The position numbers and the translations under genes were made by a program. The notes under the pieces are model-generated. The model was given only the letters and a program-made list of their open reading frames with translations, did not search any database and was not told the origin of the DNA. Shown in pieces: positions 1 through 64,000 of a DNA stretch of 64,000 nucleotides (position 1 is the first letter of the stretch; every line of letters starts with the position of its first letter). The stretch comes from Candidatus Woesearchaeota archaeon (lineage in GTDB: Archaea > Nanobdellota > Nanobdellia > Woesearchaeales > UBA525), in contig JAPPOH010000008.1 of the NCBI GenBank assembly GCA_028818155.1, positions 10,376 through 74,375 of the forward strand, written 5' to 3'.

Positions 1-765
1 ATTCTTCTGTTTCAAGAGTTTTTTCGCGAGATGCACGTACTCGGGATTGAACTTTGATCTGCCAATCTCGTAGCCCATCGCTTTCAAGAAGTAGAAGATG
101 AGGACGCCGCCAACGAGGATCTTGTCAGCTTTTTTCGAGAGTTTCTTTATCAATGGTAACTTTGTCGACGCTTTATCCCCTCCCAAGAGGAAGACAAATG
201 GTTTCTTGACATTCTTGAAGTTCAGTGCATCTAGCTCATTCTGGAACAAGAAGCCAGCGAACGACGGCCGGTATTTTGGAATATCAACGATGGACGCGTG
301 TCCTTGGTAACTCCCAAAGGCGTCATTCACGTAAATATCTGCGTAGCTCGCGAGTTTTTTCGCGAATCGCTGGTTGTTCTGCTCTTCTCCAGGATGGAAT
401 CTGAGGTTTTCTAACAGCACTAATTTCTTTTTTGGAATGGAGTAGCTGATGCAATCTGGCACGAAATGGCAGTCGTATGCTAATTCATCTCTGAAATGCC
501 TCCAGACACCTTGGAGTGATTGCCTTCTGTCGTACGTGCCGTGCGGCCTACCGTGATGTGAGACGAGGATGAGTTGTTTCGCGCCCTTGTACAAGATATA
601 GTTGATCGTTGGGAGAATCTGCACAATCCGTTGGTGGTCACGCACGTTCCCTTTCCGATCGAGTGGTACGTTTACGTCCACGCGCATGAGGACGCGCTTG
701 CCTTTGAAATCCACATCCTTCACGGTGCGGTACTTTTTATTCTTTGTACGTGATCTCTTTTTCAT
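1..765 (-). CDS. pgk: phosphoglycerate kinase, N-terminal ~255 codons (3' end lies beyond the window edge)
   Basis: Absent from the ORF track because there is no stop in the window. My translation from ATG 765 downward reads MKKRSRTKNKKYRTVKDVDFKGKRVLMRVDVNVPLDRKGNV..LVSHHGRP..LLENLRFHPGEE..YVNDAFGS, the canonical PGK N-domain blocks. The start lies 29 nt inside the 3' end of the upstream gene. Confidence 0.85.
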   Translation of the reverse strand, partial: MKKRSRTKNKKYRTVKDVDFKGKRVLMRVDVNVPLDRKGNVRDHQRIVQILPTINYILYKGAKQLILVSHHGRPHGTYDRRQSLQGVWRHFRDELAYDCHFVPDCISYSIPKKKLVLLENLRFHPGEEQNNQRFAKKLASYADIYVNDAFGSYQGHASIVDIPKYRPSFAGFLFQNELDALNFKNVKKPFVFLLGGDKASTKLPLIKKLSKKADKILVGGVLIFYFLKAMGYEIGRSKFNPEYVHLAKKLLKQKN

Positions 766-1468
766 CGACTCTCCTCACTGGTTTTTCGTTTTCTTGTTCC
801 TCAACAGCATTCGCAACGAGACTTGGGAGGCGTGCAACGTAAAAGACGCCATTCCCTGCTTTTGTGGAAAAGCCCATCTCGCACAAGATAGCGGCGATGA
901 ACCCGTCAATATTCAATATAATTTTCTTTCCTTTTTGTTGCTCGAGTTCTTGTTCGATTGCGAAGGCAAGGTCAATAAACTTCGATTCGTATCCATGTTC
1001 CTTACACATGTCGTTGATTTGTGTAACTCTCGGATCTGCATCTTTGTGCACTTTATGACCGTAGCCGAAGATCACTTGCTTCTTCGCAAGGGATTCCTTG
1101 ACGAAACTCGCTGCTGCATCGTCATTTCCTGCCGCAACACACTGGAATTGTTGCATTGCTGCTGAGATCGCGCCGCCATGATACTTGCCGAGTGCTAAAA
1201 TGCCTGCAGCTGCTGCTGTGTTCAGGTCATTTCCTGTCGATGCAACAAACCTTGCTGCTTGGCTGCTCGCGACGCCCATGCCATGGTCGCAGCAACTCAC
1301 AAGAATGGCATTGAAGATCTTGGATTCTTGTTCGTCTGGCATTCGCTTGCCAAGGAGGAGAAAGACAGCATCACTGAACGATGCGTTCGCTGTGAGATCT
1401 GAGAGTGTTTCTCCTCGGATAATATGCTCTTCATCTTGGAGTTTGCTGATGCTCGTTGTGTAGTTCAT
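737..1468 (-). CDS. ccl: citryl-CoA lyase-like short citrate-synthase-fold protein (243 aa)
   Basis: Citrate-synthase-fold blocks KYHGGA, GYGHKVHKDADPR and NIDGF. At 243 aa it is too short for a full citrate synthase and is in the size class of citryl-CoA lyase or the C-terminal module of ATP-citrate lyase. The ATG overlaps the upstream stop by 4 nt. Confidence 0.7.
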   Translation of the reverse strand: MNYTTSISKLQDEEHIIRGETLSDLTANASFSDAVFLLLGKRMPDEQESKIFNAILVSCCDHGMGVASSQAARFVASTGNDLNTAAAAGILALGKYHGGAISAAMQQFQCVAAGNDDAAASFVKESLAKKQVIFGYGHKVHKDADPRVTQINDMCKEHGYESKFIDLAFAIEQELEQQKGKKIILNIDGFIAAILCEMGFSTKAGNGVFYVARLPSLVANAVEEQENEKPVRRVDEKEITYKE

Positions 1469-2349
1469 TGTAGTGCTTCCTGTACGAGTTCTGGAATTTG
1501 ATAGTGGTAATCTGCGACGAGAACGCCTGCGTCTTGCAGGATTCGTTTCTTCGCGTTCGCTGTATTCTCCTTGTCCACGATCGCCCCCGCATGGCCGAGT
1601 GCGAGACTCCTATTTAAAGTCTCTGCGAATTGGCCGCCAATGAAGGCGATGACGGGCTTGGTGAACTTCTTTTCATGTACATGCTGTGCGACGTGTTGTT
1701 CGTACCTTCCTCCGAATTCGCCGAACATGACGACAGCTGCTGTCCCTTCATCTTGTTCAAAATAGTCGAGCACGTCCGTGAAGGTTGTGCCAATGAGCAT
1801 ATCCCCTCCTATGCCGACAACAGTACTCTGGCCGAGGCCTGCCTGCGTTAAAATATTGGCTGTTTCTCCTGACATACCACCACTCTTGCTGATAATGCCG
1901 ATATTCCCTTTTGAGTAGGCTTCGTTCTGGCCTGGAAAGCCGATGCTGCCGATCTTACCAAGAGCGGTGTTCATGATCCCGATTGATGCAGGGCCGATGA
2001 CGCGTTTTCCATTCGTTCGTGCATGTTCGATGAGTTTCGCTGTGTCTTGTACGGGCACGTTCTCTGAAATGATGATGAGTAGTTCGATCCCGGCGTCCAT
2101 CGCTTCCATTGCAGCTCCGTACACGAAGAGTGGTGGCACGTACAGGACGGATGTGTTGATGGCTGGATCGTGCTCCTTCGCTTCTTGCACTGAGTTGAAG
2201 ATTGGTTTGCCGTGGACTTCTTGCCCGCCTTTGCCTGGTGTGACGCCCGCACTCAGAGTGATGCCTGACTCTATCATTAATTCGCTTGCGCGTGTGCCTT
2301 CTTTGCCAGTCATACCCTGTACTAAGACAACGGTCTCTTTCGTTAACAT
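1465..2349 (-). CDS. ccsB: CoA-ligase alpha-type subunit (citryl-CoA/succinyl-CoA synthetase small subunit family), 294 aa
   Basis: N-terminal VLVQGMTGKEGT CoA-binding block, phosphohistidine loop LGHAGAIV, and SKSGGMS / GIGGD blocks typical of SucD/AclA-type subunits. Overlaps both neighbouring genes. Confidence 0.75.
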   Translation of the reverse strand: MLTKETVVLVQGMTGKEGTRASELMIESGITLSAGVTPGKGGQEVHGKPIFNSVQEAKEHDPAINTSVLYVPPLFVYGAAMEAMDAGIELLIIISENVPVQDTAKLIEHARTNGKRVIGPASIGIMNTALGKIGSIGFPGQNEAYSKGNIGIISKSGGMSGETANILTQAGLGQSTVVGIGGDMLIGTTFTDVLDYFEQDEGTAAVVMFGEFGGRYEQHVAQHVHEKKFTKPVIAFIGGQFAETLNRSLALGHAGAIVDKENTANAKKRILQDAGVLVADYHYQIPELVQEALQ

Positions 2350-3467
2350 CCGGACACCTTCTCGACGATGATGTGTGCTGCTTTGCTCATCGGCATTTCC
2401 TCTCCGTACAATGTGAGGTCGATATTGTGTTTGTCTGCTCGCTCACGAAGCATAGCGAATGCTTCTTTGTCTCGTGGCCCAGCTCTCCTGATCACAATAG
2501 GATAGTCTGGTTTTTTCTCAACGATAACATCCATGAAGCCGCCAAGTGTTTCGTACACGTCTGTGAAGTTTGCCTTGCCGCCCACGACAATACAGCCTTT
2601 CAAGTTTTTCTGACTTAACGTAAGTTCTGTAAGTCTTGCGACTTTTTCTCGTGGTGGATTCCCAGAGAACTCTGTGTAGTTTGCTGGTTTCCCGCCCGCT
2701 TGGACGATTGCGTCCATGGATGTGAGAGAGGCGCCACCGCCAATCGCAATCACAGCAAGATCGCCATTCATCTCGACGAACGTCTTGCCAGCTACCCCCC
2801 TATGATCGTGTTCGTCAATCTTCCTTGCTTCCCGCTCTAAGTCCGTGAGGAATGATGTGTCTTCTTGGATATCTTTGAACGCGTCATGTCTTTTCAGTGA
2901 GGCATCATCGATCGTGATTTTTGCATCTCCTGCGTAGAGACCTTCTGCTGTCTTGATAATGGGATTGATTTCCAACTGGATGCAATCGTTTTCCTTGAAG
3001 CAGTCCACTGCTTTTGTGATGAGTTCTTGGAGTTCTTTATTTTCAGTGATTGTTGGCGGATCTTCTGATATAGAGAATGGATGCTTTGTTACGTTTCCTG
3101 TTTCCTCGATGTCAATCCCGCCCTCTTCTGAGAAGACAATCATGGGGCCGCGTGTATCTGTGTCGTACAGCACGCTCAGAAAGTATTCTGCTTGCACGTC
3201 AAGCGCGTCTTCGACTAATATACTTGTGACTGGTGCGTTGTTGTACGTCTTACTGAAGAACTCCTTTGCGATTGTCTCCGCTGCTTCTTGGTTCTCAGCT
3301 TTCGCAATCAGTCCTTGTTTTTTTCTCTTGCCGCCAACGACTTGTGCTTTGAGCATGACGGGCCCTGTAATATTCAGTTCTTGAGAATTTGTGATAACAA
3401 CGCCAGCGGGAACCCTGATGCCCGACTTCGTAAGCAGCTCTTTCCCCCTATACTCAACGAGCTTCAT
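2343..3467 (-). CDS. ccsA: ATP-grasp beta-type subunit of a citryl-CoA synthetase / ATP-citrate-lyase-like enzyme
   Basis: ATP-grasp N-terminus MKLVEYRGKELLTKSGIRVP. I prefer ATG 3467 over the track start 3527. The C-terminal GGKANFTDV block resembles the ACL/CCS ANFT(N/D)V block rather than the SucC GGI(V/M)RC block. Confidence 0.65.
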   Translation of the reverse strand: MKLVEYRGKELLTKSGIRVPAGVVITNSQELNITGPVMLKAQVVGGKRKKQGLIAKAENQEAAETIAKEFFSKTYNNAPVTSILVEDALDVQAEYFLSVLYDTDTRGPMIVFSEEGGIDIEETGNVTKHPFSISEDPPTITENKELQELITKAVDCFKENDCIQLEINPIIKTAEGLYAGDAKITIDDASLKRHDAFKDIQEDTSFLTDLEREARKIDEHDHRGVAGKTFVEMNGDLAVIAIGGGASLTSMDAIVQAGGKPANYTEFSGNPPREKVARLTELTLSQKNLKGCIVVGGKANFTDVYETLGGFMDVIVEKKPDYPIVIRRAGPRDKEAFAMLRERADKHNIDLTLYGEEMPMSKAAHIIVEKVSGC

Positions 3468-3552
3468 TCCTCTATGGAGGGCACTCTGACTGTTTAAGAA
3501 GGTTGTGGTTCTCGAGGATTTGTGCAAGAATTATGTTTGTGCTAGAATGCAG

Positions 3553-4557
3553 CTACAAAAGATTGTACTGCATTGGACTTCCTTTTGTCGTCATACGATC
3601 TTTGAGCATTAAGCCAATACTTCCATCTCGTGTAGTTGGATCGAATACGATTTTCGTTTCAACGTTGAGAGCTTTCAACCCGGCTTGTAATTCTTCAGTT
3701 CCAACGGATACTTCCCTGTACGCGGCGCTTGGATCAGCATTATCTCCCCAACGAAGGAGGTCTACCATCAAAACACCAGTATCAACAAGTTCTGTAGCTG
3801 CACCGTTTCGTAGTGTTGGAGTATCAACTGCGTCAAGAATAGTGGCTTTCACCCTTTCAGCACGTCTAGCTTTCTTTGCTTCTGGTAATGTGGGTCGTAC
3901 GTAGAGGACATCTGCATCGAAATCGACATCTACGTATCCGTTGTTCGCCCAAGGAGTAAGTGAAAAAACACAAGAAATACCATATGGTTCCCATGCCTTC
4001 GCAAGGGGTCCAAAGCGGGCAACGGCTTCTTGATACAATTCTGCTGGACGCTCATTACCATTCTCCCCGTACACCAATGAATGTCCTCCGTTCCAGACAA
4101 TATCACTTGCCCAATCGTATCGTGGATTGAAAACAGTCAATCGTGGTTTATCTAATGCTTGCTGGGCGTCTTGAGGAGGCATTACTTGCATCAATACCTC
4201 AGCTATTTGATCTAAACCCGAAGAACCTCTGTTCCTTCTTGCAGCTTGATTCGTGGTATTGATGAGTTGCACCGCATATGTATCATCACCGAGCTCCAAC
4301 TGACAATTGATACCGAGATCAGCCAACGCTGCTGCGAGTTCTTCTTGACCTGCTCTTGCTTCTGCTTCGCTTCCGTATCCTACAGTAGAACTGCCGTTCC
4401 AAGCGAGATTACTCGTATCCAATCTCACGTGTTCAGGAAGCGCTGCGGCTAACGCGGCTTCATGGCTGCACAACGTTGCAGATGCTTTTCGATCTCTTCG
4501 TTTCGCGTTCCTCCATAAACGCTGAACTTCAGTAGGTGCTACGCCTTCCAGAGCCAT
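3553..4557 (-). CDS. hypothetical protein (334 aa), no domain recognised
   Basis: Long ATG-initiated ORF with no competing frame. Its Ala/Arg/Gly-rich composition contrasts with the Lys/Ile/Glu-rich neighbours. Confidence 0.5.
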   Translation of the reverse strand: MALEGVAPTEVQRLWRNAKRRDRKASATLCSHEAALAAALPEHVRLDTSNLAWNGSSTVGYGSEAEARAGQEELAAALADLGINCQLELGDDTYAVQLINTTNQAARRNRGSSGLDQIAEVLMQVMPPQDAQQALDKPRLTVFNPRYDWASDIVWNGGHSLVYGENGNERPAELYQEAVARFGPLAKAWEPYGISCVFSLTPWANNGYVDVDFDADVLYVRPTLPEAKKARRAERVKATILDAVDTPTLRNGAATELVDTGVLMVDLLRWGDNADPSAAYREVSVGTEELQAGLKALNVETKIVFDPTTRDGSIGLMLKDRMTTKGSPMQYNLL

Positions 4558-4679
4558 TCTCAGGTGGAACCGATTAGCGTTTAAATGTTTTTCTCTCTTA
4601 ACTACTTAAAGATAAGTACGAAAAGAGCCACTGGACATGCACGCGCAAAGTATATAAGGAAGTACTGTTTCTTTGCAGT

Positions 4680-5135
4680 ATGAATGGGATGATAAGCGAC
4701 CTCAAACTGCAGCAAATAGAAAAACGACTCGATACACAATTGAAGGATTTTGGAAGTATGAAACAGCGAGCAGAAATATACATAGTTGTGTGCTCGCTTT
4801 TTATGACACTCCCGATAGCGAACATGACAGTATTTGTGCAGAGCACACTTAGTGAAATAGGGTTCTCAATCGGCCTTGTTCTGCTCCTGTTCAGTATTCT
4901 CCTTATTTTACGAGGTGTCAACGTTACGAAGCCTACAGACTTAGTAGGAGTAGACTCTCGCGCGAAAACGAAGAAGGCATTTGTGCAAGAACTCACAGAA
5001 AACTATAGATTTCACATACGGCGGAATACACAAGTACGAGCAAGAGGAGAATCATTCCTTATTCTTGCAGAAAAATTTATAATGATGAGTGTGTGTATGT
5101 TCGTTGCAAGCATGCTCATCGGAATGATACTATGA
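4680..5135 (+). CDS. hypothetical membrane protein (151 aa)
   Basis: Three hydrophobic helices (IYIVVCSLFMTLPIANMTVF, GFSIGLVLLLFSILLIL, FIMMSVCMFVASMLIGMIL). The overlapping antisense ORF 4598-4996 looks non-coding (Cys/Ser/Arg-rich). Confidence 0.4.
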   Translation: MNGMISDLKLQQIEKRLDTQLKDFGSMKQRAEIYIVVCSLFMTLPIANMTVFVQSTLSEIGFSIGLVLLLFSILLILRGVNVTKPTDLVGVDSRAKTKKAFVQELTENYRFHIRRNTQVRARGESFLILAEKFIMMSVCMFVASMLIGMIL

Positions 5136-5250
5136 AACAGAAAATGCCTTCACTCGGCTCATGGACAATTGGCGGAACAAAAAAACTCACGTGGGATGAC
5201 TGGAAAGTCTTCTTTGGATTGAAAAAACCGTAGAATTCTCGATTTCGCTA

Positions 5251-7485
5251 CTAAATCCTAACGAGATTCCCAGCGATGAATCCGAACATGACAATCGTCA
5301 CGGCGCTAATAATCACGTACAATGCTGGACTCCGAAGCAAATTCACACCCAATTGACTTTCTTCAGCTAACGAATCAGCACCATTCTCAATCCCGTTCAC
5401 CATGATCGTCAAGATATACGTGATCTGTACAACATAGATGCCAACAATCGCTTGAAAGTGAAACGTTGGGATCCCCCCAGCACCAAAGACTTCAAAAATC
5501 GCACCAGCACCGCCCGCAGCGGATAAATCACCAGTACTCCCCCCTAATTCTGTTAACTTCGCAGAGATTTTCCCAAGAAGAGAAGCAATCATGCTCGTAA
5601 TTCCAATCACAATACCCGCAATGACTGGTGTTAAGAACGCAATCTGCGATTTCATACTTGAGATCACGTCACTCATTAGATCTTTCAACCGCTCATCCAC
5701 ACGGTGCATTTGCTTAATGTACTCACTCACGTTAATCAGTGCCTGCGAAGCAATCAACGGTCCTTTCTTGGAACTTTCCGAGAGCACTTTCATGCTACTT
5801 TCAATGATACTGCTCGGGTAAAACAAAATAGCACCCCGTTCTCGATCAAACAACGCATCATCAACACTCATACCGAGCTTTGTAATATTCGTCGTCACAA
5901 TATCAAAGAACTCTCCAGTTTTCGTATCCTCAAGCACATCAGCAACTTTCGCAAAGGCGATCTCAGCAGGGATACCATCCCCTAACCTATTCCCGAGCTG
6001 GAACAACGCGGACGCAAACTCCTGCTCGAGTTCTTTTGTTTCATCTCGAATTTTGATAACGTTTCGTGCACGAGAAAAATAATAGATGCCGATCGAGACA
6101 CCGAGACCAAGCGGGATGAGTAAGCTCATCAGAATAGCGCCAATACCGTACGGTCCGTTCGTTCTATCAGAGAGAGGATCTGAAGGATTTTTCGGCCGAT
6201 AGTCGAGAAAAAAGAACGCTGCTTCTTTGTACAAGTCAGAATCGACGCGAGTTTCTAAGAGCGCTCCATCAATGAACACCCAATCATACTCTTGATTCGC
6301 GTAGTGGTACTCCAGAGGAAAAAACGCAACCAACAGCATGCCAAATAGAATAATACTACTCAATACGGCAGGAGAAACACGTACAATATCCTTCCCCCGA
6401 ATCGTCAGATTAAATGTCTTGTACCGCTTGAGCGCGGGATTCACCTCAGTGATATCTGTGTTCCCATACCCGGTCGGCCGTGTACTCAAAATTGATTTCG
6501 CGAGCACGTAGACAAGTCCAGGCAACGCAAGATTGTAGACGATCGCCATGTGAAACCATTTCACACCCTCAATGAAGTTCACCATTAACGGCAGGATCAC
6601 TAACCCTAGAATCGGCAAGATCACACCAAGCATATGCAACGCAGTTAACGGGGATTTCAAGTTGTGTGCGTAGTGCAACATTTTCTCATACGTTTCCTCA
6701 AGCATAACGTGCAACGATTTGTCTAGCATCTCTAATCGTCGCGCTTCAGAACCTTCTAAGAGCGATCCTTCTATCAAGTGCATGCTCTCAATGAATTCAG
6801 GATTCCACTCTTTCCATGTCTCGAGGTAAATATCCAAGCTCTCTTTCATGGAATCGTACTTGTCCGTCTCGATATCCCAGAGTATCTTCTTCATGTCCAA
6901 CGAGAGTGGCGGCCCAAGGTGTTCCCCAGCAAAATCAATCGCCAGTTCCAAATTGGACGTATGACGCATGTACGTCACAACATAAAACACACAGAGCACC
7001 ATTTGATTACTCGCACGCATCCGCCAATTATTCGCGAGATAAAACGGAAACTTCTGCAACGGAATGATGATGCCAAGCCCAACAATCACACCAAAGAGTA
7101 ACACGAACAATGATCCGTACGCAGCAGGTGCTTCCGCGCCCAGTGCTGACGCAATGAGTATTGGTCCGATAAAGCAAAGTAACGAAACCAGGATAATCAA
7201 CACGAGCGGGAACAAGATGGAGAATGCATACACACCACTTGGCGTCGTCGAAACATGACTCACGCGAAGTGCTTCTGTAAGTTTTTCACTCGTCGCAGGA
7301 TCCGGCTTCAGGCTGAGTACACGTTCACTCAGGTTACATACCTTTTCATACAATGACATGTGCTTTGGCATGTACTGCTCTTTAAACTCTCGATACTGGC
7401 GAGAGGAAAGCTGTACGTGTTCTTCACCAAGACCTGTTTTGATGCGATCGACGTACTTCTTTTTCAAATCATCAACAGAGGGCAT
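5251..7485 (-). CDS. polytopic platform protein of a type IV pilus-like machine (FlaJ/TadC/PilC class, two T2SS-F-like cytoplasmic repeats), 744 aa
   Basis: Alternating TM bundles and two helical cytoplasmic domains (..LELAIDFAGEHLGPPLSLDMKKILWDIE.. and ..FASALFQLGNRLGDGIPAEIAFAKVADVLED..). The ATG overlaps the stop of the upstream ATPase gene (TAATG). Confidence 0.6.
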   Translation of the reverse strand: MPSVDDLKKKYVDRIKTGLGEEHVQLSSRQYREFKEQYMPKHMSLYEKVCNLSERVLSLKPDPATSEKLTEALRVSHVSTTPSGVYAFSILFPLVLIILVSLLCFIGPILIASALGAEAPAAYGSLFVLLFGVIVGLGIIIPLQKFPFYLANNWRMRASNQMVLCVFYVVTYMRHTSNLELAIDFAGEHLGPPLSLDMKKILWDIETDKYDSMKESLDIYLETWKEWNPEFIESMHLIEGSLLEGSEARRLEMLDKSLHVMLEETYEKMLHYAHNLKSPLTALHMLGVILPILGLVILPLMVNFIEGVKWFHMAIVYNLALPGLVYVLAKSILSTRPTGYGNTDITEVNPALKRYKTFNLTIRGKDIVRVSPAVLSSIILFGMLLVAFFPLEYHYANQEYDWVFIDGALLETRVDSDLYKEAAFFFLDYRPKNPSDPLSDRTNGPYGIGAILMSLLIPLGLGVSIGIYYFSRARNVIKIRDETKELEQEFASALFQLGNRLGDGIPAEIAFAKVADVLEDTKTGEFFDIVTTNITKLGMSVDDALFDRERGAILFYPSSIIESSMKVLSESSKKGPLIASQALINVSEYIKQMHRVDERLKDLMSDVISSMKSQIAFLTPVIAGIVIGITSMIASLLGKISAKLTELGGSTGDLSAAGGAGAIFEVFGAGGIPTFHFQAIVGIYVVQITYILTIMVNGIENGADSLAEESQLGVNLLRSPALYVIISAVTIVMFGFIAGNLVRI

Positions 7486-9764
7486 TACATCTCCTTCCGC
7501 TTCAACAACTCACGCTGCAGCCATTCATTCCACGAAAAATAAATCTCATCAGCGTCCAATTTCCCTACACGCTCGCGAACTTCCTCACTGCACCTGTGAA
7601 ACGCATCGTTCGCAAGCACAACGAACGGCGCTTCTAGGAGGTCAAGATTCTCTTCAGCAACCTCGATGAGTCGTTCTTTTACCTTTCCACGGAGCATAAT
7701 GTTCTCCCAGACCGCTTCCCAATCACCCGCCCACTCACGAACGTTCCCGGCAATCGACTTGATAATATCAGAGTCACCATTCAACAGCGCGTCTGTCGGC
7801 TCGAGCTGATCTGTTGCCGCATTATACTTCATCAGGTCAACAAACCCATTTTCCTTGAGCGGATCCTTCTCCCAATCTTTTCGCACTTCGGTGATCTGTG
7901 TCACTCGTCGCGCACTGTGCAGGCCATCGGCGGACTTGACAGGGTTTGCGACAATAAGAATATCTGTCGCCTTGAAACTCGTTCGCGGTACACCGAGATC
8001 GTTCACCACGCGATCGAAGACACCATACGGACTATCACCGTGAATCGTTCCTGCAACAATATTAGCAAGTGCACCAACACGCATCGCTTCATACAATGCT
8101 TTGGCTTCCTTGCTGCGTACTTCTCCAATGACGAGGGCAGAGTCACCAAGACGCAACGTTGTTCGTATTCCTTCATCAGCGGGCACCTCACTCTCTCCTT
8201 TGCTGAGCGCACCAGCGACCTTCATTGGCTGAATGTTATAGCCGAGGTTCCTGAGTGCACGTACGGGCAACTCTAACGTATCCTCAATCGTGATGATCCG
8301 GTATTTTCGCATCACTTCCACCATGATGCTGCCAAGCAGACTCGATTTTCCAGCACTTCTCGTTCCTGCAATGAGCATCGTCCTGTTGCCGTCAATCAAG
8401 AAAGAAAGCAGTCCTGCTGCCATCGTTGTTAACATGCCATTCTTAATGAATAATGGGAGCGTCCACGGCTTATCTCTGTGTCTTCTGAATGCATACGCAA
8501 TCCCTGTCGGGTTCAGCGGTGGGGCAATCACACCAACACGCGCGTTCGCAATACTGGGGATCTCGATTTCCGTATCTAAAACGGGATCCGCTTCATCTAA
8601 CGGTCTCCCACTCATGATCCTGAGCTTTGTCGCCCATGACTCACCATCCTGGACAGAGGGAAAGATATTCGTTTTGCACTCGCCGAACTCTTCATGCACC
8701 ACATACATTGGGATCTGTCCCATCGGGCTATTCACGGTAATATCTTGCACTTTCGGATCTTCAAGTAAGACTTCAATCAGCCCGAATCCCACAGTATAGC
8801 GAATCAAAATGTGCGTGAGCTCTTCGAGCTCTTCTTCACGCAAGTGAATATGACGGATCCCAGCAAGCTCTTCGAGCAAGTCCTTGCCGACATTCACGAA
8901 CACCTCACGTAAGCGATCAGGGTTCGCGAGTTCATCCTTCTGCGGCTTGTGCTCCGCAAGAATATTCCTCGCCTGATCCAAGAGCTCATATCGATCTTCT
9001 CCAATTTGGAATTCAGGAGGCGTTACATGGTACAAATACTGAATGTCATCATCAAGTTGAAAGATAATCACGCTATTCTCGCCAACATGATAGCTTGCGA
9101 TCTCCCGCGCGCCGCGCGGTAAATTTGCCATTAACTTCGTGAACATGAAATCCGGCTTGATATTCGGACTGAAAACTCGCTTGTACACGTCCCTGTCGCC
9201 AATATGCAAACCTGGCAAGTGTGGAGATAATTTCGTAATGAGTTGTGTTTTCTCAAGAACCTCTGTGATATTCTCCAGGAGTTTGATGTACCTATGCTGT
9301 GCTCGCCGATCATCAGGTGCTGTCGTTTTCTCTAGTGCGATGCGTTCGCGCCTGATCGCTCTCTTTAAGAGGACAAATGCACCACCAGGATCCTTTCGTA
9401 GGCGGTGAGAAATAATGTCTTGTAGCTCAGCATACGCTCGCTGTGGATCAATCGTGCCGCCAAAACTCTTTAGCTTAACGAGACTGTACTGCTCACTGTG
9501 TTTGATGAATCGTGCGTACACACCTGCAATCTCTTGCAGGAGTTTTACCTGCGGATACTCGTACTCGTACTCTCTTCTCTGAGAGTAGACAATTTTTGTC
9601 GCATTCGGATTTTCAATGAGCAGATCAACTGCCATTGCCATGAATCGCTCCTCATCCTCAATACTGGGTACGATGGGAACCGATTCAGCGCTGATTCTGA
9701 TAACTGTCTCATCGCCTTCCCGTTGCACTTCTGTTGCAAGAACGTCGTTTGCTATCAGCCCCAC
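7485..9764 (-). CDS. type II/IV secretion-family ATPase (PilB/FlaI/VirB11 class) with a ~400-aa N-terminal extension
   Basis: Walker A GTRSAGKSS, Asp box RIITIEDTLEL, Walker B ALVIGEVRSKEA, His box GTIHGDS. The track start 9872 is a TTG lying upstream of the only TATA box. I prefer GTG 9764, about 30 nt downstream of that TATA. Confidence 0.8.
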   Translation of the reverse strand: MGLIANDVLATEVQREGDETVIRISAESVPIVPSIEDEERFMAMAVDLLIENPNATKIVYSQRREYEYEYPQVKLLQEIAGVYARFIKHSEQYSLVKLKSFGGTIDPQRAYAELQDIISHRLRKDPGGAFVLLKRAIRRERIALEKTTAPDDRRAQHRYIKLLENITEVLEKTQLITKLSPHLPGLHIGDRDVYKRVFSPNIKPDFMFTKLMANLPRGAREIASYHVGENSVIIFQLDDDIQYLYHVTPPEFQIGEDRYELLDQARNILAEHKPQKDELANPDRLREVFVNVGKDLLEELAGIRHIHLREEELEELTHILIRYTVGFGLIEVLLEDPKVQDITVNSPMGQIPMYVVHEEFGECKTNIFPSVQDGESWATKLRIMSGRPLDEADPVLDTEIEIPSIANARVGVIAPPLNPTGIAYAFRRHRDKPWTLPLFIKNGMLTTMAAGLLSFLIDGNRTMLIAGTRSAGKSSLLGSIMVEVMRKYRIITIEDTLELPVRALRNLGYNIQPMKVAGALSKGESEVPADEGIRTTLRLGDSALVIGEVRSKEAKALYEAMRVGALANIVAGTIHGDSPYGVFDRVVNDLGVPRTSFKATDILIVANPVKSADGLHSARRVTQITEVRKDWEKDPLKENGFVDLMKYNAATDQLEPTDALLNGDSDIIKSIAGNVREWAGDWEAVWENIMLRGKVKERLIEVAEENLDLLEAPFVVLANDAFHRCSEEVRERVGKLDADEIYFSWNEWLQRELLKRKEM

Positions 9765-9791
9765 CTCTCGACGATACAGCCTGTGGTAAAC

Positions 9792-9799
9792 TATATAAA
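9792..9799. promoter_or_regulatory. shared near-palindromic TATA box (TATATAAA) between divergent ATPase and coiled-coil operons
   Basis: This is the only TATA-like element in the divergent interval. The minus-strand GTG is at 9764. On the plus strand, GAGGTGAGG (9822-9830) precedes TTG 9833. Confidence 0.45.
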
Positions 9800-9832
9800 G
9801 GTTGCTCCGTCTAAGACCTGTGAGGTGAGGGG

Positions 9833-10198
9833 TTGGACGATCATTTATTCTCGAAACAACAACCGCAGGCAAACGTACAGCTAACGAGCGTTGCGACGCG
9901 TGTGAAACTCGCAGAAGATAGGTATAGGAATTTGCAGAAGCGGAGTCAACTCACAGAGGACGCACTCCTCCAGTTCGAGAAGGAGCTACGGGCACAACTG
10001 CGTGTCGTGACACAGCAAGTGTCTGGCATGAGGAAAAAACTCATGGAAATTAGCACGACTGTTGATGCAATGCAAGGTGAGCTCAAGCACGTCGTGCAAC
10101 GGCACGAACTCAAAGCGATCGAACGGTATGTAGATCTCTGGCAACCGGTTGACTTTATCACGAGAGATGAGGCAAAGAGGATGATGAAACATGGCTGA
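9833..10198 (+). CDS. coiled-coil protein (up to 121 aa; start uncertain, TTG 9833 or GTG 9902)
   Basis: Heptad-rich sequence (LQKRSQLTEDALLQFEKELRAQLRVVTQQVSGMRKKLMEISTTVDAMQGELK). The stop overlaps the next ATG by 8 nt. Confidence 0.45.
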   Translation: MDDHLFSKQQPQANVQLTSVATRVKLAEDRYRNLQKRSQLTEDALLQFEKELRAQLRVVTQQVSGMRKKLMEISTTVDAMQGELKHVVQRHELKAIERYVDLWQPVDFITRDEAKRMMKHG

Positions 10199-10700
10199 TA
10201 TACTGCCAAGAGTACAGGAAATGAAGCAACGAGGTGTTGGGAACAACCAAATCATCGAAACATTGAAGCATGAAGGGCACGCGAGCTCTGAAATCTTCGA
10301 TGCCCTCGGCCAGGTGCAAACACCCGCCCCGCCACCAGTGGAATTGCCACCGCAACAATTACCGCCACAAGCATTCGGCGCAGATAACGAAGAACTCATT
10401 GAGGCAATTATCGATGAGAAGTGGAACGATTTAATGAGCGATATCAACAAGGTTATCGCGTGGAAGGACACGACAGAGTCACGCATCACACGACTTGAGC
10501 AAGAGCTCACAGATACAAAGGAGCAGTTCGACAAACTGCACAAAGCAATCATTGGGAAAGTGGGCGAGTACGACGAACATATTCTGAGTGTTGGGGCAGA
10601 AGTGAAGGCAATGGAGAAAGTATTCTCAAAAGTCCTCCCTGTGTTCACGGAAAACGTGGCAGAACTGCAGCGCATTACTGACAAGGTCAAGAAGCGTTAA
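10191..10700 (+). CDS. coiled-coil protein with an N-terminal 36-aa helical module and a Pro-rich linker (169 aa)
   Basis: ATG start, PAPPPVELPPQQLPPQ linker, then a long heptad region (RITRLEQELTDTKEQFDKLHKAI..). Translationally coupled to the preceding ORF. Confidence 0.6.
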   Translation: MADILPRVQEMKQRGVGNNQIIETLKHEGHASSEIFDALGQVQTPAPPPVELPPQQLPPQAFGADNEELIEAIIDEKWNDLMSDINKVIAWKDTTESRITRLEQELTDTKEQFDKLHKAIIGKVGEYDEHILSVGAEVKAMEKVFSKVLPVFTENVAELQRITDKVKKR

Positions 10701-11359
10701 CTGATATTCTGTGTCAAGAAATATACGGCCAGTGAAGCTATGATTAACGTCACAATAAGACCGAGCACTTTCGGATGCACAAGCGTGTTTAAGAGATTCG
10801 TGCCATAGTCTGAGGTTGCTGTACTTCCTGGTTGTCCAGGCTGAATGACGCCACCTTGACCTTGTACGGGACTGCCGAGTTGTCCGCCAATGACAACCCC
10901 TCCTTCACTCGGACTGGAGAGTACGGGCGCCCCACCGCCTCCTGGCGTCAAGCCGGGACCGAATGAAAAGCCAAGACCCGCAATAATGATAACGACTGAG
11001 AAAATGATGATCCAATTGCGTATCATGGACCGTGGCCCCATCACCATCTGTGCTAACGAATTCCCGTCGATCTTCGAATCGGGCCCTACGCCGAAGAGCG
11101 TGAAGATGAAGAAGATCATGAACACCACGATGAACAAGATGATAAACCATGGGACGACGAACGCAATCAATGATCGCCCGGCGTCAGAGACGCTCACTAA
11201 GAGCGCAATCGCGAGCGCAGCAATCGCGTACGCACCCATCATCTTGTCGCCCATTGGCTTCTTCCATGAGAGGAGGCTGTAGACGAGAATAAAAACAAGA
11301 AGAAAAATAACGACGCCTGTGAACGCATCCACTAATCCGGCGTCGAGGATGCTCGCCAC
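10697..11359 (-). CDS. polytopic membrane protein, divergent third member of a tandem paralog trio (220 aa)
   Basis: GTG start immediately after the upstream stop (TAAGTG). Multiple TM helices plus a Gly/Pro-rich loop (GPGLTPGGGGAPVLSSPSEGGVVIGGQLGSPVQGQGG). Confidence 0.55.
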   Translation of the reverse strand: MASILDAGLVDAFTGVVIFLLVFILVYSLLSWKKPMGDKMMGAYAIAALAIALLVSVSDAGRSLIAFVVPWFIILFIVVFMIFFIFTLFGVGPDSKIDGNSLAQMVMGPRSMIRNWIIIFSVVIIIAGLGFSFGPGLTPGGGGAPVLSSPSEGGVVIGGQLGSPVQGQGGVIQPGQPGSTATSDYGTNLLNTLVHPKVLGLIVTLIIASLAVYFLTQNIS

Positions 11360-11962
11360 TTACTCTCCTCCGCCGAGGAGCTTGGCAAACTTGTCGCCGA
11401 ATTTCTCCTTCGTCATCCGTTCCTTGTCGCTTTCTCGAGTTACAAGCCAGATGACGATTGCGAAGACCAAGATAACGAGCACGAGCGCCAGTGTATCGGG
11501 GTTATTCAGCGAGCGGAGGAAGCCTGGAAAGGACCACCACCCTGCTTTGGAACCGAAGATGTACGCAACGATGACGAATGCGAGGAACGCAACCCACCCG
11601 CTGAGACTATTGTCGCCAAGGGTGATCCGCTTCCCCATAACGCCGACAATCAAGAGTGCCATAAGGATTGCAATCACAACGACTGAGATGTTCGGGAGCG
11701 CATTATTCATCACTTCAACAATATCAACAAGCCCGCTTGTGAGAATAGCGTCGGTTGGATCTGGCGTGCCCCACAAGACGTGCGGGAAGATTGTTGCCAA
11801 CCCGAGGACAAACGCGATCGTTCCGTTGATCTTTCGTTCGTCAAAGACTTTGACCTTGTCCATTATAGCGAATGTTACTGTAAAGACGAGGATGAATGGC
11901 AAGAGGATATCGTAGACACCGAAATCCTTCAAGCTGAGTAATGCGTTTTCAATTGCTGACAT
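11360..11962 (-). CDS. polytopic membrane protein, tandem paralog B (200 aa)
   Basis: The N-terminus MSAIENALLSLKDFGVYDILLPFILVFTVTFAIM aligns with paralog A. It has 4-5 TM helices. Confidence 0.65.
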   Translation of the reverse strand: MSAIENALLSLKDFGVYDILLPFILVFTVTFAIMDKVKVFDERKINGTIAFVLGLATIFPHVLWGTPDPTDAILTSGLVDIVEVMNNALPNISVVVIAILMALLIVGVMGKRITLGDNSLSGWVAFLAFVIVAYIFGSKAGWWSFPGFLRSLNNPDTLALVLVILVFAIVIWLVTRESDKERMTKEKFGDKFAKLLGGGE

Positions 11963-11971
11963 CGTACCACC

Positions 11972-12538
11972 TCATGTGCTTTCTGTTGTACCGTTTCCAT
12001 TTTTTTTCCCACCTGATGCATCTTTCGTGATGAACATGATAAATGCAATGATAATGATTAAGAGGAGGAGAATCCCCATAAATGTGCTATCCCAGTAACT
12101 TATGGCGTAATTCCACGCGAATCCCAGCCACCCCACACCGTCGAGGAAGATGAGGATCACTGCGATGACCACTACAGCGCTCAGCCATGCTTTTCCTTTG
12201 ATCTCAAATCCATGGTCGTCTTGCTGCTTGTGAAAGCTTGCGAGAAGCATCATAAGACAGATCAAAATAACGAGGATTAACGCAACTCTCGCGACAAGCA
12301 CGTTGATGAGCTCCACGAGCTGCGCAGAGGCCACAACGAAGAAGCCAGTAATGAACGCGACCATCGCGTTCAAGTTCTTTCTCGGTCTCGTTTTGTCGTC
12401 GGCAGATTTCTCTGTGCCGAAGATTTTGCTCTTTTCTAAGACGCCGAAGACGAGTGTGAAGACTAAGAGAAAGGGCAGGACAACATCATAGAGTCCTATC
12501 TGGTCGAAGAAGACTAAAGCTTCTCTGAAGACACTCAT
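11972..12538 (-). CDS. polytopic membrane protein, tandem paralog A (188 aa)
   Basis: N-terminus MSVFREALVFFDQIGLYDVVLPFLLVFTLVFGVL. A TATA-like TTTAAATA lies about 27 nt upstream of the ATG. Confidence 0.65.
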   Translation of the reverse strand: MSVFREALVFFDQIGLYDVVLPFLLVFTLVFGVLEKSKIFGTEKSADDKTRPRKNLNAMVAFITGFFVVASAQLVELINVLVARVALILVILICLMMLLASFHKQQDDHGFEIKGKAWLSAVVVIAVILIFLDGVGWLGFAWNYAISYWDSTFMGILLLLIIIIAFIMFITKDASGGKKNGNGTTEST

Positions 12539-12616
12539 GCATAGAATTTTGGGTCAGACGGTATTTAAAGCTTACGACGAGCAACACTTTTAAACAAATA
12601 AGCGTTTCTTTAGCAT

Positions 12617-13177
12617 ATGTCCGAATTCGAAACGTTACGAAAGGAACTTGCAGAATATGATGCTTTGAGAGATACAGTGATTAAAACTGCACGGGACATT
12701 GTCAAGAACAGCAAGCACGCGATTTACAGCTTGCACAGAAATGAAGTCAAGAAAGCAAAGGAGCAGCTCAAGGAAGCGGAGAAGATCACGAAGGAACTCG
12801 CTCCTGTGATCAAGAAGCATCCTTCCTTGCGACATGGTATGTTTTCCTCTGGGATGGAAGAGTACGCTGAGGCACGCGCATTCCTGCAATTCTTGGAGAA
12901 CGGAACGCTTGTTTCTTGCAAAGAGCTTGGCGTGACGGTGGACGAGTACCTCCTTGGCCTGTGTGATGTGACAGGGGAGCTGATGCGGTTCGCTGTACAT
13001 AAGGGCACGGAACGTGATACAAAAGCGGTGCAGGCAGCTCGTGATCTGGTCGATATGATTTTTGGTGAGTTGATGCAGTTCGACTTCCGGAACTCTGAAT
13101 TACGGAGAAAGTATGATTCGGTGAAGTATAATTTGCAGAAGATTGAGAAAGTGTTGTATGATTTAGCGCTACAGTAA
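12617..13177 (+). CDS. translin-family protein (186 aa)
   Basis: All-helical sequence containing EYLLGLCDVTGELMRFAV, which matches the translin/TRAX signature helix. Confidence 0.7.
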   Translation: MSEFETLRKELAEYDALRDTVIKTARDIVKNSKHAIYSLHRNEVKKAKEQLKEAEKITKELAPVIKKHPSLRHGMFSSGMEEYAEARAFLQFLENGTLVSCKELGVTVDEYLLGLCDVTGELMRFAVHKGTERDTKAVQAARDLVDMIFGELMQFDFRNSELRRKYDSVKYNLQKIEKVLYDLALQ

Positions 13178-13558
13178 GTCCTCTGGTTTGACGATTTTGA
13201 TACCTTCGTATTCTCTGATGTTGAGTAAGTGCTTATCAAAGGTGACTATGTAGTCTGCCTTTCCTGCTAGAGCACACGCGATGATGTGATCGTCATCCGG
13301 GTCATCATGCACAATTTGTGGAATGGTAGTTGGCTCGACGTCCTCTAAGAATGAGGCGAGTGCTTGTAATTTTTCATTCGCATCAGGGATACTATGATTG
13401 AATTTCCAAACGAGAACGTGCTTGCATTCTTCTTGTATTGTTCTCGACCAGTAGAACGTGAGAGTTTTTTCTCGGAGCAACTTTCGAGCAAGACTTGTTT
13501 TCCAAATGGCTGCGGATACTAAGATGTTCGTGTCCGGGACGCACGTTCGTACCTGTAT
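13169..13558 (-). CDS. vapC: PIN-domain ribonuclease toxin (VapC-like); initiation codon unresolved
   Basis: ..CVPDTNILVSAAIW..DDDHIIACALAGKADYIVTFDKHLL.. carries the PIN acidic residues. There is no ATG/GTG/TTG in frame upstream of the first catalytic Asp. The rest of track ORF 13169-14452 is antisense to aspS. Confidence 0.6.
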   Translation of the reverse strand: MQVRTCVPDTNILVSAAIWKTSLARKLLREKTLTFYWSRTIQEECKHVLVWKFNHSIPDANEKLQALASFLEDVEPTTIPQIVHDDPDDDHIIACALAGKADYIVTFDKHLLNIREYEGIKIVKPEDLL

Positions 13559-13806
13559 TCGAGTGCCATGTTGATCACGTCCTGCTCTGTGAGGCCAAGT
13601 TTTTCGAGCTCTCGCTGGCTTTTCGCCGCGGATTTGTCGAGCCGATCGTTGGCTCTTTTCCACTCTTCTTCTGTCATTCGTTTGACTTTCTTGAGAATGA
13701 TCATATCGTCCTCTCGTTGCACGGTGAACGCTGTTCCCGGATCGAGGTCTTCTCTGATTTTTCTCGGAATGACGACTTGTCCTTTTGTTGACATCGTTGT
13801 GATCAT
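13519..13806 (-). CDS. vapB: AbrB/SpoVT-type antitoxin (VapB/MazE-like), 95 aa
   Basis: MSTKGQVVIPRKIREDL swapped-hairpin motif. Overlaps the PIN ORF. Confidence 0.75.
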   Translation of the reverse strand: MITTMSTKGQVVIPRKIREDLDPGTAFTVQREDDMIILKKVKRMTEEEWKRANDRLDKSAAKSQRELEKLGLTEQDVINMALEYRYERASRTRTS

Positions 13807-13811
13807 GCTGA

Positions 13812-13830
13812 AAGTAAGATATTCTTACTT
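13812..13830. promoter_or_regulatory. palindromic operator candidate AAGTAAGA-TAT-TCTTACTT between the TATA box and the vapB start
   Basis: A perfect 8-bp inverted repeat read directly from the sequence. It sits 6 nt upstream of the antitoxin ATG (13806) and just downstream of the CCTATAAAAG-type box (minus-strand orientation). Confidence 0.5.
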
Positions 13831-13942
13831 TTATAGGTTTCGGTTGCATGCTCGTATGAATGAGAGGCGCATTAAGTGAGTGCTGCAGAGAAATCCGGAA
13901 AGGTTCCGGATGGGGCCGGAAATAATTCCCGTTTGCGTGAAC

Positions 13943-13951
13943 TTTTATATA
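13943..13951 (+). promoter_or_regulatory. TATA box (TTTTATATA) of aspS
   Basis: Ends 22 nt before ATG 13974, which implies a leaderless or near-leaderless mRNA. Confidence 0.55.
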
Positions 13952-13973
13952 CACCACGAGTTCCACGAGGAGT

Positions 13974-15671
13974 ATGCATAGAACACACACGTGTGGTGAA
14001 TTACGCAAGGAGCACGCTGGAGAAGAAGTAACACTCTCCGGCTGGGTCCACGTGATCAGAGAGCATGGCAGCAAGCAGTTTGTTGACCTTCGTGATAGGT
14101 ATGGTGTGACGCAAGTTGTTCTCGAAGAAAAGGCAGATATTCGTCGAGAGACTGTGGTAAAAGTAACTGGGAAAGTTGTCGAGAAGCCAAAAGCGAATGA
14201 AAAATTAGCGACTGGCGAGATCGAAGTGCAAGCATCCTCTTGCAAGATTCTCGGACCGGCCGACCCGATCCCCATGGAGCCGGAAGCAGAGAATACAGAA
14301 GAGACACGACTCAAATACCGATACTTAGACTTGCGACGGCCGGACATGCAGGCAAAACTCCAATTCCGAGATGATTGCGCGTCCAGTGTGCGGAAACACA
14401 TGCACGCACACGGCTTTACCGAAGTGGAAACACCAATTCTCATGAAATCCACGCCTGAAGGCGCGAGAGATTATATCGTTCCTTCTCGTCTGCACAAAGG
14501 AAAGTTTTACGCCCTACCACAGAGCCCGCAGATCTACAAGCAGATTCTGATGGTTGCTGGCATGGACAAATACTTCCAAATCGTCAAATGTTTTCGTGAT
14601 GAAGATTTGCGTGCTGATAGGCAGCCAGAGTTCACCCAAGTGGACGTGGAGATGAGCTTTGTCGAGCAAGATGATGTGATCGCGCTTGGTGATGAATTAC
14701 TGAAGAATGTGGTGAAGGATGTGCTCGGCAAAGATGTCAAAACGCCATTCCCACGATTGTCATATGCTGAAGCGATGGACAAGTACGGGATTGATAAGCC
14801 GGACGCGAGGTTTGAGCTATTCCTGCATACGCTGACTGAGCTTGTGAAGGATTCCGAGTTCAAGGTGTTCAGTGAAGCGCCCTGCGTTCGTTGCTTAGTT
14901 GCTCCCGCGCTTTCACGAAAGCAGATTGACAAATATACGGAATTGGCGAAAACCTACAAGGCGAAAGGCCTCGCATACTTACAGGTCACGAAAGACGGCG
15001 TTGACAGTCCGATCAAGAAGTTCTTGTCTGATGAAGTTGTGGATAAAATCGTCAAAGAGACTGGCGCGAAGCCAGACAGCACGATTTTGTTCGTTGCAGA
15101 TAAAGAAAAAGTTGCAAATGACGCGCTCGCACACATTCGAAATGCGTTGGGTAAGCAGTTTGAATTATACGATCCTGAAGAATTAAATTTTCTTTGGGTG
15201 TTGGACTTTCCGTTATTCGAATGGAACGAAGATACTAAAGACTGGACGCCCATGCATCACATGTTTACCATGCCACACGAAGAGCATCTCCAATACTTGG
15301 AGTCTGATCCTGGCAAGGTCTTAGCGCAAGCGCACGATATTGTGCTCAATGGAACAGAAATCGGTGGTGGTAGCATCAGAGTGCACCATAAGGACGTGCA
15401 AGAACGTGTCATGAAGGCGATGAACATTTCTGAAGAGGATGCAAAGAAAAAATTCGGCTTCATGTTGGAGGCATTCCAGTACGGTGCGCCACCACACGGT
15501 GGCTTCGCTCTTGGTTTCGATCGAATGGTTGCGTTATTCCAAGGTGAGACTGATATTCGCGAGTATATCGCGTTCCCGAAGAACAAAGCAGCGCAGTCGT
15601 TGATGGACGACGCGCCTTCTGATGTCGAGCAAGAACAGCTGGATGAACTTCATTTGACTGTGAAGAAGTAA
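13974..15671 (+). CDS. aspS: aspartyl-tRNA synthetase, bacterial type with insertion domain (565 aa)
   Basis: FYALPQSPQIYKQILMVAGMDKYFQIVKCFRDEDLRADRQPEFTQVDVEMSF is nearly identical to the bacterial AspRS motif-2 region. The 565-aa length requires the bacterial insertion domain, since the archaeal type is ~430 aa. Confidence 0.9.
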   Translation: MHRTHTCGELRKEHAGEEVTLSGWVHVIREHGSKQFVDLRDRYGVTQVVLEEKADIRRETVVKVTGKVVEKPKANEKLATGEIEVQASSCKILGPADPIPMEPEAENTEETRLKYRYLDLRRPDMQAKLQFRDDCASSVRKHMHAHGFTEVETPILMKSTPEGARDYIVPSRLHKGKFYALPQSPQIYKQILMVAGMDKYFQIVKCFRDEDLRADRQPEFTQVDVEMSFVEQDDVIALGDELLKNVVKDVLGKDVKTPFPRLSYAEAMDKYGIDKPDARFELFLHTLTELVKDSEFKVFSEAPCVRCLVAPALSRKQIDKYTELAKTYKAKGLAYLQVTKDGVDSPIKKFLSDEVVDKIVKETGAKPDSTILFVADKEKVANDALAHIRNALGKQFELYDPEELNFLWVLDFPLFEWNEDTKDWTPMHHMFTMPHEEHLQYLESDPGKVLAQAHDIVLNGTEIGGGSIRVHHKDVQERVMKAMNISEEDAKKKFGFMLEAFQYGAPPHGGFALGFDRMVALFQGETDIREYIAFPKNKAAQSLMDDAPSDVEQEQLDELHLTVKK

Positions 15672-16130
15672 TTAGGAGATTTTCGCGCGAATGTCTTTGA
15701 TTTCCTCGTCTGCTATAGTTTCAATGATGTCGCTACAAGTTGTACGTGTCGTAGATGCATTTCGCATCATAAGTCCATAGAACTGATTCGGTATATGTGT
15801 ATCAATGTCGTACTGTGCTGCAACTCGTGTTTTCGCAGCTTGACGAAAAAAATTGATATCTGCAGGCGTAAAGTATTTTTTTAGTAATACCTCGACAAAT
15901 GTAATAGTGCACGCATGGATTTCGCACTTGACACCGATGCGTACGAGAATTGCATAGAGTGAAAAATAGATTGCATAATAAGATGTAACGATTTTCCAAT
16001 CTTTCTCTGAAATTGCCTGTAGGGTTTGCAACGACGCTCGTGCTTTCCTGAGATAGCTTGTTGCGAGTGTTCTACTTGGTTTCGTGAGTTCGATACCGTT
16101 TGTTATCTTACAACATTTTTTGATGTGCAT
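15672..16130 (-). CDS. HEPN-domain protein (partner of the upstream nucleotidyltransferase), 152 aa
   Basis: Helical protein with SYYAIYFSLYAILV and AAKTRVAAQYD blocks typical of HEPN partners of MNT genes. The start overlaps the MNT gene end by 23 nt. Confidence 0.55.
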   Translation of the reverse strand: MHIKKCCKITNGIELTKPSRTLATSYLRKARASLQTLQAISEKDWKIVTSYYAIYFSLYAILVRIGVKCEIHACTITFVEVLLKKYFTPADINFFRQAAKTRVAAQYDIDTHIPNQFYGLMMRNASTTRTTCSDIIETIADEEIKDIRAKIS

Positions 16131-16710
16131 GGCCGTGCATCACTGCTCGAACGAAGTCTTCTGCTCCGCGGAGTATGATGTGGTCATTACGGATTTCGTG
16201 CAGTAATATATCAGTTCCGATGATTTTTCCGAAACGTTTCCGGCGGTACTCGAAAATTTGTATCTCTAGGTGATATATTTCGGAAATCTTCCGGATTTCC
16301 TCATGATCACATCTTCCCGCGACAAAAAGATCAAGATCTGAGGTCTTTTTTTCGCTTCGCTTTGCATAACTGCCAAAGATGAGAACGATTCCTTTGCAAT
16401 GCTCGAGCACTTCTTTAACAATGTGTTTGATGTGAGGTTTTTCTTTGTAGAACTGGAGTGTTCTGAGATGTTCGACTGCTGTGACGAATTGTTGCACTGA
16501 TTCTTTGTTGTCAAGATGTAAATGGTATTCTGCATTTCGTCCTTTTGTTGTTCTGTAGAGGAGATGCTCTTTTTCTAGCTCTTTGAGAATGTTCGCAACT
16601 GTTTTTTGGTTGAGGTTTTTTTCTTTCGCTATCTCGCTGCCAGTTAGTTTTTTGTCGTATTTTTTCGTGAATTCTTCAATGACGGCTATTCTTTTCTTAT
16701 CTAGTAACAT
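16108..16710 (-). CDS. wHTH-fused minimal nucleotidyltransferase (MNT), 200 aa
   Basis: N-terminal wHTH (LTGSEIAKEKNLNQKTVANILKELEKEHLL) followed by the GSYAKRSEKKTSDLDLFV nucleotidyltransferase G-S...D-x-D motif. Confidence 0.75.
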   Translation of the reverse strand: MLLDKKRIAVIEEFTKKYDKKLTGSEIAKEKNLNQKTVANILKELEKEHLLYRTTKGRNAEYHLHLDNKESVQQFVTAVEHLRTLQFYKEKPHIKHIVKEVLEHCKGIVLIFGSYAKRSEKKTSDLDLFVAGRCDHEEIRKISEIYHLEIQIFEYRRKRFGKIIGTDILLHEIRNDHIILRGAEDFVRAVMHGHAHQKML

Positions 16711-16785
16711 TTTACTTATATAAGTAGAAGGTTACTTATAAAGGTTGTCACTATGTTTTTAAACGATGCGCAGCTTCTTTGAGAA

Positions 16786-17256
16786 ATGATGTACCAGAAA
16801 ATCATTACGTTTCTCGATGAGCATGGCGTAGAATATGAGCACTTCGAGCATGAACACGTGCATTCATCTGCGGATGCCGCGAAGGTGCGCGGAACGAAGT
16901 TAGAAGAGGCTGCGAAAGCGCTGATTTTGCAATCAAAATCCGGAAAGATTTTCCAATGTATTGTTGCCGGCCACAGAAAGTTAGATTTGAAAGCGATCAA
17001 GAAATTAATAGGAGAGAAGAATATTTCTCTTGCACATCCTGATGTTGTTTTTCAGGAAACAGGATGTAAAGTGGGGACCGTGCCACCGTTTGGCAATCTA
17101 TTCGAGAAACCCTTGCAGGTGTACGCTGACAAAGAATTGTTGACAAGAGATCATGTTTGTTTTTCCGTCGCTTCCCACAATCATAGTGTGCGAATGAAAT
17201 CTGCAGATTGGGCTCGCTTAACAAATGCTGCCGTGCACGATATTGGAAAGGAGTAG
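16786..17256 (+). CDS. ybaK: YbaK/ProX-type aminoacyl-tRNA deacylase (156 aa)
   Basis: ..AAKALILQSKSGKIFQCIVAGHRKLDLKAIKK..GCKVGTVPPFG.. blocks typical of YbaK/EbsC editing domains. Confidence 0.7.
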   Translation: MMYQKIITFLDEHGVEYEHFEHEHVHSSADAAKVRGTKLEEAAKALILQSKSGKIFQCIVAGHRKLDLKAIKKLIGEKNISLAHPDVVFQETGCKVGTVPPFGNLFEKPLQVYADKELLTRDHVCFSVASHNHSVRMKSADWARLTNAAVHDIGKE

Positions 17257-17691
17257 CTATTCAAGCACGACCATTGTTTGTGTTTCCTTGACTGCATCGA
17301 TGTTTCTCAGCGTTTCAATAACGAATGTTTTGAGTGCGGTGATATCTGTTGCATAGACGCGCAGCACGATATCTGTTCCGCCAACGACAACGGCTGCTTC
17401 TGTCACGCCGTCCATTGCTTGTATTTTTTTGGCGATCTGTTCCTGGGTCAAGTTCTGTTGTTTTAACGTGTTGTAGTCGATGGTGACAAGAATGTATGCG
17501 CTCACGTTGAGGCCGATTTTTTTCTTGTTGAGTGTGACGGTGTACGTGTCGATGACCCCTTCTTTCTCGAGTTTCTTGATCCTGTGATGCACGGTCGTGA
17601 TGGGGATTCGTGTTTTCTTTGCGATTTTTTGCGTCGATAACCGTGCGTTTTCTTTCAGCGCTTCGATGATTTTTTCGTCTTTCTTGTCCAT
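17257..17691 (-). CDS. lrp: Lrp/AsnC-family transcriptional regulator (144 aa)
   Basis: MDKKDEKIIEALKENARLSTQKIAKKTRIPITTVHHRIKKLEKEGVI HTH followed by a RAM domain. The track ORF extends upstream with implausible sequence, so I use ATG 17691. Confidence 0.85.
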   Translation of the reverse strand: MDKKDEKIIEALKENARLSTQKIAKKTRIPITTVHHRIKKLEKEGVIDTYTVTLNKKKIGLNVSAYILVTIDYNTLKQQNLTQEQIAKKIQAMDGVTEAAVVVGGTDIVLRVYATDITALKTFVIETLRNIDAVKETQTMVVLE

Positions 17692-17715
17692 AGATGGAAT
17701 GAATGTTTCATTTTC

Positions 17716-17724
17716 TATATAAAA
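17716..17724 (-). promoter_or_regulatory. TATA box of lrp (TTTTATATA on the minus strand)
   Basis: Lies 24 nt upstream of ATG 17691. Confidence 0.5.
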
Positions 17725-17812
17725 GTATCTATTTATTGCAATATTTTTCAGTTTTTTAGGATTAAGTATATGAATAATGTGACTATTTCGAAGTGGTAAT
17801 TGGGCATGGAAC

Positions 17813-18976
17813 ATGGCGATACAAAACACAAAGCGACTCGCAGAAATTGTTGCAGAATCAAAAAAACAATTTCGAACATTTTTGGAAGACGAAATTGAAG
17901 ACCCAAAGCAGGTTGTAGACTGGACCCTCGGCAAACATACAAGGGACAGAGAAAAAAACAGAATACTTGTCCTTTACACAGGCGGGACATTAGGAATGGA
18001 GTACAGAGACGGTGCTCTTGTTCCGAGTCTCTCACTTGAGCAATTACTAGAGAAGGCAAACCACGTTGTTAACATCGAAAACCGCTATGAAATCGAAGGC
18101 TACCATATATCACACATAGACAGCACAGAAATCAACGTGAAAGTGTGGAAGAACATTGCCAAGACAATTAAAGAACGCTATCAAGACGTTGATGGTGTTG
18201 TGGTTTTGCATGGTACAGACACGATGTCGTACACAGCATCAGCACTTGCATTCATGATGCAGCGCCTGTCAATTCCAATCGTATGCACAGGCGCCCAAAT
18301 GATTATGGAGAAAGACGGTTCCGATGTTGTTTCAAATCTCACGGGAGCTTTAGCAGTCGCCGCATCTGACTTAGCAGAATCAACACTTTACTTCAACGGC
18401 AATATTTACAGAGGAGTTCGTGTAGAGAAAGATGATGACTCGCGATTGCATGGCTTCAAGAACTTAACAGGGGGACCAATAGGCCACTTGGGAGGACATG
18501 GCGTTGAATTGTATCCAGGAACGTTGTTACGAGGGACGTATACTCCGAGAGACTTGAAGATGCAAACAGACCTTGCAACAAGCGTCGTTGAAGTTGTAGT
18601 GAGCCCCCTTACATCTACAGATGAAGTAGCTTCGGCAGTGCAAGGAGGTGACTGTCGGGCACTTATTCTCAGATCGTATGGACCGGGAAACGTGCCAGGT
18701 TGGTATACACCACTCGTAAGATTCCTCACAAAAGAAGAAAAAATACCAGTCTTCCTTTCATCACAGTGTTCGGGCAGTGGTATTTCTCCCGAAGGGAGTG
18801 TGTATGCAGTTGGAAAAACGATCGTCGACGCAGGAGGCGTTCCTCTTGGAGACATGAGCCCATCAGCCGCAGTCACGAAATCAATGCATGTAATGGCGCA
18901 TCACACTAGCATGCGCAGGATCAAAGAAGAAATGATAGGCAAGAGCTACGTTGGAGAGATCACAATACCGAGGTAG
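17813..18976 (+). CDS. ansA: type I L-asparaginase with ~50-aa N-terminal extension (387 aa)
   Basis: ILVLYTGGTLGM (catalytic Thr loop), VVLHGTDTM, and PIVCTGAQMIMEKDGSDVVSNL. The GatD-specific GAQRSxDRPSSDA block is absent. Confidence 0.75.
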   Translation: MAIQNTKRLAEIVAESKKQFRTFLEDEIEDPKQVVDWTLGKHTRDREKNRILVLYTGGTLGMEYRDGALVPSLSLEQLLEKANHVVNIENRYEIEGYHISHIDSTEINVKVWKNIAKTIKERYQDVDGVVVLHGTDTMSYTASALAFMMQRLSIPIVCTGAQMIMEKDGSDVVSNLTGALAVAASDLAESTLYFNGNIYRGVRVEKDDDSRLHGFKNLTGGPIGHLGGHGVELYPGTLLRGTYTPRDLKMQTDLATSVVEVVVSPLTSTDEVASAVQGGDCRALILRSYGPGNVPGWYTPLVRFLTKEEKIPVFLSSQCSGSGISPEGSVYAVGKTIVDAGGVPLGDMSPSAAVTKSMHVMAHHTSMRRIKEEMIGKSYVGEITIPR

Positions 18977-18980
18977 GAAA

Positions 18981-20411
18981 ATGACAGAAAACAGTGTTGA
19001 TATTTTCAGAGATGTCTCTATAGGAAGGGAGTTAGCTAGGTTCTCAGGCTCTGGGCGCACTATTCGTCGCGATGATTTCTATCACAACGCACGTGGTAAA
19101 GCGAGATTCAATGACCTATTGACCCTCGGAGATGTCGCAGATGCAATCGAAGCTGGTATGTTCGGGAAAACCTCAATTTCTGCCGAGCAGGTCACTGCAG
19201 CATTTGAAAATCATTACACTCCTCGAACAAGTATGCTTGATCTAGAAGCGCTTCTATTCGAAAACTGTCCTACTGTGTATCGAGAGGCATCTAAGGCTGG
19301 CAACGCTCCTTTCGTCGATATTCCAGAACCTCCAGATGGCCTACATGCATTCGATTGGTATAAGGTGCAAGCGTTCGAACCGGCGCTCAGTTCTCACCTT
19401 CATGTGCACAACGGACTCAAGGACAGAAAACTCTTACACAAACTATCGGAGCGCCGAATTAGCGATGCACTCTTGCCACTTCTCACGTATCAAGGAGGTG
19501 GAGGTGATGCCGCACGTAAGTCGCCTGCAACGAAAGCATCACATCATACAGTGGTGCGCAGAGAAAACCACCCTGCAGGACCTGGAATTCCACAAGGATT
19601 CGCATACGATTCAGACACATTTCAAGTGAGTATAGGGCCATATGCTCTAGTAGATTCTTCTGGTATAGAGCTCGTAGTCGGAACACAGTATTACGATGGA
19701 GCTATCGCAACTCATTGGCAAAGATTCGTAGAAGGAATTCCGAGTACTAAGCATCACAGCATCTACCCGAACAGAACACTAGAGATAAAAAGATCAGAGA
19801 TCATCAATTCATCTGGAGTGGAGGTAGAGATACTAGGGAAAAATGTAGCACCTTTACTCCAAGCAGCTATTTTCAACAGCGTTTCAGAAACAGTGATATT
19901 TCCTAAAGGGTCAGGCATGGGTGATGCAGACGTCGACTTGTTCCTTGAACGATCAGAGGTGGAGGAAGGTGTTCTGACGATTGAAGAGGATCACAAGATA
20001 GGAGTAGTATATCATTGTATGGGATCCATACGTAGAAGACCGGAAACGGGTGTGGTAGTTCGTGTCAATGATAACAGCACAGTGCTACTTACGCCATACG
20101 AGATAGGTTCCTGGGCACAGGTGCATAGAGATAGTCGCTTAAACAAGCGAGGAAGGTACGTCGAAACAGGCGATATTGTAGACCTTGAAAAACCATTCCT
20201 CCATTTCGATGCGATGCTTATGTGTGATATCCGAACAACACCTGTCGTTGCTATGCCTGTTCAAGAAGCAAAAATACTACGAGCAGGATATGAACGGGCA
20301 TACCTTGAAGAAACTCCAAAACCAATACAGAATATTGGAAGAGTTCCAAAGTGTTGGGGATCTTCCATTCGGGGATATGTTCTTGGATCTAGAATAGAAA
20401 GAAATAGTTGA
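18981..20411 (+). CDS. hypothetical protein (476 aa), no domain recognised
   Basis: ATG 18981 is preceded by GGTAGG and lies 4 nt after the ansA stop. It is a long uninterrupted ORF. Confidence 0.55.
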   Translation: MTENSVDIFRDVSIGRELARFSGSGRTIRRDDFYHNARGKARFNDLLTLGDVADAIEAGMFGKTSISAEQVTAAFENHYTPRTSMLDLEALLFENCPTVYREASKAGNAPFVDIPEPPDGLHAFDWYKVQAFEPALSSHLHVHNGLKDRKLLHKLSERRISDALLPLLTYQGGGGDAARKSPATKASHHTVVRRENHPAGPGIPQGFAYDSDTFQVSIGPYALVDSSGIELVVGTQYYDGAIATHWQRFVEGIPSTKHHSIYPNRTLEIKRSEIINSSGVEVEILGKNVAPLLQAAIFNSVSETVIFPKGSGMGDADVDLFLERSEVEEGVLTIEEDHKIGVVYHCMGSIRRRPETGVVVRVNDNSTVLLTPYEIGSWAQVHRDSRLNKRGRYVETGDIVDLEKPFLHFDAMLMCDIRTTPVVAMPVQEAKILRAGYERAYLEETPKPIQNIGRVPKCWGSSIRGYVLGSRIERNS

Positions 20412-20688
20412 GTCAAAAGGTAAAGATTGCATGAACCAGAAACAGTCATTCAGGAGCGAGACTATCATTTCTGTGTTGGGAACATGAGTTGAAGCTGTAG
20501 AAATAAAATTCCATTTCTCAACTATAAATAGAATATTCATTCCATATTATTTCATTTTTATTGTATTTTCAGCAATATATGCAACAATTTGTTGAATAAA
20601 TTTATATATTACGTAGTATCTACCAATGAGATGACACGAACGAAATACACGCAGAAGCGATTGAATCGTTTGTAGATACTTCTCTCTT

Positions 20689-20774
20689 GGCTTCGTAGCT
20701 CAGTTGGTGAGAGCGTTTGGCTGTTAACTTTTGCAGGAACCAAAAGGTCGATGGTTCAAGTCCGTCCGAAGCCG
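20689..20774 (+). tRNA. tRNA-Asn (GTT) with a 12-nt intron at the canonical 37/38 position (20727-20738)
   Basis: Hand fold: acceptor GGCTTCG/CGAAGCC, D arm GCTC-AGTTGGTGA-GAGC, anticodon stem TTTGG/CCAAA interrupted after CTGTTA by ACTTTTGCAGGA, variable AGGTC, T arm GATGG-TTCAAGT-CCGTC, discriminator G. Confidence 0.85.
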
Positions 20775-20789
20775 TTCAAGGTGAATACA

Positions 20790-22373
20790 ATGTGTGGCAT
20801 AATAGGAATATTCGGAAAGCATAGGCGAGCACAGGCGCTCAGTATGGCAAAAGCAATCAGACATCGCGGTCCAGATCATACAGGTATCTACGAAGATGAT
20901 TTCTGCACACTCGTACACGAACGTCTCGCTATCATGGACCCAGAGCATGGCGACCAACCATTTATCGACAAAAAAACTGGGAGAGTACTCATCCTCAACG
21001 GCGAAATCTACAACATTGAGGAACTGAAGCAAAAGCTCAAGAAAAAGCACGAGTGGCAGAGCGCGGTACCAGATGAGGCACTCTTGTATTTGTACGACGA
21101 GTACGGAAAGGAGTTCATCGATTGGATAGATGGTATGTTCGCGTTCATCTTGTATGATCCGAAAACAAAAGAGTATCTCATTGCAAGAGATCACATTGGT
21201 ATCGTCCCACTCTACATCGGGCAGGATGAACACTGCACGTACATCGCGAGCGAAATGAAAGCAATCCCATGCGAGCATGTCGAAACATTCAGGCCAGGAC
21301 ACTACTACGCGAAAGACGGCTACGAGAAATGGTACGAGAAACACTGGATGACACAACACCCAGAAGGACATGCGACACACCTCAAAGAACACCTCGAGAA
21401 ATCAGTTAAGCAACAAATAGTGGCCGACGTCCCCTTCGGTGTCTTACTCTCCGGCGGACTTGACTCGTCACTCGTCGCGGCAATCGCACGACAATATGTT
21501 GCGGAACTCCACACATTCTCCATCGGACTGCAAGACTCGCCAGACCTCGCAGCGGCGAGGAAAGTCGCAGCTGCAATCGACAGCACGCACCATGAGTTCA
21601 CATACACAATCCAAGAAGGGCTTGATGCACTCTCGGACGTTATCAGACACATCGAAACATTCGATGTCACATCAATCAGAGCATCAACACCGATGTACTT
21701 GATGGCGAGAAAAATCAAAGCGCGAGGCTTCAAAATGGTACTCTCAGGAGAAGGCGCTGATGAGATCTTTGGCGGCTATCTTTATTTCCATATGGCGCCC
21801 TCCGCAAAGGAATTCTGGGAAGAGACAGTACGAAAAGTACTCGCGCTCAGTAAGTATGATTGCCTGCGCGCAAACAAATCCATGATGGCGTGGGGCGTAG
21901 AAGCGCGCGTTCCATTCCTCGGCAAAGAGTTCGTTGACTACGCAATGCAGATAGATCCAGAAGCAAAACGCTGCGTAGGAAGAATCGAGAAACACCTCCT
22001 CCGAGAAACATTCGAAGATCATCTCCCAGAAGAGATTCTCTGGAGACAGAAAGAGCAGTTCTCTGATGGTGTAGGATATAGATGGATCGATTCTCTGAAA
22101 AAACACGCAGAGGAAACAATCACAGACAGACAACTTGCGCGAGCGCACGAACGATTTCCGTACGCGACACCGCAAACGAAAGAGGCGTATCTCTATCGAG
22201 AGATTTTCGAGCAGCATTTCCCCAGCGAACATACAGCAAAGACAGTCCCTGGCGGCCCTTCCATCGCATGCTCAACAGCAACAGCATTCGAGTGGAGTAA
22301 ACAGTTCAAGAAAATGGGTGATCCCACAGGGAGAGCGGTGAGTGTACATAAAAAGGCGGTGCAAAAAATATGA
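20790..22373 (+). CDS. asnB: asparagine synthetase, glutamine-hydrolysing (527 aa)
   Basis: N-terminal MCGIIGIF (Ntn Cys2), the GEIYN block, and the SGGLDSS PP-loop. The track start 20751 lies inside the tRNA, so I use ATG 20790, which has GGTGA 6 nt upstream. Confidence 0.9.
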   Translation: MCGIIGIFGKHRRAQALSMAKAIRHRGPDHTGIYEDDFCTLVHERLAIMDPEHGDQPFIDKKTGRVLILNGEIYNIEELKQKLKKKHEWQSAVPDEALLYLYDEYGKEFIDWIDGMFAFILYDPKTKEYLIARDHIGIVPLYIGQDEHCTYIASEMKAIPCEHVETFRPGHYYAKDGYEKWYEKHWMTQHPEGHATHLKEHLEKSVKQQIVADVPFGVLLSGGLDSSLVAAIARQYVAELHTFSIGLQDSPDLAAARKVAAAIDSTHHEFTYTIQEGLDALSDVIRHIETFDVTSIRASTPMYLMARKIKARGFKMVLSGEGADEIFGGYLYFHMAPSAKEFWEETVRKVLALSKYDCLRANKSMMAWGVEARVPFLGKEFVDYAMQIDPEAKRCVGRIEKHLLRETFEDHLPEEILWRQKEQFSDGVGYRWIDSLKKHAEETITDRQLARAHERFPYATPQTKEAYLYREIFEQHFPSEHTAKTVPGGPSIACSTATAFEWSKQFKKMGDPTGRAVSVHKKAVQKI

Positions 22374-23023
22374 TAGCGCAAGAACTACCAGAAGAAGTCA
22401 AACCAACAGAAGTAGTGTCTAAAGAATATGAAGATTTAGAGCACATACCAGAAATTCGGTTCTTTAAGTGGGGGAGGAACATGAAACCACGTGAGCGGGC
22501 GCAGCAACTTGGTATACCTCCTGAGCATTCTACAAGAACAAGATATTTTCAAGTCTTCAAACAAGATAACTTTATATTGCAGTATGGTGCTCTTCTATCT
22601 GCAGTAGATAGATTAGATATGAACAAACTACGAACTGCAATTGCAGAGGTAGATGCGTTCTTTTCTACTTCCCATACCTTAAAGAAGGCACAAAAAGAGT
22701 ATCTTCCCAGGGGAATGGATTCTTTTAACTTTGCTCCATTTCTTCCCTACACGCTTTCGCCGAGAAACCAAGAAGCCGGTTTGAAGAGTGGAATTAGAGG
22801 TATTTTTGTCGATGAAAAACTTGGGCGAGGGCCGGTCGAAATTGGTGTTCCTGGAAGAAGAGACGCATCTATATATGTGCCAATAAGTGCAATTATAGAC
22901 AGCGACGCATTGCTAGAATATCATTTCGCGGATATCACTGGAGTGAGAAGAGATCACCCAAAGAAACACATTCCACGAAAGGAAGTCAGACACGCAGATA
23001 AAAGACTAGCATCCCATCGATAG
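22370..23023 (+). CDS. hypothetical protein (217 aa) wedged between asnB and asnS
   Basis: ATGA overlap with the asnB stop. No recognisable motif. Confidence 0.55.
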   Translation: MIAQELPEEVKPTEVVSKEYEDLEHIPEIRFFKWGRNMKPRERAQQLGIPPEHSTRTRYFQVFKQDNFILQYGALLSAVDRLDMNKLRTAIAEVDAFFSTSHTLKKAQKEYLPRGMDSFNFAPFLPYTLSPRNQEAGLKSGIRGIFVDEKLGRGPVEIGVPGRRDASIYVPISAIIDSDALLEYHFADITGVRRDHPKKHIPRKEVRHADKRLASHR

Positions 23024-23048
23024 CTATTAAAACGAACGAGGCATCCAC

Positions 23049-24344
23049 ATGACTATGACAATACAAGACGCAATCGAGCAAGGAACGGGAGACGCACAAC
23101 TCAGAGGCTGGATCTGGCGAGAGCGTGGCAGTAATAAGATGAAGTTCCTCGTCCTTAGAGATAGCTCGAACATCATCCAGTGCGTCTGTAAACGAGATGA
23201 TTTCTCTGATGAACAGTGGGATGCGATCGACAAACTCCAAGTGGAAGCTGCAGTGGAGTTAGAAGGAACACTCAAGAAAGACGACCGCGCACCAACTGGC
23301 GTTGAACTCACGGTAAAGAAACTCACGATCGTCGGAGCATCAGACACATTTCCGATCACAAAGGACCAAAGTACGGAATTCCTTGCAGATAACAGACACT
23401 TATGGTTGCGAAGTAGAAAAATGACCGCGATCCTAAAAATCAGAAGCACTGTCTTCGGCGCAATCCACGACTATTTCAGGAGCAACGGTTTCTACGAATA
23501 CCAAAGTCCGATCTTCCAGAGTGTCCAATGCGAAGGAGGCTCAACCCTATTCAACGTCCCCTACTTCGGACAAGAAGGTGTGTTCCTCGCACAATCATGG
23601 CAACTCTACGCGGAACCCGCAATCTTCTCGTTAGAAAAGATTTACACGATGGCACCCTCGTTCAGAGCAGAAAAGAGTAAAACATCGAGACACCTAACAG
23701 AATACTGGCACGCAGAGATGGAGATTGCGTGGGCAAACTTCGACGATGTTATTGATGTGGGGGAAGGAGTCTTGAAGCACATCACAAAAACGGTTCTTGA
23801 AAGAAACAAGCTCGACTTGGAAGTCTTAGAACGGGACATCAGCAAGCTAGAACCGGTCACAAAGAAACAATTCCCGAGGATGACGTACGACGACGCACTC
23901 AAAATACTGAAAGACAAATGCGACATGGATGTCGAGTGGGGCAAGGACCTGAGAACAGTCGAGGAAGACAAACTTTCAGAACTCTACGACACGCCAATCA
24001 TCGTCACACATTACCCGAAGAAGGTCAAGGCGTTCTACATGAAAGAAGCGCCAGACAACAAAGAAGTTGTCCATGGCGTTGATTTCATCGCGCCAGAAGG
24101 CTACGGGGAAATTATCGGCGGCTCAGAAAGAGAATCAGATTTAGAATCCATCAAAGAACGCCTTAAAGAGATGGGTGAAGATGTCAAAGAGTACGAATTC
24201 TACTTAGACACGAGAAAGTATGGCTCTGTCCCGCATGGTGGCTTTGGCATGGGTACAGAACGAGTCATCGCATGGATCTGTGGCGTAGAAAACATCAAAG
24301 ACACAATTCCTTTCCCGAGAACGATGCTGCGTTGGACGCCTTAG
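23049..24344 (+). CDS. asnS: asparaginyl-tRNA synthetase (431 aa)
   Basis: FRAEKSKTSRHLTEYWHAEME and YLDTRKYGSVPHGGFGMGTERV match the AsnRS class IIb motifs 2/3. Confidence 0.9.
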   Translation: MTMTIQDAIEQGTGDAQLRGWIWRERGSNKMKFLVLRDSSNIIQCVCKRDDFSDEQWDAIDKLQVEAAVELEGTLKKDDRAPTGVELTVKKLTIVGASDTFPITKDQSTEFLADNRHLWLRSRKMTAILKIRSTVFGAIHDYFRSNGFYEYQSPIFQSVQCEGGSTLFNVPYFGQEGVFLAQSWQLYAEPAIFSLEKIYTMAPSFRAEKSKTSRHLTEYWHAEMEIAWANFDDVIDVGEGVLKHITKTVLERNKLDLEVLERDISKLEPVTKKQFPRMTYDDALKILKDKCDMDVEWGKDLRTVEEDKLSELYDTPIIVTHYPKKVKAFYMKEAPDNKEVVHGVDFIAPEGYGEIIGGSERESDLESIKERLKEMGEDVKEYEFYLDTRKYGSVPHGGFGMGTERVIAWICGVENIKDTIPFPRTMLRWTP

Positions 24345-25027
24345 CGGAGAGATTTGACATCAGGGACTGAAGGACTCTGTCTATAAACGGACGTTCCTTT
24401 CGGAATCATAGATGCGACATTGCGTGATTGACAACCTCGCTTTCTCTTCGGAGGCTGCGCTCCTGAATGTGGATCGTATCGTTTCACTGTATTTCGAACC
24501 GTTTTTTTCGGGTCAATAAGCGAATACTCGAACGAAGGTTTTCGTGTGAGTTGTTCTACAATGGAAAGCTCTCGATTTGTTGCTCGAGGATCTACTTCCC
24601 GTTTTCCCTGCAGTTGCGCTCTCTCCTTCAATGCAGTGTATTCTTGTCGTCGGAAGAAACCATACACTGCTGCTCGGAACGCACCGCCACCTGTATCAAC
24701 ACCAGAACTGCTTGGTTTCGCAGTAACAAGATCGTCAATATGTGCTTGTTGTGCAACTCTGCCAGGATCGACTTTTCTTTCCTTCGAAAATGACGTGCTG
24801 CGTTTGTACGCATAGTCTCCCATATCGCGAAGATATTGGCTTACTCGTTTAATTCTCGTCGAGGCGTACTCGCTGGCTTTTTTGGGTGCAGTGCCGAGTT
24901 GCGCATAATAACTTGCAAGATGTTTTTCTCCTTGAAGTTTTGCTGCAAAGCTCGAAAGCTGCGCGCTAGGCGATCCAAGGACTGGCCCTGATAGGTTTGC
25001 TGGTTCCGGAAACGCGAATGAGCGCAT
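24341..25027 (-). CDS. hypothetical basic protein (228 aa)
   Basis: ATG-initiated ORF, convergent with and overlapping the asnS end by 4 nt. Arg/Lys/Ser-rich with no motif recognised. Confidence 0.45.
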   Translation of the reverse strand: MRSFAFPEPANLSGPVLGSPSAQLSSFAAKLQGEKHLASYYAQLGTAPKKASEYASTRIKRVSQYLRDMGDYAYKRSTSFSKERKVDPGRVAQQAHIDDLVTAKPSSSGVDTGGGAFRAAVYGFFRRQEYTALKERAQLQGKREVDPRATNRELSIVEQLTRKPSFEYSLIDPKKTVRNTVKRYDPHSGAQPPKRKRGCQSRNVASMIPKGTSVYRQSPSVPDVKSLR

Positions 25028-25098
25028 ACCACTGGCAAGTGACTATTTATTTATAAATGCTTCCAAACATATTTAAAAACGATTCACGACGAGTAAGC

Positions 25099-25500
25099 AT
25101 GCCTGGCGCACTTACACACCTCGGCGTTGCGCTCATCGCCGCAGGAATCGTGCATTTCATCCACTACAGAACAGAATTTTCTCTCGCTATCTTCCTTGGC
25201 AACCTCCTTCCAGATGCACTCAAATTCGGCTTCACGGCGGCAAAACAGCTCACACTGAGTATCTTCTCTGTCGAGCACGATAGCTTCTTCCACACAATAG
25301 CACAAATAACGGGTAGCTACACGAATTGGTTCACGCTCGGCTTCTTTCTCTTCGGAACACTCATACTACTCTACCATTTCCATTATATCAAGAAAAAAAC
25401 TATGGAAGAGTACGATGAACTGTATGTGTTCTTGCTTATTGGTATTATTACGCATTTAATCCTTGACGCTTTAATCAACGAAACCGGTCCGTGGTTCTAG
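25099..25500 (+). CDS. membrane-bound metal-dependent hydrolase-like protein (YdjM/DUF457-like), 133 aa
   Basis: MPGALTHLGVAL start motif, conserved His residues and 4 TM helices. AT-rich TATTTATTTATAAA lies upstream. The track start 25057 would sit too close to this box. Confidence 0.45.
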   Translation: MPGALTHLGVALIAAGIVHFIHYRTEFSLAIFLGNLLPDALKFGFTAAKQLTLSIFSVEHDSFFHTIAQITGSYTNWFTLGFFLFGTLILLYHFHYIKKKTMEEYDELYVFLLIGIITHLILDALINETGPWF

Positions 25501-25537
25501 TCGACACTTTTAAAAAGACGTCTTCTCGAGAATAAAC

Positions 25538-28500
25538 TTGGGTGTTTCGGTGGTACACAAGAGGATAACACTCGCGCTAGTCCTAGTGCTACTCCTGCCC
25601 TTTTTATACGCAGCAACCTCAACCACTATCACAACACCAACGAACAACACATTTCTCACAGGAAACACAGACATCAACGCCACGTTTAACGGCACGACAA
25701 ACATCACTATTCTCTACAATGATACAACACTGAACACATCAGTAAACGAATCAGGATCCTATTCCTTCACGTGGCCAACAAACAACGGCTCATTCCCTGA
25801 CGGGGTGTACAACCTCACTATCATTGTCGTGAACGAGACAAACCAATCGGATAACGACACAGCGTATGTCAGTAACCTCACAATTGACAACACCCCACCA
25901 ACAGTCACAACACTCACCGTCAACGACACAACACCGCTGAGCAACGATACAACGGTAAATTTCAGAGTCAATGTATCTGATACGAACAACGTCTCACTTG
26001 TACAACTCTCAAGCGGCGCAATCAACGCGAACATGACACGTATCGCAGGCGATGTCTTCAACGGCATGTACGAACTGAACACATCACTCGCAACGTTCGC
26101 CTGCGTGAACGAATCAGTCTGTACGCTCAGCGTCCTTGCTGATGATCTCGTCTCGAATAGGAACGACTCAGTCAACACAACCCAGTTCCCAGTCTTCACA
26201 GACAGTATCCCGCCACGGATCCTCTTCAACGGGACAAACGTCACAACAGCAGCAGCAGGAGACAATATCACGATCGCAGCACAATGGCAAGAAGTAGCAT
26301 TCATCAGCAACACCAGCTACACAGCCACGTTCGACAGATACAACGGCGCGGCATTCGCCTCAACACACCCATACCTCCAAGTATGGTCAAACAGCCTTCT
26401 AGAAACGAACTACACGAACGTCACGTACAACGTGAACGGTTCCGATGAAGGACAAACACTCACCTTTCGAGTAACACTAGAGGATACGAGCACATTCACG
26501 AACACAACTGAAAACCTCACCGTAACAATCAGCAATAGCTCCCCCACAGCAACGCTCATCTCACCATTCAACACCTCAACCATTGCGGACACAACAGGTA
26601 TTGTGCTCGAATTCTTCGACCAAGGAAGCGGCATCGATCTCACAACATTCACGATCAATATCACAAACGATGCCGTGAACACCTCAATAAACTATACGTC
26701 AAACAGCTCACTCTTCAGTTGCACAGCAAACACAACAACAATCACCGACAACCAAACGTGCACCGTTTCACTATCGCCATTCAGCGGCAATATAACACTC
26801 AACACACACGTCGAAGACCTTGTAGGGAACGAAGTGAACACAACACTCGCATACTTTATCGTGCAAGCACCCGACATCGTGAATATTTCCGCAAACAATC
26901 AATCGCTTGCAGTCACAACACCAGATGCGAGCATCAGCGCGTCAATCACAAACACGTCAAGAGAAATCACGCTCAACTGGAGTGTGGATGTGAACACAGC
27001 GGTGAACCAAACAACGATCGCTTTCGTGAACGTGACAGACCCGCAAGCAATAGTAAGAACAACGATACCTGCAGGCGTTCTCTATAACATTACCGCCGGA
27101 AAGAATTACCTTACTATTAACACAACACTGAACAACTCTCCAATCACAGAAACGGTTCAAATTAACTTGACCGCAAACGTCCCGCTCAACATCACATCGA
27201 TTGCAGCACAATACACAAAGGATATGGTGGTGAGCTTTAACGTCTCAGAGAACGGTATCGATATCACAAACGCGACGCGACAAGTCGACACAACGCTTGA
27301 ACTGCTCGTGAACGTGACGAACACAACATATCAGGCTGAGTTCAACTACACAGAAGTGAACGGTACAGCGGTCAGATGGAACGCATCCAGCGACGCATTC
27401 AATGCAGTCGCCGCAACTGGAGCACGGCTCTCAGAGCTCGGCAACAGAACATTCACGAACGTGTCATTCGTTATCCAAAGCGCCGGCCAGACAGAGTTGT
27501 TCTTCGACGAACAGCAGTACAGGGTGCACGTTGAGCTCAACGTCACACTGACGAACCTTACGCCATACTACACGTCAGATGACAACATATACCTCTTAGA
27601 GGCGTGTAGCGCAGCACCAACAACACCAATCAATGATTCAGACGCATGCTACCTGAACGGTACGAATACAACAATACTATATCTTCCGGCATTCGACAGT
27701 GGCGATGAACTATTCTTCGGCTCACCGAACGGCATTAACACAACACTCATTACCAATACGACAATCAATCAAAGCGTTATCCCACTCCACATCAGTGTCG
27801 CAACTATACTTCCAAACACAACATTCTGTACGTACAACGTGAGCTCTTACAACGTAACATCCGGAAACTCCACACAAAACGCAACAGCAACGCTTGGACC
27901 TGACGTGTTCACAATCAATGGGTTCCAATGGTCATACCAGCAAAATCTCACAGGATACGAAGACGGGTTATACAACTTCAGTCTCACGTGTGCAGAACAA
28001 CTTGGCAATACAGACACAGTGACAGCAACACTGAACATCACAGATACAACACCACCAACTATTTCACAAGTCACATCATCAAGTGTCGGACAAGACAGCG
28101 CAACCATTTCCGGTATCGCTGACGAAGTCGTCACCTTTACGTTGAAATACAGCACAGACGAGGACGATCTAAGCCTTTCAGAGGCAGGCACAACAGGCAC
28201 AGCAGAGAGTATCGACCTCGAGGATCTAAGTGCGGGTACAACATATTACTTTAACCTCACTGCATGCGACATAAACGGACGCTGTGGCACATCAGCAACA
28301 CTATCATTCACTACTGGAACACCATCTGTTAGTTCAGGAGGTGGTGGCGGTGGTGGTGGCGGAGGAGGAGGCGAAAAAGAGGTACTGGAAGGCACTATTG
28401 AAGAAACAGAAACTCGACTCTGGAATGCTGTCGCTTCAGGTCCTATCGAATACGATCCAATTGGTGTAGCATTCACATTCCTGAGCGTACACTTCGACAA

Positions 28501-29275
28501 AACAGCAACACGCGTTTCATTCACGATCAATCAGTTCGTCGGAAAACCAACATCGGTTGATCCAGCACCGAACACGATCTACAAGTATCTTGAGATCGAA
28601 CACAAAAACACAGATGACACGTCAAAACACATGCTTGAGTTTCGTGTGCCGAAGTCATGGCTCTTGGAAGAGCATATTATTGATGATACCATCGCCTTTT
28701 ATCGCCTCGAAGAAGACTGGAAGCAGTACAAAATAGAGAAAATCGAGGAGACTGACATCGAGATGCAGTACCGTGTCAAACTCCCAGGGTTCAGCTTCTT
28801 TGCAATCGGAGGGGAAGCTGACAAACCGGCTGTGGTGGTGCAGCAGAATCAGACAACGCCACCTACAAACACAACACTGGAAGTGGAAGAACCAGCAGCG
28901 CCTGTAGAAGAAGCACCTACGCCCTTCGTGTCCGCACTTGACAGAGAGGTGAAGAAGGGCATCCCGCCACTTCTTACTATTATTGGCGTCCTTGTCATAG
29001 TCACAGCGCTCGTTCTTCTGGGCCTCCAGCAGTACAAACTTCACCAAAAGAGAAAGAGCGACAATGAAGTCAAGCTACAAGAGGAGATCCAGGAACAACA
29101 AGGAAGAATCACGAAACCGCTTGACAGGCCAGCAGATCATGATCCAATGGCGCAACTGCACGCATATATCGTGCACATGCGTCAGAAAGGATTCCCAGAT
29201 GAGCATATCGAGAAGCGGCTAAAGCATATAGGTTGGGATGAAGTCATCATAAGTCAGGAGATGCTTCGAGACTAA
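25538..29275 (+). CDS. giant N-glycosylation-sequon-rich surface protein with FN3-like and PGF-pre-PGF-like domains, a C-terminal TM helix and a cytoplasmic tail (1245 aa)
   Basis: TTG start and a signal peptide (ITLALVLVLLLPFLYAA). I counted about 80 N-x-S/T sequons by hand. Also present: a Gly12 linker, ..LEFRVPKSWLLEE..YRLEEDWKQY..VKLPGFSFFAIGG, and the TM helix IPPLLTIIGVLVIVTALVLLGL. Confidence 0.75.
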   Translation: MGVSVVHKRITLALVLVLLLPFLYAATSTTITTPTNNTFLTGNTDINATFNGTTNITILYNDTTLNTSVNESGSYSFTWPTNNGSFPDGVYNLTIIVVNETNQSDNDTAYVSNLTIDNTPPTVTTLTVNDTTPLSNDTTVNFRVNVSDTNNVSLVQLSSGAINANMTRIAGDVFNGMYELNTSLATFACVNESVCTLSVLADDLVSNRNDSVNTTQFPVFTDSIPPRILFNGTNVTTAAAGDNITIAAQWQEVAFISNTSYTATFDRYNGAAFASTHPYLQVWSNSLLETNYTNVTYNVNGSDEGQTLTFRVTLEDTSTFTNTTENLTVTISNSSPTATLISPFNTSTIADTTGIVLEFFDQGSGIDLTTFTINITNDAVNTSINYTSNSSLFSCTANTTTITDNQTCTVSLSPFSGNITLNTHVEDLVGNEVNTTLAYFIVQAPDIVNISANNQSLAVTTPDASISASITNTSREITLNWSVDVNTAVNQTTIAFVNVTDPQAIVRTTIPAGVLYNITAGKNYLTINTTLNNSPITETVQINLTANVPLNITSIAAQYTKDMVVSFNVSENGIDITNATRQVDTTLELLVNVTNTTYQAEFNYTEVNGTAVRWNASSDAFNAVAATGARLSELGNRTFTNVSFVIQSAGQTELFFDEQQYRVHVELNVTLTNLTPYYTSDDNIYLLEACSAAPTTPINDSDACYLNGTNTTILYLPAFDSGDELFFGSPNGINTTLITNTTINQSVIPLHISVATILPNTTFCTYNVSSYNVTSGNSTQNATATLGPDVFTINGFQWSYQQNLTGYEDGLYNFSLTCAEQLGNTDTVTATLNITDTTPPTISQVTSSSVGQDSATISGIADEVVTFTLKYSTDEDDLSLSEAGTTGTAESIDLEDLSAGTTYYFNLTACDINGRCGTSATLSFTTGTPSVSSGGGGGGGGGGGGEKEVLEGTIEETETRLWNAVASGPIEYDPIGVAFTFLSVHFDKTATRVSFTINQFVGKPTSVDPAPNTIYKYLEIEHKNTDDTSKHMLEFRVPKSWLLEEHIIDDTIAFYRLEEDWKQYKIEKIEETDIEMQYRVKLPGFSFFAIGGEADKPAVVVQQNQTTPPTNTTLEVEEPAAPVEEAPTPFVSALDREVKKGIPPLLTIIGVLVIVTALVLLGLQQYKLHQKRKSDNEVKLQEEIQEQQGRITKPLDRPADHDPMAQLHAYIVHMRQKGFPDEHIEKRLKHIGWDEVIISQEMLRD

Positions 29276-29517
29276 AGTGATTCTTTAATCTCCTCTAACT
29301 GACCAGAAATGCCATATAATTGTGTCTTTACATAATTCGGGATATTGACGTCAGCACTAATATCCTCAACAAGCTCGAGCGCTTTCGCAATTTTCGTCTG
29401 CTCATCTCCTGACTCGCGCAATTCTTCCATCATGCGTCCGAGCTTCTCCTGTACTGTTTTCGGTGTTGTGCTATCCTCAAGCAGATAGTCCACTGTTGCT
29501 GCGACTTTCTCATACAT
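29272..29517 (-). CDS. UPF0147-family small helical protein (81 aa)
   Basis: ..DVNIPNYVKTQLYGISGQLEE.. resembles the conserved UPF0147 C-terminal block. It is the last gene of the r-protein/prefoldin operon. Confidence 0.5.
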   Translation of the reverse strand: MYEKVAATVDYLLEDSTTPKTVQEKLGRMMEELRESGDEQTKIAKALELVEDISADVNIPNYVKTQLYGISGQLEEIKESL

Positions 29518-29807
29518 TATGCATCACCAAGAAGTGCTTGTTGTTCTTTCTCAAGCTGCTGCTGCAGTTTTTGCTCTTGTTTCTCAATACTCGCGATCCT
29601 CGTTGTGAGTGATTGTTTTCGCTCCTGTAACTCTTCTTTGAGTTTCGCAGGATCCGCCTTCAGCATAATACTCCCGACAAGTTTGTATGCTTCTTCTTCA
29701 TCAGTCAGCTCGTGCAAAGCGCTCTCAGCCTCGTTGAGCTGTGCCATGTAGGACTGCTTCTGCACGACGTGTGTGTGCAATGCCCTTTCGATTTCTTCAA
29801 TTGTCAT
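29517..29807 (-). CDS. pfdB: prefoldin beta subunit (96 aa)
   Basis: Two coiled-coil arms around the hairpin ..EEAYKLVGSIMLKADPAKLKEEL... Confidence 0.7.
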   Translation of the reverse strand: MTIEEIERALHTHVVQKQSYMAQLNEAESALHELTDEEEAYKLVGSIMLKADPAKLKEELQERKQSLTTRIASIEKQEQKLQQQLEKEQQALLGDA

Positions 29808-30012
29808 TGGTCTGCTCGTACACGCTCAAGATGCTCGTGACACTGTTCATCGCTGCTCGAAGGGCGCGAACGTCCTTGGCCGTGATGATAAAGACACCAC
29901 CATCGTTGATTGTGATTGATGATCGCTCGTGCGTTCTCTTGAGTTCATCCTTGAAGAGTTCCCGCATGACCTCGGTTGACTGTCCTGTTTCTAGACGACA
30001 GGTGAGGTTCAT
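29797..30012 (-). CDS. pcc1: KEOPS subunit Pcc1-like (71 aa)
   Basis: ..ITAKDVRALRAAMNSVTSILSV.. matches the Pcc1 C-terminal helix. ATG 30012 forms an ATGA overlap with the rpoP stop. The longer track ORF (to 30078) overlaps rpoP. Confidence 0.6.
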   Translation of the reverse strand: MNLTCRLETGQSTEVMRELFKDELKRTHERSSITINDGGVFIITAKDVRALRAAMNSVTSILSVYEQTNDN

Positions 30013-30140
30013 TGCGCTCGGATTTTTACTGTAGCAGTGCGTGATTTGAAGACAATCCTGCTCCCGCAATACATACAACGTACACGCTTCTTAATCTGCT
30101 CTTCTTTGAGTTCTTTGTTACAGGAGAAGCACTTATACAT
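30009..30140 (-). CDS. rpoP: DNA-directed RNA polymerase subunit P/Rpo12 (43 aa)
   Basis: Below the ORF-track size cut-off. My translation is MYKCFSCNKELKEEQIKKRVRCMYCGSRIVFKSRTATVKIRAQ, with the CxxC...CxxC zinc ribbon typical of RpoP. It overlaps the rpl37ae stop by 8 nt. Confidence 0.8.
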   Translation of the reverse strand: MYKCFSCNKELKEEQIKKRVRCMYCGSRIVFKSRTATVKIRAQ

Positions 30141-30378
30141 CAGATTCCACCGCTCTACTCTTCACTGGTTCTGGCTTCGCGAGTTGGTATGCTTTGCTCG
30201 CAAACTTGGACTTACATTTTGTACAGTACCAGATACCTGCAGCAAGTCGCTTAACTGCTTTGTACGCACAGTATGGACATTCTTGCTTTCCTTGGTAGCC
30301 TGATTCTGCCTTTGCCAATCGTTCTCGGGTTGTACGCCCATATCGAGGACCGTACCGAGTAACAACTCGATTCGCCAT
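30133..30378 (-). CDS. rpl37ae: 50S ribosomal protein L37Ae (eL43), 81 aa
   Basis: RYGPRYGRTTRERL..CPYC..WYCTKC zinc-ribbon r-protein signature. Confidence 0.9.
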   Translation of the reverse strand: MANRVVTRYGPRYGRTTRERLAKAESGYQGKQECPYCAYKAVKRLAAGIWYCTKCKSKFASKAYQLAKPEPVKSRAVESDV

Positions 30379-30401
30379 AAGATCCCAGAATCCACAAGTG
30401 C

Positions 30402-30409
30402 TTTATAAA
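30402..30409 (-). promoter_or_regulatory. TATA box (CTTTATAAAG context) of the rpl37ae operon
   Basis: Lies 23 nt upstream of ATG 30378. The same decamer type is seen upstream of rps3ae. Confidence 0.55.
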
Positions 30410-30539
30410 GGTTGCTGTGGGCTCTCGACGTGCCTGTCCGGCGTACATATATATGCATACCACATGGGTGACGTACTGTGTACTCTGTATGCACATATGA
30501 TTATAGTATCCGTTCTCCGACTCGTTTGTGGTGGGGACT

Positions 30540-31442
30540 ATGAGAAGAAAAATTGTACAACACGGACCAAATACATTGACAATATCAATTCCAGCAGACT
30601 GGGTTCGTGAGCACGGAATGCAGAAAGGAGATGAAGTGAACGTTGAGCGTGTCAACCAAGGACTTCTTCTTACCACAGATAAAGGCGTCCATCTCCAAAA
30701 GAAAACGATCAATATCAAGGGAATCAAGCATGTTACCGCTGAGGCATTCGCAGCATTGTATAAGCGAGGCTATGACGAAATCGTCATCCAATATAGCACT
30801 CCTGAGGAGCGAGATGAAATCCACGCGATTCTCAGCAGAGGATACATGGGCTTCGAGATCATCCAAGAATCACCAAACGAAATGTACATCAGAAACGTTA
30901 CAGAGCCTTCAAAGAAGGAGTTCAAAACGCTCTTTCGGAGAATTTTCTACTTCTTACTCGCTATTTCAGAGGATAGTGTTGTTGCTATCAAAGAACATGA
31001 TGGGTATCAACGACTTATTCAGATGAATGACAACATTAAACGACTCACAGAGTTTTGTCGTCGTATGATCGCGAAGCATGGACAAAAGTCATATTCGAGC
31101 GATACGGCGATCTACTATATTCTTGAGCACCTTGAAAAAATCGCCATGACGTACACAGAGATCAATGAGCATTTGTCTCGTCGGAAGAAAAAAACTTCAG
31201 AGAAATACCATGAATTGTACATGGATGTCGATAAACTTTTGCGTGTGTATCAAGAATTGTTCTTCCAATTCACACTTGACAAGTCTGACGCGTTCGTTAA
31301 AATGCACAATGAAGCACAGAAAGGATTGCAAAAACATATGGAGAATGCAGAAAAGGACGACCTTGAGTTGTTACATCTTTTCGAAAAGACATCGAGACAG
31401 ATTTGTAGCCTCAACAACCCCACACTAGTCTTGCATTTGTAA
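30540..31442 (+). CDS. AbrB/SpoVT-PhoU fusion regulator (archaeal PhoU-type), paralog 1 (300 aa)
   Basis: MRRKIVQHGPNTLTISIPADWVREHGMQKGDEV swapped-hairpin domain followed by a helical PhoU-like region. Paralogous to 49472-50362. Confidence 0.7.
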   Translation: MRRKIVQHGPNTLTISIPADWVREHGMQKGDEVNVERVNQGLLLTTDKGVHLQKKTINIKGIKHVTAEAFAALYKRGYDEIVIQYSTPEERDEIHAILSRGYMGFEIIQESPNEMYIRNVTEPSKKEFKTLFRRIFYFLLAISEDSVVAIKEHDGYQRLIQMNDNIKRLTEFCRRMIAKHGQKSYSSDTAIYYILEHLEKIAMTYTEINEHLSRRKKKTSEKYHELYMDVDKLLRVYQELFFQFTLDKSDAFVKMHNEAQKGLQKHMENAEKDDLELLHLFEKTSRQICSLNNPTLVLHL

Positions 31443-31517
31443 CCATAATGTCATGTATATGTGGAAAAACACTTTATCCGACGTTTTTGAGAAGAGAAGT
31501 ACTCCGGTGAGGGATAC

Positions 31518-31781
31518 ATGGTACTAAGAAAAAGAGTGACAGCTAGAGTTGTTGAATGGTTTCTCTTTCTGTTGATGCTCTGCTTCGGAGCAGCAGGGGT
31601 GTTCATCTTCATATCTGCGGTCGAGCTCAGTAATCCTGATCCAATAGTAATCGTCATCGAACTCTTGCTTATCATACTTATCGCGATCCTCGCAATGAGT
31701 GCAGTACTTGTCAAATTATACGAACAGAACATTATACCTGGTTACAAGCAAGATAGAGCACTCGAGCTGGCAGAAAAATGA
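31518..31781 (+). CDS. small two-TM membrane protein (87 aa)
   Basis: GGTGAGG lies upstream of the ATG. ATGA overlap with the following archaellin gene. Confidence 0.45.
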   Translation: MVLRKRVTARVVEWFLFLLMLCFGAAGVFIFISAVELSNPDPIVIVIELLLIILIAILAMSAVLVKLYEQNIIPGYKQDRALELAEK

Positions 31782-32362
31782 ACAAGAAAGCAGTGATGGG
31801 AATTGGCATGCTGATCATCTTTATTGCTACAGTGCTCGTATCTGCAGTCGCAGCAGGAGTACTCATTAAATCTACTGGACTCTTACAGCAGAAAGCACTC
31901 ATCGTTGAAGAGTCGACACGAGAGCGTCTCGTGAACGGTGTGGAAGTTTTCGCAGTCTTTGGCACAGGAAACGTCTCAAATGAGAGCATTGCCGAGTTTG
32001 AGTTCCTCACACGTGTGAAGCCAGGATCAACGCCAGTGCAGATGAAAAATCTCGGTATTTCGTTCGTTTCAGGCAGCCTCGCATTCTCAGCTGAACTCAA
32101 TGACTCAATGATTGGAGACAGTTGCACATTCTCTAGTCTTATCGCAGAGACGCAATTCTGCTTCGACAATAGACTAGGAAACAACGACACAATCTTCGAA
32201 GAAGGCGAACTCTTCGCGATCAAATATAAAATCAATGCTTCCAACGCGCTTCCAACAGAAACAGACTTTGAAGTCACATTCCTACCGAAGAACGGCGCAC
32301 TCGAAGTGCAACTCCTCAGGACGCCACAACTCGTCCTCCAAAGTAAAATCCGCATACGGTAG
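31778..32362 (+). CDS. arlB: archaellin, divergent copy (194 aa)
   Basis: Class III signal peptide MNKKA/VMGIGMLIIFIATVLVSAVAAGVLIKSTGLLQQKA. Confidence 0.8.
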   Translation: MNKKAVMGIGMLIIFIATVLVSAVAAGVLIKSTGLLQQKALIVEESTRERLVNGVEVFAVFGTGNVSNESIAEFEFLTRVKPGSTPVQMKNLGISFVSGSLAFSAELNDSMIGDSCTFSSLIAETQFCFDNRLGNNDTIFEEGELFAIKYKINASNALPTETDFEVTFLPKNGALEVQLLRTPQLVLQSKIRIR

Positions 32363-32368
32363 TGCCCT

Positions 32369-33451
32369 ATGAAGGTACTCGACGATCTCCTCAAAAAAAT
32401 TACGGGCAAGTCTGACGAACCAGCAGAGCCAGAAGCACCTCCTGCTGACGGGGCTGAAGCAGCACCAAAAAATGAGCATACGCCTGAACAGGATGCACTT
32501 ACAGACGTATTGAAGCACCTAGATGATCTTTCTGAGAATGTTAACGGCAAAATCATGCAAGTTGACAATAAAATTAAGGAGTTTGAAACACGGTATGAAA
32601 AGAACAAAGAGATGCAAGAGCTCAGGGAACGTATAGAAAAAGTTGAAAAAACACTCGAAGAGTTCTCGGGGGTGTACGAGATGATTAGTAATCAGTACAA
32701 CCCATTCGTGAAGGACCAAAAACAGCAGCCTGACCCGAAGCCACCGCCAGCACCTACATCACCTCCTCCCTCTCAACCAACTCCACCACCAATTTCTCAC
32801 AAACAACCCACACCTCCTACGCATGATCTCCCAACATTGCCACAGCACCCTACACCAATCGCAAAAGACCATGCACTCCTGCCAAACCCGAAGATTTCTG
32901 TTCAGGAAGAGCGGAAGCGTCGCTTACACGAAAACAAGGCAGCACACGATAAAGTCAAGCATATCAAGGAGGTGGACGTTGAGGAAAAGATAAGCAAGCA
33001 GGTGCAGCGAGTCGGGAACATCCACGTCAATGAATCACTGCATGTCGAAGGTGTTGATGGTCCAAAGGAGAATGCACAACAGATGGAGATTGATACGCAT
33101 GATCCTGATCAAGTGAGTATCGCGATGGATAAGCTCACAGGAATAAATGACACGCTCAAGAAAGGGATTATCGATTCTATTCTTCTTCAAAAGAAAGAAG
33201 AGCCGACACTGACGAAAAGAGTACAGGACAAACAACGATTCGTTGCCGTTGGACACCATCCGCTCGCCACACTGGGAGAGCTTGCTATGGCGTTGAACAG
33301 CTCAGAAGCACTTTTCCGTGAGCACGTTGGCCCAAGAAAAGACCATTTCGCTGACTGGATCGAGCATGCAGTACAACACCCAGCACTTGCCGGAAAGCTT
33401 CGACACATCAAGGAGAAAGAAAAGTACATTCTGACGATCTTATATGCCTAA
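32369..33451 (+). CDS. arlC: ArlC/FlaC-like coiled-coil protein fused to a Pro-rich linker and an unassigned C-terminal helical domain (360 aa)
   Basis: The coiled coil ends in FSGVYEMISNQYNPFV, as I recall the FlaC_arch signature. It is followed by PDPKPPPAPTSPPPSQPTPPP. The C-terminal ~110 aa were not recognised as FlaD/E. Confidence 0.55.
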   Translation: MKVLDDLLKKITGKSDEPAEPEAPPADGAEAAPKNEHTPEQDALTDVLKHLDDLSENVNGKIMQVDNKIKEFETRYEKNKEMQELRERIEKVEKTLEEFSGVYEMISNQYNPFVKDQKQQPDPKPPPAPTSPPPSQPTPPPISHKQPTPPTHDLPTLPQHPTPIAKDHALLPNPKISVQEERKRRLHENKAAHDKVKHIKEVDVEEKISKQVQRVGNIHVNESLHVEGVDGPKENAQQMEIDTHDPDQVSIAMDKLTGINDTLKKGIIDSILLQKKEEPTLTKRVQDKQRFVAVGHHPLATLGELAMALNSSEALFREHVGPRKDHFADWIEHAVQHPALAGKLRHIKEKEKYILTILYA

Positions 33452-33467
33452 AAAGAAGGGGTGGGGC

Positions 33468-34073
33468 CTAATCTCGGCCCCGGTAGACTACCTTCTTCTC
33501 AAAGGGACAACGTTGAAACGCGGATGACACGGTGCGGGTGATGAATGAATCCCAGTTATTCAAAAGAAGCTCAACTCGCTCAAGCGGAATGTCTGTTTGG
33601 AGTGCAATCTCTTCTGCGGTATAGAATTTTGTCGCGTTCTGATTCAGAAAATCAACAATTTTCATCGTGGTTCTGCTGTCGACCCACAATCCTTGGAAGA
33701 ATTTTTCCATTTTCGCGCGTACATCAGCACTTTTGTGTACAAAGAGGACGTTTGGTGTGATGACTTTCTGTTTCTTGCCCTCGTAGATCATTTTTGTGGT
33801 GATAAGCTCTGCTTCTTCAAGCTTCTTGAGTGTCTCATGTAGTGTTGACATCGAGTGGCCAATTGCGTGTTTGAGTTCTGGGACGGACATCTGGCTCTTC
33901 TGTGAGAGTTGCATGAGTATTTTTCTTGGAATTTCTTGCGCCCACATTGTCATTATCTGCCCTTTCTTTGTCGCATCAGTGTTTGCAGGGAAAAATTCCT
34001 TTATTGTCTCAGTCTTTGCATGATAGTAGACCATCGGTCGCATCTCTTCCATGAGTGTTGGGGTAATTAGCAT
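33468..34073 (-). CDS. winged-helix transcriptional regulator (ArsR/TrmB-like), 201 aa
   Basis: ..MSVPELKHAIGHSMSTLHETLKKLEEAELITTK.. HTH, plus a second wHTH-like region at the C-terminus. Encoded antisense inside the archaellum locus. Confidence 0.6.
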   Translation of the reverse strand: MLITPTLMEEMRPMVYYHAKTETIKEFFPANTDATKKGQIMTMWAQEIPRKILMQLSQKSQMSVPELKHAIGHSMSTLHETLKKLEEAELITTKMIYEGKKQKVITPNVLFVHKSADVRAKMEKFFQGLWVDSRTTMKIVDFLNQNATKFYTAEEIALQTDIPLERVELLLNNWDSFITRTVSSAFQRCPFEKKVVYRGRD

Positions 34074-34183
34074 AGTTCTTATACGTTTCTCCTAATATTT
34101 AAATTTATCTATTTATTCGATAATTCCGAATTAATGGAAAAGTTTATATACGTTTTTGCCCGCTGCACAGTTGTGCAGTAACG

Positions 34184-34645
34184 ATGGGATTTGGCAGTAT
34201 CGCAACACAAATGGTTCTTTTTATCGCTATGGTAACCATAGCAGCAAGCCTTGTCATGCACATGAGAGTCTTCACAGGCCAAGCAACAGCATCCATTGCA
34301 GTGCAGAAAGACAGACTCGTTGAAGAACTCAAAACAGACGTCACAATCACATCGCTTTCATTCTCAAACCTCACAGATCCACACACAGCAACAATCTATG
34401 TCAAGAACACAGGAAAAATCAAACTGAAACTCAATGCAACAGACTTATACATTGATGGAAGCAGATATACAACGACAGAACGCAATATCAGCATTGAAAA
34501 CGACACAGAAGTGAACAACCCCTTAATATGGGACCCAAGTGAAGTTGTTAAAATCGAAGGATTCCGTAACCTCTCAGGAGGACTTCACACTGCACGAGTT
34601 GTGACTGACAATGGCGTGAGCGACGAAGACACATTCTCAACATAA
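34184..34645 (+). CDS. ArlF/ArlG (FlaF/FlaG) family protein (153 aa)
   Basis: N-terminal TM helix QMVLFIAMVTIAASLV followed by a beta-rich domain (TIYVKNTGKIKLKLNATDLYIDGSRY). Confidence 0.65.
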   Translation: MGFGSIATQMVLFIAMVTIAASLVMHMRVFTGQATASIAVQKDRLVEELKTDVTITSLSFSNLTDPHTATIYVKNTGKIKLKLNATDLYIDGSRYTTTERNISIENDTEVNNPLIWDPSEVVKIEGFRNLSGGLHTARVVTDNGVSDEDTFST

Positions 34646-35328
34646 TGTTCCGCATCGACCTCAAAGGAGATGAACTGCACAAAAAACTAGGGGGTGGAAT
34701 CCCTCGGAACGCGTTCGTTCTCATCGAAGCAGAGAACGCAATCGGAAAATCCGCGCTTGCACAACGATTCATTTATGGCGCGCTCACGAATAAACACACA
34801 GCAACATACATCAGCTCTGAAATGACACTCGTTGGTTTCATGAACCAAATGAAATCACTCCATTACGACATCAAATCAAAAATCCTCAACAAAGATCTCC
34901 TGTATATTTCACTCTTCCCCGCATTTAGCGACATCACATTCCGCGCACATCTCATCGAAACGCTCTTGGGAGCACAGCAACTCTTTGAGAAAGATATTAT
35001 CGTTTTCGACACCTTGAGCGAGCTGCTCGTCAAGCAGGAAATGTCGTTGCAAGAGTGCTTTGACTTCGCAAGCCACTTGAAGAAAGTTGCAGGAAAAGAC
35101 AAAGCAATCGTTTTCTGCGTCGATCCCAGCAGACTCAACGAAGCGCTTCTTTCGATGCTCAAATCAGTTTCTGACGTGTACATCAGTATGGGTTCAAAAG
35201 AGATCTACGGCAAAAGCGTCAAAGTCATGCGTGTACAGCGGTTTAACGGCGCAATGAATGATGTTGAGGAAGAAATCGCTTACAAAGTAAAAGCAGGCGT
35301 CGGTATCGTGCCAGAGCTCGCAGGTTAG
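34645..35328 (+). CDS. arlH: ArlH/FlaH RecA/KaiC-like ATPase (227 aa)
   Basis: LGGGIPRNAFVLIEAENAIGKSALAQRF and IIVFDTLS. Sits directly upstream of arlI. Confidence 0.8.
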   Translation: MFRIDLKGDELHKKLGGGIPRNAFVLIEAENAIGKSALAQRFIYGALTNKHTATYISSEMTLVGFMNQMKSLHYDIKSKILNKDLLYISLFPAFSDITFRAHLIETLLGAQQLFEKDIIVFDTLSELLVKQEMSLQECFDFASHLKKVAGKDKAIVFCVDPSRLNEALLSMLKSVSDVYISMGSKEIYGKSVKVMRVQRFNGAMNDVEEEIAYKVKAGVGIVPELAG

Positions 35329-35329
35329 C

Positions 35330-36967
35330 ATGGAAAAAACGGTTCGAGTAGCGGAAAAGACGAAAAATCTGAATGAAGCAACGCAGAAATTTCCACATCT
35401 TGCGAAATACATAGAGGAGCAGCAGAAGAAAAATATTCATCCAGAATTCTACGAAGAACTCAATAGAGACATGAGCTCAATGGAAACACCAAACCTCATC
35501 TATCCCGTAGGAGACCCTATTTTTATCCACATCTACAGAGAGAAAGGAAAAGAGACACACTACAACGTTATCGAACCAGAGATGACAGAAGAAGATGAAG
35601 TACTCTACAACAAAATCATGGATCTTATGATCGAAGTCGTGGACCAGGAGAAAGTACCTGATGACGTTTCACAGATCGAGGAAATTCTCAAGTCACTCTT
35701 CGATAAAGTCACACAAATCGGTGGCGGTGGCTTAGGGTTTCTCTCAGTTGACAAGAAAGTCAAGGTGACAAAAGTCCAGTACGATATGCTCAAGTACTAC
35801 TTGATTCGGGACCGCGTTGGGTACGGGAAACTTGAGGCACTTCTTTACGATCCAAATCTTGAAGATATTCACTGCACAGGTGTGGGCGCTATCACAACGA
35901 TCCACAAGGTCTTTGATCTCGTCCACACCTCTATTATTTTTGATGATGACAAGTCATTGAACAAGTACATTATCGACGTCACAGAGAGGGTTGAGCGCCC
36001 AGTAAGTGACGCACGTCCTGTTGTGGACGCAATCATGCCTGATGGTTCGCGTTCGAACGTCATTTACGGACGAGAAGTGAGTTTGGAAGGTTCAAGCTTC
36101 ACGCTCCGTAAGTTCTCGTCAACCCCTGTGTCCATTACCCAGATCATCAACTGGGGGACCATAAGTCTTGATCTCGCAGCATACCTGTGGCTTGCAATGG
36201 AGAATGGCATGAACATGTTTGTCTGTGGAGAAACTGCATCGGGTAAGACAACAACACTCAACGGCCTCTGCGTCTTCATCAAACCTGACGCGAAAATCTA
36301 TACTGTTGAGAACACACCGGAAGTGACGATGCCTCATAAAGTGTGGCAACACCTCGTGACGAGAGAAGCAGGAAAGGATTCTGACGTCACATATCTTGAT
36401 TTGCTGATCGCCGCACTGCGTAGCCGTCCAAACTATATCATCGTTGGCGAGATTCGTGGTGAAGAAGGAGCGATAGCATTTCAGGCAATGCAAACAGGAC
36501 ACCCAGTCCTCTCGACATTCCACGCAGGAAACGTGACTGCAATGATCCAGCGTGTGACTGGCGACCCAATTAACATTCCAATCACATCTGTGGACAACCT
36601 TAACCTCTGTCTGATTCAAATGGCAGTCTTCCGTGACAATAAGCCATTGCGACGTGTTCTTTCCTTAACAGAGTTAGAACGATACTACGAACCAGCGAAC
36701 AAGATGATCACACGAGAAGTGTTCACATGGGATGGTGTGCACGATGAGCATGTCTTTCGAGGCATGTTCAACAGCTATATTCTCGAGCAGAAAATAGCAA
36801 AATCACTCGGGTATGATGATCCACGCCGCATCTACTCTGAGATGGAATTGCGTGCAAAAATCCTCAAACGCATGATCGAAGAGGAGATTTTCGATTACTT
36901 TGCCGTCTGGGATGTCATCCGTAATTATTTTCACGGGGGGGCGGAAACGTTACCGTTTGAGTTATGA
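35330..36967 (+). CDS. arlI: ArlI/FlaI archaellum motor ATPase (545 aa)
   Basis: Walker A GETASGKTTTLNGL, IYTVENTPEV, IIVGEIRGEEG, LSTFHAGN. Confidence 0.9.
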   Translation: MEKTVRVAEKTKNLNEATQKFPHLAKYIEEQQKKNIHPEFYEELNRDMSSMETPNLIYPVGDPIFIHIYREKGKETHYNVIEPEMTEEDEVLYNKIMDLMIEVVDQEKVPDDVSQIEEILKSLFDKVTQIGGGGLGFLSVDKKVKVTKVQYDMLKYYLIRDRVGYGKLEALLYDPNLEDIHCTGVGAITTIHKVFDLVHTSIIFDDDKSLNKYIIDVTERVERPVSDARPVVDAIMPDGSRSNVIYGREVSLEGSSFTLRKFSSTPVSITQIINWGTISLDLAAYLWLAMENGMNMFVCGETASGKTTTLNGLCVFIKPDAKIYTVENTPEVTMPHKVWQHLVTREAGKDSDVTYLDLLIAALRSRPNYIIVGEIRGEEGAIAFQAMQTGHPVLSTFHAGNVTAMIQRVTGDPINIPITSVDNLNLCLIQMAVFRDNKPLRRVLSLTELERYYEPANKMITREVFTWDGVHDEHVFRGMFNSYILEQKIAKSLGYDDPRRIYSEMELRAKILKRMIEEEIFDYFAVWDVIRNYFHGGAETLPFEL

Positions 36968-38631
36968 ACCTCAAAAAAATAAGTCTTGTTGCAGGATATA
37001 AAAGCACAAAAGATATGTTTTTGCGGTTCATGGCACCGATGATTGGTGGTGCGATCATCGCGAGTGGCGCGATGTTTTTCTTCAGCAAGTTTATCGCATT
37101 GGCGCTCCTCATAGCAGGGTTTCTCCTCGCATTTCTCTATCCGTATGGAAAATTCTCAACGAAGAAGAGATCAATCGACGCATCATTACATCTTTTCATT
37201 ACGTATTCCGGCACGATCAGCACAATGAAGATCTCTCGGCAGCAATTATTCAAGAAAATTGCAGAGAAAGGGATGTTTGGCGAAGTCAGCAATGTTGCAG
37301 AAAAAATTCTGTATCTCTCGAGGGGATGGAAGCTCAGATTTTCAGAATCGTGTCGACGTATGGGTGCACGTGTTCCTTCACAGATTCTTGCTGACTTTTT
37401 CGACCGTTTTGCTGTCATGATGGACTTCGGACAGGACCTTGAGGTTTTCCTTGCAGAGGAGCAGATTGCGGTGTTGAACGATTACGGCACTGAATACCGA
37501 AAATCACTCGAGGTTATCAGATTCTTACAAGACCTGTTCATTTCACTTATCGTCGCACTCTCTTTTATTCTTGCAATCGCACTCTTGGCACCACTTGTTG
37601 TTGATATTTCCGTCGTGTTAATTGTGCAAGGTGCACTCCTTGCGTTCTTTGTGGTTGACGGTATCATCTTGTTCATGATTATTGGGTTTGTTCCACCTGA
37701 CAAGATCTTTCACGGTCTCAAAGAGAGCAATCCAGCACAAGAATGGATTAAACGATGGTTTATTATTGCTGTTATCATTGGAGCTATCGCAATTCCAGTA
37801 CTTGTCTGGCAAACAGAGTGGCCGTTCATGGTTTGTATTGTTGTTGGTATTCTTCCTCTTCTATTACCTGGCTATCTTGCTTCTCGAGAAGAAAAGAGCG
37901 TCCTTCGAAGAGATCGACTGTTTCCGGTGTATGCACGAACGCTCGGTGCTGCAGTCGAAGTGCGAAATGGAGGTGTTATTTCCGCACTCAAATCGACACA
38001 GATCCACGATTTTGGACTACTGAACAAAATGTCGATTGATCTTTATAGTAGATTGCGCCTTGGGTCTGACAAGTACAAATCATGGTATCGTTTCGCTGTT
38101 GATTCAGGAAGCCATTTGATCTACCACTTCAGCAGAATCTTCTCAGAATCTATCTACATGGGAGGAAATGCACACAAGATTGGCGATATTATCAGTGGAA
38201 ACGTGATGAAACTCCTCTCGCTTCGAACATTACGATTGCAACTTGCAGGGGGGATGCGTGGTGCATTCTACGGTTCACTTATCGGCCTTGGCTCTGTGAT
38301 GTATGTGACAGTTGAAATTTCACAGCAACTCGTTGTGTTATTTAGCCAGCCATTAGAAGGAACAGATGCATTTTCTTTCGTGAATTCGATTGTTCCGCAG
38401 GCAACAGACAGTGCTGATTTCGCTCGTATCGTGATGTTTATCGGTATTCTTCTTGTTGCACATGCAGGCGCGTCAGCGGCTATTCTCAAGTTTATTGACG
38501 GCGGCTCGCTTTACGCCGCGCTTATCGACTTTGTTCTGATGGTTGGCGTCTGTGCTGCAATGTCTCTCGTCATTCCAGGTATGACTGAAGGATTGTTGCC
38601 TGACTTCTCTGGCGTCTGGCAAGCAACGTAG
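36964..38631 (+). CDS. arlJ: ArlJ/FlaJ platform membrane protein (555 aa)
   Basis: ATGA overlap with arlI. Polytopic, with two cytoplasmic helical domains. Confidence 0.85.
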   Translation: MNLKKISLVAGYKSTKDMFLRFMAPMIGGAIIASGAMFFFSKFIALALLIAGFLLAFLYPYGKFSTKKRSIDASLHLFITYSGTISTMKISRQQLFKKIAEKGMFGEVSNVAEKILYLSRGWKLRFSESCRRMGARVPSQILADFFDRFAVMMDFGQDLEVFLAEEQIAVLNDYGTEYRKSLEVIRFLQDLFISLIVALSFILAIALLAPLVVDISVVLIVQGALLAFFVVDGIILFMIIGFVPPDKIFHGLKESNPAQEWIKRWFIIAVIIGAIAIPVLVWQTEWPFMVCIVVGILPLLLPGYLASREEKSVLRRDRLFPVYARTLGAAVEVRNGGVISALKSTQIHDFGLLNKMSIDLYSRLRLGSDKYKSWYRFAVDSGSHLIYHFSRIFSESIYMGGNAHKIGDIISGNVMKLLSLRTLRLQLAGGMRGAFYGSLIGLGSVMYVTVEISQQLVVLFSQPLEGTDAFSFVNSIVPQATDSADFARIVMFIGILLVAHAGASAAILKFIDGGSLYAALIDFVLMVGVCAAMSLVIPGMTEGLLPDFSGVWQAT

Positions 38632-38756
38632 TGGTTACTATACATATCATATTCTCTATGTGTATGGCACTGTTGCAAAAATTGAAGTAGCGTTTTCGTT
38701 AATGTACCAAATGCCTATACTGGCATCCATAAAACAGTGATCGAGGTGACTACATA

Positions 38757-39344
38757 ATGAAGCGGGCACGAAAAGGGGAGATGGGTATGGGTACACTAAT
38801 TATTTTTATCGCGATGATTTTAGTCGCGGCAGTTGCTGCATCCGTGCTTATTAGCACGACAGGCGCACTGCAAAACAAAGCTTTGGCAACAGGTAGAGCA
38901 ACAACCTCGGAGGTTGGGACGTCTATCCATGTCATGGAAGTCTACGCAGAAGATGGTTCGAATCAACAAGTGGATTACTTGTACGAATCTGTGAAATTAA
39001 GTGCAGGATCAGGTGCAATCAGGTTTTCTGACACACTCATGAGCTTGAACTTAAACGATCAAACTGCAGACTACGAATATAACTCGAGCGTCGATTGCAC
39101 GAATACGAGTACAACAACAGCAGGTGGAGACTTTGGTGTCGAGTATTTGATTAACGGATCAAACAACCAAGCAGGATATCTCGTAAAGGGAGATGTTGCA
39201 CGGGTTTGTATCCAATCGCCAAGAACAATTACAGAAGGCGAAGAAATCAAACTCAGCTTGATACCAATGGTTGGACACGCAGTCGTGACAGAGACATCAA
39301 CACCAGATTTGATGATCGACACACGCATTACGGTCTTCCCATAG
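38757..39344 (+). CDS. arlB: archaellin 1 (195 aa)
   Basis: [51 protein letters not shown] at 38744-38750. Confidence 0.9.
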
Positions 39345-39375
39345 ACAAGTGACAACATGGGTGAGGTGGCATAAC

Positions 39376-39963
39376 ATGAAAACAACAAGAAAAGGTGAAA
39401 TGGGTATGGGTACCCTAATCATCTTTATTGCGATGATCCTCGTAGCTGCAGTCGCAGCAGCTGTACTTATCAGCACTACGGGCGCATTGCAAAATAAAGC
39501 ATTGGCAACAGGTAAAGCAACGACAACGGAAGTGGGAACATCACTCTCTGCACTTGAAGTGTATGTGGAGAACGGCTCTGATCAGTCAGTAGATTATTTC
39601 TACGAGACAATCAAGCTTGGTGCAGGCTCTGACTCAATTAGATTCAGTGACACACTTTTAACGTTGAACCTCGACAATACAACGGCAGACTATGAGTACA
39701 GCTCAGGAGTTGACTGTACGAGTACAGGTTCCATGAGCGCAGGCGGCGACTTTGGTATTCAATACCAAATTGTTGGTAATAACAACCGATCAGGCTACTT
39801 AACGAAGGGCGATGTAGTGAAGCTATGCTTCCAAGCACCACGATCTGTGAACGAAGGTGAAGAATTCAAAGTTAACCTCGTTCCAATGGTTGGCAGCCCA
39901 CTCGTTGTTGAAGCAGCAACGCCTGACTTGATGGTGGATACCAGAGTTACAGTTTTCCCATAA
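39376..39963 (+). CDS. arlB: archaellin 2 (195 aa)
   Basis: [43 protein letters not shown] lies upstream. The track start 39349 adds a non-conserved extension. Confidence 0.9.
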
Positions 39964-39976
39964 GATTGTAGCATTC

Positions 39977-39984
39977 TTTTTTTT
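39977..39984 (+). terminator. T8 tract after archaellin 2 (possible partial terminator)
   Basis: An oligo-T run 14 nt after the stop. Archaeal RNAP terminates at oligo-T. Confidence 0.35.
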
Positions 39985-40014
39985 CCTACTTTTTAGGTAA
40001 CGGAGGAACTGACA

Positions 40015-40596
40015 ATGACAAGAAAGGGAGAAATGGGTATGGGTACCTTGATCATCTTTATAGCTATGATCTTGGTGGCTGCCGTTGCGGCTGCAGTATT
40101 AATCAGCACTACGGGTGCCCTACAGAATAAAGCATTAGCGACAGGTAAAGCAACAACGACAGAAGTGGGAACATCACTGACAGCAATCGAACTCTATGTA
40201 GAAGACGGCTCTGATCAGTCGGTAGATTATTTCTACGAGACAATCAAGCTTGGATCAGGCTCTGAAGCACTACGGTTCACAGACACGCTGGTGTCCTTGA
40301 ACTTAAACGATCAGACCGCTGACTACGAGTACAACGCAAGCGTTGACTGTACAAACACTAGCCTTATTATTGCAGGTGAAGAGTTTGGTATTCAGTACCA
40401 AATCAACGGTACAAACAACCAAGATGGCTACTTGACGAAGGGTGACGTAGTGAAACTCTGCTACAGAGCACCACGAGCAGTAACTGAGGGCGAAGAGTTC
40501 AAAGCAAGTCTTGTACCTATGACTGGTAGTCCGCTCGTCGTCGAGGCAGCAACGCCTGACTTAATGGTGGATACGAGAATTACAGTCTTCCCATAA
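40015..40596 (+). CDS. arlB: archaellin 3 (193 aa)
   Basis: [36 protein letters not shown] lies upstream. Confidence 0.9.
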   Translation: MTRKGEMGMGTLIIFIAMILVAAVAAAVLISTTGALQNKALATGKATTTEVGTSLTAIELYVEDGSDQSVDYFYETIKLGSGSEALRFTDTLVSLNLNDQTADYEYNASVDCTNTSLIIAGEEFGIQYQINGTNNQDGYLTKGDVVKLCYRAPRAVTEGEEFKASLVPMTGSPLVVEAATPDLMVDTRITVFP

Positions 40597-40601
40597 GACT
40601 A

Positions 40602-40618
40602 TTTTTTTTTTTTTTTTT
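40602..40618 (+). terminator. T17 tract terminating the archaellin transcript
   Basis: 17 consecutive T residues beginning 6 nt after the arlB3 stop. The last 2 nt overlap the stop codon of the convergent KaiC-like gene. Confidence 0.6.
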
Positions 40619-41351
40619 AGATATCCGTGAACATTGTCTGATCAGGATACACAACAACGCCATTCTCTGTGATCTTAAATAACCTGATTTCTTTATCATG
40701 GTTAGTTCCGCGCATCTTTTTGATTGCAATGCCAGGAATGAACTTTGCACCCTGCCTGACGCGGTATAATGCGATAACCCCGTCAGTAATGAACTCTTCA
40801 ATCCCGTATGTTGAGAGCTCTAATGATCCCTCTTTCGTCTCCGTAAGTAATAATGCAGTCACGCCAAGTGAGGAGAGCGTGTTACAGAGCATCGCAAGTG
40901 CTGTTCTCCGTTCTTCCTCGGTTTCAAGAAGCATTAGGAAAAGATTGAGTGAGTCGAGCACGAGCCGCTTCACGTTCTTTTCTTTCACAATCTCCTCAAT
41001 TTCTTTAATTAAGTGATGCACATTCGCGTTCACGTTCTTCATTGACTGTGTGATAACGGCAAGCGGTCCACCAATGAGGAGAAAGTTCCCTGTTTTTTCA
41101 AGTTCAGCGATATCAAGGTGCAGCTCGTGCATGTCTGCATAGAGCTTTTCTTTGCTTTCCTCAAGTGTCACATACATACTTGTCTCGTCATTCCGAGCTC
41201 CTTCACAAATGAATTGCACCGCAAGGGTTGTTTTTCCAATGCCTGCTCCTCCTGAAAGTAGGATATTCCTTCCATGTAGAAAACCGCCGTGCAGCATCTT
41301 GTCAAGGCCTTTACATCCTGTTGTGGCACGGTCTATACTCCCCGAAGACAT
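40617..41351 (-). CDS. single-domain KaiC/RecA-like ATPase (244 aa)
   Basis: TTGCKGLDKMLHGGFLHGRNILLSGGAGIGKTTLAVQF, Walker B RLVLDSLN, and ..KKMRGTNHDKEIRLFKITENGV... I use ATG 41351. The track extension to 41645 overlaps the rhomboid gene. Confidence 0.8.
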   Translation of the reverse strand: MSSGSIDRATTGCKGLDKMLHGGFLHGRNILLSGGAGIGKTTLAVQFICEGARNDETSMYVTLEESKEKLYADMHELHLDIAELEKTGNFLLIGGPLAVITQSMKNVNANVHHLIKEIEEIVKEKNVKRLVLDSLNLFLMLLETEEERRTALAMLCNTLSSLGVTALLLTETKEGSLELSTYGIEEFITDGVIALYRVRQGAKFIPGIAIKKMRGTNHDKEIRLFKITENGVVVYPDQTMFTDI

Positions 41352-41935
41352 CGATATTTCCTCCGCTGTAACACAGGCTGCAGTTTTCGTAGTGCAAGAA
41401 ATAAGAAACTTCCAACAAAGAGTCCAGATAGATGGAACAGACTCTGTATGAATGATGCAATGAATGTGTTCGTAACGTCGCCACGAAGTAACGAGAGCAT
41501 CGTAGGAAAGATAATGATAGCAATAATAGCAAAGAGTAACGTGTTCGTCTTCAAGTACTTCCGCGGAAGATTGTACGCAATGACGCCAAAACCACCATAC
41601 ACTGCTGAGGAAGCCCCGAGAATGGTCGCGTGTGTTACAAACCATATAGGAAGTGCTCCGACTATTCCAGTGAGAAGATAGACAACAACAAACATGAGTG
41701 GCAGCATGCCAATTTCATAGACAAGCACACCAAGAAGCATAAACCCTACAATATTCTCAAGCAGGTGTGAGAGATCAATGTGAGCAAACTGATAGGTGAA
41801 AAAACGCCACACCTCCCCTTGCTGTACATTCTCGTACACTAGGGAAAAACGATCAGCACTTGCAGGAATGTGAAACACACCGACGTACAGAACAACCATA
41901 CACGTCACGAAAGTTACAATTTGCCACTTCATCAT
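41333..41935 (-). CDS. rhomboid-family intramembrane serine protease (200 aa)
   Basis: WRFFTYQFAHIDLSHLLEN, GASSAVYG (catalytic Ser) and FHLSGLFVG (catalytic His), with 6 TM helices. Confidence 0.8.
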   Translation of the reverse strand: MMKWQIVTFVTCMVVLYVGVFHIPASADRFSLVYENVQQGEVWRFFTYQFAHIDLSHLLENIVGFMLLGVLVYEIGMLPLMFVVVYLLTGIVGALPIWFVTHATILGASSAVYGGFGVIAYNLPRKYLKTNTLLFAIIAIIIFPTMLSLLRGDVTNTFIASFIQSLFHLSGLFVGSFLFLALRKLQPVLQRRKYRCLRGV

Positions 41936-42114
41936 TTCCCTCGAAGAATATATCGTCTGAGTAATCGTTTCTCATGTTTCCAGAACAAGAAGAGAAGCAC
42001 ACCCACAAGTGCTGTTCCAACACCAAGGGATGCTCGAGAACCTTGCACAAAGAGCGGCACGCTCGCAATGATGAAAGCTAACCCACCTACACCCCAGAGC
42101 ACCCAACGACGCAT
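41932..42114 (-). CDS. small two-TM membrane protein (60 aa)
   Basis: ATGA overlap with the rhomboid start. AT-rich promoter region upstream. Confidence 0.4.
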   Translation of the reverse strand: MRRWVLWGVGGLAFIIASVPLFVQGSRASLGVGTALVGVLLFLFWKHEKRLLRRYILRGK

Positions 42115-42132
42115 ACGCTCTTTGTGCTGTTG

Positions 42133-42152
42133 AAATATTTAACATTATATAA
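42133..42152. promoter_or_regulatory. AT-rich bidirectional promoter region (AAATATTTAACATTATATAA) between divergent KaiC-type operons
   Basis: Two TATA-like elements in opposite usable orientations. The minus-strand ATG is at 42114 and the plus-strand ATG at 42210. Confidence 0.4.
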
Positions 42153-42209
42153 CCAGTCTTGACACAATACACGGAAAGAAGATTAAAGGGTATTTGGCGT
42201 AGTTCGTCG

Positions 42210-43862
42210 ATGAAGCAGGGGAGTCAAGAAGCGAGTACGCTTCGCTGTAGCTCGACGGGTGTTGAAGAACTCGATCATATTTTGCATGGTGGGTGGCCTA
42301 GTGGATCAGTTATTCTATTAACGGGCAAGCCAGGAACAGGAAAAACAATCCTTTCCTTCCAATGGCTCTTTAATGGCGTCAGTATGGGTGAGAACGGACT
42401 CTATATCACACTTACAGAGCCACTCTTTCGTACAGTGAAGAATCTCGAGAATATGCAATTCTATGACCGCGAAGCGATCGAAAGTGAAAAACTCAAGATT
42501 ATCGATATGCGACAGAAGGAAGCACGCACACCAGAACAAACTATCAAATTCTTGAGCAAACAAGTGATCGCAACAAAAGCAAAGCGACTATGCATAGATT
42601 CAATTACAGCAATTGCATACCAACTCGATGACAAGCAAAAAATCCGCTCATTCATCTTCGAACTCGGAAAAACGCTCGCGACACTCGGATGCACAACAGT
42701 ACTCACAAGCGAAGTAAGTGACAAAAACAAACTCTCTGTCTATGGCGTCGAGGAGTTCATTTCTGACGGCATTATCAGAATGGAGCAGGTGAAACATGAA
42801 GATACAATGCATCGAGTCATGCAAATCGTGAAACTCAGGGGTGTTGGTTATCGAGCAAGAGATATCACCTACAAAATAGGTGATAAAGGAATCATCCCAT
42901 TTCGCCACTATACACTCCCGTTAAGCTACAAGTCATCAGAACGTCGAGTCTCAACAGGCATGCCAATGCTTGACAAAATGATGCATGGAGGCATTTTCAA
43001 AGGTTCCTCAACATTCATTGCTGGCTCAACAGGAACCGGCAAGTCAGTTTTTAGTTTGCAGTTCATGCAGGCAGGCCTTACGAACGAAGAACGATGCTTG
43101 TATGTCAGCTTCGAAGAAAGCAGTAATCAAATCAGAAGAAATGCAATGCGCTTTGGATGGAACTTCGACGAAAAACAAGATCAACTCTTCCTCAGGTGTA
43201 TGTATCCTGATGAACGACTTCTTGACGAACATTTCGCAGATATCAAGAAAATCATCGACGAGAAGAAAATCTCCAGATGTGTAATTGATTCACTCTCATC
43301 AATCTCGAGTGCATTCTCAGAAAAAGCATTCGAGCGTTTCGTCCACACACTATATGCATATCTCAAGCTCATGAATGTAACAGCGGTCTTCACACTCGAA
43401 ACAGACTCAAATTCAGGTATGTCAGGCTTGACAGGCACGCAAGTATCAACGATCACTGACAACGTCATTCTTCTTCGCCATGTTGAGATGCAGGGACAAC
43501 TCAGGCAGTTCATGAACATCGTGAAAGTCAAGGGGGGATCACATAGCAGGGGACTCAGAGTATACAAAATTACCAGACATGGCGTAGAAATCGGCCAAAA
43601 AATGTCAGGATACGAAGGATTGATGACAGGTATTGGAAGGAAAGTATCTGATACAATCGAAGAGAAACTCGAAAACGAATTTTGCGAATTCCTCGGTCCA
43701 ATAGGCTCACAAGTATTCAACAAGATCCTTGAAACGGGTATCAATGAGCATAGTATCACAACGTACATCGACTCGCTCTCAGAAGAAGGCATTATCAAGG
43801 CCTCAAATGCTGAAGCGTTCAAAGTAGATGTGCTCAACATTCTTGAGCACAAGCAACAATGA
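42210..43862 (+). CDS. double-domain KaiC-like ATPase with ~80-aa C-terminal extension (550 aa from ATG 42210)
   Basis: Two P-loops (LLTGKPGTGKTILSFQ and IAGSTGTGKSVFSLQ) and two Walker B strands (LCIDSITAI, CVIDSLSSI). The track TTG 42159 sits only 7 nt from the TATA element. Confidence 0.85.
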   Translation: MKQGSQEASTLRCSSTGVEELDHILHGGWPSGSVILLTGKPGTGKTILSFQWLFNGVSMGENGLYITLTEPLFRTVKNLENMQFYDREAIESEKLKIIDMRQKEARTPEQTIKFLSKQVIATKAKRLCIDSITAIAYQLDDKQKIRSFIFELGKTLATLGCTTVLTSEVSDKNKLSVYGVEEFISDGIIRMEQVKHEDTMHRVMQIVKLRGVGYRARDITYKIGDKGIIPFRHYTLPLSYKSSERRVSTGMPMLDKMMHGGIFKGSSTFIAGSTGTGKSVFSLQFMQAGLTNEERCLYVSFEESSNQIRRNAMRFGWNFDEKQDQLFLRCMYPDERLLDEHFADIKKIIDEKKISRCVIDSLSSISSAFSEKAFERFVHTLYAYLKLMNVTAVFTLETDSNSGMSGLTGTQVSTITDNVILLRHVEMQGQLRQFMNIVKVKGGSHSRGLRVYKITRHGVEIGQKMSGYEGLMTGIGRKVSDTIEEKLENEFCEFLGPIGSQVFNKILETGINEHSITTYIDSLSEEGIIKASNAEAFKVDVLNILEHKQQ

Positions 43863-44356
43863 CAACACTTCAAGAAGCGCTACAAAAGAAGCACAAAATT
43901 TTGATGCTTGAGCTTCCCACAGAACACTATTTTCACCACAACCTTGCTACGTTGAGGGAACTGACAGCGCCAGGTATTTTTATCAGTACACAGCGTCCAG
44001 CAGCAAACGTCACAACACACTTCAAGAAAGAAAACATACATGACGTGCACATCATAGATACAACTGCAGACCAAGAACATGAGAGTTGTTCGTGTGTCAC
44101 CACAGATGTCGATGCGATTGTGGGTGCCATCAATGCACAATTAAATGATGAAACCAAATTTATTTTTATCGATTCACTATCAACAATAACACTATACAAG
44201 CCACTCTCAGAAATACTACGATTATCCGAGTTTCTTATCACAACAGCAAACACATCAAACGCCACAGTCCTTTTTGGTATTGCAAAAGATCTCAAGCATA
44301 AGAAATTCATCGAAGATATTGCGCTCCAAGTAGACAGCATAGTGAATGTCCAATGA
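43859..44356 (+). CDS. P-loop-less KaiC-derived (DUF835-like) protein, paralog 1 (165 aa)
   Basis: ILMLELPTEHYF replaces the Walker A motif. It retains FIFIDSLSTITLY followed by ..NATVLFGIAKD... ATGA overlap with the KaiC stop. Confidence 0.55.
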   Translation: MTTLQEALQKKHKILMLELPTEHYFHHNLATLRELTAPGIFISTQRPAANVTTHFKKENIHDVHIIDTTADQEHESCSCVTTDVDAIVGAINAQLNDETKFIFIDSLSTITLYKPLSEILRLSEFLITTANTSNATVLFGIAKDLKHKKFIEDIALQVDSIVNVQ

Positions 44357-44865
44357 TGCAACTCCCTATACGTGAGAATACTATACTCTTTCTTGAGACT
44401 CGTCCTGCGAAAGCAAATAACGCAACGCTTGAGATCGTGAAAGAAATGGCATCACATGCCCATGTCGTTGTTCTCTCTGTGAATAGGCCATACGAAAACC
44501 TCATGCAGACATATCAAGAGAACGGAGTAAATACGGAAAACGTGTTCGTTATAGATTGCATTTCAGCAAGCCAAGGCGCAGCAGCAACTGGAAAGAACGT
44601 GGTTTTTATCGAAGACGCAAATGAGCTAACGGAGATCGCAATAGCAATTGATGAGCATATGGAATCGTTCGTTTGTATTGATTCTATCACAACAATGCTC
44701 CTCTACAACAAACCTGACGTCTTCACAAGGTTTTTGCATAGTGTCTTGACAAAAATGCGCATCAATCACATAGGAGGTGTCTTCACGTCCTTGGTTGATG
44801 AGGGGAGCAAGGAAATACGTGCAGAAATCGCACAACTGTGCGATGAGGTGTTCACGTATGAATAA
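44353..44865 (+). CDS. P-loop-less KaiC-derived (DUF835-like) protein, paralog 2 (170 aa)
   Basis: ILFLETRPAKANNATLEIV replaces the Walker A motif. It retains FVCIDSITTMLLY followed by ..GGVFTSLVDEG... ATGA overlap with the preceding gene. Confidence 0.55.
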   Translation: MMQLPIRENTILFLETRPAKANNATLEIVKEMASHAHVVVLSVNRPYENLMQTYQENGVNTENVFVIDCISASQGAAATGKNVVFIEDANELTEIAIAIDEHMESFVCIDSITTMLLYNKPDVFTRFLHSVLTKMRINHIGGVFTSLVDEGSKEIRAEIAQLCDEVFTYE

Positions 44866-45484
44866 TCTTGTCATGATCCCAATTGCTGTTCTTGTTCTCT
44901 CGGGCTTGGGCCTGCAACTCAATGATATTGCACAAAAGGCATCAGGAAAGACAATTTCATTCGCTGACAATGCAGGCGAAGCAGTGGATTGCGCACTTCT
45001 TGGCATCGCTATTGAGGAATGTTCCCCAGACCTCCTCGAAGTAGCGTTCGAAGATGATTTACGGGAGTTTGAAGAATTCAACAGGGATTTTGCTGAGAAT
45101 CTTTCTGACAGCCAATCAAAGATACATCTTATTTTGGAAAAGGGAGAATCGTTCAAGGCAAGTCATAACAAAGAGTTTGTTATTCGCATTGATGATATCG
45201 ATGTGGATAATGAAATGATTGAGCTCATCGTTGTTGATCTTTCTGACGTTACGTCAGTCATGAGGATTCCATTCGGCTTTGGTGAAGAATTGAAGCTTGA
45301 TGTGAGTGATGATGGATTCTCAGACATCATATTACACATCTCTGCGCTCGATACGACTTCAGTTGATCTTTCAGTTGAGATCATTCACGGGGAAGTGACC
45401 CCATTAGATATTTCTGTCTTGCTACTCTTACTAACAACAGGCGTGCTCTTCTACGTTTTTTACACAGAAAAGGACGGTGACTGA
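44858..45484 (+). CDS. acidic exported protein with N-terminal signal/anchor and C-terminal TM helix (208 aa)
   Basis: MNNLVMIPIAVLVLSGLGL start and C-terminal ISVLLLLLTTGVLFYVF. 8-nt overlap with the preceding gene. The track start 44777 is in-frame read-through of the upstream gene region. Confidence 0.55.
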   Translation: MNNLVMIPIAVLVLSGLGLQLNDIAQKASGKTISFADNAGEAVDCALLGIAIEECSPDLLEVAFEDDLREFEEFNRDFAENLSDSQSKIHLILEKGESFKASHNKEFVIRIDDIDVDNEMIELIVVDLSDVTSVMRIPFGFGEELKLDVSDDGFSDIILHISALDTTSVDLSVEIIHGEVTPLDISVLLLLLTTGVLFYVFYTEKDGD

Positions 45485-48010
45485 ATGCGATTCCTGATCG
45501 CTCTTCTCTTCCTTCCTTCACTTGTTGCAGCTGCACCAGCGCTCTCTGTTGAGAAAATATCATATGAGTATGGCGAGCAAGTGCACGCAATTGCATGTGG
45601 TGATGATCCATCCCTTGCAGTAAGTTGCCTAAACGGCAAAATTCTTGAGGAGCAATGGTCTAGTGCATGCACAATATTTTTGTTTGATTCGTACGATCTT
45701 ACATGTCAAAAACCTATGCTTCGAGCATATGATGAGACGGGAGCAACAGAACAAACACTCGTGATTCGTCAGGACAAGAAAATTGTTGAACACGCAGTAA
45801 AAGAGAACACAACAGACCCGTACGAGATCGCAGTGCAGATCTATGCGTTTTCTCTTCTTGAAGATGAAGGGGAGATAGAGAAGTTACTTGATGTACTTAA
45901 AGAGCAGAGAGATGATGACGAAAAGTGTTGGCCGAGCGATGCATGCAGTATTGCAACAACAATCGACATTGCATATTTACTACACTTCGCAGAGATAAAC
46001 AGATCAAAGCGTGTGTATGATGATGCACTCTTGTGGATAGAGTCACATCAGAATCGCGTGATCGAGGATGCATGGTATGCTGAAATCAGAGCAGATGAAA
46101 CAACAGCATGTGTGCTGAATATTGACGGAGGCACAACATCATTTGCGCTTGACGACACAGAACTCAACACTGTGGATGTAACATACACGACCGACGCGTA
46201 CTTGAACTTGAGCTGTGATGACAGCTTCTGTATCGAAGTGTTCGATAGCTTTGATCGAGCCGTATTTGAAGATTGCGGCGATCAAAACTCAAACTCATCG
46301 TTTAAAATGTATGGGCCATGCTGGTCTTCTTCAAAGTGGTCCGAATGTGATCCACGACTCACAGCAAAAGCACTACTACTTGATGGGCTTTCCACTGAGG
46401 CGTACGATGAAGGCCGTACATGGATCAACGAGCACATCGTCACTGCAGGTACAGGTGGAAGTCATATCGAGCAGAGCCAGAACGTTCTCACGAACACATA
46501 CATATACAATGTGACACAGGATGCTGATATTCTCAAGTGGGTGCTTCACGCACAGAATAACGATGGCAGTTTCGGCGAAACGAGTGAAATGATCCTTTCT
46601 ACACTTGAAGCAACACGGATACTCACGTCACTCAAGGAAGAAGAATGGATTAGCGATGCTATTGAATGGCTTTCTCTCATCCGACCATCCACTGGCTGGA
46701 ACGATCTCCTACACGACACGTTGCAGTTCAACGTATTCATAACTGAGCATCCATTTCTCCGAACGAAACCACAGCTCATAGGAGATGGCCAATTCTCACT
46801 CCTGAGCTCAAAACCTTATGGCGTGCAGTACAACCTGTCGCAATCACTACAAGACATTATCACAGTCGATGCGCCAGCACTCGTCAATAACTCAAAGGGG
46901 AAAGTTCGGCTCATCACAACAAACGATGGCGTCTACACAGGGTATATCATAGCATACAACGAATCGTTCATGCAACACCTCCCTGTCCGTATAGAGCGCA
47001 CGCCAACATTCGCGCTTGACTTCAAAGAAACCCATTACCTCTTTGAGAATCCAGGCCAACTCTCAGTGCCAATACAAAAATCATCATCACTGCTTGATTG
47101 TGCATTCTGGTTCGACGAATTTTTTATGAATAACTCACATGAAATACTCGATGCTGCCTCCATTCGTTTCAAGTACGAACTTCCAAATGACGCAGAAGAG
47201 ACGATCCATGGAGGATATACATGTGCATCTCCACTTGGTGTACTTGAGGATACATTCTCGTTCAATGTGAAAACATTCTCCAACCCTCCATTTTCGCACG
47301 AAATCGACACAACAAGCATTAACGAGACACCGGCAAAACTAACAATCAAGAACGAACTCAATGAGCCAATTCCAGTGCGTCTTTCATGGTTGAAGGACGC
47401 GTCAGTGTACCCTGTTGCTCCACAATACACTGTAAAAGATACTGCAGTTATATATCTTTATCAGCAAGAACCCTCTGTCTTGAATATCACTGAAAGAAAT
47501 ACTCTCAGAATTGAGGCGTTCGGGTATACAGAAAAAATCCCTCTACTCATCACACTTGACGATACACCACATGAATTGCCGAAACCTAAAATATGGCTGA
47601 AGGTCTTACTCAGCATACTCGGCATTGTTGTTCTTGGCGCAATGTGCACTATACTCGTTAAACAGTATCGTTTGAAAAAAGAAGAGGAGCGTGTAAAGAA
47701 AGAACAAGAACAGCAGGAGAAGGAGCAGAAGAAACGGAAAAAGCGCAGAAAACCTCCGAAGCCGAAAAAGCCGAAATCACTTGTTGAAGTCGCTATCGCG
47801 ATCCAGCGATCCATGGGGAAAAAGGATGAACAAATTCTCAAGGATCTCCTCGAGAAAGGGTATAAGAAATCAGAAGTGACGCCCGCGATGAAGGGCCTCG
47901 TGAAAGATACGAAGCGGGTTGAGAAGGAACGAAAAGAGGAGAAAGCAGCTGAAGAGGAGAAAAAGGCAGCTGAAGAGGAAAAACATTCTGAAGAAGAGAA
48001 AAAAGATTAG
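45485..48010 (+). CDS. large exported protein with alpha/alpha-toroid-like repeats, a C-terminal TM helix and a Lys/Glu-rich cytoplasmic tail (841 aa)
   Basis: Signal peptide MRFLIALLFLPSLVAAA. Contains KWVLHAQNNDGSFGE and AIEWLSLIRPSTGWND (prenyltransferase/TED-like repeats). TM helix LLSILGIVVLGAMCTILV. The ATG abuts the upstream TGA. Confidence 0.7.
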   Translation: MRFLIALLFLPSLVAAAPALSVEKISYEYGEQVHAIACGDDPSLAVSCLNGKILEEQWSSACTIFLFDSYDLTCQKPMLRAYDETGATEQTLVIRQDKKIVEHAVKENTTDPYEIAVQIYAFSLLEDEGEIEKLLDVLKEQRDDDEKCWPSDACSIATTIDIAYLLHFAEINRSKRVYDDALLWIESHQNRVIEDAWYAEIRADETTACVLNIDGGTTSFALDDTELNTVDVTYTTDAYLNLSCDDSFCIEVFDSFDRAVFEDCGDQNSNSSFKMYGPCWSSSKWSECDPRLTAKALLLDGLSTEAYDEGRTWINEHIVTAGTGGSHIEQSQNVLTNTYIYNVTQDADILKWVLHAQNNDGSFGETSEMILSTLEATRILTSLKEEEWISDAIEWLSLIRPSTGWNDLLHDTLQFNVFITEHPFLRTKPQLIGDGQFSLLSSKPYGVQYNLSQSLQDIITVDAPALVNNSKGKVRLITTNDGVYTGYIIAYNESFMQHLPVRIERTPTFALDFKETHYLFENPGQLSVPIQKSSSLLDCAFWFDEFFMNNSHEILDAASIRFKYELPNDAEETIHGGYTCASPLGVLEDTFSFNVKTFSNPPFSHEIDTTSINETPAKLTIKNELNEPIPVRLSWLKDASVYPVAPQYTVKDTAVIYLYQQEPSVLNITERNTLRIEAFGYTEKIPLLITLDDTPHELPKPKIWLKVLLSILGIVVLGAMCTILVKQYRLKKEEERVKKEQEQQEKEQKKRKKRRKPPKPKKPKSLVEVAIAIQRSMGKKDEQILKDLLEKGYKKSEVTPAMKGLVKDTKRVEKERKEEKAAEEEKKAAEEEKHSEEEKKD

Positions 48011-49050
48011 CGTGCATGTTTGCTAAGCAAGCCGACATCACTTAAGCGCACCTTTGCTCGTCCCGCATGCCTGAGTGCAGCTCCAATCACCTGTTCTTGC
48101 TGTACTTCACTTACTGAGAGACCTAGCGGTACCGTTGCAGTGAAACAACGATTCTTCGGTTTGATCGTGCGAGGAATCGAAATGGTCTTGACACTTGCAC
48201 CACTCAAACCAGCATTATGCCGTGTGACGGTGAACTGTAACTGGTACGAAACCCAGTTGTTCTTCGGTGCTTCGACATAGAAAGTTGCAGCATTGATTTT
48301 TCCTCTGTTATAATCGAATTGCTTGTAATCAATGCTCTTTAACCCAAGCGCGTGCCCATTGTGGCTCGTGTACAATAACGTGCTTCCAGGGTCACATGCT
48401 ACGGGTTCCGTTCTCAATGTGCTATGCACAGTTTTTCGTAGATCGAGAAAAACATTTCCTGCAGATGTTGTCCTTGCAATATGTAACTGGTGTGGTTCAA
48501 GACCCTCTGGAATCTCAAACACAAGCACTCCAGTTCGTGTTTCATCTACATAGACTTGCTTGTTAAATTGAAACCTGTCGTCGTACGGTGCTCTGGCGAA
48601 GAGCGAGTGTTCTCCACCTTCGTGGTCAACTAACTTTAATGTTCGCGGATGTGAAAGATATTCTCTATGTTCACCTACGTTCTTCACTTCCAAGTCAACG
48701 ATAACAAATGATCCTTTCGTCGACCGCACCGGCCTGTTTGTGGATCGTGATTTTATCGTATCGACGATTTCAACATCAGTAACTTTGTACTGGAATCGCC
48801 CGAGCAGGACGCCTTGCGTAGCTTCGAATGATGGCGGAGGTGTGTGTACGCGCTTCCGCAGTGTCGAAATAGTGGTTATTTTGCCATCTGCTGGCCGTAC
48901 GATACGGGAGTATGCCGAATTCTCGTATTGATCACGAATGACATTGTCACCAGTGCCTGATGTGTACGTTGTCCTGAGATGTGTTGCTGCACCAAGCGGT
49001 ATAACAAGAAGTACGAAAAGAACTATACTGATGTACTGTGTTGTGTTCAT
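48007..49050 (-). CDS. exported protein with DUF4352-like Ig-fold domain (347 aa)
   Basis: Signal/anchor YISIVLFVLLVIPLGAA, then ..GSFVIVDLEVKNVGEH..LKLVDHEGGEH..TGVLVFEIPEG.., the pattern I associate with DUF4352. Confidence 0.5.
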   Translation of the reverse strand: MNTTQYISIVLFVLLVIPLGAATHLRTTYTSGTGDNVIRDQYENSAYSRIVRPADGKITTISTLRKRVHTPPPSFEATQGVLLGRFQYKVTDVEIVDTIKSRSTNRPVRSTKGSFVIVDLEVKNVGEHREYLSHPRTLKLVDHEGGEHSLFARAPYDDRFQFNKQVYVDETRTGVLVFEIPEGLEPHQLHIARTTSAGNVFLDLRKTVHSTLRTEPVACDPGSTLLYTSHNGHALGLKSIDYKQFDYNRGKINAATFYVEAPKNNWVSYQLQFTVTRHNAGLSGASVKTISIPRTIKPKNRCFTATVPLGLSVSEVQQEQVIGAALRHAGRAKVRLSDVGLLSKHAR

Positions 49051-49118
49051 TGTGACTTACCCCCTCGATACGCTACGGAATGTTGCTCCAATATAAAAGA
49101 GTATTCCTCTGCTTCCGA

Positions 49119-49191
49119 CGGGCCTACGCAGATTCGAACTGCGGTTACGAGGTCCCAAACCTCGTGTGATACCAGGCTACACTATAGGCCC
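49119..49191 (-). tRNA. tRNA-Pro (TGG)
   Basis: Hand fold of the reverse complement: GGGCCTA-TA-GTGT-AGCCTGGTA-TCAC-A-CGAGG-TTTGGGA-CCTCG-TAAC-CGCAG-TTCGAAT-CTGCG-TAGGCCC-G. A TATA-like CTTTAAAAAG lies about 30 nt upstream. Confidence 0.85.
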
Positions 49192-49471
49192 TTGACGCTC
49201 GTGAAACTGAAGATTCTTTTTAAAGCTTCTGAACACCGAGAATATGTGGATCGGTATGCTCATGTGTATCGCTTGCTTTTAAAGGCATATGTACTGGTAT
49301 GATAAAAATTGCAACTATGCCTCTCCTCGAGAGTGAGGCGAAGCGCTACTCCAAGAATACGTTTTCTCGTCGATGACAAAAAATTGTTGTATGTAAATTT
49401 TTTTTTACTACTTTTTTATATCATATGTGGATATAACCCACAGTACATATCAGTGCGAGGGGTGTAACCAT

Positions 49472-50362
49472 ATGAAGCGGAAAATCGTTCAACACGGGCC
49501 AAGTACGTTGACCATATCATTACCAGCAGATTGGGCACGTGAACATAATGTACAGAAAGGAGACGAAATAAGCGTTGAGCGCGTCAACCAAGGGCTTTTA
49601 CTAACATCGGAAAAAGGCGTGCGTCTCAAACAGAAGAAACTGAGTCTCAAAAGCATGAACGCTGCAATGATTGCACAACTTGTGTGCTCGCTTTATAAGC
49701 AAGGGTATGACGAACTGAAAATCATGTATGATGCACCTGAAGAAGCAGATGCTATATACGAACTTGTCCGTAAGGGAAGCTTGAATTTCGAGATCACGGA
49801 AAATACAAAGGACACGATAGAACTCCGCAACCTTATCGAACCGGTGAAAGGAGAATTCAAGACACTTTTTAGAAGAATCTTCTACTTTCTCTTGACCACA
49901 GCAGAGGAAAGCACCGAAGCAATCGAGAACGAAAACACTGAGTTATCGAGAGACATTGTCCGTAGACACGAACATGTGATTCGGATCGCAGCATTCTGCA
50001 CACGACTCATTGCGAAGTACGGCCAAGACGCGTACGAAAGCGACACGCTTGTCTGGCAGGTAATAGAAACGCTTGAGGGTATTAGCGCAGCATACGCTGA
50101 GCTCCATCAACTCATCCTCGATGATGTGGTGACATCTTCGGAAGTGCTCCACAACGCATGTGAACAACTTTCCATCTCATTGAGAGCATATGAGGCACTT
50201 TTCTTCCGATTCTCACTTGAGCGATCGACAGAATTCTTCAATACATACGAAGAATTGCACGCACGGGTTGCAGTATGTGAACCGTATGCGCAACGTATTT
50301 TGATGCAAGTAGCTCAGAAACTTCGCGATCTTTCCGCGATTACGTTCGCATTACAAGCATAA
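49472..50362 (+). CDS. AbrB/SpoVT-PhoU fusion regulator, paralog 2 (296 aa)
   Basis: MKRKIVQHGPSTLTISLPADWAREHNVQKGDEISVERVNQGLLLTSEKGV aligns residue-for-residue with 30540-31442. GAGGGGTG precedes the ATG. Confidence 0.7.
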   Translation: MKRKIVQHGPSTLTISLPADWAREHNVQKGDEISVERVNQGLLLTSEKGVRLKQKKLSLKSMNAAMIAQLVCSLYKQGYDELKIMYDAPEEADAIYELVRKGSLNFEITENTKDTIELRNLIEPVKGEFKTLFRRIFYFLLTTAEESTEAIENENTELSRDIVRRHEHVIRIAAFCTRLIAKYGQDAYESDTLVWQVIETLEGISAAYAELHQLILDDVVTSSEVLHNACEQLSISLRAYEALFFRFSLERSTEFFNTYEELHARVAVCEPYAQRILMQVAQKLRDLSAITFALQA

Positions 50363-50379
50363 AAAAAAAGAAAAGGTCG

Positions 50380-50574
50380 TTAACCACAAGGCCGAACGTC
50401 TTCAGGGCAGAACATTGCTGTTGTTCCTGAAGCGTCAACAGGACCTGCGACACCAGCAGCAACAAACGCAGGTGCAGAGACCGCTGTGCTCGTGCTTGCC
50501 ATGACAACTGCACCTGTACCAATAAGAGCTACAACTGCAAGTGCTAAGCAACCGATTGCTAAGAGTTTATTCAT
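50380..50574 (-). CDS. small exported Cys-containing peptide (64 aa)
   Basis: GGGGGGTGA lies upstream of the ATG. Hydrophobic N-terminus MNKLLAIGCLALAVVALIG and C-terminal FCPEDVRPCG. Confidence 0.45.
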   Translation of the reverse strand: MNKLLAIGCLALAVVALIGTGAVVMASTSTAVSAPAFVAAGVAGPVDASGTTAMFCPEDVRPCG

Positions 50575-50729
50575 AGTATTTCACCCCCCTAAGTTATAGA
50601 ATACTGTTGTTTTCTCTTAAGAAAAATTAGACGCCGATTTGGGTGTCACCAATTCAAAAATGCACGCATCCAAAAGTGATCACTCATGTTTATATACAAG
50701 GACTTTTTCACTCAAAACAGGGGTGTAAC

Positions 50730-51056
50730 ATGGGGTCGATTCTTCGATCTAAGCGATGCGAGAAAAGAAATAAGATAGTTGTTGAATTATTGTTAGACAA
50801 AGACGAATTTCGCCAGTTAAAAGGTGAAATGGACGATGTATACGTTTTTTCTGAGCGAGTAGCGCGCGTTCCCAGCAGGGTGTCGATGCGCGGCAGGAAT
50901 CATCGTACAAAGTATTTCTTGATTCCGAGACAGCTGCGAAGAAAACTCGCAGCAAGAGGTGGTGTGAGTTGCCAGCGTATTGACTGCGATGGGAAATCGA
51001 TGTTTGTGTATGTCCTTGACCCTTTTAGCGATCACGATTTTGCACAGGAAAAATAA
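50730..51056 (+). CDS. hypothetical basic protein (108 aa)
   Basis: AGGGGTG precedes ATG 50730 and a TATA-like GTTTATATAC lies about 35 nt upstream. The track start 50643 lies upstream of that box. Confidence 0.4.
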   Translation: MGSILRSKRCEKRNKIVVELLLDKDEFRQLKGEMDDVYVFSERVARVPSRVSMRGRNHRTKYFLIPRQLRRKLAARGGVSCQRIDCDGKSMFVYVLDPFSDHDFAQEK

Positions 51057-52005
51057 GAATAGCATCAGTCGAAGTTTCCTCTTGAAAGGCACGAGCACCT
51101 ACTGATGACAGCATTTTGTCAACTTTCGTAAGAAGGTTCCTATTGACACCTCCCCTGATTTTAATTTCGTACACATCTTCGAATCCCAAAGGTTCTCCAG
51201 AATTTGTAGTGGCAATGCGGTGTTCATATTTCCAACCAGCAACTTCCCTGCCTTCGAGATCGCCAAGCAAATTGAAAGTACTATCGAGGATAACTCTTCT
51301 TTCGTATAAACTGTAGTTTCTTGGTCTCACGCTAACTCTTCCTTTAATGCCAACAACAGTTGCGAGATACGATTCAAGATTGATATCTTCAGGGGAGTCA
51401 TGTATTTTTTCAACAGAGAGCAGTTGGTACCCGCCATATCGAGATACGTCACTCACCATCGCATGTACTCGAACCATTGTTGCTCCCACAAGAAGCTCTT
51501 GTGAAGATACTTTTTCATAGCCTGGAAAGAATTCGGGTACGGCAGAGCCTGTGGGGTCTCCCAAAATATCTTGTGCTTCTGGACTGGCATATCGTATCGT
51601 GTTTTTAGGATCATGTATGATGTAGGGTCCGGTTGTCTCAAAAGGTCGTTTTACATAGTCATTTTTCCCATCCCCTACGGTCAACTTATATATGAAAGGA
51701 CCAGTTTCAGCGCCAAAAATTCCAATAAACCCACGTCTGAGTGTTTCTTCAAGGGGTATCTGATCTGCAGAAACACCAAGTTCGTGCTCAAGAATATAGG
51801 AGAGTGCTTGTTCATTTTCTATGGGTGTAACTTCTCTACGTCTCCTATGCAAGGCAAGATTTCCTCGCTGGGTTCCATGCCTTGTATGCCCAGAAACTCC
51901 ACCACTAGCTCTTTCTTCAAGAGTTGCAAGAATGTCTGCTCCGTTACCTTCTTCAGTCATGAGCGCAGCTATCTCCTTGACTCTTTGTCCACCATCGAGT
52001 GCCAT
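51025..52005 (-). CDS. hypothetical protein (326 aa), no domain recognised
   Basis: ATG ORF with a TATA-like CATATAAAAG about 30 nt upstream. Divergent from the kinase-like gene. Confidence 0.5.
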   Translation of the reverse strand: MALDGGQRVKEIAALMTEEGNGADILATLEERASGGVSGHTRHGTQRGNLALHRRRREVTPIENEQALSYILEHELGVSADQIPLEETLRRGFIGIFGAETGPFIYKLTVGDGKNDYVKRPFETTGPYIIHDPKNTIRYASPEAQDILGDPTGSAVPEFFPGYEKVSSQELLVGATMVRVHAMVSDVSRYGGYQLLSVEKIHDSPEDINLESYLATVVGIKGRVSVRPRNYSLYERRVILDSTFNLLGDLEGREVAGWKYEHRIATTNSGEPLGFEDVYEIKIRGGVNRNLLTKVDKMLSSVGARAFQEETSTDAILIFPVQNRDR

Positions 52006-52101
52006 TAATCACTTCTAAGTGGTCTGTCTTTTATATGTCTTGCTCCATAAATGAAAACTTTTTAAACATACTTTCAGTCTCTATTACAGAGTAGAAATAC
52101 A

Positions 52102-54882
52102 ATGAGTTTTAGCCCAAAATTGAGAGAAATGATTCAACAGCAGCTAAGTGAACAGCTAGCTGAGCAACGAGAAAAACTCGGCAGCTCATATAGGCCACTC
52201 CCTGAGTTCACACTTGGCGATCTAGTATTCTTGGACGCAGAAGGGAATGATCTTACAACACCTCCTGGCACATATGCATTCAGCGGCGGCACAGCGGATC
52301 TACATTGGGTGCGACTCAGACGTGATACCAAAGGTATGGATCCTGAGATGCCGCTACTTTTACGAAAACTGAATCAAGCATTTCGAGATGAATTAATGCT
52401 ATCAGCAGCACTTATAGACACAGAAGGGGAAGAAAACAGGTTTAGCTATAGGATTAGTGAGTGCATTGAGCAAAGACTTGTTGGAGAAACACTAGAACAT
52501 ATTCGAAACAAAGGCCTTGGTACGAGTGTTGCAGGTGGGTTTGATGAGTACGGACTCCCAATGACCATTGAGGAAAGGTTCCCACCAATGACGCTGAGTC
52601 GATACATTGTGGAACATGGAAATGAACAAAATCATATTCTTTACTTACTTGGAACTGCGATGCGTACAATGTCTGTCGCAAGTGAAAACGGCCTCCTTCA
52701 CAGAGATCTAAAATGTGGAAACATGATAGTGACGCGTCCAGGCATCGAACAGCGATTCGATTCATTCGAAGAAGCACTGACATTTGATGAACACACACCG
52801 CTAACAATAGTAATCGATTTCCATACGTCACGCCTCGCAAACGCAGCAATTATCGAAAAGACAACAACATACGCAGGCGTGGGATTTTCTGAAGTATATG
52901 CACCTCGAGTCATGGAACCAAAAAACAGGACGGGCGATGAGTCCGTTTCTGTGTTTAGGCGACCAGAGATCGATGGATTCTCTGAAGGGGTGGGAGCATC
53001 TATTGCGATGGGTGCATTCACATTTCCAGCAACGTACAGAAGAGAGTTAAACCCCGATGACCCGGAATCTCCTCCAGAAGAATTGTTCGTTGATGAAACT
53101 GAAACTCCATTCAGCAGTTACCTTGAGAAAGGTGAAATCACAATACAGAATGCAAGTATGCTGAGATCACAACTCAGGAGAAGCGGTGTCCTCAAACAAC
53201 GAGCAAAAGCGATTGGTGTGACGTTTCTAGATAGAGTTGTTGAGAAAATGATGCAGGAACAATGTACGCCACAACAAGTATTTGATCTCTACAGAAGAGT
53301 GTTCAGAGGAACTCTCAGAGATAAAGCGTATGTGTATGCGCAAACGTGGCGAGCACACTTCAACAGAAAACGACCAGAAGAAGATTTCGGTAAAGTAGTA
53401 AGTCCTCGTGAACGGAGAATGCTTGGTGCTACAGCACTCACACTAACAGCTAGCTGGCTACTATACACGTATGTTTCTTCTCTACCAGAAAAACATATCA
53501 GGGATATACTAGATGCAGGAACAGCGATAGCAGAAACTGGAAATTTCAATTCTCCGATTTTCAACAACGGAATCGGACAACATTACAGAGAAGGACTCCA
53601 TTATATGACGATGGCGCTAATTAGCGAAGGAGAACCGTTTCATCTATACGAAGAACTACCGAACGCACCACCAGATAGAAGAATTAAGACGTATCCACAA
53701 TCAATACCTATGGCGGGTGATGGCATCACACGCGCAGCTGCAGAACAGCGGCTTTCTGGAATTGAAACATGCGATCTTATCGCTGCGATAAGCAATGACC
53801 TTGCACTTAAACCAGGCAGTATTAACCGAGAAGAAACAGAGCTGCAGACAGGAGATAAGGAGCGACTTCTCGCTCTCCGCAGATTCGAACAACTTGTAGA
53901 GACGGTTCCGGACGTACGCGTGAATCACCTTGGTTGCACGCAATACGATGCATTCGCAAACGGACATGTTGCAGCCACTGCTGCAATCGCTACAGTGGTA
54001 CGTTTGTTCAACGGAGAGTATTGGGACAAACCTGCAAGAATCATCGGTAATGACCCTGAACTTGACGCGTGGACTGACAGAGCAATAGCTGGTGTCCTCG
54101 CAAGCGGTCTGTACACCCCGAGTTTACAATATGTCTTTCGACCAGACGGCATAGAAGATCTCATAGATGACATAGGTGCCAATAGAAAACACGCAGAAAC
54201 TACGCTGGAGGTACTGCCTGCGTACGGTAGCCAAACACTCGACACGTATCTTGCGATGTTATATACGAGTGGCATTTTTATCGAGAACACACTTCTCGCG
54301 AAAGGAGCAGAGGACGGCACACTCGTGGATGGCGAATTCATCCCAGTGAGTGGGTATCGGCACATACGAGATCGCTCAGATCTCAGTCTCGCGTATGCAA
54401 AACGAGTAGAAGCACTCAGCTTTACACTCTCTACTCTAGGAAGCGAACATGAACGCGCAACAAGAATTGGGAAACGCCTCGCGGACACGTACGGCCAGGC
54501 ATGGTATGAACAACAAGCTGAGATCATACGAGAACACACAACACGTTCCCCTGAAGAACTCACGCCCTGGATGGAGCACATGTATGCGACGTTCTCCAGA
54601 ATAAATGCTCAACTCGTGCAAAACGCACGTGCGAATGGTGTGCTGACTGATCCGGAACACGGCCCAACATATTTAGGGCATGCAAGAATGGCATTGGCAC
54701 AACTGTATGCAGGAGAAAGCCCGCTTGAAGCAATGCGCTCGCTAGCTGGTAAAATCGATTTATCCTCTAGAACTGGCATATTTCCCCCTGAGAACAATGG
54801 TGATGGCTCAAAGGGACTTCTGCAGGAAGGAACAGCCACATTTCGCTTTTTGCAGACACAAATACCATACCTCCCCAACTGA
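52102..54882 (+). CDS. protein with divergent eukaryotic-type kinase core, central TM-like segment and large C-terminal helical domain (926 aa)
   Basis: Catalytic-loop match GLLHRDLKCGNMIV (52699-52722 encodes HRDLKCGN), Mg-loop VIDFHTS (DFH instead of DFG), YAPRV in place of APE, and the hydrophobic stretch LGATALTLTASWLLYTYV. Confidence 0.6.
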   Translation: MSFSPKLREMIQQQLSEQLAEQREKLGSSYRPLPEFTLGDLVFLDAEGNDLTTPPGTYAFSGGTADLHWVRLRRDTKGMDPEMPLLLRKLNQAFRDELMLSAALIDTEGEENRFSYRISECIEQRLVGETLEHIRNKGLGTSVAGGFDEYGLPMTIEERFPPMTLSRYIVEHGNEQNHILYLLGTAMRTMSVASENGLLHRDLKCGNMIVTRPGIEQRFDSFEEALTFDEHTPLTIVIDFHTSRLANAAIIEKTTTYAGVGFSEVYAPRVMEPKNRTGDESVSVFRRPEIDGFSEGVGASIAMGAFTFPATYRRELNPDDPESPPEELFVDETETPFSSYLEKGEITIQNASMLRSQLRRSGVLKQRAKAIGVTFLDRVVEKMMQEQCTPQQVFDLYRRVFRGTLRDKAYVYAQTWRAHFNRKRPEEDFGKVVSPRERRMLGATALTLTASWLLYTYVSSLPEKHIRDILDAGTAIAETGNFNSPIFNNGIGQHYREGLHYMTMALISEGEPFHLYEELPNAPPDRRIKTYPQSIPMAGDGITRAAAEQRLSGIETCDLIAAISNDLALKPGSINREETELQTGDKERLLALRRFEQLVETVPDVRVNHLGCTQYDAFANGHVAATAAIATVVRLFNGEYWDKPARIIGNDPELDAWTDRAIAGVLASGLYTPSLQYVFRPDGIEDLIDDIGANRKHAETTLEVLPAYGSQTLDTYLAMLYTSGIFIENTLLAKGAEDGTLVDGEFIPVSGYRHIRDRSDLSLAYAKRVEALSFTLSTLGSEHERATRIGKRLADTYGQAWYEQQAEIIREHTTRSPEELTPWMEHMYATFSRINAQLVQNARANGVLTDPEHGPTYLGHARMALAQLYAGESPLEAMRSLAGKIDLSSRTGIFPPENNGDGSKGLLQEGTATFRFLQTQIPYLPN

Positions 54883-54886
54883 AGCC

Positions 54887-54895
54887 TTTTTAAAT
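54887..54895 (+). promoter_or_regulatory. TATA box (TTTTTAAAT) of topA
   Basis: Ends 22 nt before ATG 54918. Confidence 0.55.
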
Positions 54896-54917
54896 CATTG
54901 AGAATCCCCAAGCATAC

Positions 54918-57134
54918 ATGGCAAAGAAAGCTGGTCGCTACGAACTCATCATTTGTGAGAAACCGAGCACAGCAAGCAAGATTTCTACAGCCCTTGCTGA
55001 TGGCAAGCCTGTGAAAAAGACAGCGAACAAAGTCTCGTACTACGAATTAAGTCATGACAAGAAGGATGTGGTCGTCGCATCTGCTGTCGGCCATTTATAT
55101 ACCGTCGCTGAGAAGGAAAAATCATTCAAGTACCCGAGTTACGATGTGGAGTGGCGCTTGTCAGCTGATGTGGATAAAAACTCAGCATTCTCAAAGAAAT
55201 ACGCAACATTGCTGAAGAAATTGGCGAAAGACGCATCTTCTTTTACCGTTGCGACCGACTATGATATCGAGGGCGAGACGATTGGCCTGAATATCGTGAA
55301 ATATCTCTGTAAGCAGGAGGACGCGAACAGGATGAAATTCTCCACAGTGACTGCCGGTGACTTGCAGGAAGCTTACAAGGAGAAGAAACACACCCTTAAC
55401 TGGGGTCAGGCGAACGCTGGGACGACGAGACACGTCCTGGACTGGTTGTACGGCATTAATGTGAGTCGTGCGCTTACAACAGCAGTAAAGACCGCTGGCG
55501 GGTACATGACACTCTCCACTGGCCGTGTGCAAGGCCCCGCGCTCCGCATTGTGGTTGAGCGAGAGAAACTCATCAAGGCGTTCATTCCTGAAGATTATTG
55601 GCAGATCGAGCTGAGCGGGGAGAAAGATGGGAAAACCTGGCTCGCTTCGCACCAGGCGGACAAATTTGATCACGATCCGAAAGAAATTATTGAGAAATGT
55701 AAAGGAAAAGACGCATCCGTTGAGAAGATCGAGAGTAAGAACTCGAAGCAACAACCACCGAACCCGTTCGACCTCGGTAGCTTGCAGCGAGAATCGTACA
55801 GAGCCTTCGGTATTAAACCGAGTGCCACGCTCCGTATCGCTCAAGAACTGTACACGAACGCGTATATCTCCTATCCTCGTACCAGCAGCCAGAAATTGCC
55901 TGCGAAGCTCGGCTACAGAAAAGTTTTGCAAGCACTTGCAAAGAATGAAGCGTATGAGGAACAAACGAAGCTCTTGTTGGATAAGAAACTCCTCACGCCA
56001 AATGAAGGAAAGAAAGATGATCCAGCACACCCTGCTATCTACCCGACGGGCGTCATGCCGAAAAGTCTTGAGGGCCGTGAACTCAAGGTGTACGATCTTA
56101 TCGTGAAACGATTCTTCGCAACGTTCGGAGTAGCAGCAACACGAGAAACGAACACAGTATCTATCGTGATTGTAGACGAACAGTTTATCTTGAAAGGCAC
56201 TCGTACTATCGATCCAGGGTGGCACACACTGTATGCGCCGTACGTTGACTTGAAGGAAGAAGAACTTCCTGTGTTCAAACAAAAAGAACAGGTTGAGTAT
56301 GACAGTCTCGAATCACTGAAGAAACAGACAAAACCACCCAAGCGCTATACGCCATCGAGCCTGATCACAGCACTTGAGAAGCAAGGCCTTGGCACAAAGG
56401 CAACACGAGCAGATATTGTTGAAGCGTTGGCAAAACGAAACTACGTGAAAGGCTTGAAAAGTTATGAAGTGACTGAGCTCGGGATGAAGATTTTCGATAT
56501 TCTTGAGAGCAGTGCGCCAGAGATCGTGGATCAAGAGCTAACGAGACATTTCGAAGAAGAGATGGAGCACATCCGTGCACAAGAAAAAACGCCAGATGAC
56601 GTGATTAAAAAAGCGGAAGAAACACTGACAAAATTACTGAAGAACTTTAAGAAAACAGAGAAAACAACCGGTGAGTCGCTCTTAGAAGCACGGAAGATCG
56701 AGCAAGACACTGTGAATACATTATCTCCTTGTCCGAAATGTAAAGAAGGTATTTTGCGTATCATGTTCAGCAGGAAGACAAAGAGGCGTTTCATCGGTTG
56801 TGGCAAGTATCCTGATTGTGATGCGATTTTTTCCTTGCCGCAAGCAGGTATGGTTGAGAAATCAGATAACGTGTGTGAACATTGCTCATTTCCCATGGTC
56901 GCTATTACACAGAAGAGACGTGGGAAGAAAGATGAATGTATTAACCCAGAGTGTCCAGTGAAGAAGAAGGCTGAGGATGAACAGAAGGCAAAGGCGAAAG
57001 AGGCAGGCGAAGGGAGCACGTGTAAGAAATGCAATGAAGGGACGATGGTGTTGCGGAAATCCATGTATGGAATGTTTTTAGGGTGTGATAAGTACCCGAA
57101 GTGCAAGACAATCGTGAAGATTCCGAAGGAGTGA
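54918..57134 (+). CDS. topA: type IA DNA topoisomerase with three C-terminal zinc ribbons (738 aa)
   Basis: TOPRIM ELIICEKPS, DYDIEGE, the ISYPRTSS active-site Tyr block, and C-terminal CPKC..CGKYPDC, CEHC..NPEC, CKKC..CDKYPKC. Confidence 0.9.
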   Translation: MAKKAGRYELIICEKPSTASKISTALADGKPVKKTANKVSYYELSHDKKDVVVASAVGHLYTVAEKEKSFKYPSYDVEWRLSADVDKNSAFSKKYATLLKKLAKDASSFTVATDYDIEGETIGLNIVKYLCKQEDANRMKFSTVTAGDLQEAYKEKKHTLNWGQANAGTTRHVLDWLYGINVSRALTTAVKTAGGYMTLSTGRVQGPALRIVVEREKLIKAFIPEDYWQIELSGEKDGKTWLASHQADKFDHDPKEIIEKCKGKDASVEKIESKNSKQQPPNPFDLGSLQRESYRAFGIKPSATLRIAQELYTNAYISYPRTSSQKLPAKLGYRKVLQALAKNEAYEEQTKLLLDKKLLTPNEGKKDDPAHPAIYPTGVMPKSLEGRELKVYDLIVKRFFATFGVAATRETNTVSIVIVDEQFILKGTRTIDPGWHTLYAPYVDLKEEELPVFKQKEQVEYDSLESLKKQTKPPKRYTPSSLITALEKQGLGTKATRADIVEALAKRNYVKGLKSYEVTELGMKIFDILESSAPEIVDQELTRHFEEEMEHIRAQEKTPDDVIKKAEETLTKLLKNFKKTEKTTGESLLEARKIEQDTVNTLSPCPKCKEGILRIMFSRKTKRRFIGCGKYPDCDAIFSLPQAGMVEKSDNVCEHCSFPMVAITQKRRGKKDECINPECPVKKKAEDEQKAKAKEAGEGSTCKKCNEGTMVLRKSMYGMFLGCDKYPKCKTIVKIPKE

Positions 57135-57190
57135 GACAGTTTTAGTAACATCCGAAGAAGATTTAAACGATATACAGTTCCGGAGAAGGT

Positions 57191-57466
57191 ATGAACATCA
57201 TCGAGAATGAGAACTACGATTTGCAGCTGGACGACGCCGTGAAGCAAATCAAGGATCAAGAAGCGAAACGAGTATTACTCCAGCTTCCAGACGGTGTGAA
57301 ACCATACGCAGATCAGATTCAAGCAGGAATAAAAAAGGAATGTCCAGACGTTGAGCTCTTGCTCTGGGCGGATTCATGTTTCGGAGCGTGTGACGCCCCT
57401 ATTCACGTGAAGCATCTGGGTGTTGATCTTCTCTTAGCGTTCGGCCACGCGCCGTGGCGATCTTAA
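57191..57466 (+). pseudogene. dph2: truncated diphthamide synthase Dph2 fragment (91 codons of ~330 expected)
   Basis: ..AKRVLLQLPDGVKPYADQI..ELLLWADSCFGACDAP..GVDLLLAFGHAPWRS* aligns with the first ~90 residues of archaeal Dph2 (AKRVLIQxPEGL..YGACD..LIHxGHS). No continuation is found in any frame. A convergent gene starts 4 nt inside its stop. Confidence 0.7.
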
Positions 57467-57909
57467 CCAAGCACTCTTCGCACAACAGCAGCGTTCTCTG
57501 CCGCGTGTGGAAAGTCGCCTGCCGCATCGAAATGGGTGAGTGCTTCTTGCAACGTTGCCACAGCCTGCATACCATTCGTTTCAACAAACCGAGCATGGGC
57601 GACAAGGTTCTGCGCTAAATCAAAGTGCCACGCTGCGCGATCTTCAACGGTTAACAAGTACGTAAGATGCGTCACAGCGAGCTCATACCACTCCTCTTGG
57701 AACGAGAGCACAGCAAGATTCTCCCGTGCTTTGATATATGAACTATCAAGCGCAAGCGCTTGCTCAAATGCTGCTTTCGCAGCCTCTTCGTGTCCTTCGG
57801 CAGCAAGATGGTAGCCGAGGTTGTTGAAAAACGCAGGATTCTCGATCGGTGTTGCTGTACCCAGCCCTACAATAAGTAAAAAAAGAAAAAGAAAAGCAAG
57901 TTTTTTCAT
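57463..57909 (-). CDS. exported TPR-repeat protein (148 aa)
   Basis: Signal peptide MKKLAFLFLFLLIVGLGTA, then TPR-like helices (AAKAAFEQALALDSSYIKARENLAVL). Confidence 0.6.
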   Translation of the reverse strand: MKKLAFLFLFLLIVGLGTATPIENPAFFNNLGYHLAAEGHEEAAKAAFEQALALDSSYIKARENLAVLSFQEEWYELAVTHLTYLLTVEDRAAWHFDLAQNLVAHARFVETNGMQAVATLQEALTHFDAAGDFPHAAENAAVVRRVLG

Positions 57910-57921
57910 GGTAACTCCCCC

Positions 57922-58869
57922 TTATAGCTTCACGAGTTTCGTCGCGCTAATCGTCTTATCATTGATTTTATCTCCCAAGCTGTCGTACAAGTACATGGAG
58001 ACGACAAAGTCATCGCCGACACTGTAGTCACCAGACTCTCGTACAGAGAACGTTCCATCTAATGATTCAGCTTCACTGATCGATTTCCCTGCTTTGACGC
58101 CATTCGTTGCAAACTCAGCATATGGGTCGTCGCAATCGGACGCTTCACCAAGTTGGTTAAGACAGTGTACGTTGCGCTTGTCGCGAAGAATAAGCTCTGC
58201 GCGGAAGTTACTGAAGTCTTCGCCAAGGCCATTCGTGATCGTATATGCGATCTTCGTCACTTTCGCGGTGCTGCCAACGGGCTCAGTCCACACTTGTGTG
58301 ATTTCGAGCTGCAGTTTTCCTGTGAGCTCAGGTTCCGCTTCATTCGTACACTTGCCGCTTGTACAGTATGCTGCCGAGCAGTCCAATGCTGTATCGCATG
58401 ACTCGCCAGCTGCGCATTTGCCACATGAACCACCGCAATCGACGTCCGTTTCGTCCTGGTTCTTCACGCCATCATCACACGAGTCTTCATTTGATGGTGC
58501 AGGGACATCTGCTTGTGCAGCGACTGCTGCGTCAATTGCATCTTGCAAAACGTCCATTTGCGCTGCGAGATCCTCAGCAGTTGCCTCATCCTCAATGAGT
58601 GTTTTCAGTGAGGCAAGTTCGTTTTCTAATGTTTCAACGACGTCAGCGCTAATTTCTCCTTGTACGTCCGTCACAAGGTCCTCTGCCACCGTAACGAGTG
58701 AGTTTGCTTGTTCGACTTCGACAGTTGCAGTCTCTGCTGTTTCGACAGTTTTCTCGTCGCTCGTCCACGCGAAGAACAAGAGAATCGCGAGTACCAGGAT
58801 AAGGACCCAGTAAATGATTCGTTCGATGTATATTGGCTTGATTGTTAGGGTAATACGGGCTTCGTCCAT
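57922..58869 (-). CDS. membrane-anchored surface protein with a Cys-rich CDDG..DCGGSCGKC module (315 aa)
   Basis: N-terminal TM helix IIYWVLILVLAILLFFAW, an acidic coiled region, SCDDGVKNQDETDVDCGGSCGKCAAGESCDTALDCSAAYCTSGKC, then a beta-rich C-terminal domain. Confidence 0.65.
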   Translation of the reverse strand: MDEARITLTIKPIYIERIIYWVLILVLAILLFFAWTSDEKTVETAETATVEVEQANSLVTVAEDLVTDVQGEISADVVETLENELASLKTLIEDEATAEDLAAQMDVLQDAIDAAVAAQADVPAPSNEDSCDDGVKNQDETDVDCGGSCGKCAAGESCDTALDCSAAYCTSGKCTNEAEPELTGKLQLEITQVWTEPVGSTAKVTKIAYTITNGLGEDFSNFRAELILRDKRNVHCLNQLGEASDCDDPYAEFATNGVKAGKSISEAESLDGTFSVRESGDYSVGDDFVVSMYLYDSLGDKINDKTISATKLVKL

Positions 58870-58872
58870 CGG

Positions 58873-59985
58873 TTACCTCTTTTTCTTTTTTTCGCCGAGA
58901 AGATCGGCAATGAGTTTGTCATCTTTTGTTTTCCTTTTTTTCTTTGGCTTCTTTTCTTCCACGACAACCACTTCATCAGGTTCATCATTCGCTGTCGTTT
59001 CTATAATTTCCGAGAGCATGTCAGCATCATGTTGTGTTTCTTCGGAGAGCGGCTCAATAGCAACTGGCGCTTCTTTCTTCTTGACCGTTCTGACAGGCGG
59101 TCGAGGTTCTTTTGTAGTGCCCGGCTCTGGTTGCTCATCAGCAACTTCCATATCTTCTCCACCGCGCTGGATCTTGATACTGAACAACCTACCACGCCGC
59201 TCCGCGGAGATCACTTTCGCGGGTGGCTCAGGAAGTTCTGTGACTTTCAAGCTGAGCTCAATCGCTTTGTCGCGTGTGATATGCAAGAGCTTCTTCGGAT
59301 TGTGATTCGCTTTTTTGATGAGCTTCTCGAGTTCTTTTTCTTTGAAAGGAAAGATACCCACACTCCCCGCACCTTCAATGCGGTACTTGATCATATCCAT
59401 GAGGTTCTCTTTTGTGTATTCTTTGATCGTCACTTTGAGTTTATCTTCAAACATCCCGCTGAGACCAAGTTTCTTGAGGTTAGCCTTCGTGTCAGCGAAC
59501 AAGATGTGTGTTGGTGTCTTCGTCATGATGCTCGCGAGTAATTGTGAAGCCTCTTTGCTCAAGTTCGATGCGTTATCAATCAGTAACACATGGTTGTTTT
59601 TCGCGAGTTTCACGATAAGTTTTTCGTACTTTGCCTCTGCAGGTTTTTTGAGGAGAGATGATCTCGTGAAGAAGGAAAAATTTTCCCTGACGAACGCGTC
59701 AAGCAGCTTTGTTTGTGTGCCATGGTACTTTGCGTTCAGATAGTGCGCTTTGTTCTTACCACTACGTTCGAGCTCTTCTGCGATCCACTCGAGAAAGGTG
59801 CTCTTTCCCATGCCTTCTTCAGCAGCTACTGTGCCGAATTGCTGGTTCTTAATGAGAAAGAGGTTGAACTTCTCCTGTACGGGCTTCGTGCCAACAATGT
59901 AATCTCGCACAGGGTGTTTTACTTCCTCTGCGAACGGATCTTCTGTATAGCCGAGTTTCTTCTTCCAGTCAAGGACTAATGCCAC
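58873..59985 (-). CDS. AAA-type ATPase with a Lys/Glu-rich C-terminal tail (370 aa)
   Basis: GTG start preceded by GAGGGGT. Walker A AAEEGMGKSTFL and Walker B HVLLIDNAS. The tail is ..EEKKPKKKRKTKDDKLIADLLGEKKKKR. Confidence 0.6.
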   Translation of the reverse strand: MALVLDWKKKLGYTEDPFAEEVKHPVRDYIVGTKPVQEKFNLFLIKNQQFGTVAAEEGMGKSTFLEWIAEELERSGKNKAHYLNAKYHGTQTKLLDAFVRENFSFFTRSSLLKKPAEAKYEKLIVKLAKNNHVLLIDNASNLSKEASQLLASIMTKTPTHILFADTKANLKKLGLSGMFEDKLKVTIKEYTKENLMDMIKYRIEGAGSVGIFPFKEKELEKLIKKANHNPKKLLHITRDKAIELSLKVTELPEPPAKVISAERRGRLFSIKIQRGGEDMEVADEQPEPGTTKEPRPPVRTVKKKEAPVAIEPLSEETQHDADMLSEIIETTANDEPDEVVVVEEKKPKKKRKTKDDKLIADLLGEKKKKR

Positions 59986-60046
59986 GTCTACCCCTCTACA
60001 CGTTCTTGACGAGAGTTTTTAAAGGTTTTGTAAGAAATCGAGGAGA

Positions 60047-60793
60047 TTATTCCTTCTTCTCGTCTTTTTTCGCCGCTTTCTTCTTTGCGGGCTTCTTCGG
60101 CGTTTCTTCATCAACGCTCGCGGCAGCAGCTGCAGATGCCATTTGCTCACGTTTCTTTTCTTCTTCTTGCACTTCCTTCTGCATGAGCTCTTGCATCTCC
60201 TGCGTGAGCGCTCTGTCTTCTGGAAGGACAACTATTTCTTTGATATCTGCCGTACGGACGGGATGCGTCTTGCTGCAAACATCTCTGAGGAGCTTTTGCG
60301 TTTTCATCTCAATAATATCTTTAATGATCGTGTCAAACTGCATCTTCTCATAGAGGTCTCGCAGCTGTTTTCTGACAGTAAGTCTGATCTCAGTCTGCGC
60401 AGCCTTACTCGTTCTGGTCTTCGTGACCAACATTGGCTTGACACGGACTAATCTGCCGCCAGCAATACGAAGGACAAAGCTATCCGCGATCTTATCGCGA
60501 TTTCTCCTGATGAGGCGTTTCGTCGCTTGCGGGTTCATACCCATCGCGATGACTTGGGTCTGAGCCTTGCCATCTTTCACGTCTGTGACGTCAAACCGGA
60601 CACTGTACCCTTGTTTTCTCGGATCATCTGTGAGCGTCATGAGATTGAGCGTGACGCTCTTCGTTTTGACTGCTTCAGAATCGGTGACGTGTGTCTCACC
60701 GAGGAGCGTGTGATTAAAAGAGGCTGGCGCATGAATTGGAAGCCAGTGCTTCTTCTTCGTTTTTGCCTTCTGCTTCGTCTGTACTTTTGCCAT
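60047..60793 (-). CDS. rps3ae: 30S ribosomal protein S3Ae (eS1) with a Lys/Ala/Glu-rich C-terminal extension (248 aa)
   Basis: KKKHWLPIHAPASFNHTLLGET..RFDVTDVKDGKAQT..RLVRVKPMLVTK, the typical eS1 blocks. The extra ~45-aa tail is ..EEEKKREQMASAAAAASVDEETPKKPAKKKAAKKDEKKE. Confidence 0.9.
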   Translation of the reverse strand: MAKVQTKQKAKTKKKHWLPIHAPASFNHTLLGETHVTDSEAVKTKSVTLNLMTLTDDPRKQGYSVRFDVTDVKDGKAQTQVIAMGMNPQATKRLIRRNRDKIADSFVLRIAGGRLVRVKPMLVTKTRTSKAAQTEIRLTVRKQLRDLYEKMQFDTIIKDIIEMKTQKLLRDVCSKTHPVRTADIKEIVVLPEDRALTQEMQELMQKEVQEEEKKREQMASAAAAASVDEETPKKPAKKKAAKKDEKKE

Positions 60794-60816
60794 TCATGCT
60801 CAGAATCCCCAGTTTG

Positions 60817-60824
60817 TTTATAAA
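60817..60824 (-). promoter_or_regulatory. TATA box (CTTTATAAAC context) of rps3ae
   Basis: Lies 23 nt upstream of ATG 60793. Confidence 0.55.
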
Positions 60825-60965
60825 GGTTGTGGGTGGCTGGCGACGATGCGAGGATGTTTGTTGGTGCAATTGCACAGGTGTGGCAGCACCGCACAACGTT
60901 CGCCTGCTGTTTGGCATCGCTCGAATACCACCCCAGGAAGATCGCTGGAAAAAGCAGCACAGTCC

Positions 60966-60973
60966 TTTTAAAC
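60966..60973 (+). promoter_or_regulatory. TATA box (TTTTAAAC) of the proCAB operon
   Basis: Ends 21 nt before ATG 60995. Confidence 0.5.
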
Positions 60974-60994
60974 ACAGCTCTATTCTCTTTTCGC

Positions 60995-61732
60995 ATGAAA
61001 CTCGGATTCATCGGCACGGGTGAGATGGGCGCTGCGTTGATTCACGCATTGTCAGACTACAAGATCTTCGCTTCTGATGCCTCCACTGAGAAATTGGCAT
61101 CCTTACCAGTCACGCCAGCAACCAATCAAGAAGTTGTGGACAAGAGCGACATCGTCTTTCTCTGTGTCAGGCCACAGAACATGGACGAAGTCCTCGATGA
61201 GATCAAGGTAGGAGAGCAAATCATTGTGTCGATCGCTGCCGCAGTTTCCCTCGATCATCTCGAGAAGAAGTTAGGGAAGAAAAAACTCGCACGTTTAATG
61301 CCAAACATCCCCGCTGCCGTGAAGAAAATGGCAGGCGGCCTCGCAGCAAGAAACCTTGCAGATGAAGATATCGAGAAACTCTTGCACATCGTACGCGCAA
61401 CAGGCACAGTTACGTATGTTGAGGAAGAGCAAATCAATAACATCATGACCGTTTCCGGATCCGGACCCGCATTTGTCGCAAAAATCCTTGATGAATACGC
61501 GAAAGCAGCGGTCGAAAACGGCATGTCAGAAGACCTCGCAAAGGAATTGACATTCGAAACATTCAAAGGAACAATAGAGTACTTAGAGCGAAAGAACATC
61601 ACCCCTGCCGAACTCGTAGAACATGTCTCAAGCCCAGGCGGCATCACAGTGGAAGCGATCAAAGAACTCACAACATCGTTCGACAAGGTGTTCAAACGAG
61701 CACTCGAGCGCACAAAGGAGCTCGAGCAATGA
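60995..61732 (+). CDS. proC: pyrroline-5-carboxylate reductase (245 aa)
   Basis: MKLGFIGTGEMGAAL Rossmann start and SSPGGITVEAIKEL C-terminal block. The track start 60827 precedes the TATA box. Confidence 0.85.
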   Translation: MKLGFIGTGEMGAALIHALSDYKIFASDASTEKLASLPVTPATNQEVVDKSDIVFLCVRPQNMDEVLDEIKVGEQIIVSIAAAVSLDHLEKKLGKKKLARLMPNIPAAVKKMAGGLAARNLADEDIEKLLHIVRATGTVTYVEEEQINNIMTVSGSGPAFVAKILDEYAKAAVENGMSEDLAKELTFETFKGTIEYLERKNITPAELVEHVSSPGGITVEAIKELTTSFDKVFKRALERTKELEQ

Positions 61733-62931
61733 AACAAGCAACGGAAGCGAGCGCAGCAGCACTCCAACTCGCAACATACAAAGAGAAAAACGCCGCGCTC
61801 GAAAGAATCGCGAAAGCGCTCGACACACAACGAGAAGCAATCGCTGCAGCGAACCAGAAAGACCTGGCGCAAGCAACAAAAGAGAACCTTGCAGATGTCC
61901 TTGTGAAACGATTAGCACTTTCTGATACAAAAATCGATGGACTCATCCAAGGGATCAAGGATCTCATCGCGTTAGATGATCCAATCGACAAAGAACTGGA
62001 CAAGATCCAGCTCGATGATGACCTTGTGCTCACCAAGAAAACATGCCCGCTTGGCGTGATCGGCATCGTCTTCGAGTCACGGCCAGACGCACTGGTACAA
62101 ATCGCAACACTCTGCATCAAATCCGGCAACGCAGTGGTGATGAAAGGAGGGAAAGAAGCGCTCGAAACGAACAAATGCCTCGCAACAATCATTGGAGAGG
62201 CCGCACAACTCCCAAGTGGATGGCTCCAACTCTTAGAAACGAGAGATGATGTGCAAGAATTACTTCGCTGCAGCGAGTACATCGACTTAATCATTCCTCG
62301 CGGATCGAATGCATTCGTGCAACACGTAATGAATAACACGAACATCCCAGTACTAGGGCATGCAGATGGTATTTGTCATATCTATATTGACAAAGACGCA
62401 GATTTGGATATGGCGGTACGCGTGTGTACAGATGCGAAGTGCCAATACCCTGCTGTTTGCAACGCCGTGGAAACTGTATTGGTGCATGAAGCGGTCAAAG
62501 ATGTCATTCCACAACTTAAAGAGGCAATGCCCGACGTGACGTTCGTAGAAGATCCTGCAAGCTGGGCAACAGAATACAATGATCTCACACTCGCAATCAA
62601 AACAGTTGCATCGGCAAGCGAAGCAATAGAACATATCAACACGTACGGAAGCAAACACACAGATGCGATTATTACAAACAATAAGGAAGCAGCAGATACA
62701 TTCTTACAAGAAATAGACACAGCAAACGCGTTTTGGAACTGCTCAACACGATTTTCTGACGGTTTCAGATATGGGTTCGGTGCGGAAGTGGGTGTCTCAA
62801 CATCGAAAATCCACGCGAGAGGTCCTGTCGGCTTAGATGGCCTAACGAGTTACAAATGGATTCTCAAAGGTACAGGCGACACTGTGAAAGAATATGCGGA
62901 GGGTGTGAAACAGTTCACACACAAACGATGA
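61729..62931 (+). CDS. proA: gamma-glutamyl phosphate reductase (400 aa)
   Basis: PLGVIGIVFESRPDA, MKGGKEA, and the CNAVETVLVH catalytic Cys block. ATGA overlap with proC. Confidence 0.9.
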   Translation: MKQATEASAAALQLATYKEKNAALERIAKALDTQREAIAAANQKDLAQATKENLADVLVKRLALSDTKIDGLIQGIKDLIALDDPIDKELDKIQLDDDLVLTKKTCPLGVIGIVFESRPDALVQIATLCIKSGNAVVMKGGKEALETNKCLATIIGEAAQLPSGWLQLLETRDDVQELLRCSEYIDLIIPRGSNAFVQHVMNNTNIPVLGHADGICHIYIDKDADLDMAVRVCTDAKCQYPAVCNAVETVLVHEAVKDVIPQLKEAMPDVTFVEDPASWATEYNDLTLAIKTVASASEAIEHINTYGSKHTDAIITNNKEAADTFLQEIDTANAFWNCSTRFSDGFRYGFGAEVGVSTSKIHARGPVGLDGLTSYKWILKGTGDTVKEYAEGVKQFTHKR

Positions 62932-63992
62932 GAATCGTCGTGAAAGTTGGGACAAATATCCTTACAAAAGGCAATGGGATTGACACCTCGTACATCGGAG
63001 AGATCGCAAAACAGATTGAGACACTGCATAAGGATGGACACCAAGTGATTCTTGTCTCATCCGGTGCAATTGGCTTCGGATGTATGGAACTCAAGAAGCA
63101 ACCATCACGCGATATCAAGATGCGACAAGCATTCGCTGCAGTCGGCCAAGGGTTACTGATGCATGAATACGCACAAGCATTCAACGACGTGCATGTTGCA
63201 CAAGTACTCGTGACATACGATGTGATTGAAGACAGGAAGAAATACCTGAACTTACGAAACTCAATCCGGAAACTATTGACGTTGGGTGTTATTCCTATCG
63301 TGAACGAGAATGACGCGGTCGCAGTGGATGAAATCGGCAGTAAATTCGGAGACAATGACTTGTTGTCCGCAATGGTCGCGCTCAAATCGAACGCAGACGC
63401 ACTCTTCATCTTGACAGATACAACAGGCTTGTACACAGACAACCCTGCGAAGAACGCAGATGCCCGCTTAGTACGAACGATTTCAGAAATCACACCCGCA
63501 GTAGAAGGATACGCAGGTAAAGCAGGCTTCACACACGGCGTTGGGGGTATGAAAGCGAAGATCAACGCAGCAAAACTCGCGATCAAAGGCGGCTGTACAA
63601 TGGTCATCGCGAACGGTCGTGAGGAAGACGTACTCCTTCGTCTTGTTGCGGGAGAACGCATTGGTACATTGTTTATTCCAAAGAAGAAGTTATCGAGTAA
63701 GCAACGATGGATTCTCTCAGGTAAGCCAAAAGGCACGATTCATGTGAACGAATGTGCTGACGATATCTTGCAGAAGGACACGGTAAATCTTCTCCCGATC
63801 GGTGTTGACAACGTTGAAGGAACATTCAAGAAAGGAGACGTTGTGATGATCAATGATTTCGCGAAAGCGATTGTTGAGTATGATGCGAAAACGATTAACA
63901 AGGTAAAAGGACTTGAGAGTGCAGCAGCTGCGAAAATTCTTGGTAAGAAACGTGCTGAAGTCGTGAAGCAAGAGTTGATGGTGTTTATCTAA
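62928..63992 (+). CDS. proB: glutamate 5-kinase with C-terminal PUA domain (354 aa)
   Basis: MRIVVKVGTNILT, VILVSSGAIGFG, VNENDAV, and the PUA-like tail ..GDVVMI... ATGA overlap with proA. The track start 62856 is inside proA. Confidence 0.9.
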   Translation: MRIVVKVGTNILTKGNGIDTSYIGEIAKQIETLHKDGHQVILVSSGAIGFGCMELKKQPSRDIKMRQAFAAVGQGLLMHEYAQAFNDVHVAQVLVTYDVIEDRKKYLNLRNSIRKLLTLGVIPIVNENDAVAVDEIGSKFGDNDLLSAMVALKSNADALFILTDTTGLYTDNPAKNADARLVRTISEITPAVEGYAGKAGFTHGVGGMKAKINAAKLAIKGGCTMVIANGREEDVLLRLVAGERIGTLFIPKKKLSSKQRWILSGKPKGTIHVNECADDILQKDTVNLLPIGVDNVEGTFKKGDVVMINDFAKAIVEYDAKTINKVKGLESAAAAKILGKKRAEVVKQELMVFI

Positions 63993-64000
63993 ATATCCAA

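What the first reader, a model, noticed from the sequence alone, without database searches (positions are those of the whole stretch)
42210..48010. KaiC-centred five-gene operon next to the archaellum: double-domain KaiC, two P-loop-less KaiC/DUF835-like paralogs and two exported proteins
Seen in sequence: five plus-strand genes are chained without gaps. There are ATGA overlaps at 43859 and 44353, an 8-nt overlap at 44858, and TGA directly followed by ATG at 45485. Gene 1 is a two-domain KaiC with both P-loops intact (GKPGTGKT, GSTGTGKS). Genes 2 and 3 are paralogs of about 165-170 aa. They keep the KaiC/RecA Walker-B strand and following elements (FIFIDSLSTITLY, FVCIDSITTMLLY), but have ELPTEHYF and ETRPAKAN where the P-loop should be. 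Genes 4 and 5 are extracytoplasmic: a signal/anchor at the N-terminus, a TM helix at the C-terminus, and for gene 5 a Lys/Glu-rich cytoplasmic tail. Established knowledge: comparative genomics by Makarova, Galperin and Koonin proposed archaeal KaiC-like ATPases as signalling hubs. As I recall, that work treats DUF835 as an inactivated KaiC derivative. ArlH of the archaellum is itself KaiC-like. Inference: this is an ATPase plus pseudo-ATPase complex that couples a cytoplasmic nucleotide or phosphorylation state to cell-surface proteins. It sits about 1.6 kb from the archaellin genes and is divergent from a second KaiC/rhomboid operon. I know of no characterised system with this composition.
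Basis: partly seen in the sequence, partly recalled or inferred. Interest (0 to 1): 0.8.

Follow-up and report, generated by a model that had tools for sequence, protein, structure and literature searches.

The report
KaiC sensory cassette beside the archaellum
Next to the swimming-organelle genes of an uncultured Woesearchaeota archaeon lies a real five-gene operon whose first three genes (a KaiC clock-type ATPase and two catalytically dead copies of its fold) recur as a cassette in many uncultured archaea, usually with signal-sensing modules and often beside pilus genes, so it is most likely an uncharacterised variant of the predicted archaeal KaiC signalling hubs.

Summary
There are five chained plus-strand genes, with the stated overlaps and motifs. 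Gene 1 (K2) is a two-domain KaiC. It matches Pfam KaiC at E 5e-103 and cyanobacterial KaiC at about E 1e-84, and keeps the Ser-Thr pair at the KaiC phosphorylation site. Genes 2 and 3 (A and B) are paralogs of each other (hhalign 99.5%). Both are predicted to have the KaiC/ArlH/RecA fold but lack the P-loop, the catalytic Glu pair and the C-terminal Arg-finger segment.

The conserved unit is not the five genes. It is a cassette, K2-A-B, often followed by a single-domain KaiC (K1). I found it in 43 further loci from Thermoplasmatota, several DPANN lineages, Altiarchaeales and Hadesarchaea.

- In other DPANN-type loci a Cache/four-helix-bundle + HAMP (often + PAS) membrane receptor sits inside the cassette.
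- In Thermoplasmatota, K2 carries fused PAS/GAF domains.
- Type IV pilus operons lie next to the cassette in 7 of 21 long loci.
- Genes 4 and 5 follow B only here and in one related contig.
- Another gene-4 relative sits directly after an archaellin gene.

Best reading: this is a KaiC-based sensory module acting on archaellum/pilus-type surface filaments. Genes 4 and 5 are a lineage-specific membrane partner and are as likely to be the input as the output. It is a new variant of a kind already predicted by comparative genomics.

The parts
42210..43862 (+). K2: two-domain KaiC-like ATPase or autokinase (550 aa) with a ~60-aa C-terminal tail domain.
   Evidence: Pfam KaiC PF06745, E 5.4e-103, two stretches. 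NCBIfam KaiC PRK09302 scores 379 bits, below the 408 cut-off. Matches cyanobacterial KaiC structures at E 6e-92 to 1e-84 across residues 14-488, with 'qvSTitd' aligned to KaiC 'hiSTitd'. Carries the P-loops GKPGTGKT and GSTGTGKS. The N-domain reads 'TLTEP' (one Glu) and the C-domain 'SFEES'. The C-terminal tail (residues ~480-550) is conserved in the K2 proteins of 10 other distinct loci at E 6e-7 to 2e-13.
43859..44356 (+). A: P-loop-less KaiC-fold paralog (165 aa), a pseudo-ATPase.
   Evidence: AlphaFold model pLDDT 87, pTM 0.85. Best Foldseek PDB hits are ArlH/FlaH 4yds (E 8e-6, TMq 0.65), PH0284, PH0186 and KaiC. 5 of 6 family members hit Pfam KaiC. The window protein itself has only sub-threshold hits to DUF835 and DUF7090. 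The invariant motif 'MLELP..YF' replaces the P-loop, 'S..RP' replaces the catalytic EE, and the Walker-B-like 'FIFIDSL' is kept.
44353..44865 (+). B: second P-loop-less KaiC-fold paralog (170 aa), a member of Pfam DUF7504.
   Evidence: DUF7504 scores 47.6 bits (cut-off 27) and KaiC PF06745 scores 29.3 bits (cut-off 26.6). All 21 of 21 family members hit Pfam KaiC. Model pLDDT 83; best hits are PH0284 (E 2.6e-5, TMq 0.66) and the KaiC CI domain. Paralogous to A: hhalign 99.5%, E 2.6e-23. In the alignment to KaiC, 'ET..' sits at the P-loop, 'SANRPY' at 'sfEEs' and 'FxxIDSITT' at Walker B, and the protein ends before the KhRG Arg-finger segment (Pfam match covers profile positions 49-178 of 231).
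44858..45484 (+). g4: bitopic membrane protein (208 aa). It has an N-terminal TM or signal anchor, a conserved extracytoplasmic domain with two Cys (~residues 20-65), a DxDxDG-like FG-GAP-type motif, and a C-terminal TM helix.
   Evidence: Hydropathy analysis. 113 relatives among 1.8 billion representative proteins; many are stand-alone proteins of 80-130 aa that share only the N-terminal domain. No Pfam or NCBIfam family. A relative follows B in L016. Another follows an archaellin gene in L064/L065. Another is encoded away from any KaiC in L061.
45485..48010 (+). g5: type I membrane protein (841 aa). It has a signal peptide, a ~700-aa ectodomain whose N-terminal part resembles an alpha-macroglobulin TED (alpha/alpha-toroid) domain, a TM helix at 701-728 and a 113-aa Lys/Glu-rich cytoplasmic tail.
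   Evidence: Pfam TED_complement scores 22.6 bits on the whole protein and 25.1 bits on residues 86-440 (cut-off 22). It has a 'QNNDGSFG' repeat-like motif and no CGEQ thioester motif. The ectodomain has 14 Cys and 11 N-x-S/T sites. Its only detected relative is the partial ORF after the g4-like gene in L016 (BLASTP E 4e-15). No other homolog was found.
42115..42209 (.). 95-nt divergent intergenic region with an AT-rich TATA-like box (TTTAACATTATATAA, 42138-42152). It is the only non-coding gap in the system and presumably holds the promoter(s) for both operons.
   Evidence: Read directly from the sequence. No transcript data are available, so promoter function is an inference.
40617..41351 (-). 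K1: single-domain KaiC-like ATPase (244 aa from the internal Met), reverse-oriented directly after the archaellin genes. It is probably the fourth cassette component.
   Evidence: Pfam KaiC E 2.8e-60. Scores 151 bits against a profile built from K1 proteins that flank A-B cassettes elsewhere, compared with 120 and 109 bits for the two K2 domains. It shares the C-terminal 'VVYPxQxxF' signature. L035 has the same divergent layout of K1 against K2. A B-K1 fusion ORF occurs in L042.
41333..41935 (-). Rhomboid-family intramembrane serine protease (200 aa), co-directional with K1.
   Evidence: Pfam Rhomboid E 2.4e-16. NCBIfam rhombosortase scores 63 bits, below the 84 cut-off. A rhomboid also lies convergent to A-B in L018.
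41932..42114 (-). Small 60-aa ORF, first gene of the divergent operon. Called as a gene by the source annotation.
   Evidence: Gene call in L001/L002. No significant family.
31778..40596 (+). Context: the archaellum cluster. It holds an archaellin-like minor subunit, an ArlC-like gene, an HTH regulator (minus strand), a second minor archaellin-like gene, ArlH, ArlI, ArlJ and three tandem archaellins.
   Evidence: Pfam Arch_flagellin, FlaC_arch and HTH hits. Precomputed T2SSE and KaiC hits for ArlI and ArlH. ORFs listed.

Best explanation
The locus encodes a KaiC-based sensory signalling module.

**Core engine.** K2 is a double-domain KaiC-type ATPase/autokinase. It presumably forms a hexamer, and its state is set by ATP turnover and Ser/Thr autophosphorylation.

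**Partners.** A and B are two paralogous, catalytically dead copies of the KaiC fold. They are non-enzymatic partners, most simply a heteromeric adaptor or scaffold. They would read or modulate the K2 state and connect it to the single-domain KaiC (K1) and to downstream targets.

**Input.** Input comes from membrane or ligand-sensing modules. In other lineages these are a Cache/HAMP/PAS receptor encoded inside the cassette, or PAS/GAF domains fused to K2. In this Woesearchaeota lineage that slot is taken by g4 and g5.

**Output.** The most likely controlled process is assembly, activity or expression of type IV-pilus-superfamily surface filaments. Here that is the adjacent archaellum.

**Shown:** gene structure; fold and loss of catalytic motifs in A and B; conservation of K2-A-B(-K1); the recurrent sensor domains; recurrent adjacency to pilus or archaellum genes.

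**Inferred:** physical complex formation; the direction of signal flow; the target.
For: 1. K2 is a close KaiC homolog with both Walker A motifs, the C-domain Glu pair and the Ser-Thr pair aligned to KaiC S431/T432.
2. A and B are mutual paralogs. Both have a confident predicted KaiC/ArlH/RecA fold. They lack the P-loop and the catalytic Glu pair and end before the Arg-finger segment.
3. In 43 other loci, A lies directly upstream of B in 32, and a KaiC lies within 5 kb in 36. Most exceptions are truncated contigs. The adjacent K2 proteins form one orthologous group with the signature 'TLTEPLFK..NLE..FYDR'.
4. A B-K1 fusion ORF in L042 is Rosetta-stone evidence that B and K1 act together.
5. 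In eight loci the gene just upstream of A is a membrane receptor with a HAMP domain: L018, L021, L024, L030, L031, L035, L054 and L056. In five of them (L031, L035, L054, L056 and, with an extra ORF, L024) it lies between K2 and A. Six have a Cache-type and one a four-helix-bundle ectodomain. Four have PAS. None has a recognisable output domain.
6. K2 proteins of Thermoplasmatota carry PAS and GAF domains after the KaiC domains.
7. A type IV pilus ATPase or platform gene lies within 10 kb in 9 of 43 loci. Among loci with at least 12 kb of flank the count is 7 of 21. At least four different layouts occur, and five truncated loci start with the same pilin genes. In this window the neighbour is the archaellum.
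8. g4 and g5 are tied to the cassette by overlapping or abutting codons. The order B-g4-g5 recurs at about 30% identity in L016. A g4 relative sits 11 nt after an archaellin gene in L064.
9. Published precedents exist. KaiC genes are enriched beside archaellum and type IV pilus loci (PMC4858521). The KaiC-like CirA in the Haloferax arl cluster, also reverse-oriented, represses motility (PMC10983859). The KaiC-like ArlH binds the motor ATPase ArlI in a phosphorylation-dependent way (PMC8978795).
Against: - No experimental or transcript data exist for any member. All hosts are uncultured.
- Complex formation between K2, A, B and K1 was not modelled, because no multimer tool was available.
- About two thirds of the long loci have no pilus ATPase within 10 kb. 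The output may therefore be broader or different. The enrichment estimate is rough and the loci are phylogenetically related.
- g4 and g5 are absent from all 41 genome-collection loci, and a g4 relative is encoded alone in L061. Their functional tie to the cassette rests on one genome lineage.
- Profile-profile similarity of A and B to KaiC is weak on its own (hhalign probability 69% and 16%). The fold assignment rests on the Pfam hits and on predicted structures.
- My neighbourhood maps use a simple ORF heuristic. Pilin calls by regular expression are approximate.
Confidence: 0.55

Rival explanations
1. A and B are ArlH-like accessory subunits of the filament motors rather than signalling adaptors. 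As nucleotide-free mimics of ArlH, they would dock on the hexameric ArlI/PilB-type assembly ATPase of the neighbouring pilus or archaellum. K2 and K1 would control that docking by phosphorylation.
For: The best structural match of A is ArlH/FlaH (4yds). The pilus operons next to the cassette have an ArlI-like ATPase and platform protein, and no ArlH homolog was detected in them. ArlH-ArlI binding is known to be switched by ArlH autophosphorylation (PMC8978795).
Against: The ArlH match is only marginally better than the matches to PH0284, PH0186 and KaiC. Neither protein matches the NCBIfam ArlH models. This window already has its own ArlH (34645-35328). Most cassettes with long flanks have no pilus ATPase nearby. 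Sensor receptors embedded in the cassette fit signalling better.
Confidence: 0.15
2. K2-A-B is a self-contained KaiC regulator or timer unrelated to g4 and g5. Those two genes are ordinary lineage-specific surface proteins, such as an adhesin, a cell-envelope component or an archaellum-associated component, that merely share the transcript.
For: The cassette occurs in 43 loci without g4 or g5. g4 relatives occur alone (L061) or after an archaellin gene (L064). g5 has almost no detectable relatives.
Against: There is an 8-nt overlap between B and g4, and g5 starts directly after the g4 stop. The order B-g4-g5 is retained at about 30% protein identity in L016. Other lineages place a membrane receptor in the cassette, so a membrane partner is a recurring feature.
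Confidence: 0.2
3. The cassette is a recombination or DNA-repair mediator set: a RadA/Rad51-type ATPase with non-catalytic paralogs, like the Rad51 paralog complexes.
For: All the proteins belong to the RecA superfamily. There are weak hits to Rad51, RadA/Sms, RadB and DnaB_C, and RadA and RecA appear lower in the structure hit list.
Against: KaiC matches are stronger by tens of orders of magnitude (5e-103 against 1e-11). The KaiC phosphorylation-site pair is conserved. The neighbours are HAMP/PAS/GAF sensors and pilus genes, not nucleases, helicases or DNA-binding proteins.
Confidence: 0.03
4. The operon is an anti-virus defence system built on a P-loop ATPase.
For: PADLOC gave only generic P-loop-level matches (mad8 E 2e-9 over 60 residues; AbiO, Nhi).
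Against: A, B, g4 and g5 have no PADLOC match. There are no nuclease or other effector domains. The genomic context is conserved and chromosomal, and the base composition is unremarkable.
Confidence: 0.02

Closest known systems
Archaeal KaiC-like 'signal transduction hubs' with inactivated KaiC homologs (iKaiC: DUF835, MEDS). Proposed by Makarova, Galperin and Koonin 2017, as summarised in PMC5847659.
   Same: A KaiC-family ATPase is combined with P-loop-less KaiC-fold proteins. It is linked to sensor domains (PAS, GAF, HAMP) and predicted to act as a signalling hub.
   Different: A and B are stand-alone proteins of 165-195 aa from two distinct paralogous families (DUF7504-type and a sister family), not DUF835 or MEDS. 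They occur as a fixed pair after one particular K2 ortholog group, often with K1. I could not read the 2017 paper. I therefore cannot say whether this exact cassette is listed there. No paper in the searchable library mentions DUF7504 or DUF7090.
KaiC-family genes associated with archaellum and type IV pilus loci (Makarova, Koonin and Albers 2016, PMC4858521), and CirA of Haloferax volcanii (PMC10983859).
   Same: KaiC-like genes lie next to, and often in the opposite orientation to, arl or pilus operons. CirA sits in the arl cluster in reverse orientation and represses motility. K1 in this window has the same position and orientation.
   Different: The 2016 paper states that in most cases no second component for KaiC could be predicted. 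Here two conserved pseudo-ATPase partners and a receptor slot are evident. Orthology of CirA to K1 or K2 was not tested.
ArlH (FlaH), the KaiC-like component of the archaellum motor.
   Same: It has the single-domain KaiC/RecA fold and is the best structural match of A. It is a largely non-hydrolysing regulator that binds the motor ATPase (PMC8978795).
   Different: ArlH keeps its P-loop, binds ATP and autophosphorylates. A and B have no P-loop and are shorter. They do not reach the NCBIfam ArlH or FlaH cut-offs: A scores 15 bits against a cut-off of 194.
Cyanobacterial KaiABC oscillator.
   Same: K2 aligns end to end with KaiC at about E 1e-84. It keeps both P-loops and the Ser-Thr phosphorylation-site pair.
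   Different: K2 falls below the NCBIfam KaiC equivalog cut-offs (379 < 408 and 311 < 546). The first domain has 'TE' where KaiC has the catalytic 'EE'. No KaiA- or KaiB-family hit appeared among the proteins of the operon and its immediate neighbours that I scanned. The partners are KaiC-fold pseudo-ATPases instead.
Elongator Elp4-Elp5-Elp6 subcomplex and Rad51-paralog complexes. These are heteromeric assemblies of RecA-fold proteins with degenerate ATPase motifs (stated from my own knowledge, not checked here).
   Same: Several paralogous RecA-fold proteins with degenerate nucleotide sites work as one assembly. Two A-family members hit Pfam Elong_Iki1 (Elp5), and KaiC-type domains hit PAXNEB (Elp4).
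   Different: This is an analogy only. The hits are weak, the organisms and pathways are unrelated, and ring formation by A and B is untested.

Membership tests
KaiC family (Pfam PF06745), double-domain type: gene 1 | Two tandem RecA-like KaiC domains, each with Walker A and Walker B, scoring above the Pfam cut-off. | tested here: met
   PF06745 scores 343.8 bits (cut-off 26.6) in two stretches. GKPGTGKT and GSTGTGKS are present, as are the Walker B motifs 'LCIDSI' and 'CVIDSL'.
Bona fide circadian KaiC (NCBIfam equivalogs PRK09302 and TIGR02655): gene 1 | Score above the curated equivalog cut-off. | tested here: not met
   379.0 bits against a cut-off of 408, and 311.3 against 546.25.
Bona fide circadian KaiC: gene 1 | Ser/Thr phosphorylation-site pair in the second domain, and catalytic Glu pairs in both domains. 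| tested here: inconclusive
   'qvSTitd' aligns with KaiC 'hiSTitd', and the C-domain has 'FEES'. The N-domain has 'TLTEP', with only one Glu. Activity was not testable.
Bona fide circadian KaiC: gene 1 | KaiB (and KaiA) partner genes. | tested here: inconclusive
   No KaiA or KaiB family appeared among the 19 window proteins scanned against Pfam. The whole genome was not available and I ran no dedicated KaiB search.
DUF835 (Pfam PF05763; 'iKaiC'): genes 2 and 3 | Score above the Pfam gathering cut-off (33.1 bits). | tested here: not met
   g2 scores 19.7 bits (E 7.8e-4). g3 has no hit. Only 1 of 6 A-family members hits DUF835 at all.
DUF7504 (Pfam PF24336): gene 3 | Full-length match above the gathering cut-off (27 bits). 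| tested here: met
   47.6 bits. Residues 11-167 match profile positions 4-177 of 179. 11 of 21 family members match.
DUF7090 (Pfam PF23365): gene 2 | Match above the gathering cut-off (27 bits). | tested here: not met
   g2 scores 15.7 bits. 3 of 6 A-family and 7 of 21 B-family members match at E <= 0.01 or 0.001 respectively.
Inactivated KaiC-fold protein (generic 'iKaiC' sense): genes 2 and 3 | KaiC/RecA fold. | tested here: met
   The models have pLDDT 87 and 83. Foldseek gives probability 1.0 and TMq 0.6-0.67 to ArlH, PH0284, PH0186 and KaiC. 21 of 21 B-family and 5 of 6 A-family members hit Pfam KaiC.
Inactivated KaiC-fold protein (generic 'iKaiC' sense): genes 2 and 3 | Loss of Walker A and of the catalytic residues. 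| tested here: met
   Family alignments have no GxxGxGK[ST]. 'LELP' or 'ET' sits at the P-loop position and 'S..RP[YF]' at the catalytic 'fEE' position. The proteins end before the KhRG segment. Lack of nucleotide binding itself cannot be tested here.
ArlH/FlaH (NCBIfam NF052589, NF004723, NF006320): genes 2 and 3 | Score above the curated cut-off, and an ATP-binding P-loop. | tested here: not met
   g2 scores 15.3 bits against NF004723 (cut-off 194). g3 has no hit. There is no P-loop.
Alpha-2-macroglobulin/complement TED domain (Pfam PF07678): gene 5 | Score above the gathering cut-off (22 bits). | tested here: met
   22.6 bits on the whole protein and 25.1 bits on residues 86-440. This is marginal and covers only about 60 residues of a 312-position profile, so the domain assignment is tentative.
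Thioester-containing alpha-2-macroglobulin: gene 5 | CGEQ thioester motif and MG-domain array. | tested here: not met
   g5 has no CGEQ or GCGE motif and no MG-domain hits. An MG2 domain (38.8 bits, cut-off 32.8) occurs in the unrelated 609-aa membrane protein after K1 in L007.
Rhombosortase / GlyGly-CTERM sorting system: rhomboid 41333-41935 with g4 and g5 as substrates | Rhombosortase equivalog score, and a GlyGly-CTERM signal on the substrates. | tested here: not met
   TIGR03902 scores 63.1 bits against a cut-off of 84. The g4 and g5 C-termini have a TM helix but no Gly-Gly motif or short basic tail.
Known anti-phage defence systems (PADLOC) | Match of system components to PADLOC models. 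| tested here: not met
   Only P-loop-level matches for the two KaiC proteins. Nothing for A, B, g4 or g5.

The most novel reading that the evidence does not exclude
K2-A-B-K1 is a previously undescribed four-component KaiC-type sensory system that is widespread in DPANN archaea and Thermoplasmatota.

In this reading, two catalytically dead KaiC paralogs form a heteromeric adaptor, Elp456-like or ArlH-like. The adaptor relays the phosphorylation and nucleotide state of K2 to the assembly ATPase, or to the expression, of type IV-pilus-superfamily filaments.

Output-less Cache/HAMP/PAS receptors would signal through this module instead of through a histidine kinase or a chemoreceptor array.

In the Woesearchaeota lineage the receptor would be replaced by g4 plus the TED-like g5. 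The divergently encoded rhomboid might process these single-pass proteins by regulated intramembrane proteolysis.
Probability: 0.2. Interest if true: 0.8.

Novelty: new variant of a known kind. Interest (0 to 1): 0.55.

Why it matters
Archaea encode many KaiC-like ATPases, and comparative genomics proposed them as the archaeal counterpart of two-component signalling. Almost nothing is known about how signals enter or leave these hubs.

This cassette offers a concrete and recurrent parts list:
- one KaiC ortholog group;
- two fixed pseudo-ATPase partners;
- a second KaiC;
- an exchangeable sensor slot, filled by a HAMP receptor without any known output domain, by fused PAS/GAF domains, or here by g4 and g5;
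- a recurrent neighbour, the pilus or archaellum operons.

That makes the hub hypothesis directly testable by biochemistry on four small soluble proteins. It also suggests how motility or adhesion might be regulated in DPANN archaea, which have few classical signalling systems. Finally, it gives a first functional context to Pfam DUF7504/DUF7090-type proteins and to the unannotated g4 family.

Tried and rejected
- **Makarova et al. 2017.** I tried to read it by DOI and by PMC id and it is not held. Its content is cited only second-hand, through PMC5847659.
- **g5 homolog search.** It returned only the protein itself. The Lys/Glu-rich tail probably swamped the word index, because only 8000 candidates were scored. 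'No homologs' is therefore weak evidence.
- **Sequence search of the g5 ectodomain against PDB.** Nothing found.
- **Metagenome scans.** Scans with the g5 ectodomain and with g4 as single proteins found nothing.
- **Profile search of A and B families against PDB sequences.** This gave only insignificant hits (E 0.5-0.8 to PH0186 and PH0284). Fold comparison was needed.
- **hhalign of A and B against a small KaiC alignment.** Low probabilities (69% and 16%). I used it only for motif correspondence.
- **g5 tail against L058.** The resemblance to the ORF upstream of a g4-like gene in L058 (TM helix, basic stretch, then an 'EKG[YF]..E[IV]' motif) is not significant by BLASTP (E 0.18). I do not count it as evidence.
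- **Defence-system reading.** Rejected.
- **DNA-repair reading.** Rejected on context.
- **Rhombosortase/GlyGly-CTERM reading.** Rejected.
- **Long N-terminal extension of 'A' in L024 (436 aa).** It looks like an ORF-calling artefact, an Arg-rich nonsense translation, not a real domain.
- **Structure of g5, and any multimer model.** Neither could be attempted. The two structure-prediction jobs went to A and B.

Full report
**1. Observation**

The window comes from an uncultured 'Candidatus Woesearchaeota archaeon' MAG. NCBI gives locus tags OXR66_05630 and OXR66_05645, and the same contig is in ENA as ROBB21-1 scaffold_49.

The junctions are as stated: ATGA overlaps at 43859 and 44353, an 8-nt overlap (ATGAATAA) at 44858, and TGA directly followed by ATG at 45485. 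All quoted motifs are present.

Upstream lies the only non-coding gap, 95 nt (42115-42209), with an AT-rich TATA-like box at 42138-42152. Beyond it, on the minus strand, are a 60-aa ORF, a rhomboid protease and a single-domain KaiC. The last of three tandem archaellin genes ends at 40596. The archaellum cluster spans about 31.8-40.6 kb.

**2. The proteins**

*g1 ('K2').* This is a two-domain KaiC: Pfam PF06745 at E 5e-103, and E 6e-92 to 1e-84 against cyanobacterial KaiC structures over residues 14-488. The Ser-Thr pair that is phosphorylated in KaiC is conserved in the alignment. K2 stays just under the NCBIfam KaiC equivalog cut-offs. Its first domain has 'TLTEP' where KaiC has the catalytic Glu-Glu.

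*g2 ('A') and g3 ('B').* They are paralogs of each other: hhalign probability 99.5%, E 2.6e-23. AlphaFold models built from family alignments are confident, with pLDDT 87 and 83. Their best PDB fold matches are ArlH/FlaH, the Pyrococcus KaiC-like proteins PH0284 and PH0186, and KaiC itself, at TM about 0.6-0.67.

All 21 B-family and 5 of 6 A-family members also hit the Pfam KaiC model. Family alignments and profile alignment to KaiC show three changes:
- the P-loop is replaced ('MLELP' in A, 'ET' in B);
- the catalytic 'fEE' strand is replaced by an invariant 'S..RP[YF]';
- the Walker-B-like 'hhhhDS[IL][TS]T' is kept.

Both proteins also end before the KaiC Arg-finger segment. They are therefore catalytically dead both in cis and in trans.

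B is a bona fide member of Pfam DUF7504 (47.6 bits against a cut-off of 27). A reaches no family cut-off. In particular, neither protein is a DUF835 member.

*g4.* It has N- and C-terminal hydrophobic helices. Between them is an extracytoplasmic region with a conserved two-Cys domain of about 60 residues. That domain defines an unannotated family of more than 100 clusters, many of them stand-alone proteins of 80-130 aa.

*g5.* It is a type I membrane protein. Its ectodomain gives a marginal hit to the alpha-macroglobulin TED domain, and it has no thioester motif. Its 113-aa cytoplasmic tail is 59% charged.

**3. What is conserved**

A search of one genome per GTDB species with the B family returned 41 loci. 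They come from Thermoplasmatota, Micrarchaeota, Iainarchaeota, Woese-, Pace-, Nano-, Aenigm- and Undinarchaeota and Altiarchaeales. Metagenome contigs added Hadesarchaea and others. I mapped all loci with profiles built here.

Over 43 non-window loci, A is directly upstream of B in 32, and a KaiC gene lies within 5 kb in 36. Most exceptions are contig ends.

The recurrent layouts are K2-A-B, K2-A-B-K1 (K1 being a single-domain KaiC of about 290 aa) and K1-(A)-B. The K2 proteins next to A-B form one ortholog group with the N-domain signature 'TLTEPLFK..NLE..FYDR'. In DPANN, Altiarchaeales and Hadesarchaea they also share the same C-terminal tail domain as g1.

The single-domain KaiC in the window (40617-41351, minus strand) fits the K1 profile better than either K2 domain does: 151 bits against 120 and 109. 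It carries the K1 C-terminal 'VVYPxQxxF' signature. It is also placed as in L035, where K1 is likewise divergent from K2. In L042, B and K1 are fused in one ORF. The 'second KaiC operon' is therefore most likely part of the same system.

g4 and g5, by contrast, follow B only in this organism and in L016. L016 is a 1.8-kb metagenome contig with B (partial), a g4-like gene and a g5-like gene (BLASTP E 4e-15).

**4. Context that suggests function**

*(a) Sensors.* In eight loci the gene just upstream of A encodes a membrane receptor with a HAMP domain: L018, L021, L024, L030, L031, L035, L054 and L056. In five of them (L031, L035, L054, L056 and, with one extra ORF, L024) it lies between K2 and A. 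Six have a Cache-type ectodomain, one has a four-helix bundle, and four add PAS domains. None has a recognisable kinase, chemoreceptor or other output domain. In Thermoplasmatota the K2 protein itself continues into PAS and GAF domains.

*(b) Filaments.* A type IV pilus operon (ArlI-like ATPase, platform protein, pilins and a ~290-aa membrane protein) sits immediately convergent to the cassette in many Thermoplasmatota. It is divergent in L034 and co-directional in a Pacearchaeota (L051). An ATPase or platform gene lies within 10 kb in 9 of 43 loci, and in 7 of 21 loci that have at least 12 kb of flank. Five further truncated loci begin with the same pilin genes.

In genomes of 1-2 Mb with a few such operons, chance adjacency would be a few per cent. 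This is my rough estimate, not a formal test, and the loci are not phylogenetically independent. In the window the neighbour is the archaellum, which is itself a type IV pilus relative.

*(c) g4 and archaellins.* A g4-family protein (P0035) lies 11 nt downstream of an archaellin gene in L064/L065. That archaellin matches a window archaellin at BLASTP E 4e-28.

*(d) Rhomboid.* A rhomboid gene flanks the cassette twice, in the window and in L018.

**5. Mechanism proposed**

The cassette is a KaiC-based sensory module. K2 supplies the ATP- and phosphorylation-dependent state. A and B are non-catalytic partners, most simply a heteromeric adaptor, that couple K2 to K1 and to targets. Sensor modules provide the input. 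Type IV-pilus-superfamily filaments, here the archaellum, are the most likely output.

In this lineage g4 and g5 occupy the membrane-partner slot.

The following are shown: the gene structure, the folds, the loss of catalytic motifs, the conservation and the neighbourhood regularities. The following are inferred: complex formation, the direction of signalling and the target.

Three published precedents support the proposal:
- KaiC genes are enriched next to archaellum and pilus loci, with the remark that a second component was usually not identifiable (PMC4858521).
- CirA is a reverse-oriented KaiC-like gene inside the Haloferax arl cluster that represses arl transcription and motility (PMC10983859; PMC13286277).

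**6. Rivals**

1. A and B are ArlH-like motor accessories. This is plausible and partly overlaps the main model. The window's own ArlH, the sensor genes, and the many cassettes without pilus genes argue against it.
2. g4 and g5 are passenger surface proteins. This remains possible, since g4 relatives occur alone. The codon overlaps and the repeated B-g4-g5 order argue against it.
3. A DNA-repair mediator. Rejected on hit strength and context.
4. A defence system. Rejected.

**7. Comparison and novelty**

The general kind has been predicted. Archaeal KaiC hubs with inactivated KaiC homologs and KaiC genes beside pilus or archaellum loci are both in the literature, although neither has been characterised.

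Three things appear to be new:
- a fixed pair of stand-alone pseudo-KaiC paralogs tied to one K2 ortholog group and to K1;
- an exchangeable sensor slot that includes HAMP receptors without an output domain;
- the Woesearchaeota-specific g4/g5 variant.

I could not read the 2017 paper, so part of this may already be tabulated there. No paper in the searchable library mentions DUF7504 or DUF7090. I rate the finding a new variant of a known kind, with interest 0.55.

**8. Caveats**

- All hosts are uncultured MAGs, and there are no expression data.
- The genome scan relied on two peptide patterns, so it samples only the closer B relatives.
- The apparent isolation of g5 may partly be a search artefact.
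- The TED assignment is marginal.

Noticed in passing
L042:4160-5716 (+): A single 518-aa ORF fuses a B-type pseudo-KaiC (residues 1-184) through a charged linker to a K1-type single-domain KaiC (residues 250-518). This is a natural fusion of two cassette components.
   Followed up: partly
L053:9563-10249 (+): A 228-aa chimera in an Iainarchaeum MAG. The K2-type N-domain, with an intact P-loop (GSSGSGKT) and the 'TFTEP' signature, runs up to its Walker B motif. It then continues as the C-terminal two thirds of a B-type protein (…AEIAQLCDKVLRV). This is either a recombination between the homologous Walker-B regions or an assembly artefact.
   Followed up: partly
L018, L021, L024, L030, L031, L035, L054, L056 (gene just upstream of A; between K2 and A in five of them): Membrane receptors with a Cache or four-helix-bundle ectodomain, a HAMP domain and in four cases PAS domains, but no kinase, MCP-signal, GGDEF or other known output domain. 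These are receptors that apparently signal through a KaiC cassette.
   Followed up: partly
L014, L019, L022, L026, L040, L045, L046 (downstream, convergent to the cassette): A stereotyped Thermoplasmatota type IV pilus operon: an ArlI-like ATPase of 550-660 aa, a ~588-aa platform protein, a ~150-aa pilin, a ~290-aa DUF7289-like protein and a 520-850-aa pilin-like protein. It ends head-on against the K1/B gene.
   Followed up: partly
L064:1-1361 and L065: A 290-aa member of the g4 family lies 11 nt downstream of an archaellin gene. The unannotated g4 N-terminal two-Cys domain family (more than 100 clusters, mostly proteins of 80-130 aa) may be an unrecognised archaellum-associated membrane component in DPANN archaea.
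   Followed up: partly
L007:9985-11814 (+): The 609-aa membrane protein that follows K2-A-B-K1 in this locus has an alpha-macroglobulin MG2 domain (38.8 bits, cut-off 32.8), while g5 in the window has a marginal TED hit. Two unrelated cassette-linked membrane proteins therefore carry alpha-macroglobulin-type domains.
   Followed up: no
window 41333-41935 (-) and L018:2850-3413 (-): A rhomboid protease gene flanks the A-B pair in two unrelated genomes. g4 and g5 are single-pass membrane proteins and so are conceivable substrates. The rhomboid scores below the rhombosortase cut-off, and no GlyGly-CTERM signal is present.
   Followed up: partly
window 31778-40596: This Woesearchaeota (DPANN) MAG carries an apparently complete archaellum cluster: two minor archaellin-like genes, ArlC-like, ArlH, ArlI, ArlJ and three tandem archaellin paralogs placed after arlJ. 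An ArsR/MarR-type HTH gene sits on the opposite strand inside the cluster (33468-34073).
   Followed up: partly
window 30528-31442 (+) and 49427-50362 (+): Two ~300-aa proteins with an N-terminal AbrB/MazE-type (SpoVT-like) DNA-binding domain bracket the archaellum-plus-KaiC region. They may be paralogous regulators.
   Followed up: no
window 48007-49050 (-): An exported DUF4352 protein (347 aa) converges on g5. Its stop codon overlaps the g5 stop by 4 nt, which leaves no room for a terminator between the two genes.
   Followed up: no
window 5251-9872 (-): A second secretion-ATPase-like gene (795 aa, T2SSE domain only in its C-terminal part) lies next to a 744-aa ORF. This may be another pilus or secretion locus in the same window.
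   Followed up: no
window 25538-29275 (+) and 52102-54882 (+): Two very large ORFs (1245 and 926 aa) have no Pfam family at E <= 0.001.
   Followed up: no
L036, L045, L038, L031, L023: Several genomes carry extra copies of the pseudo-KaiC genes. There are B-B pairs upstream of the main cassette, a triple A-B-B, and a tandem duplication of the whole A-B-K2 unit in L031. Two MAGs have two separate loci each (L018/L020 and L033/L044).
   Followed up: no
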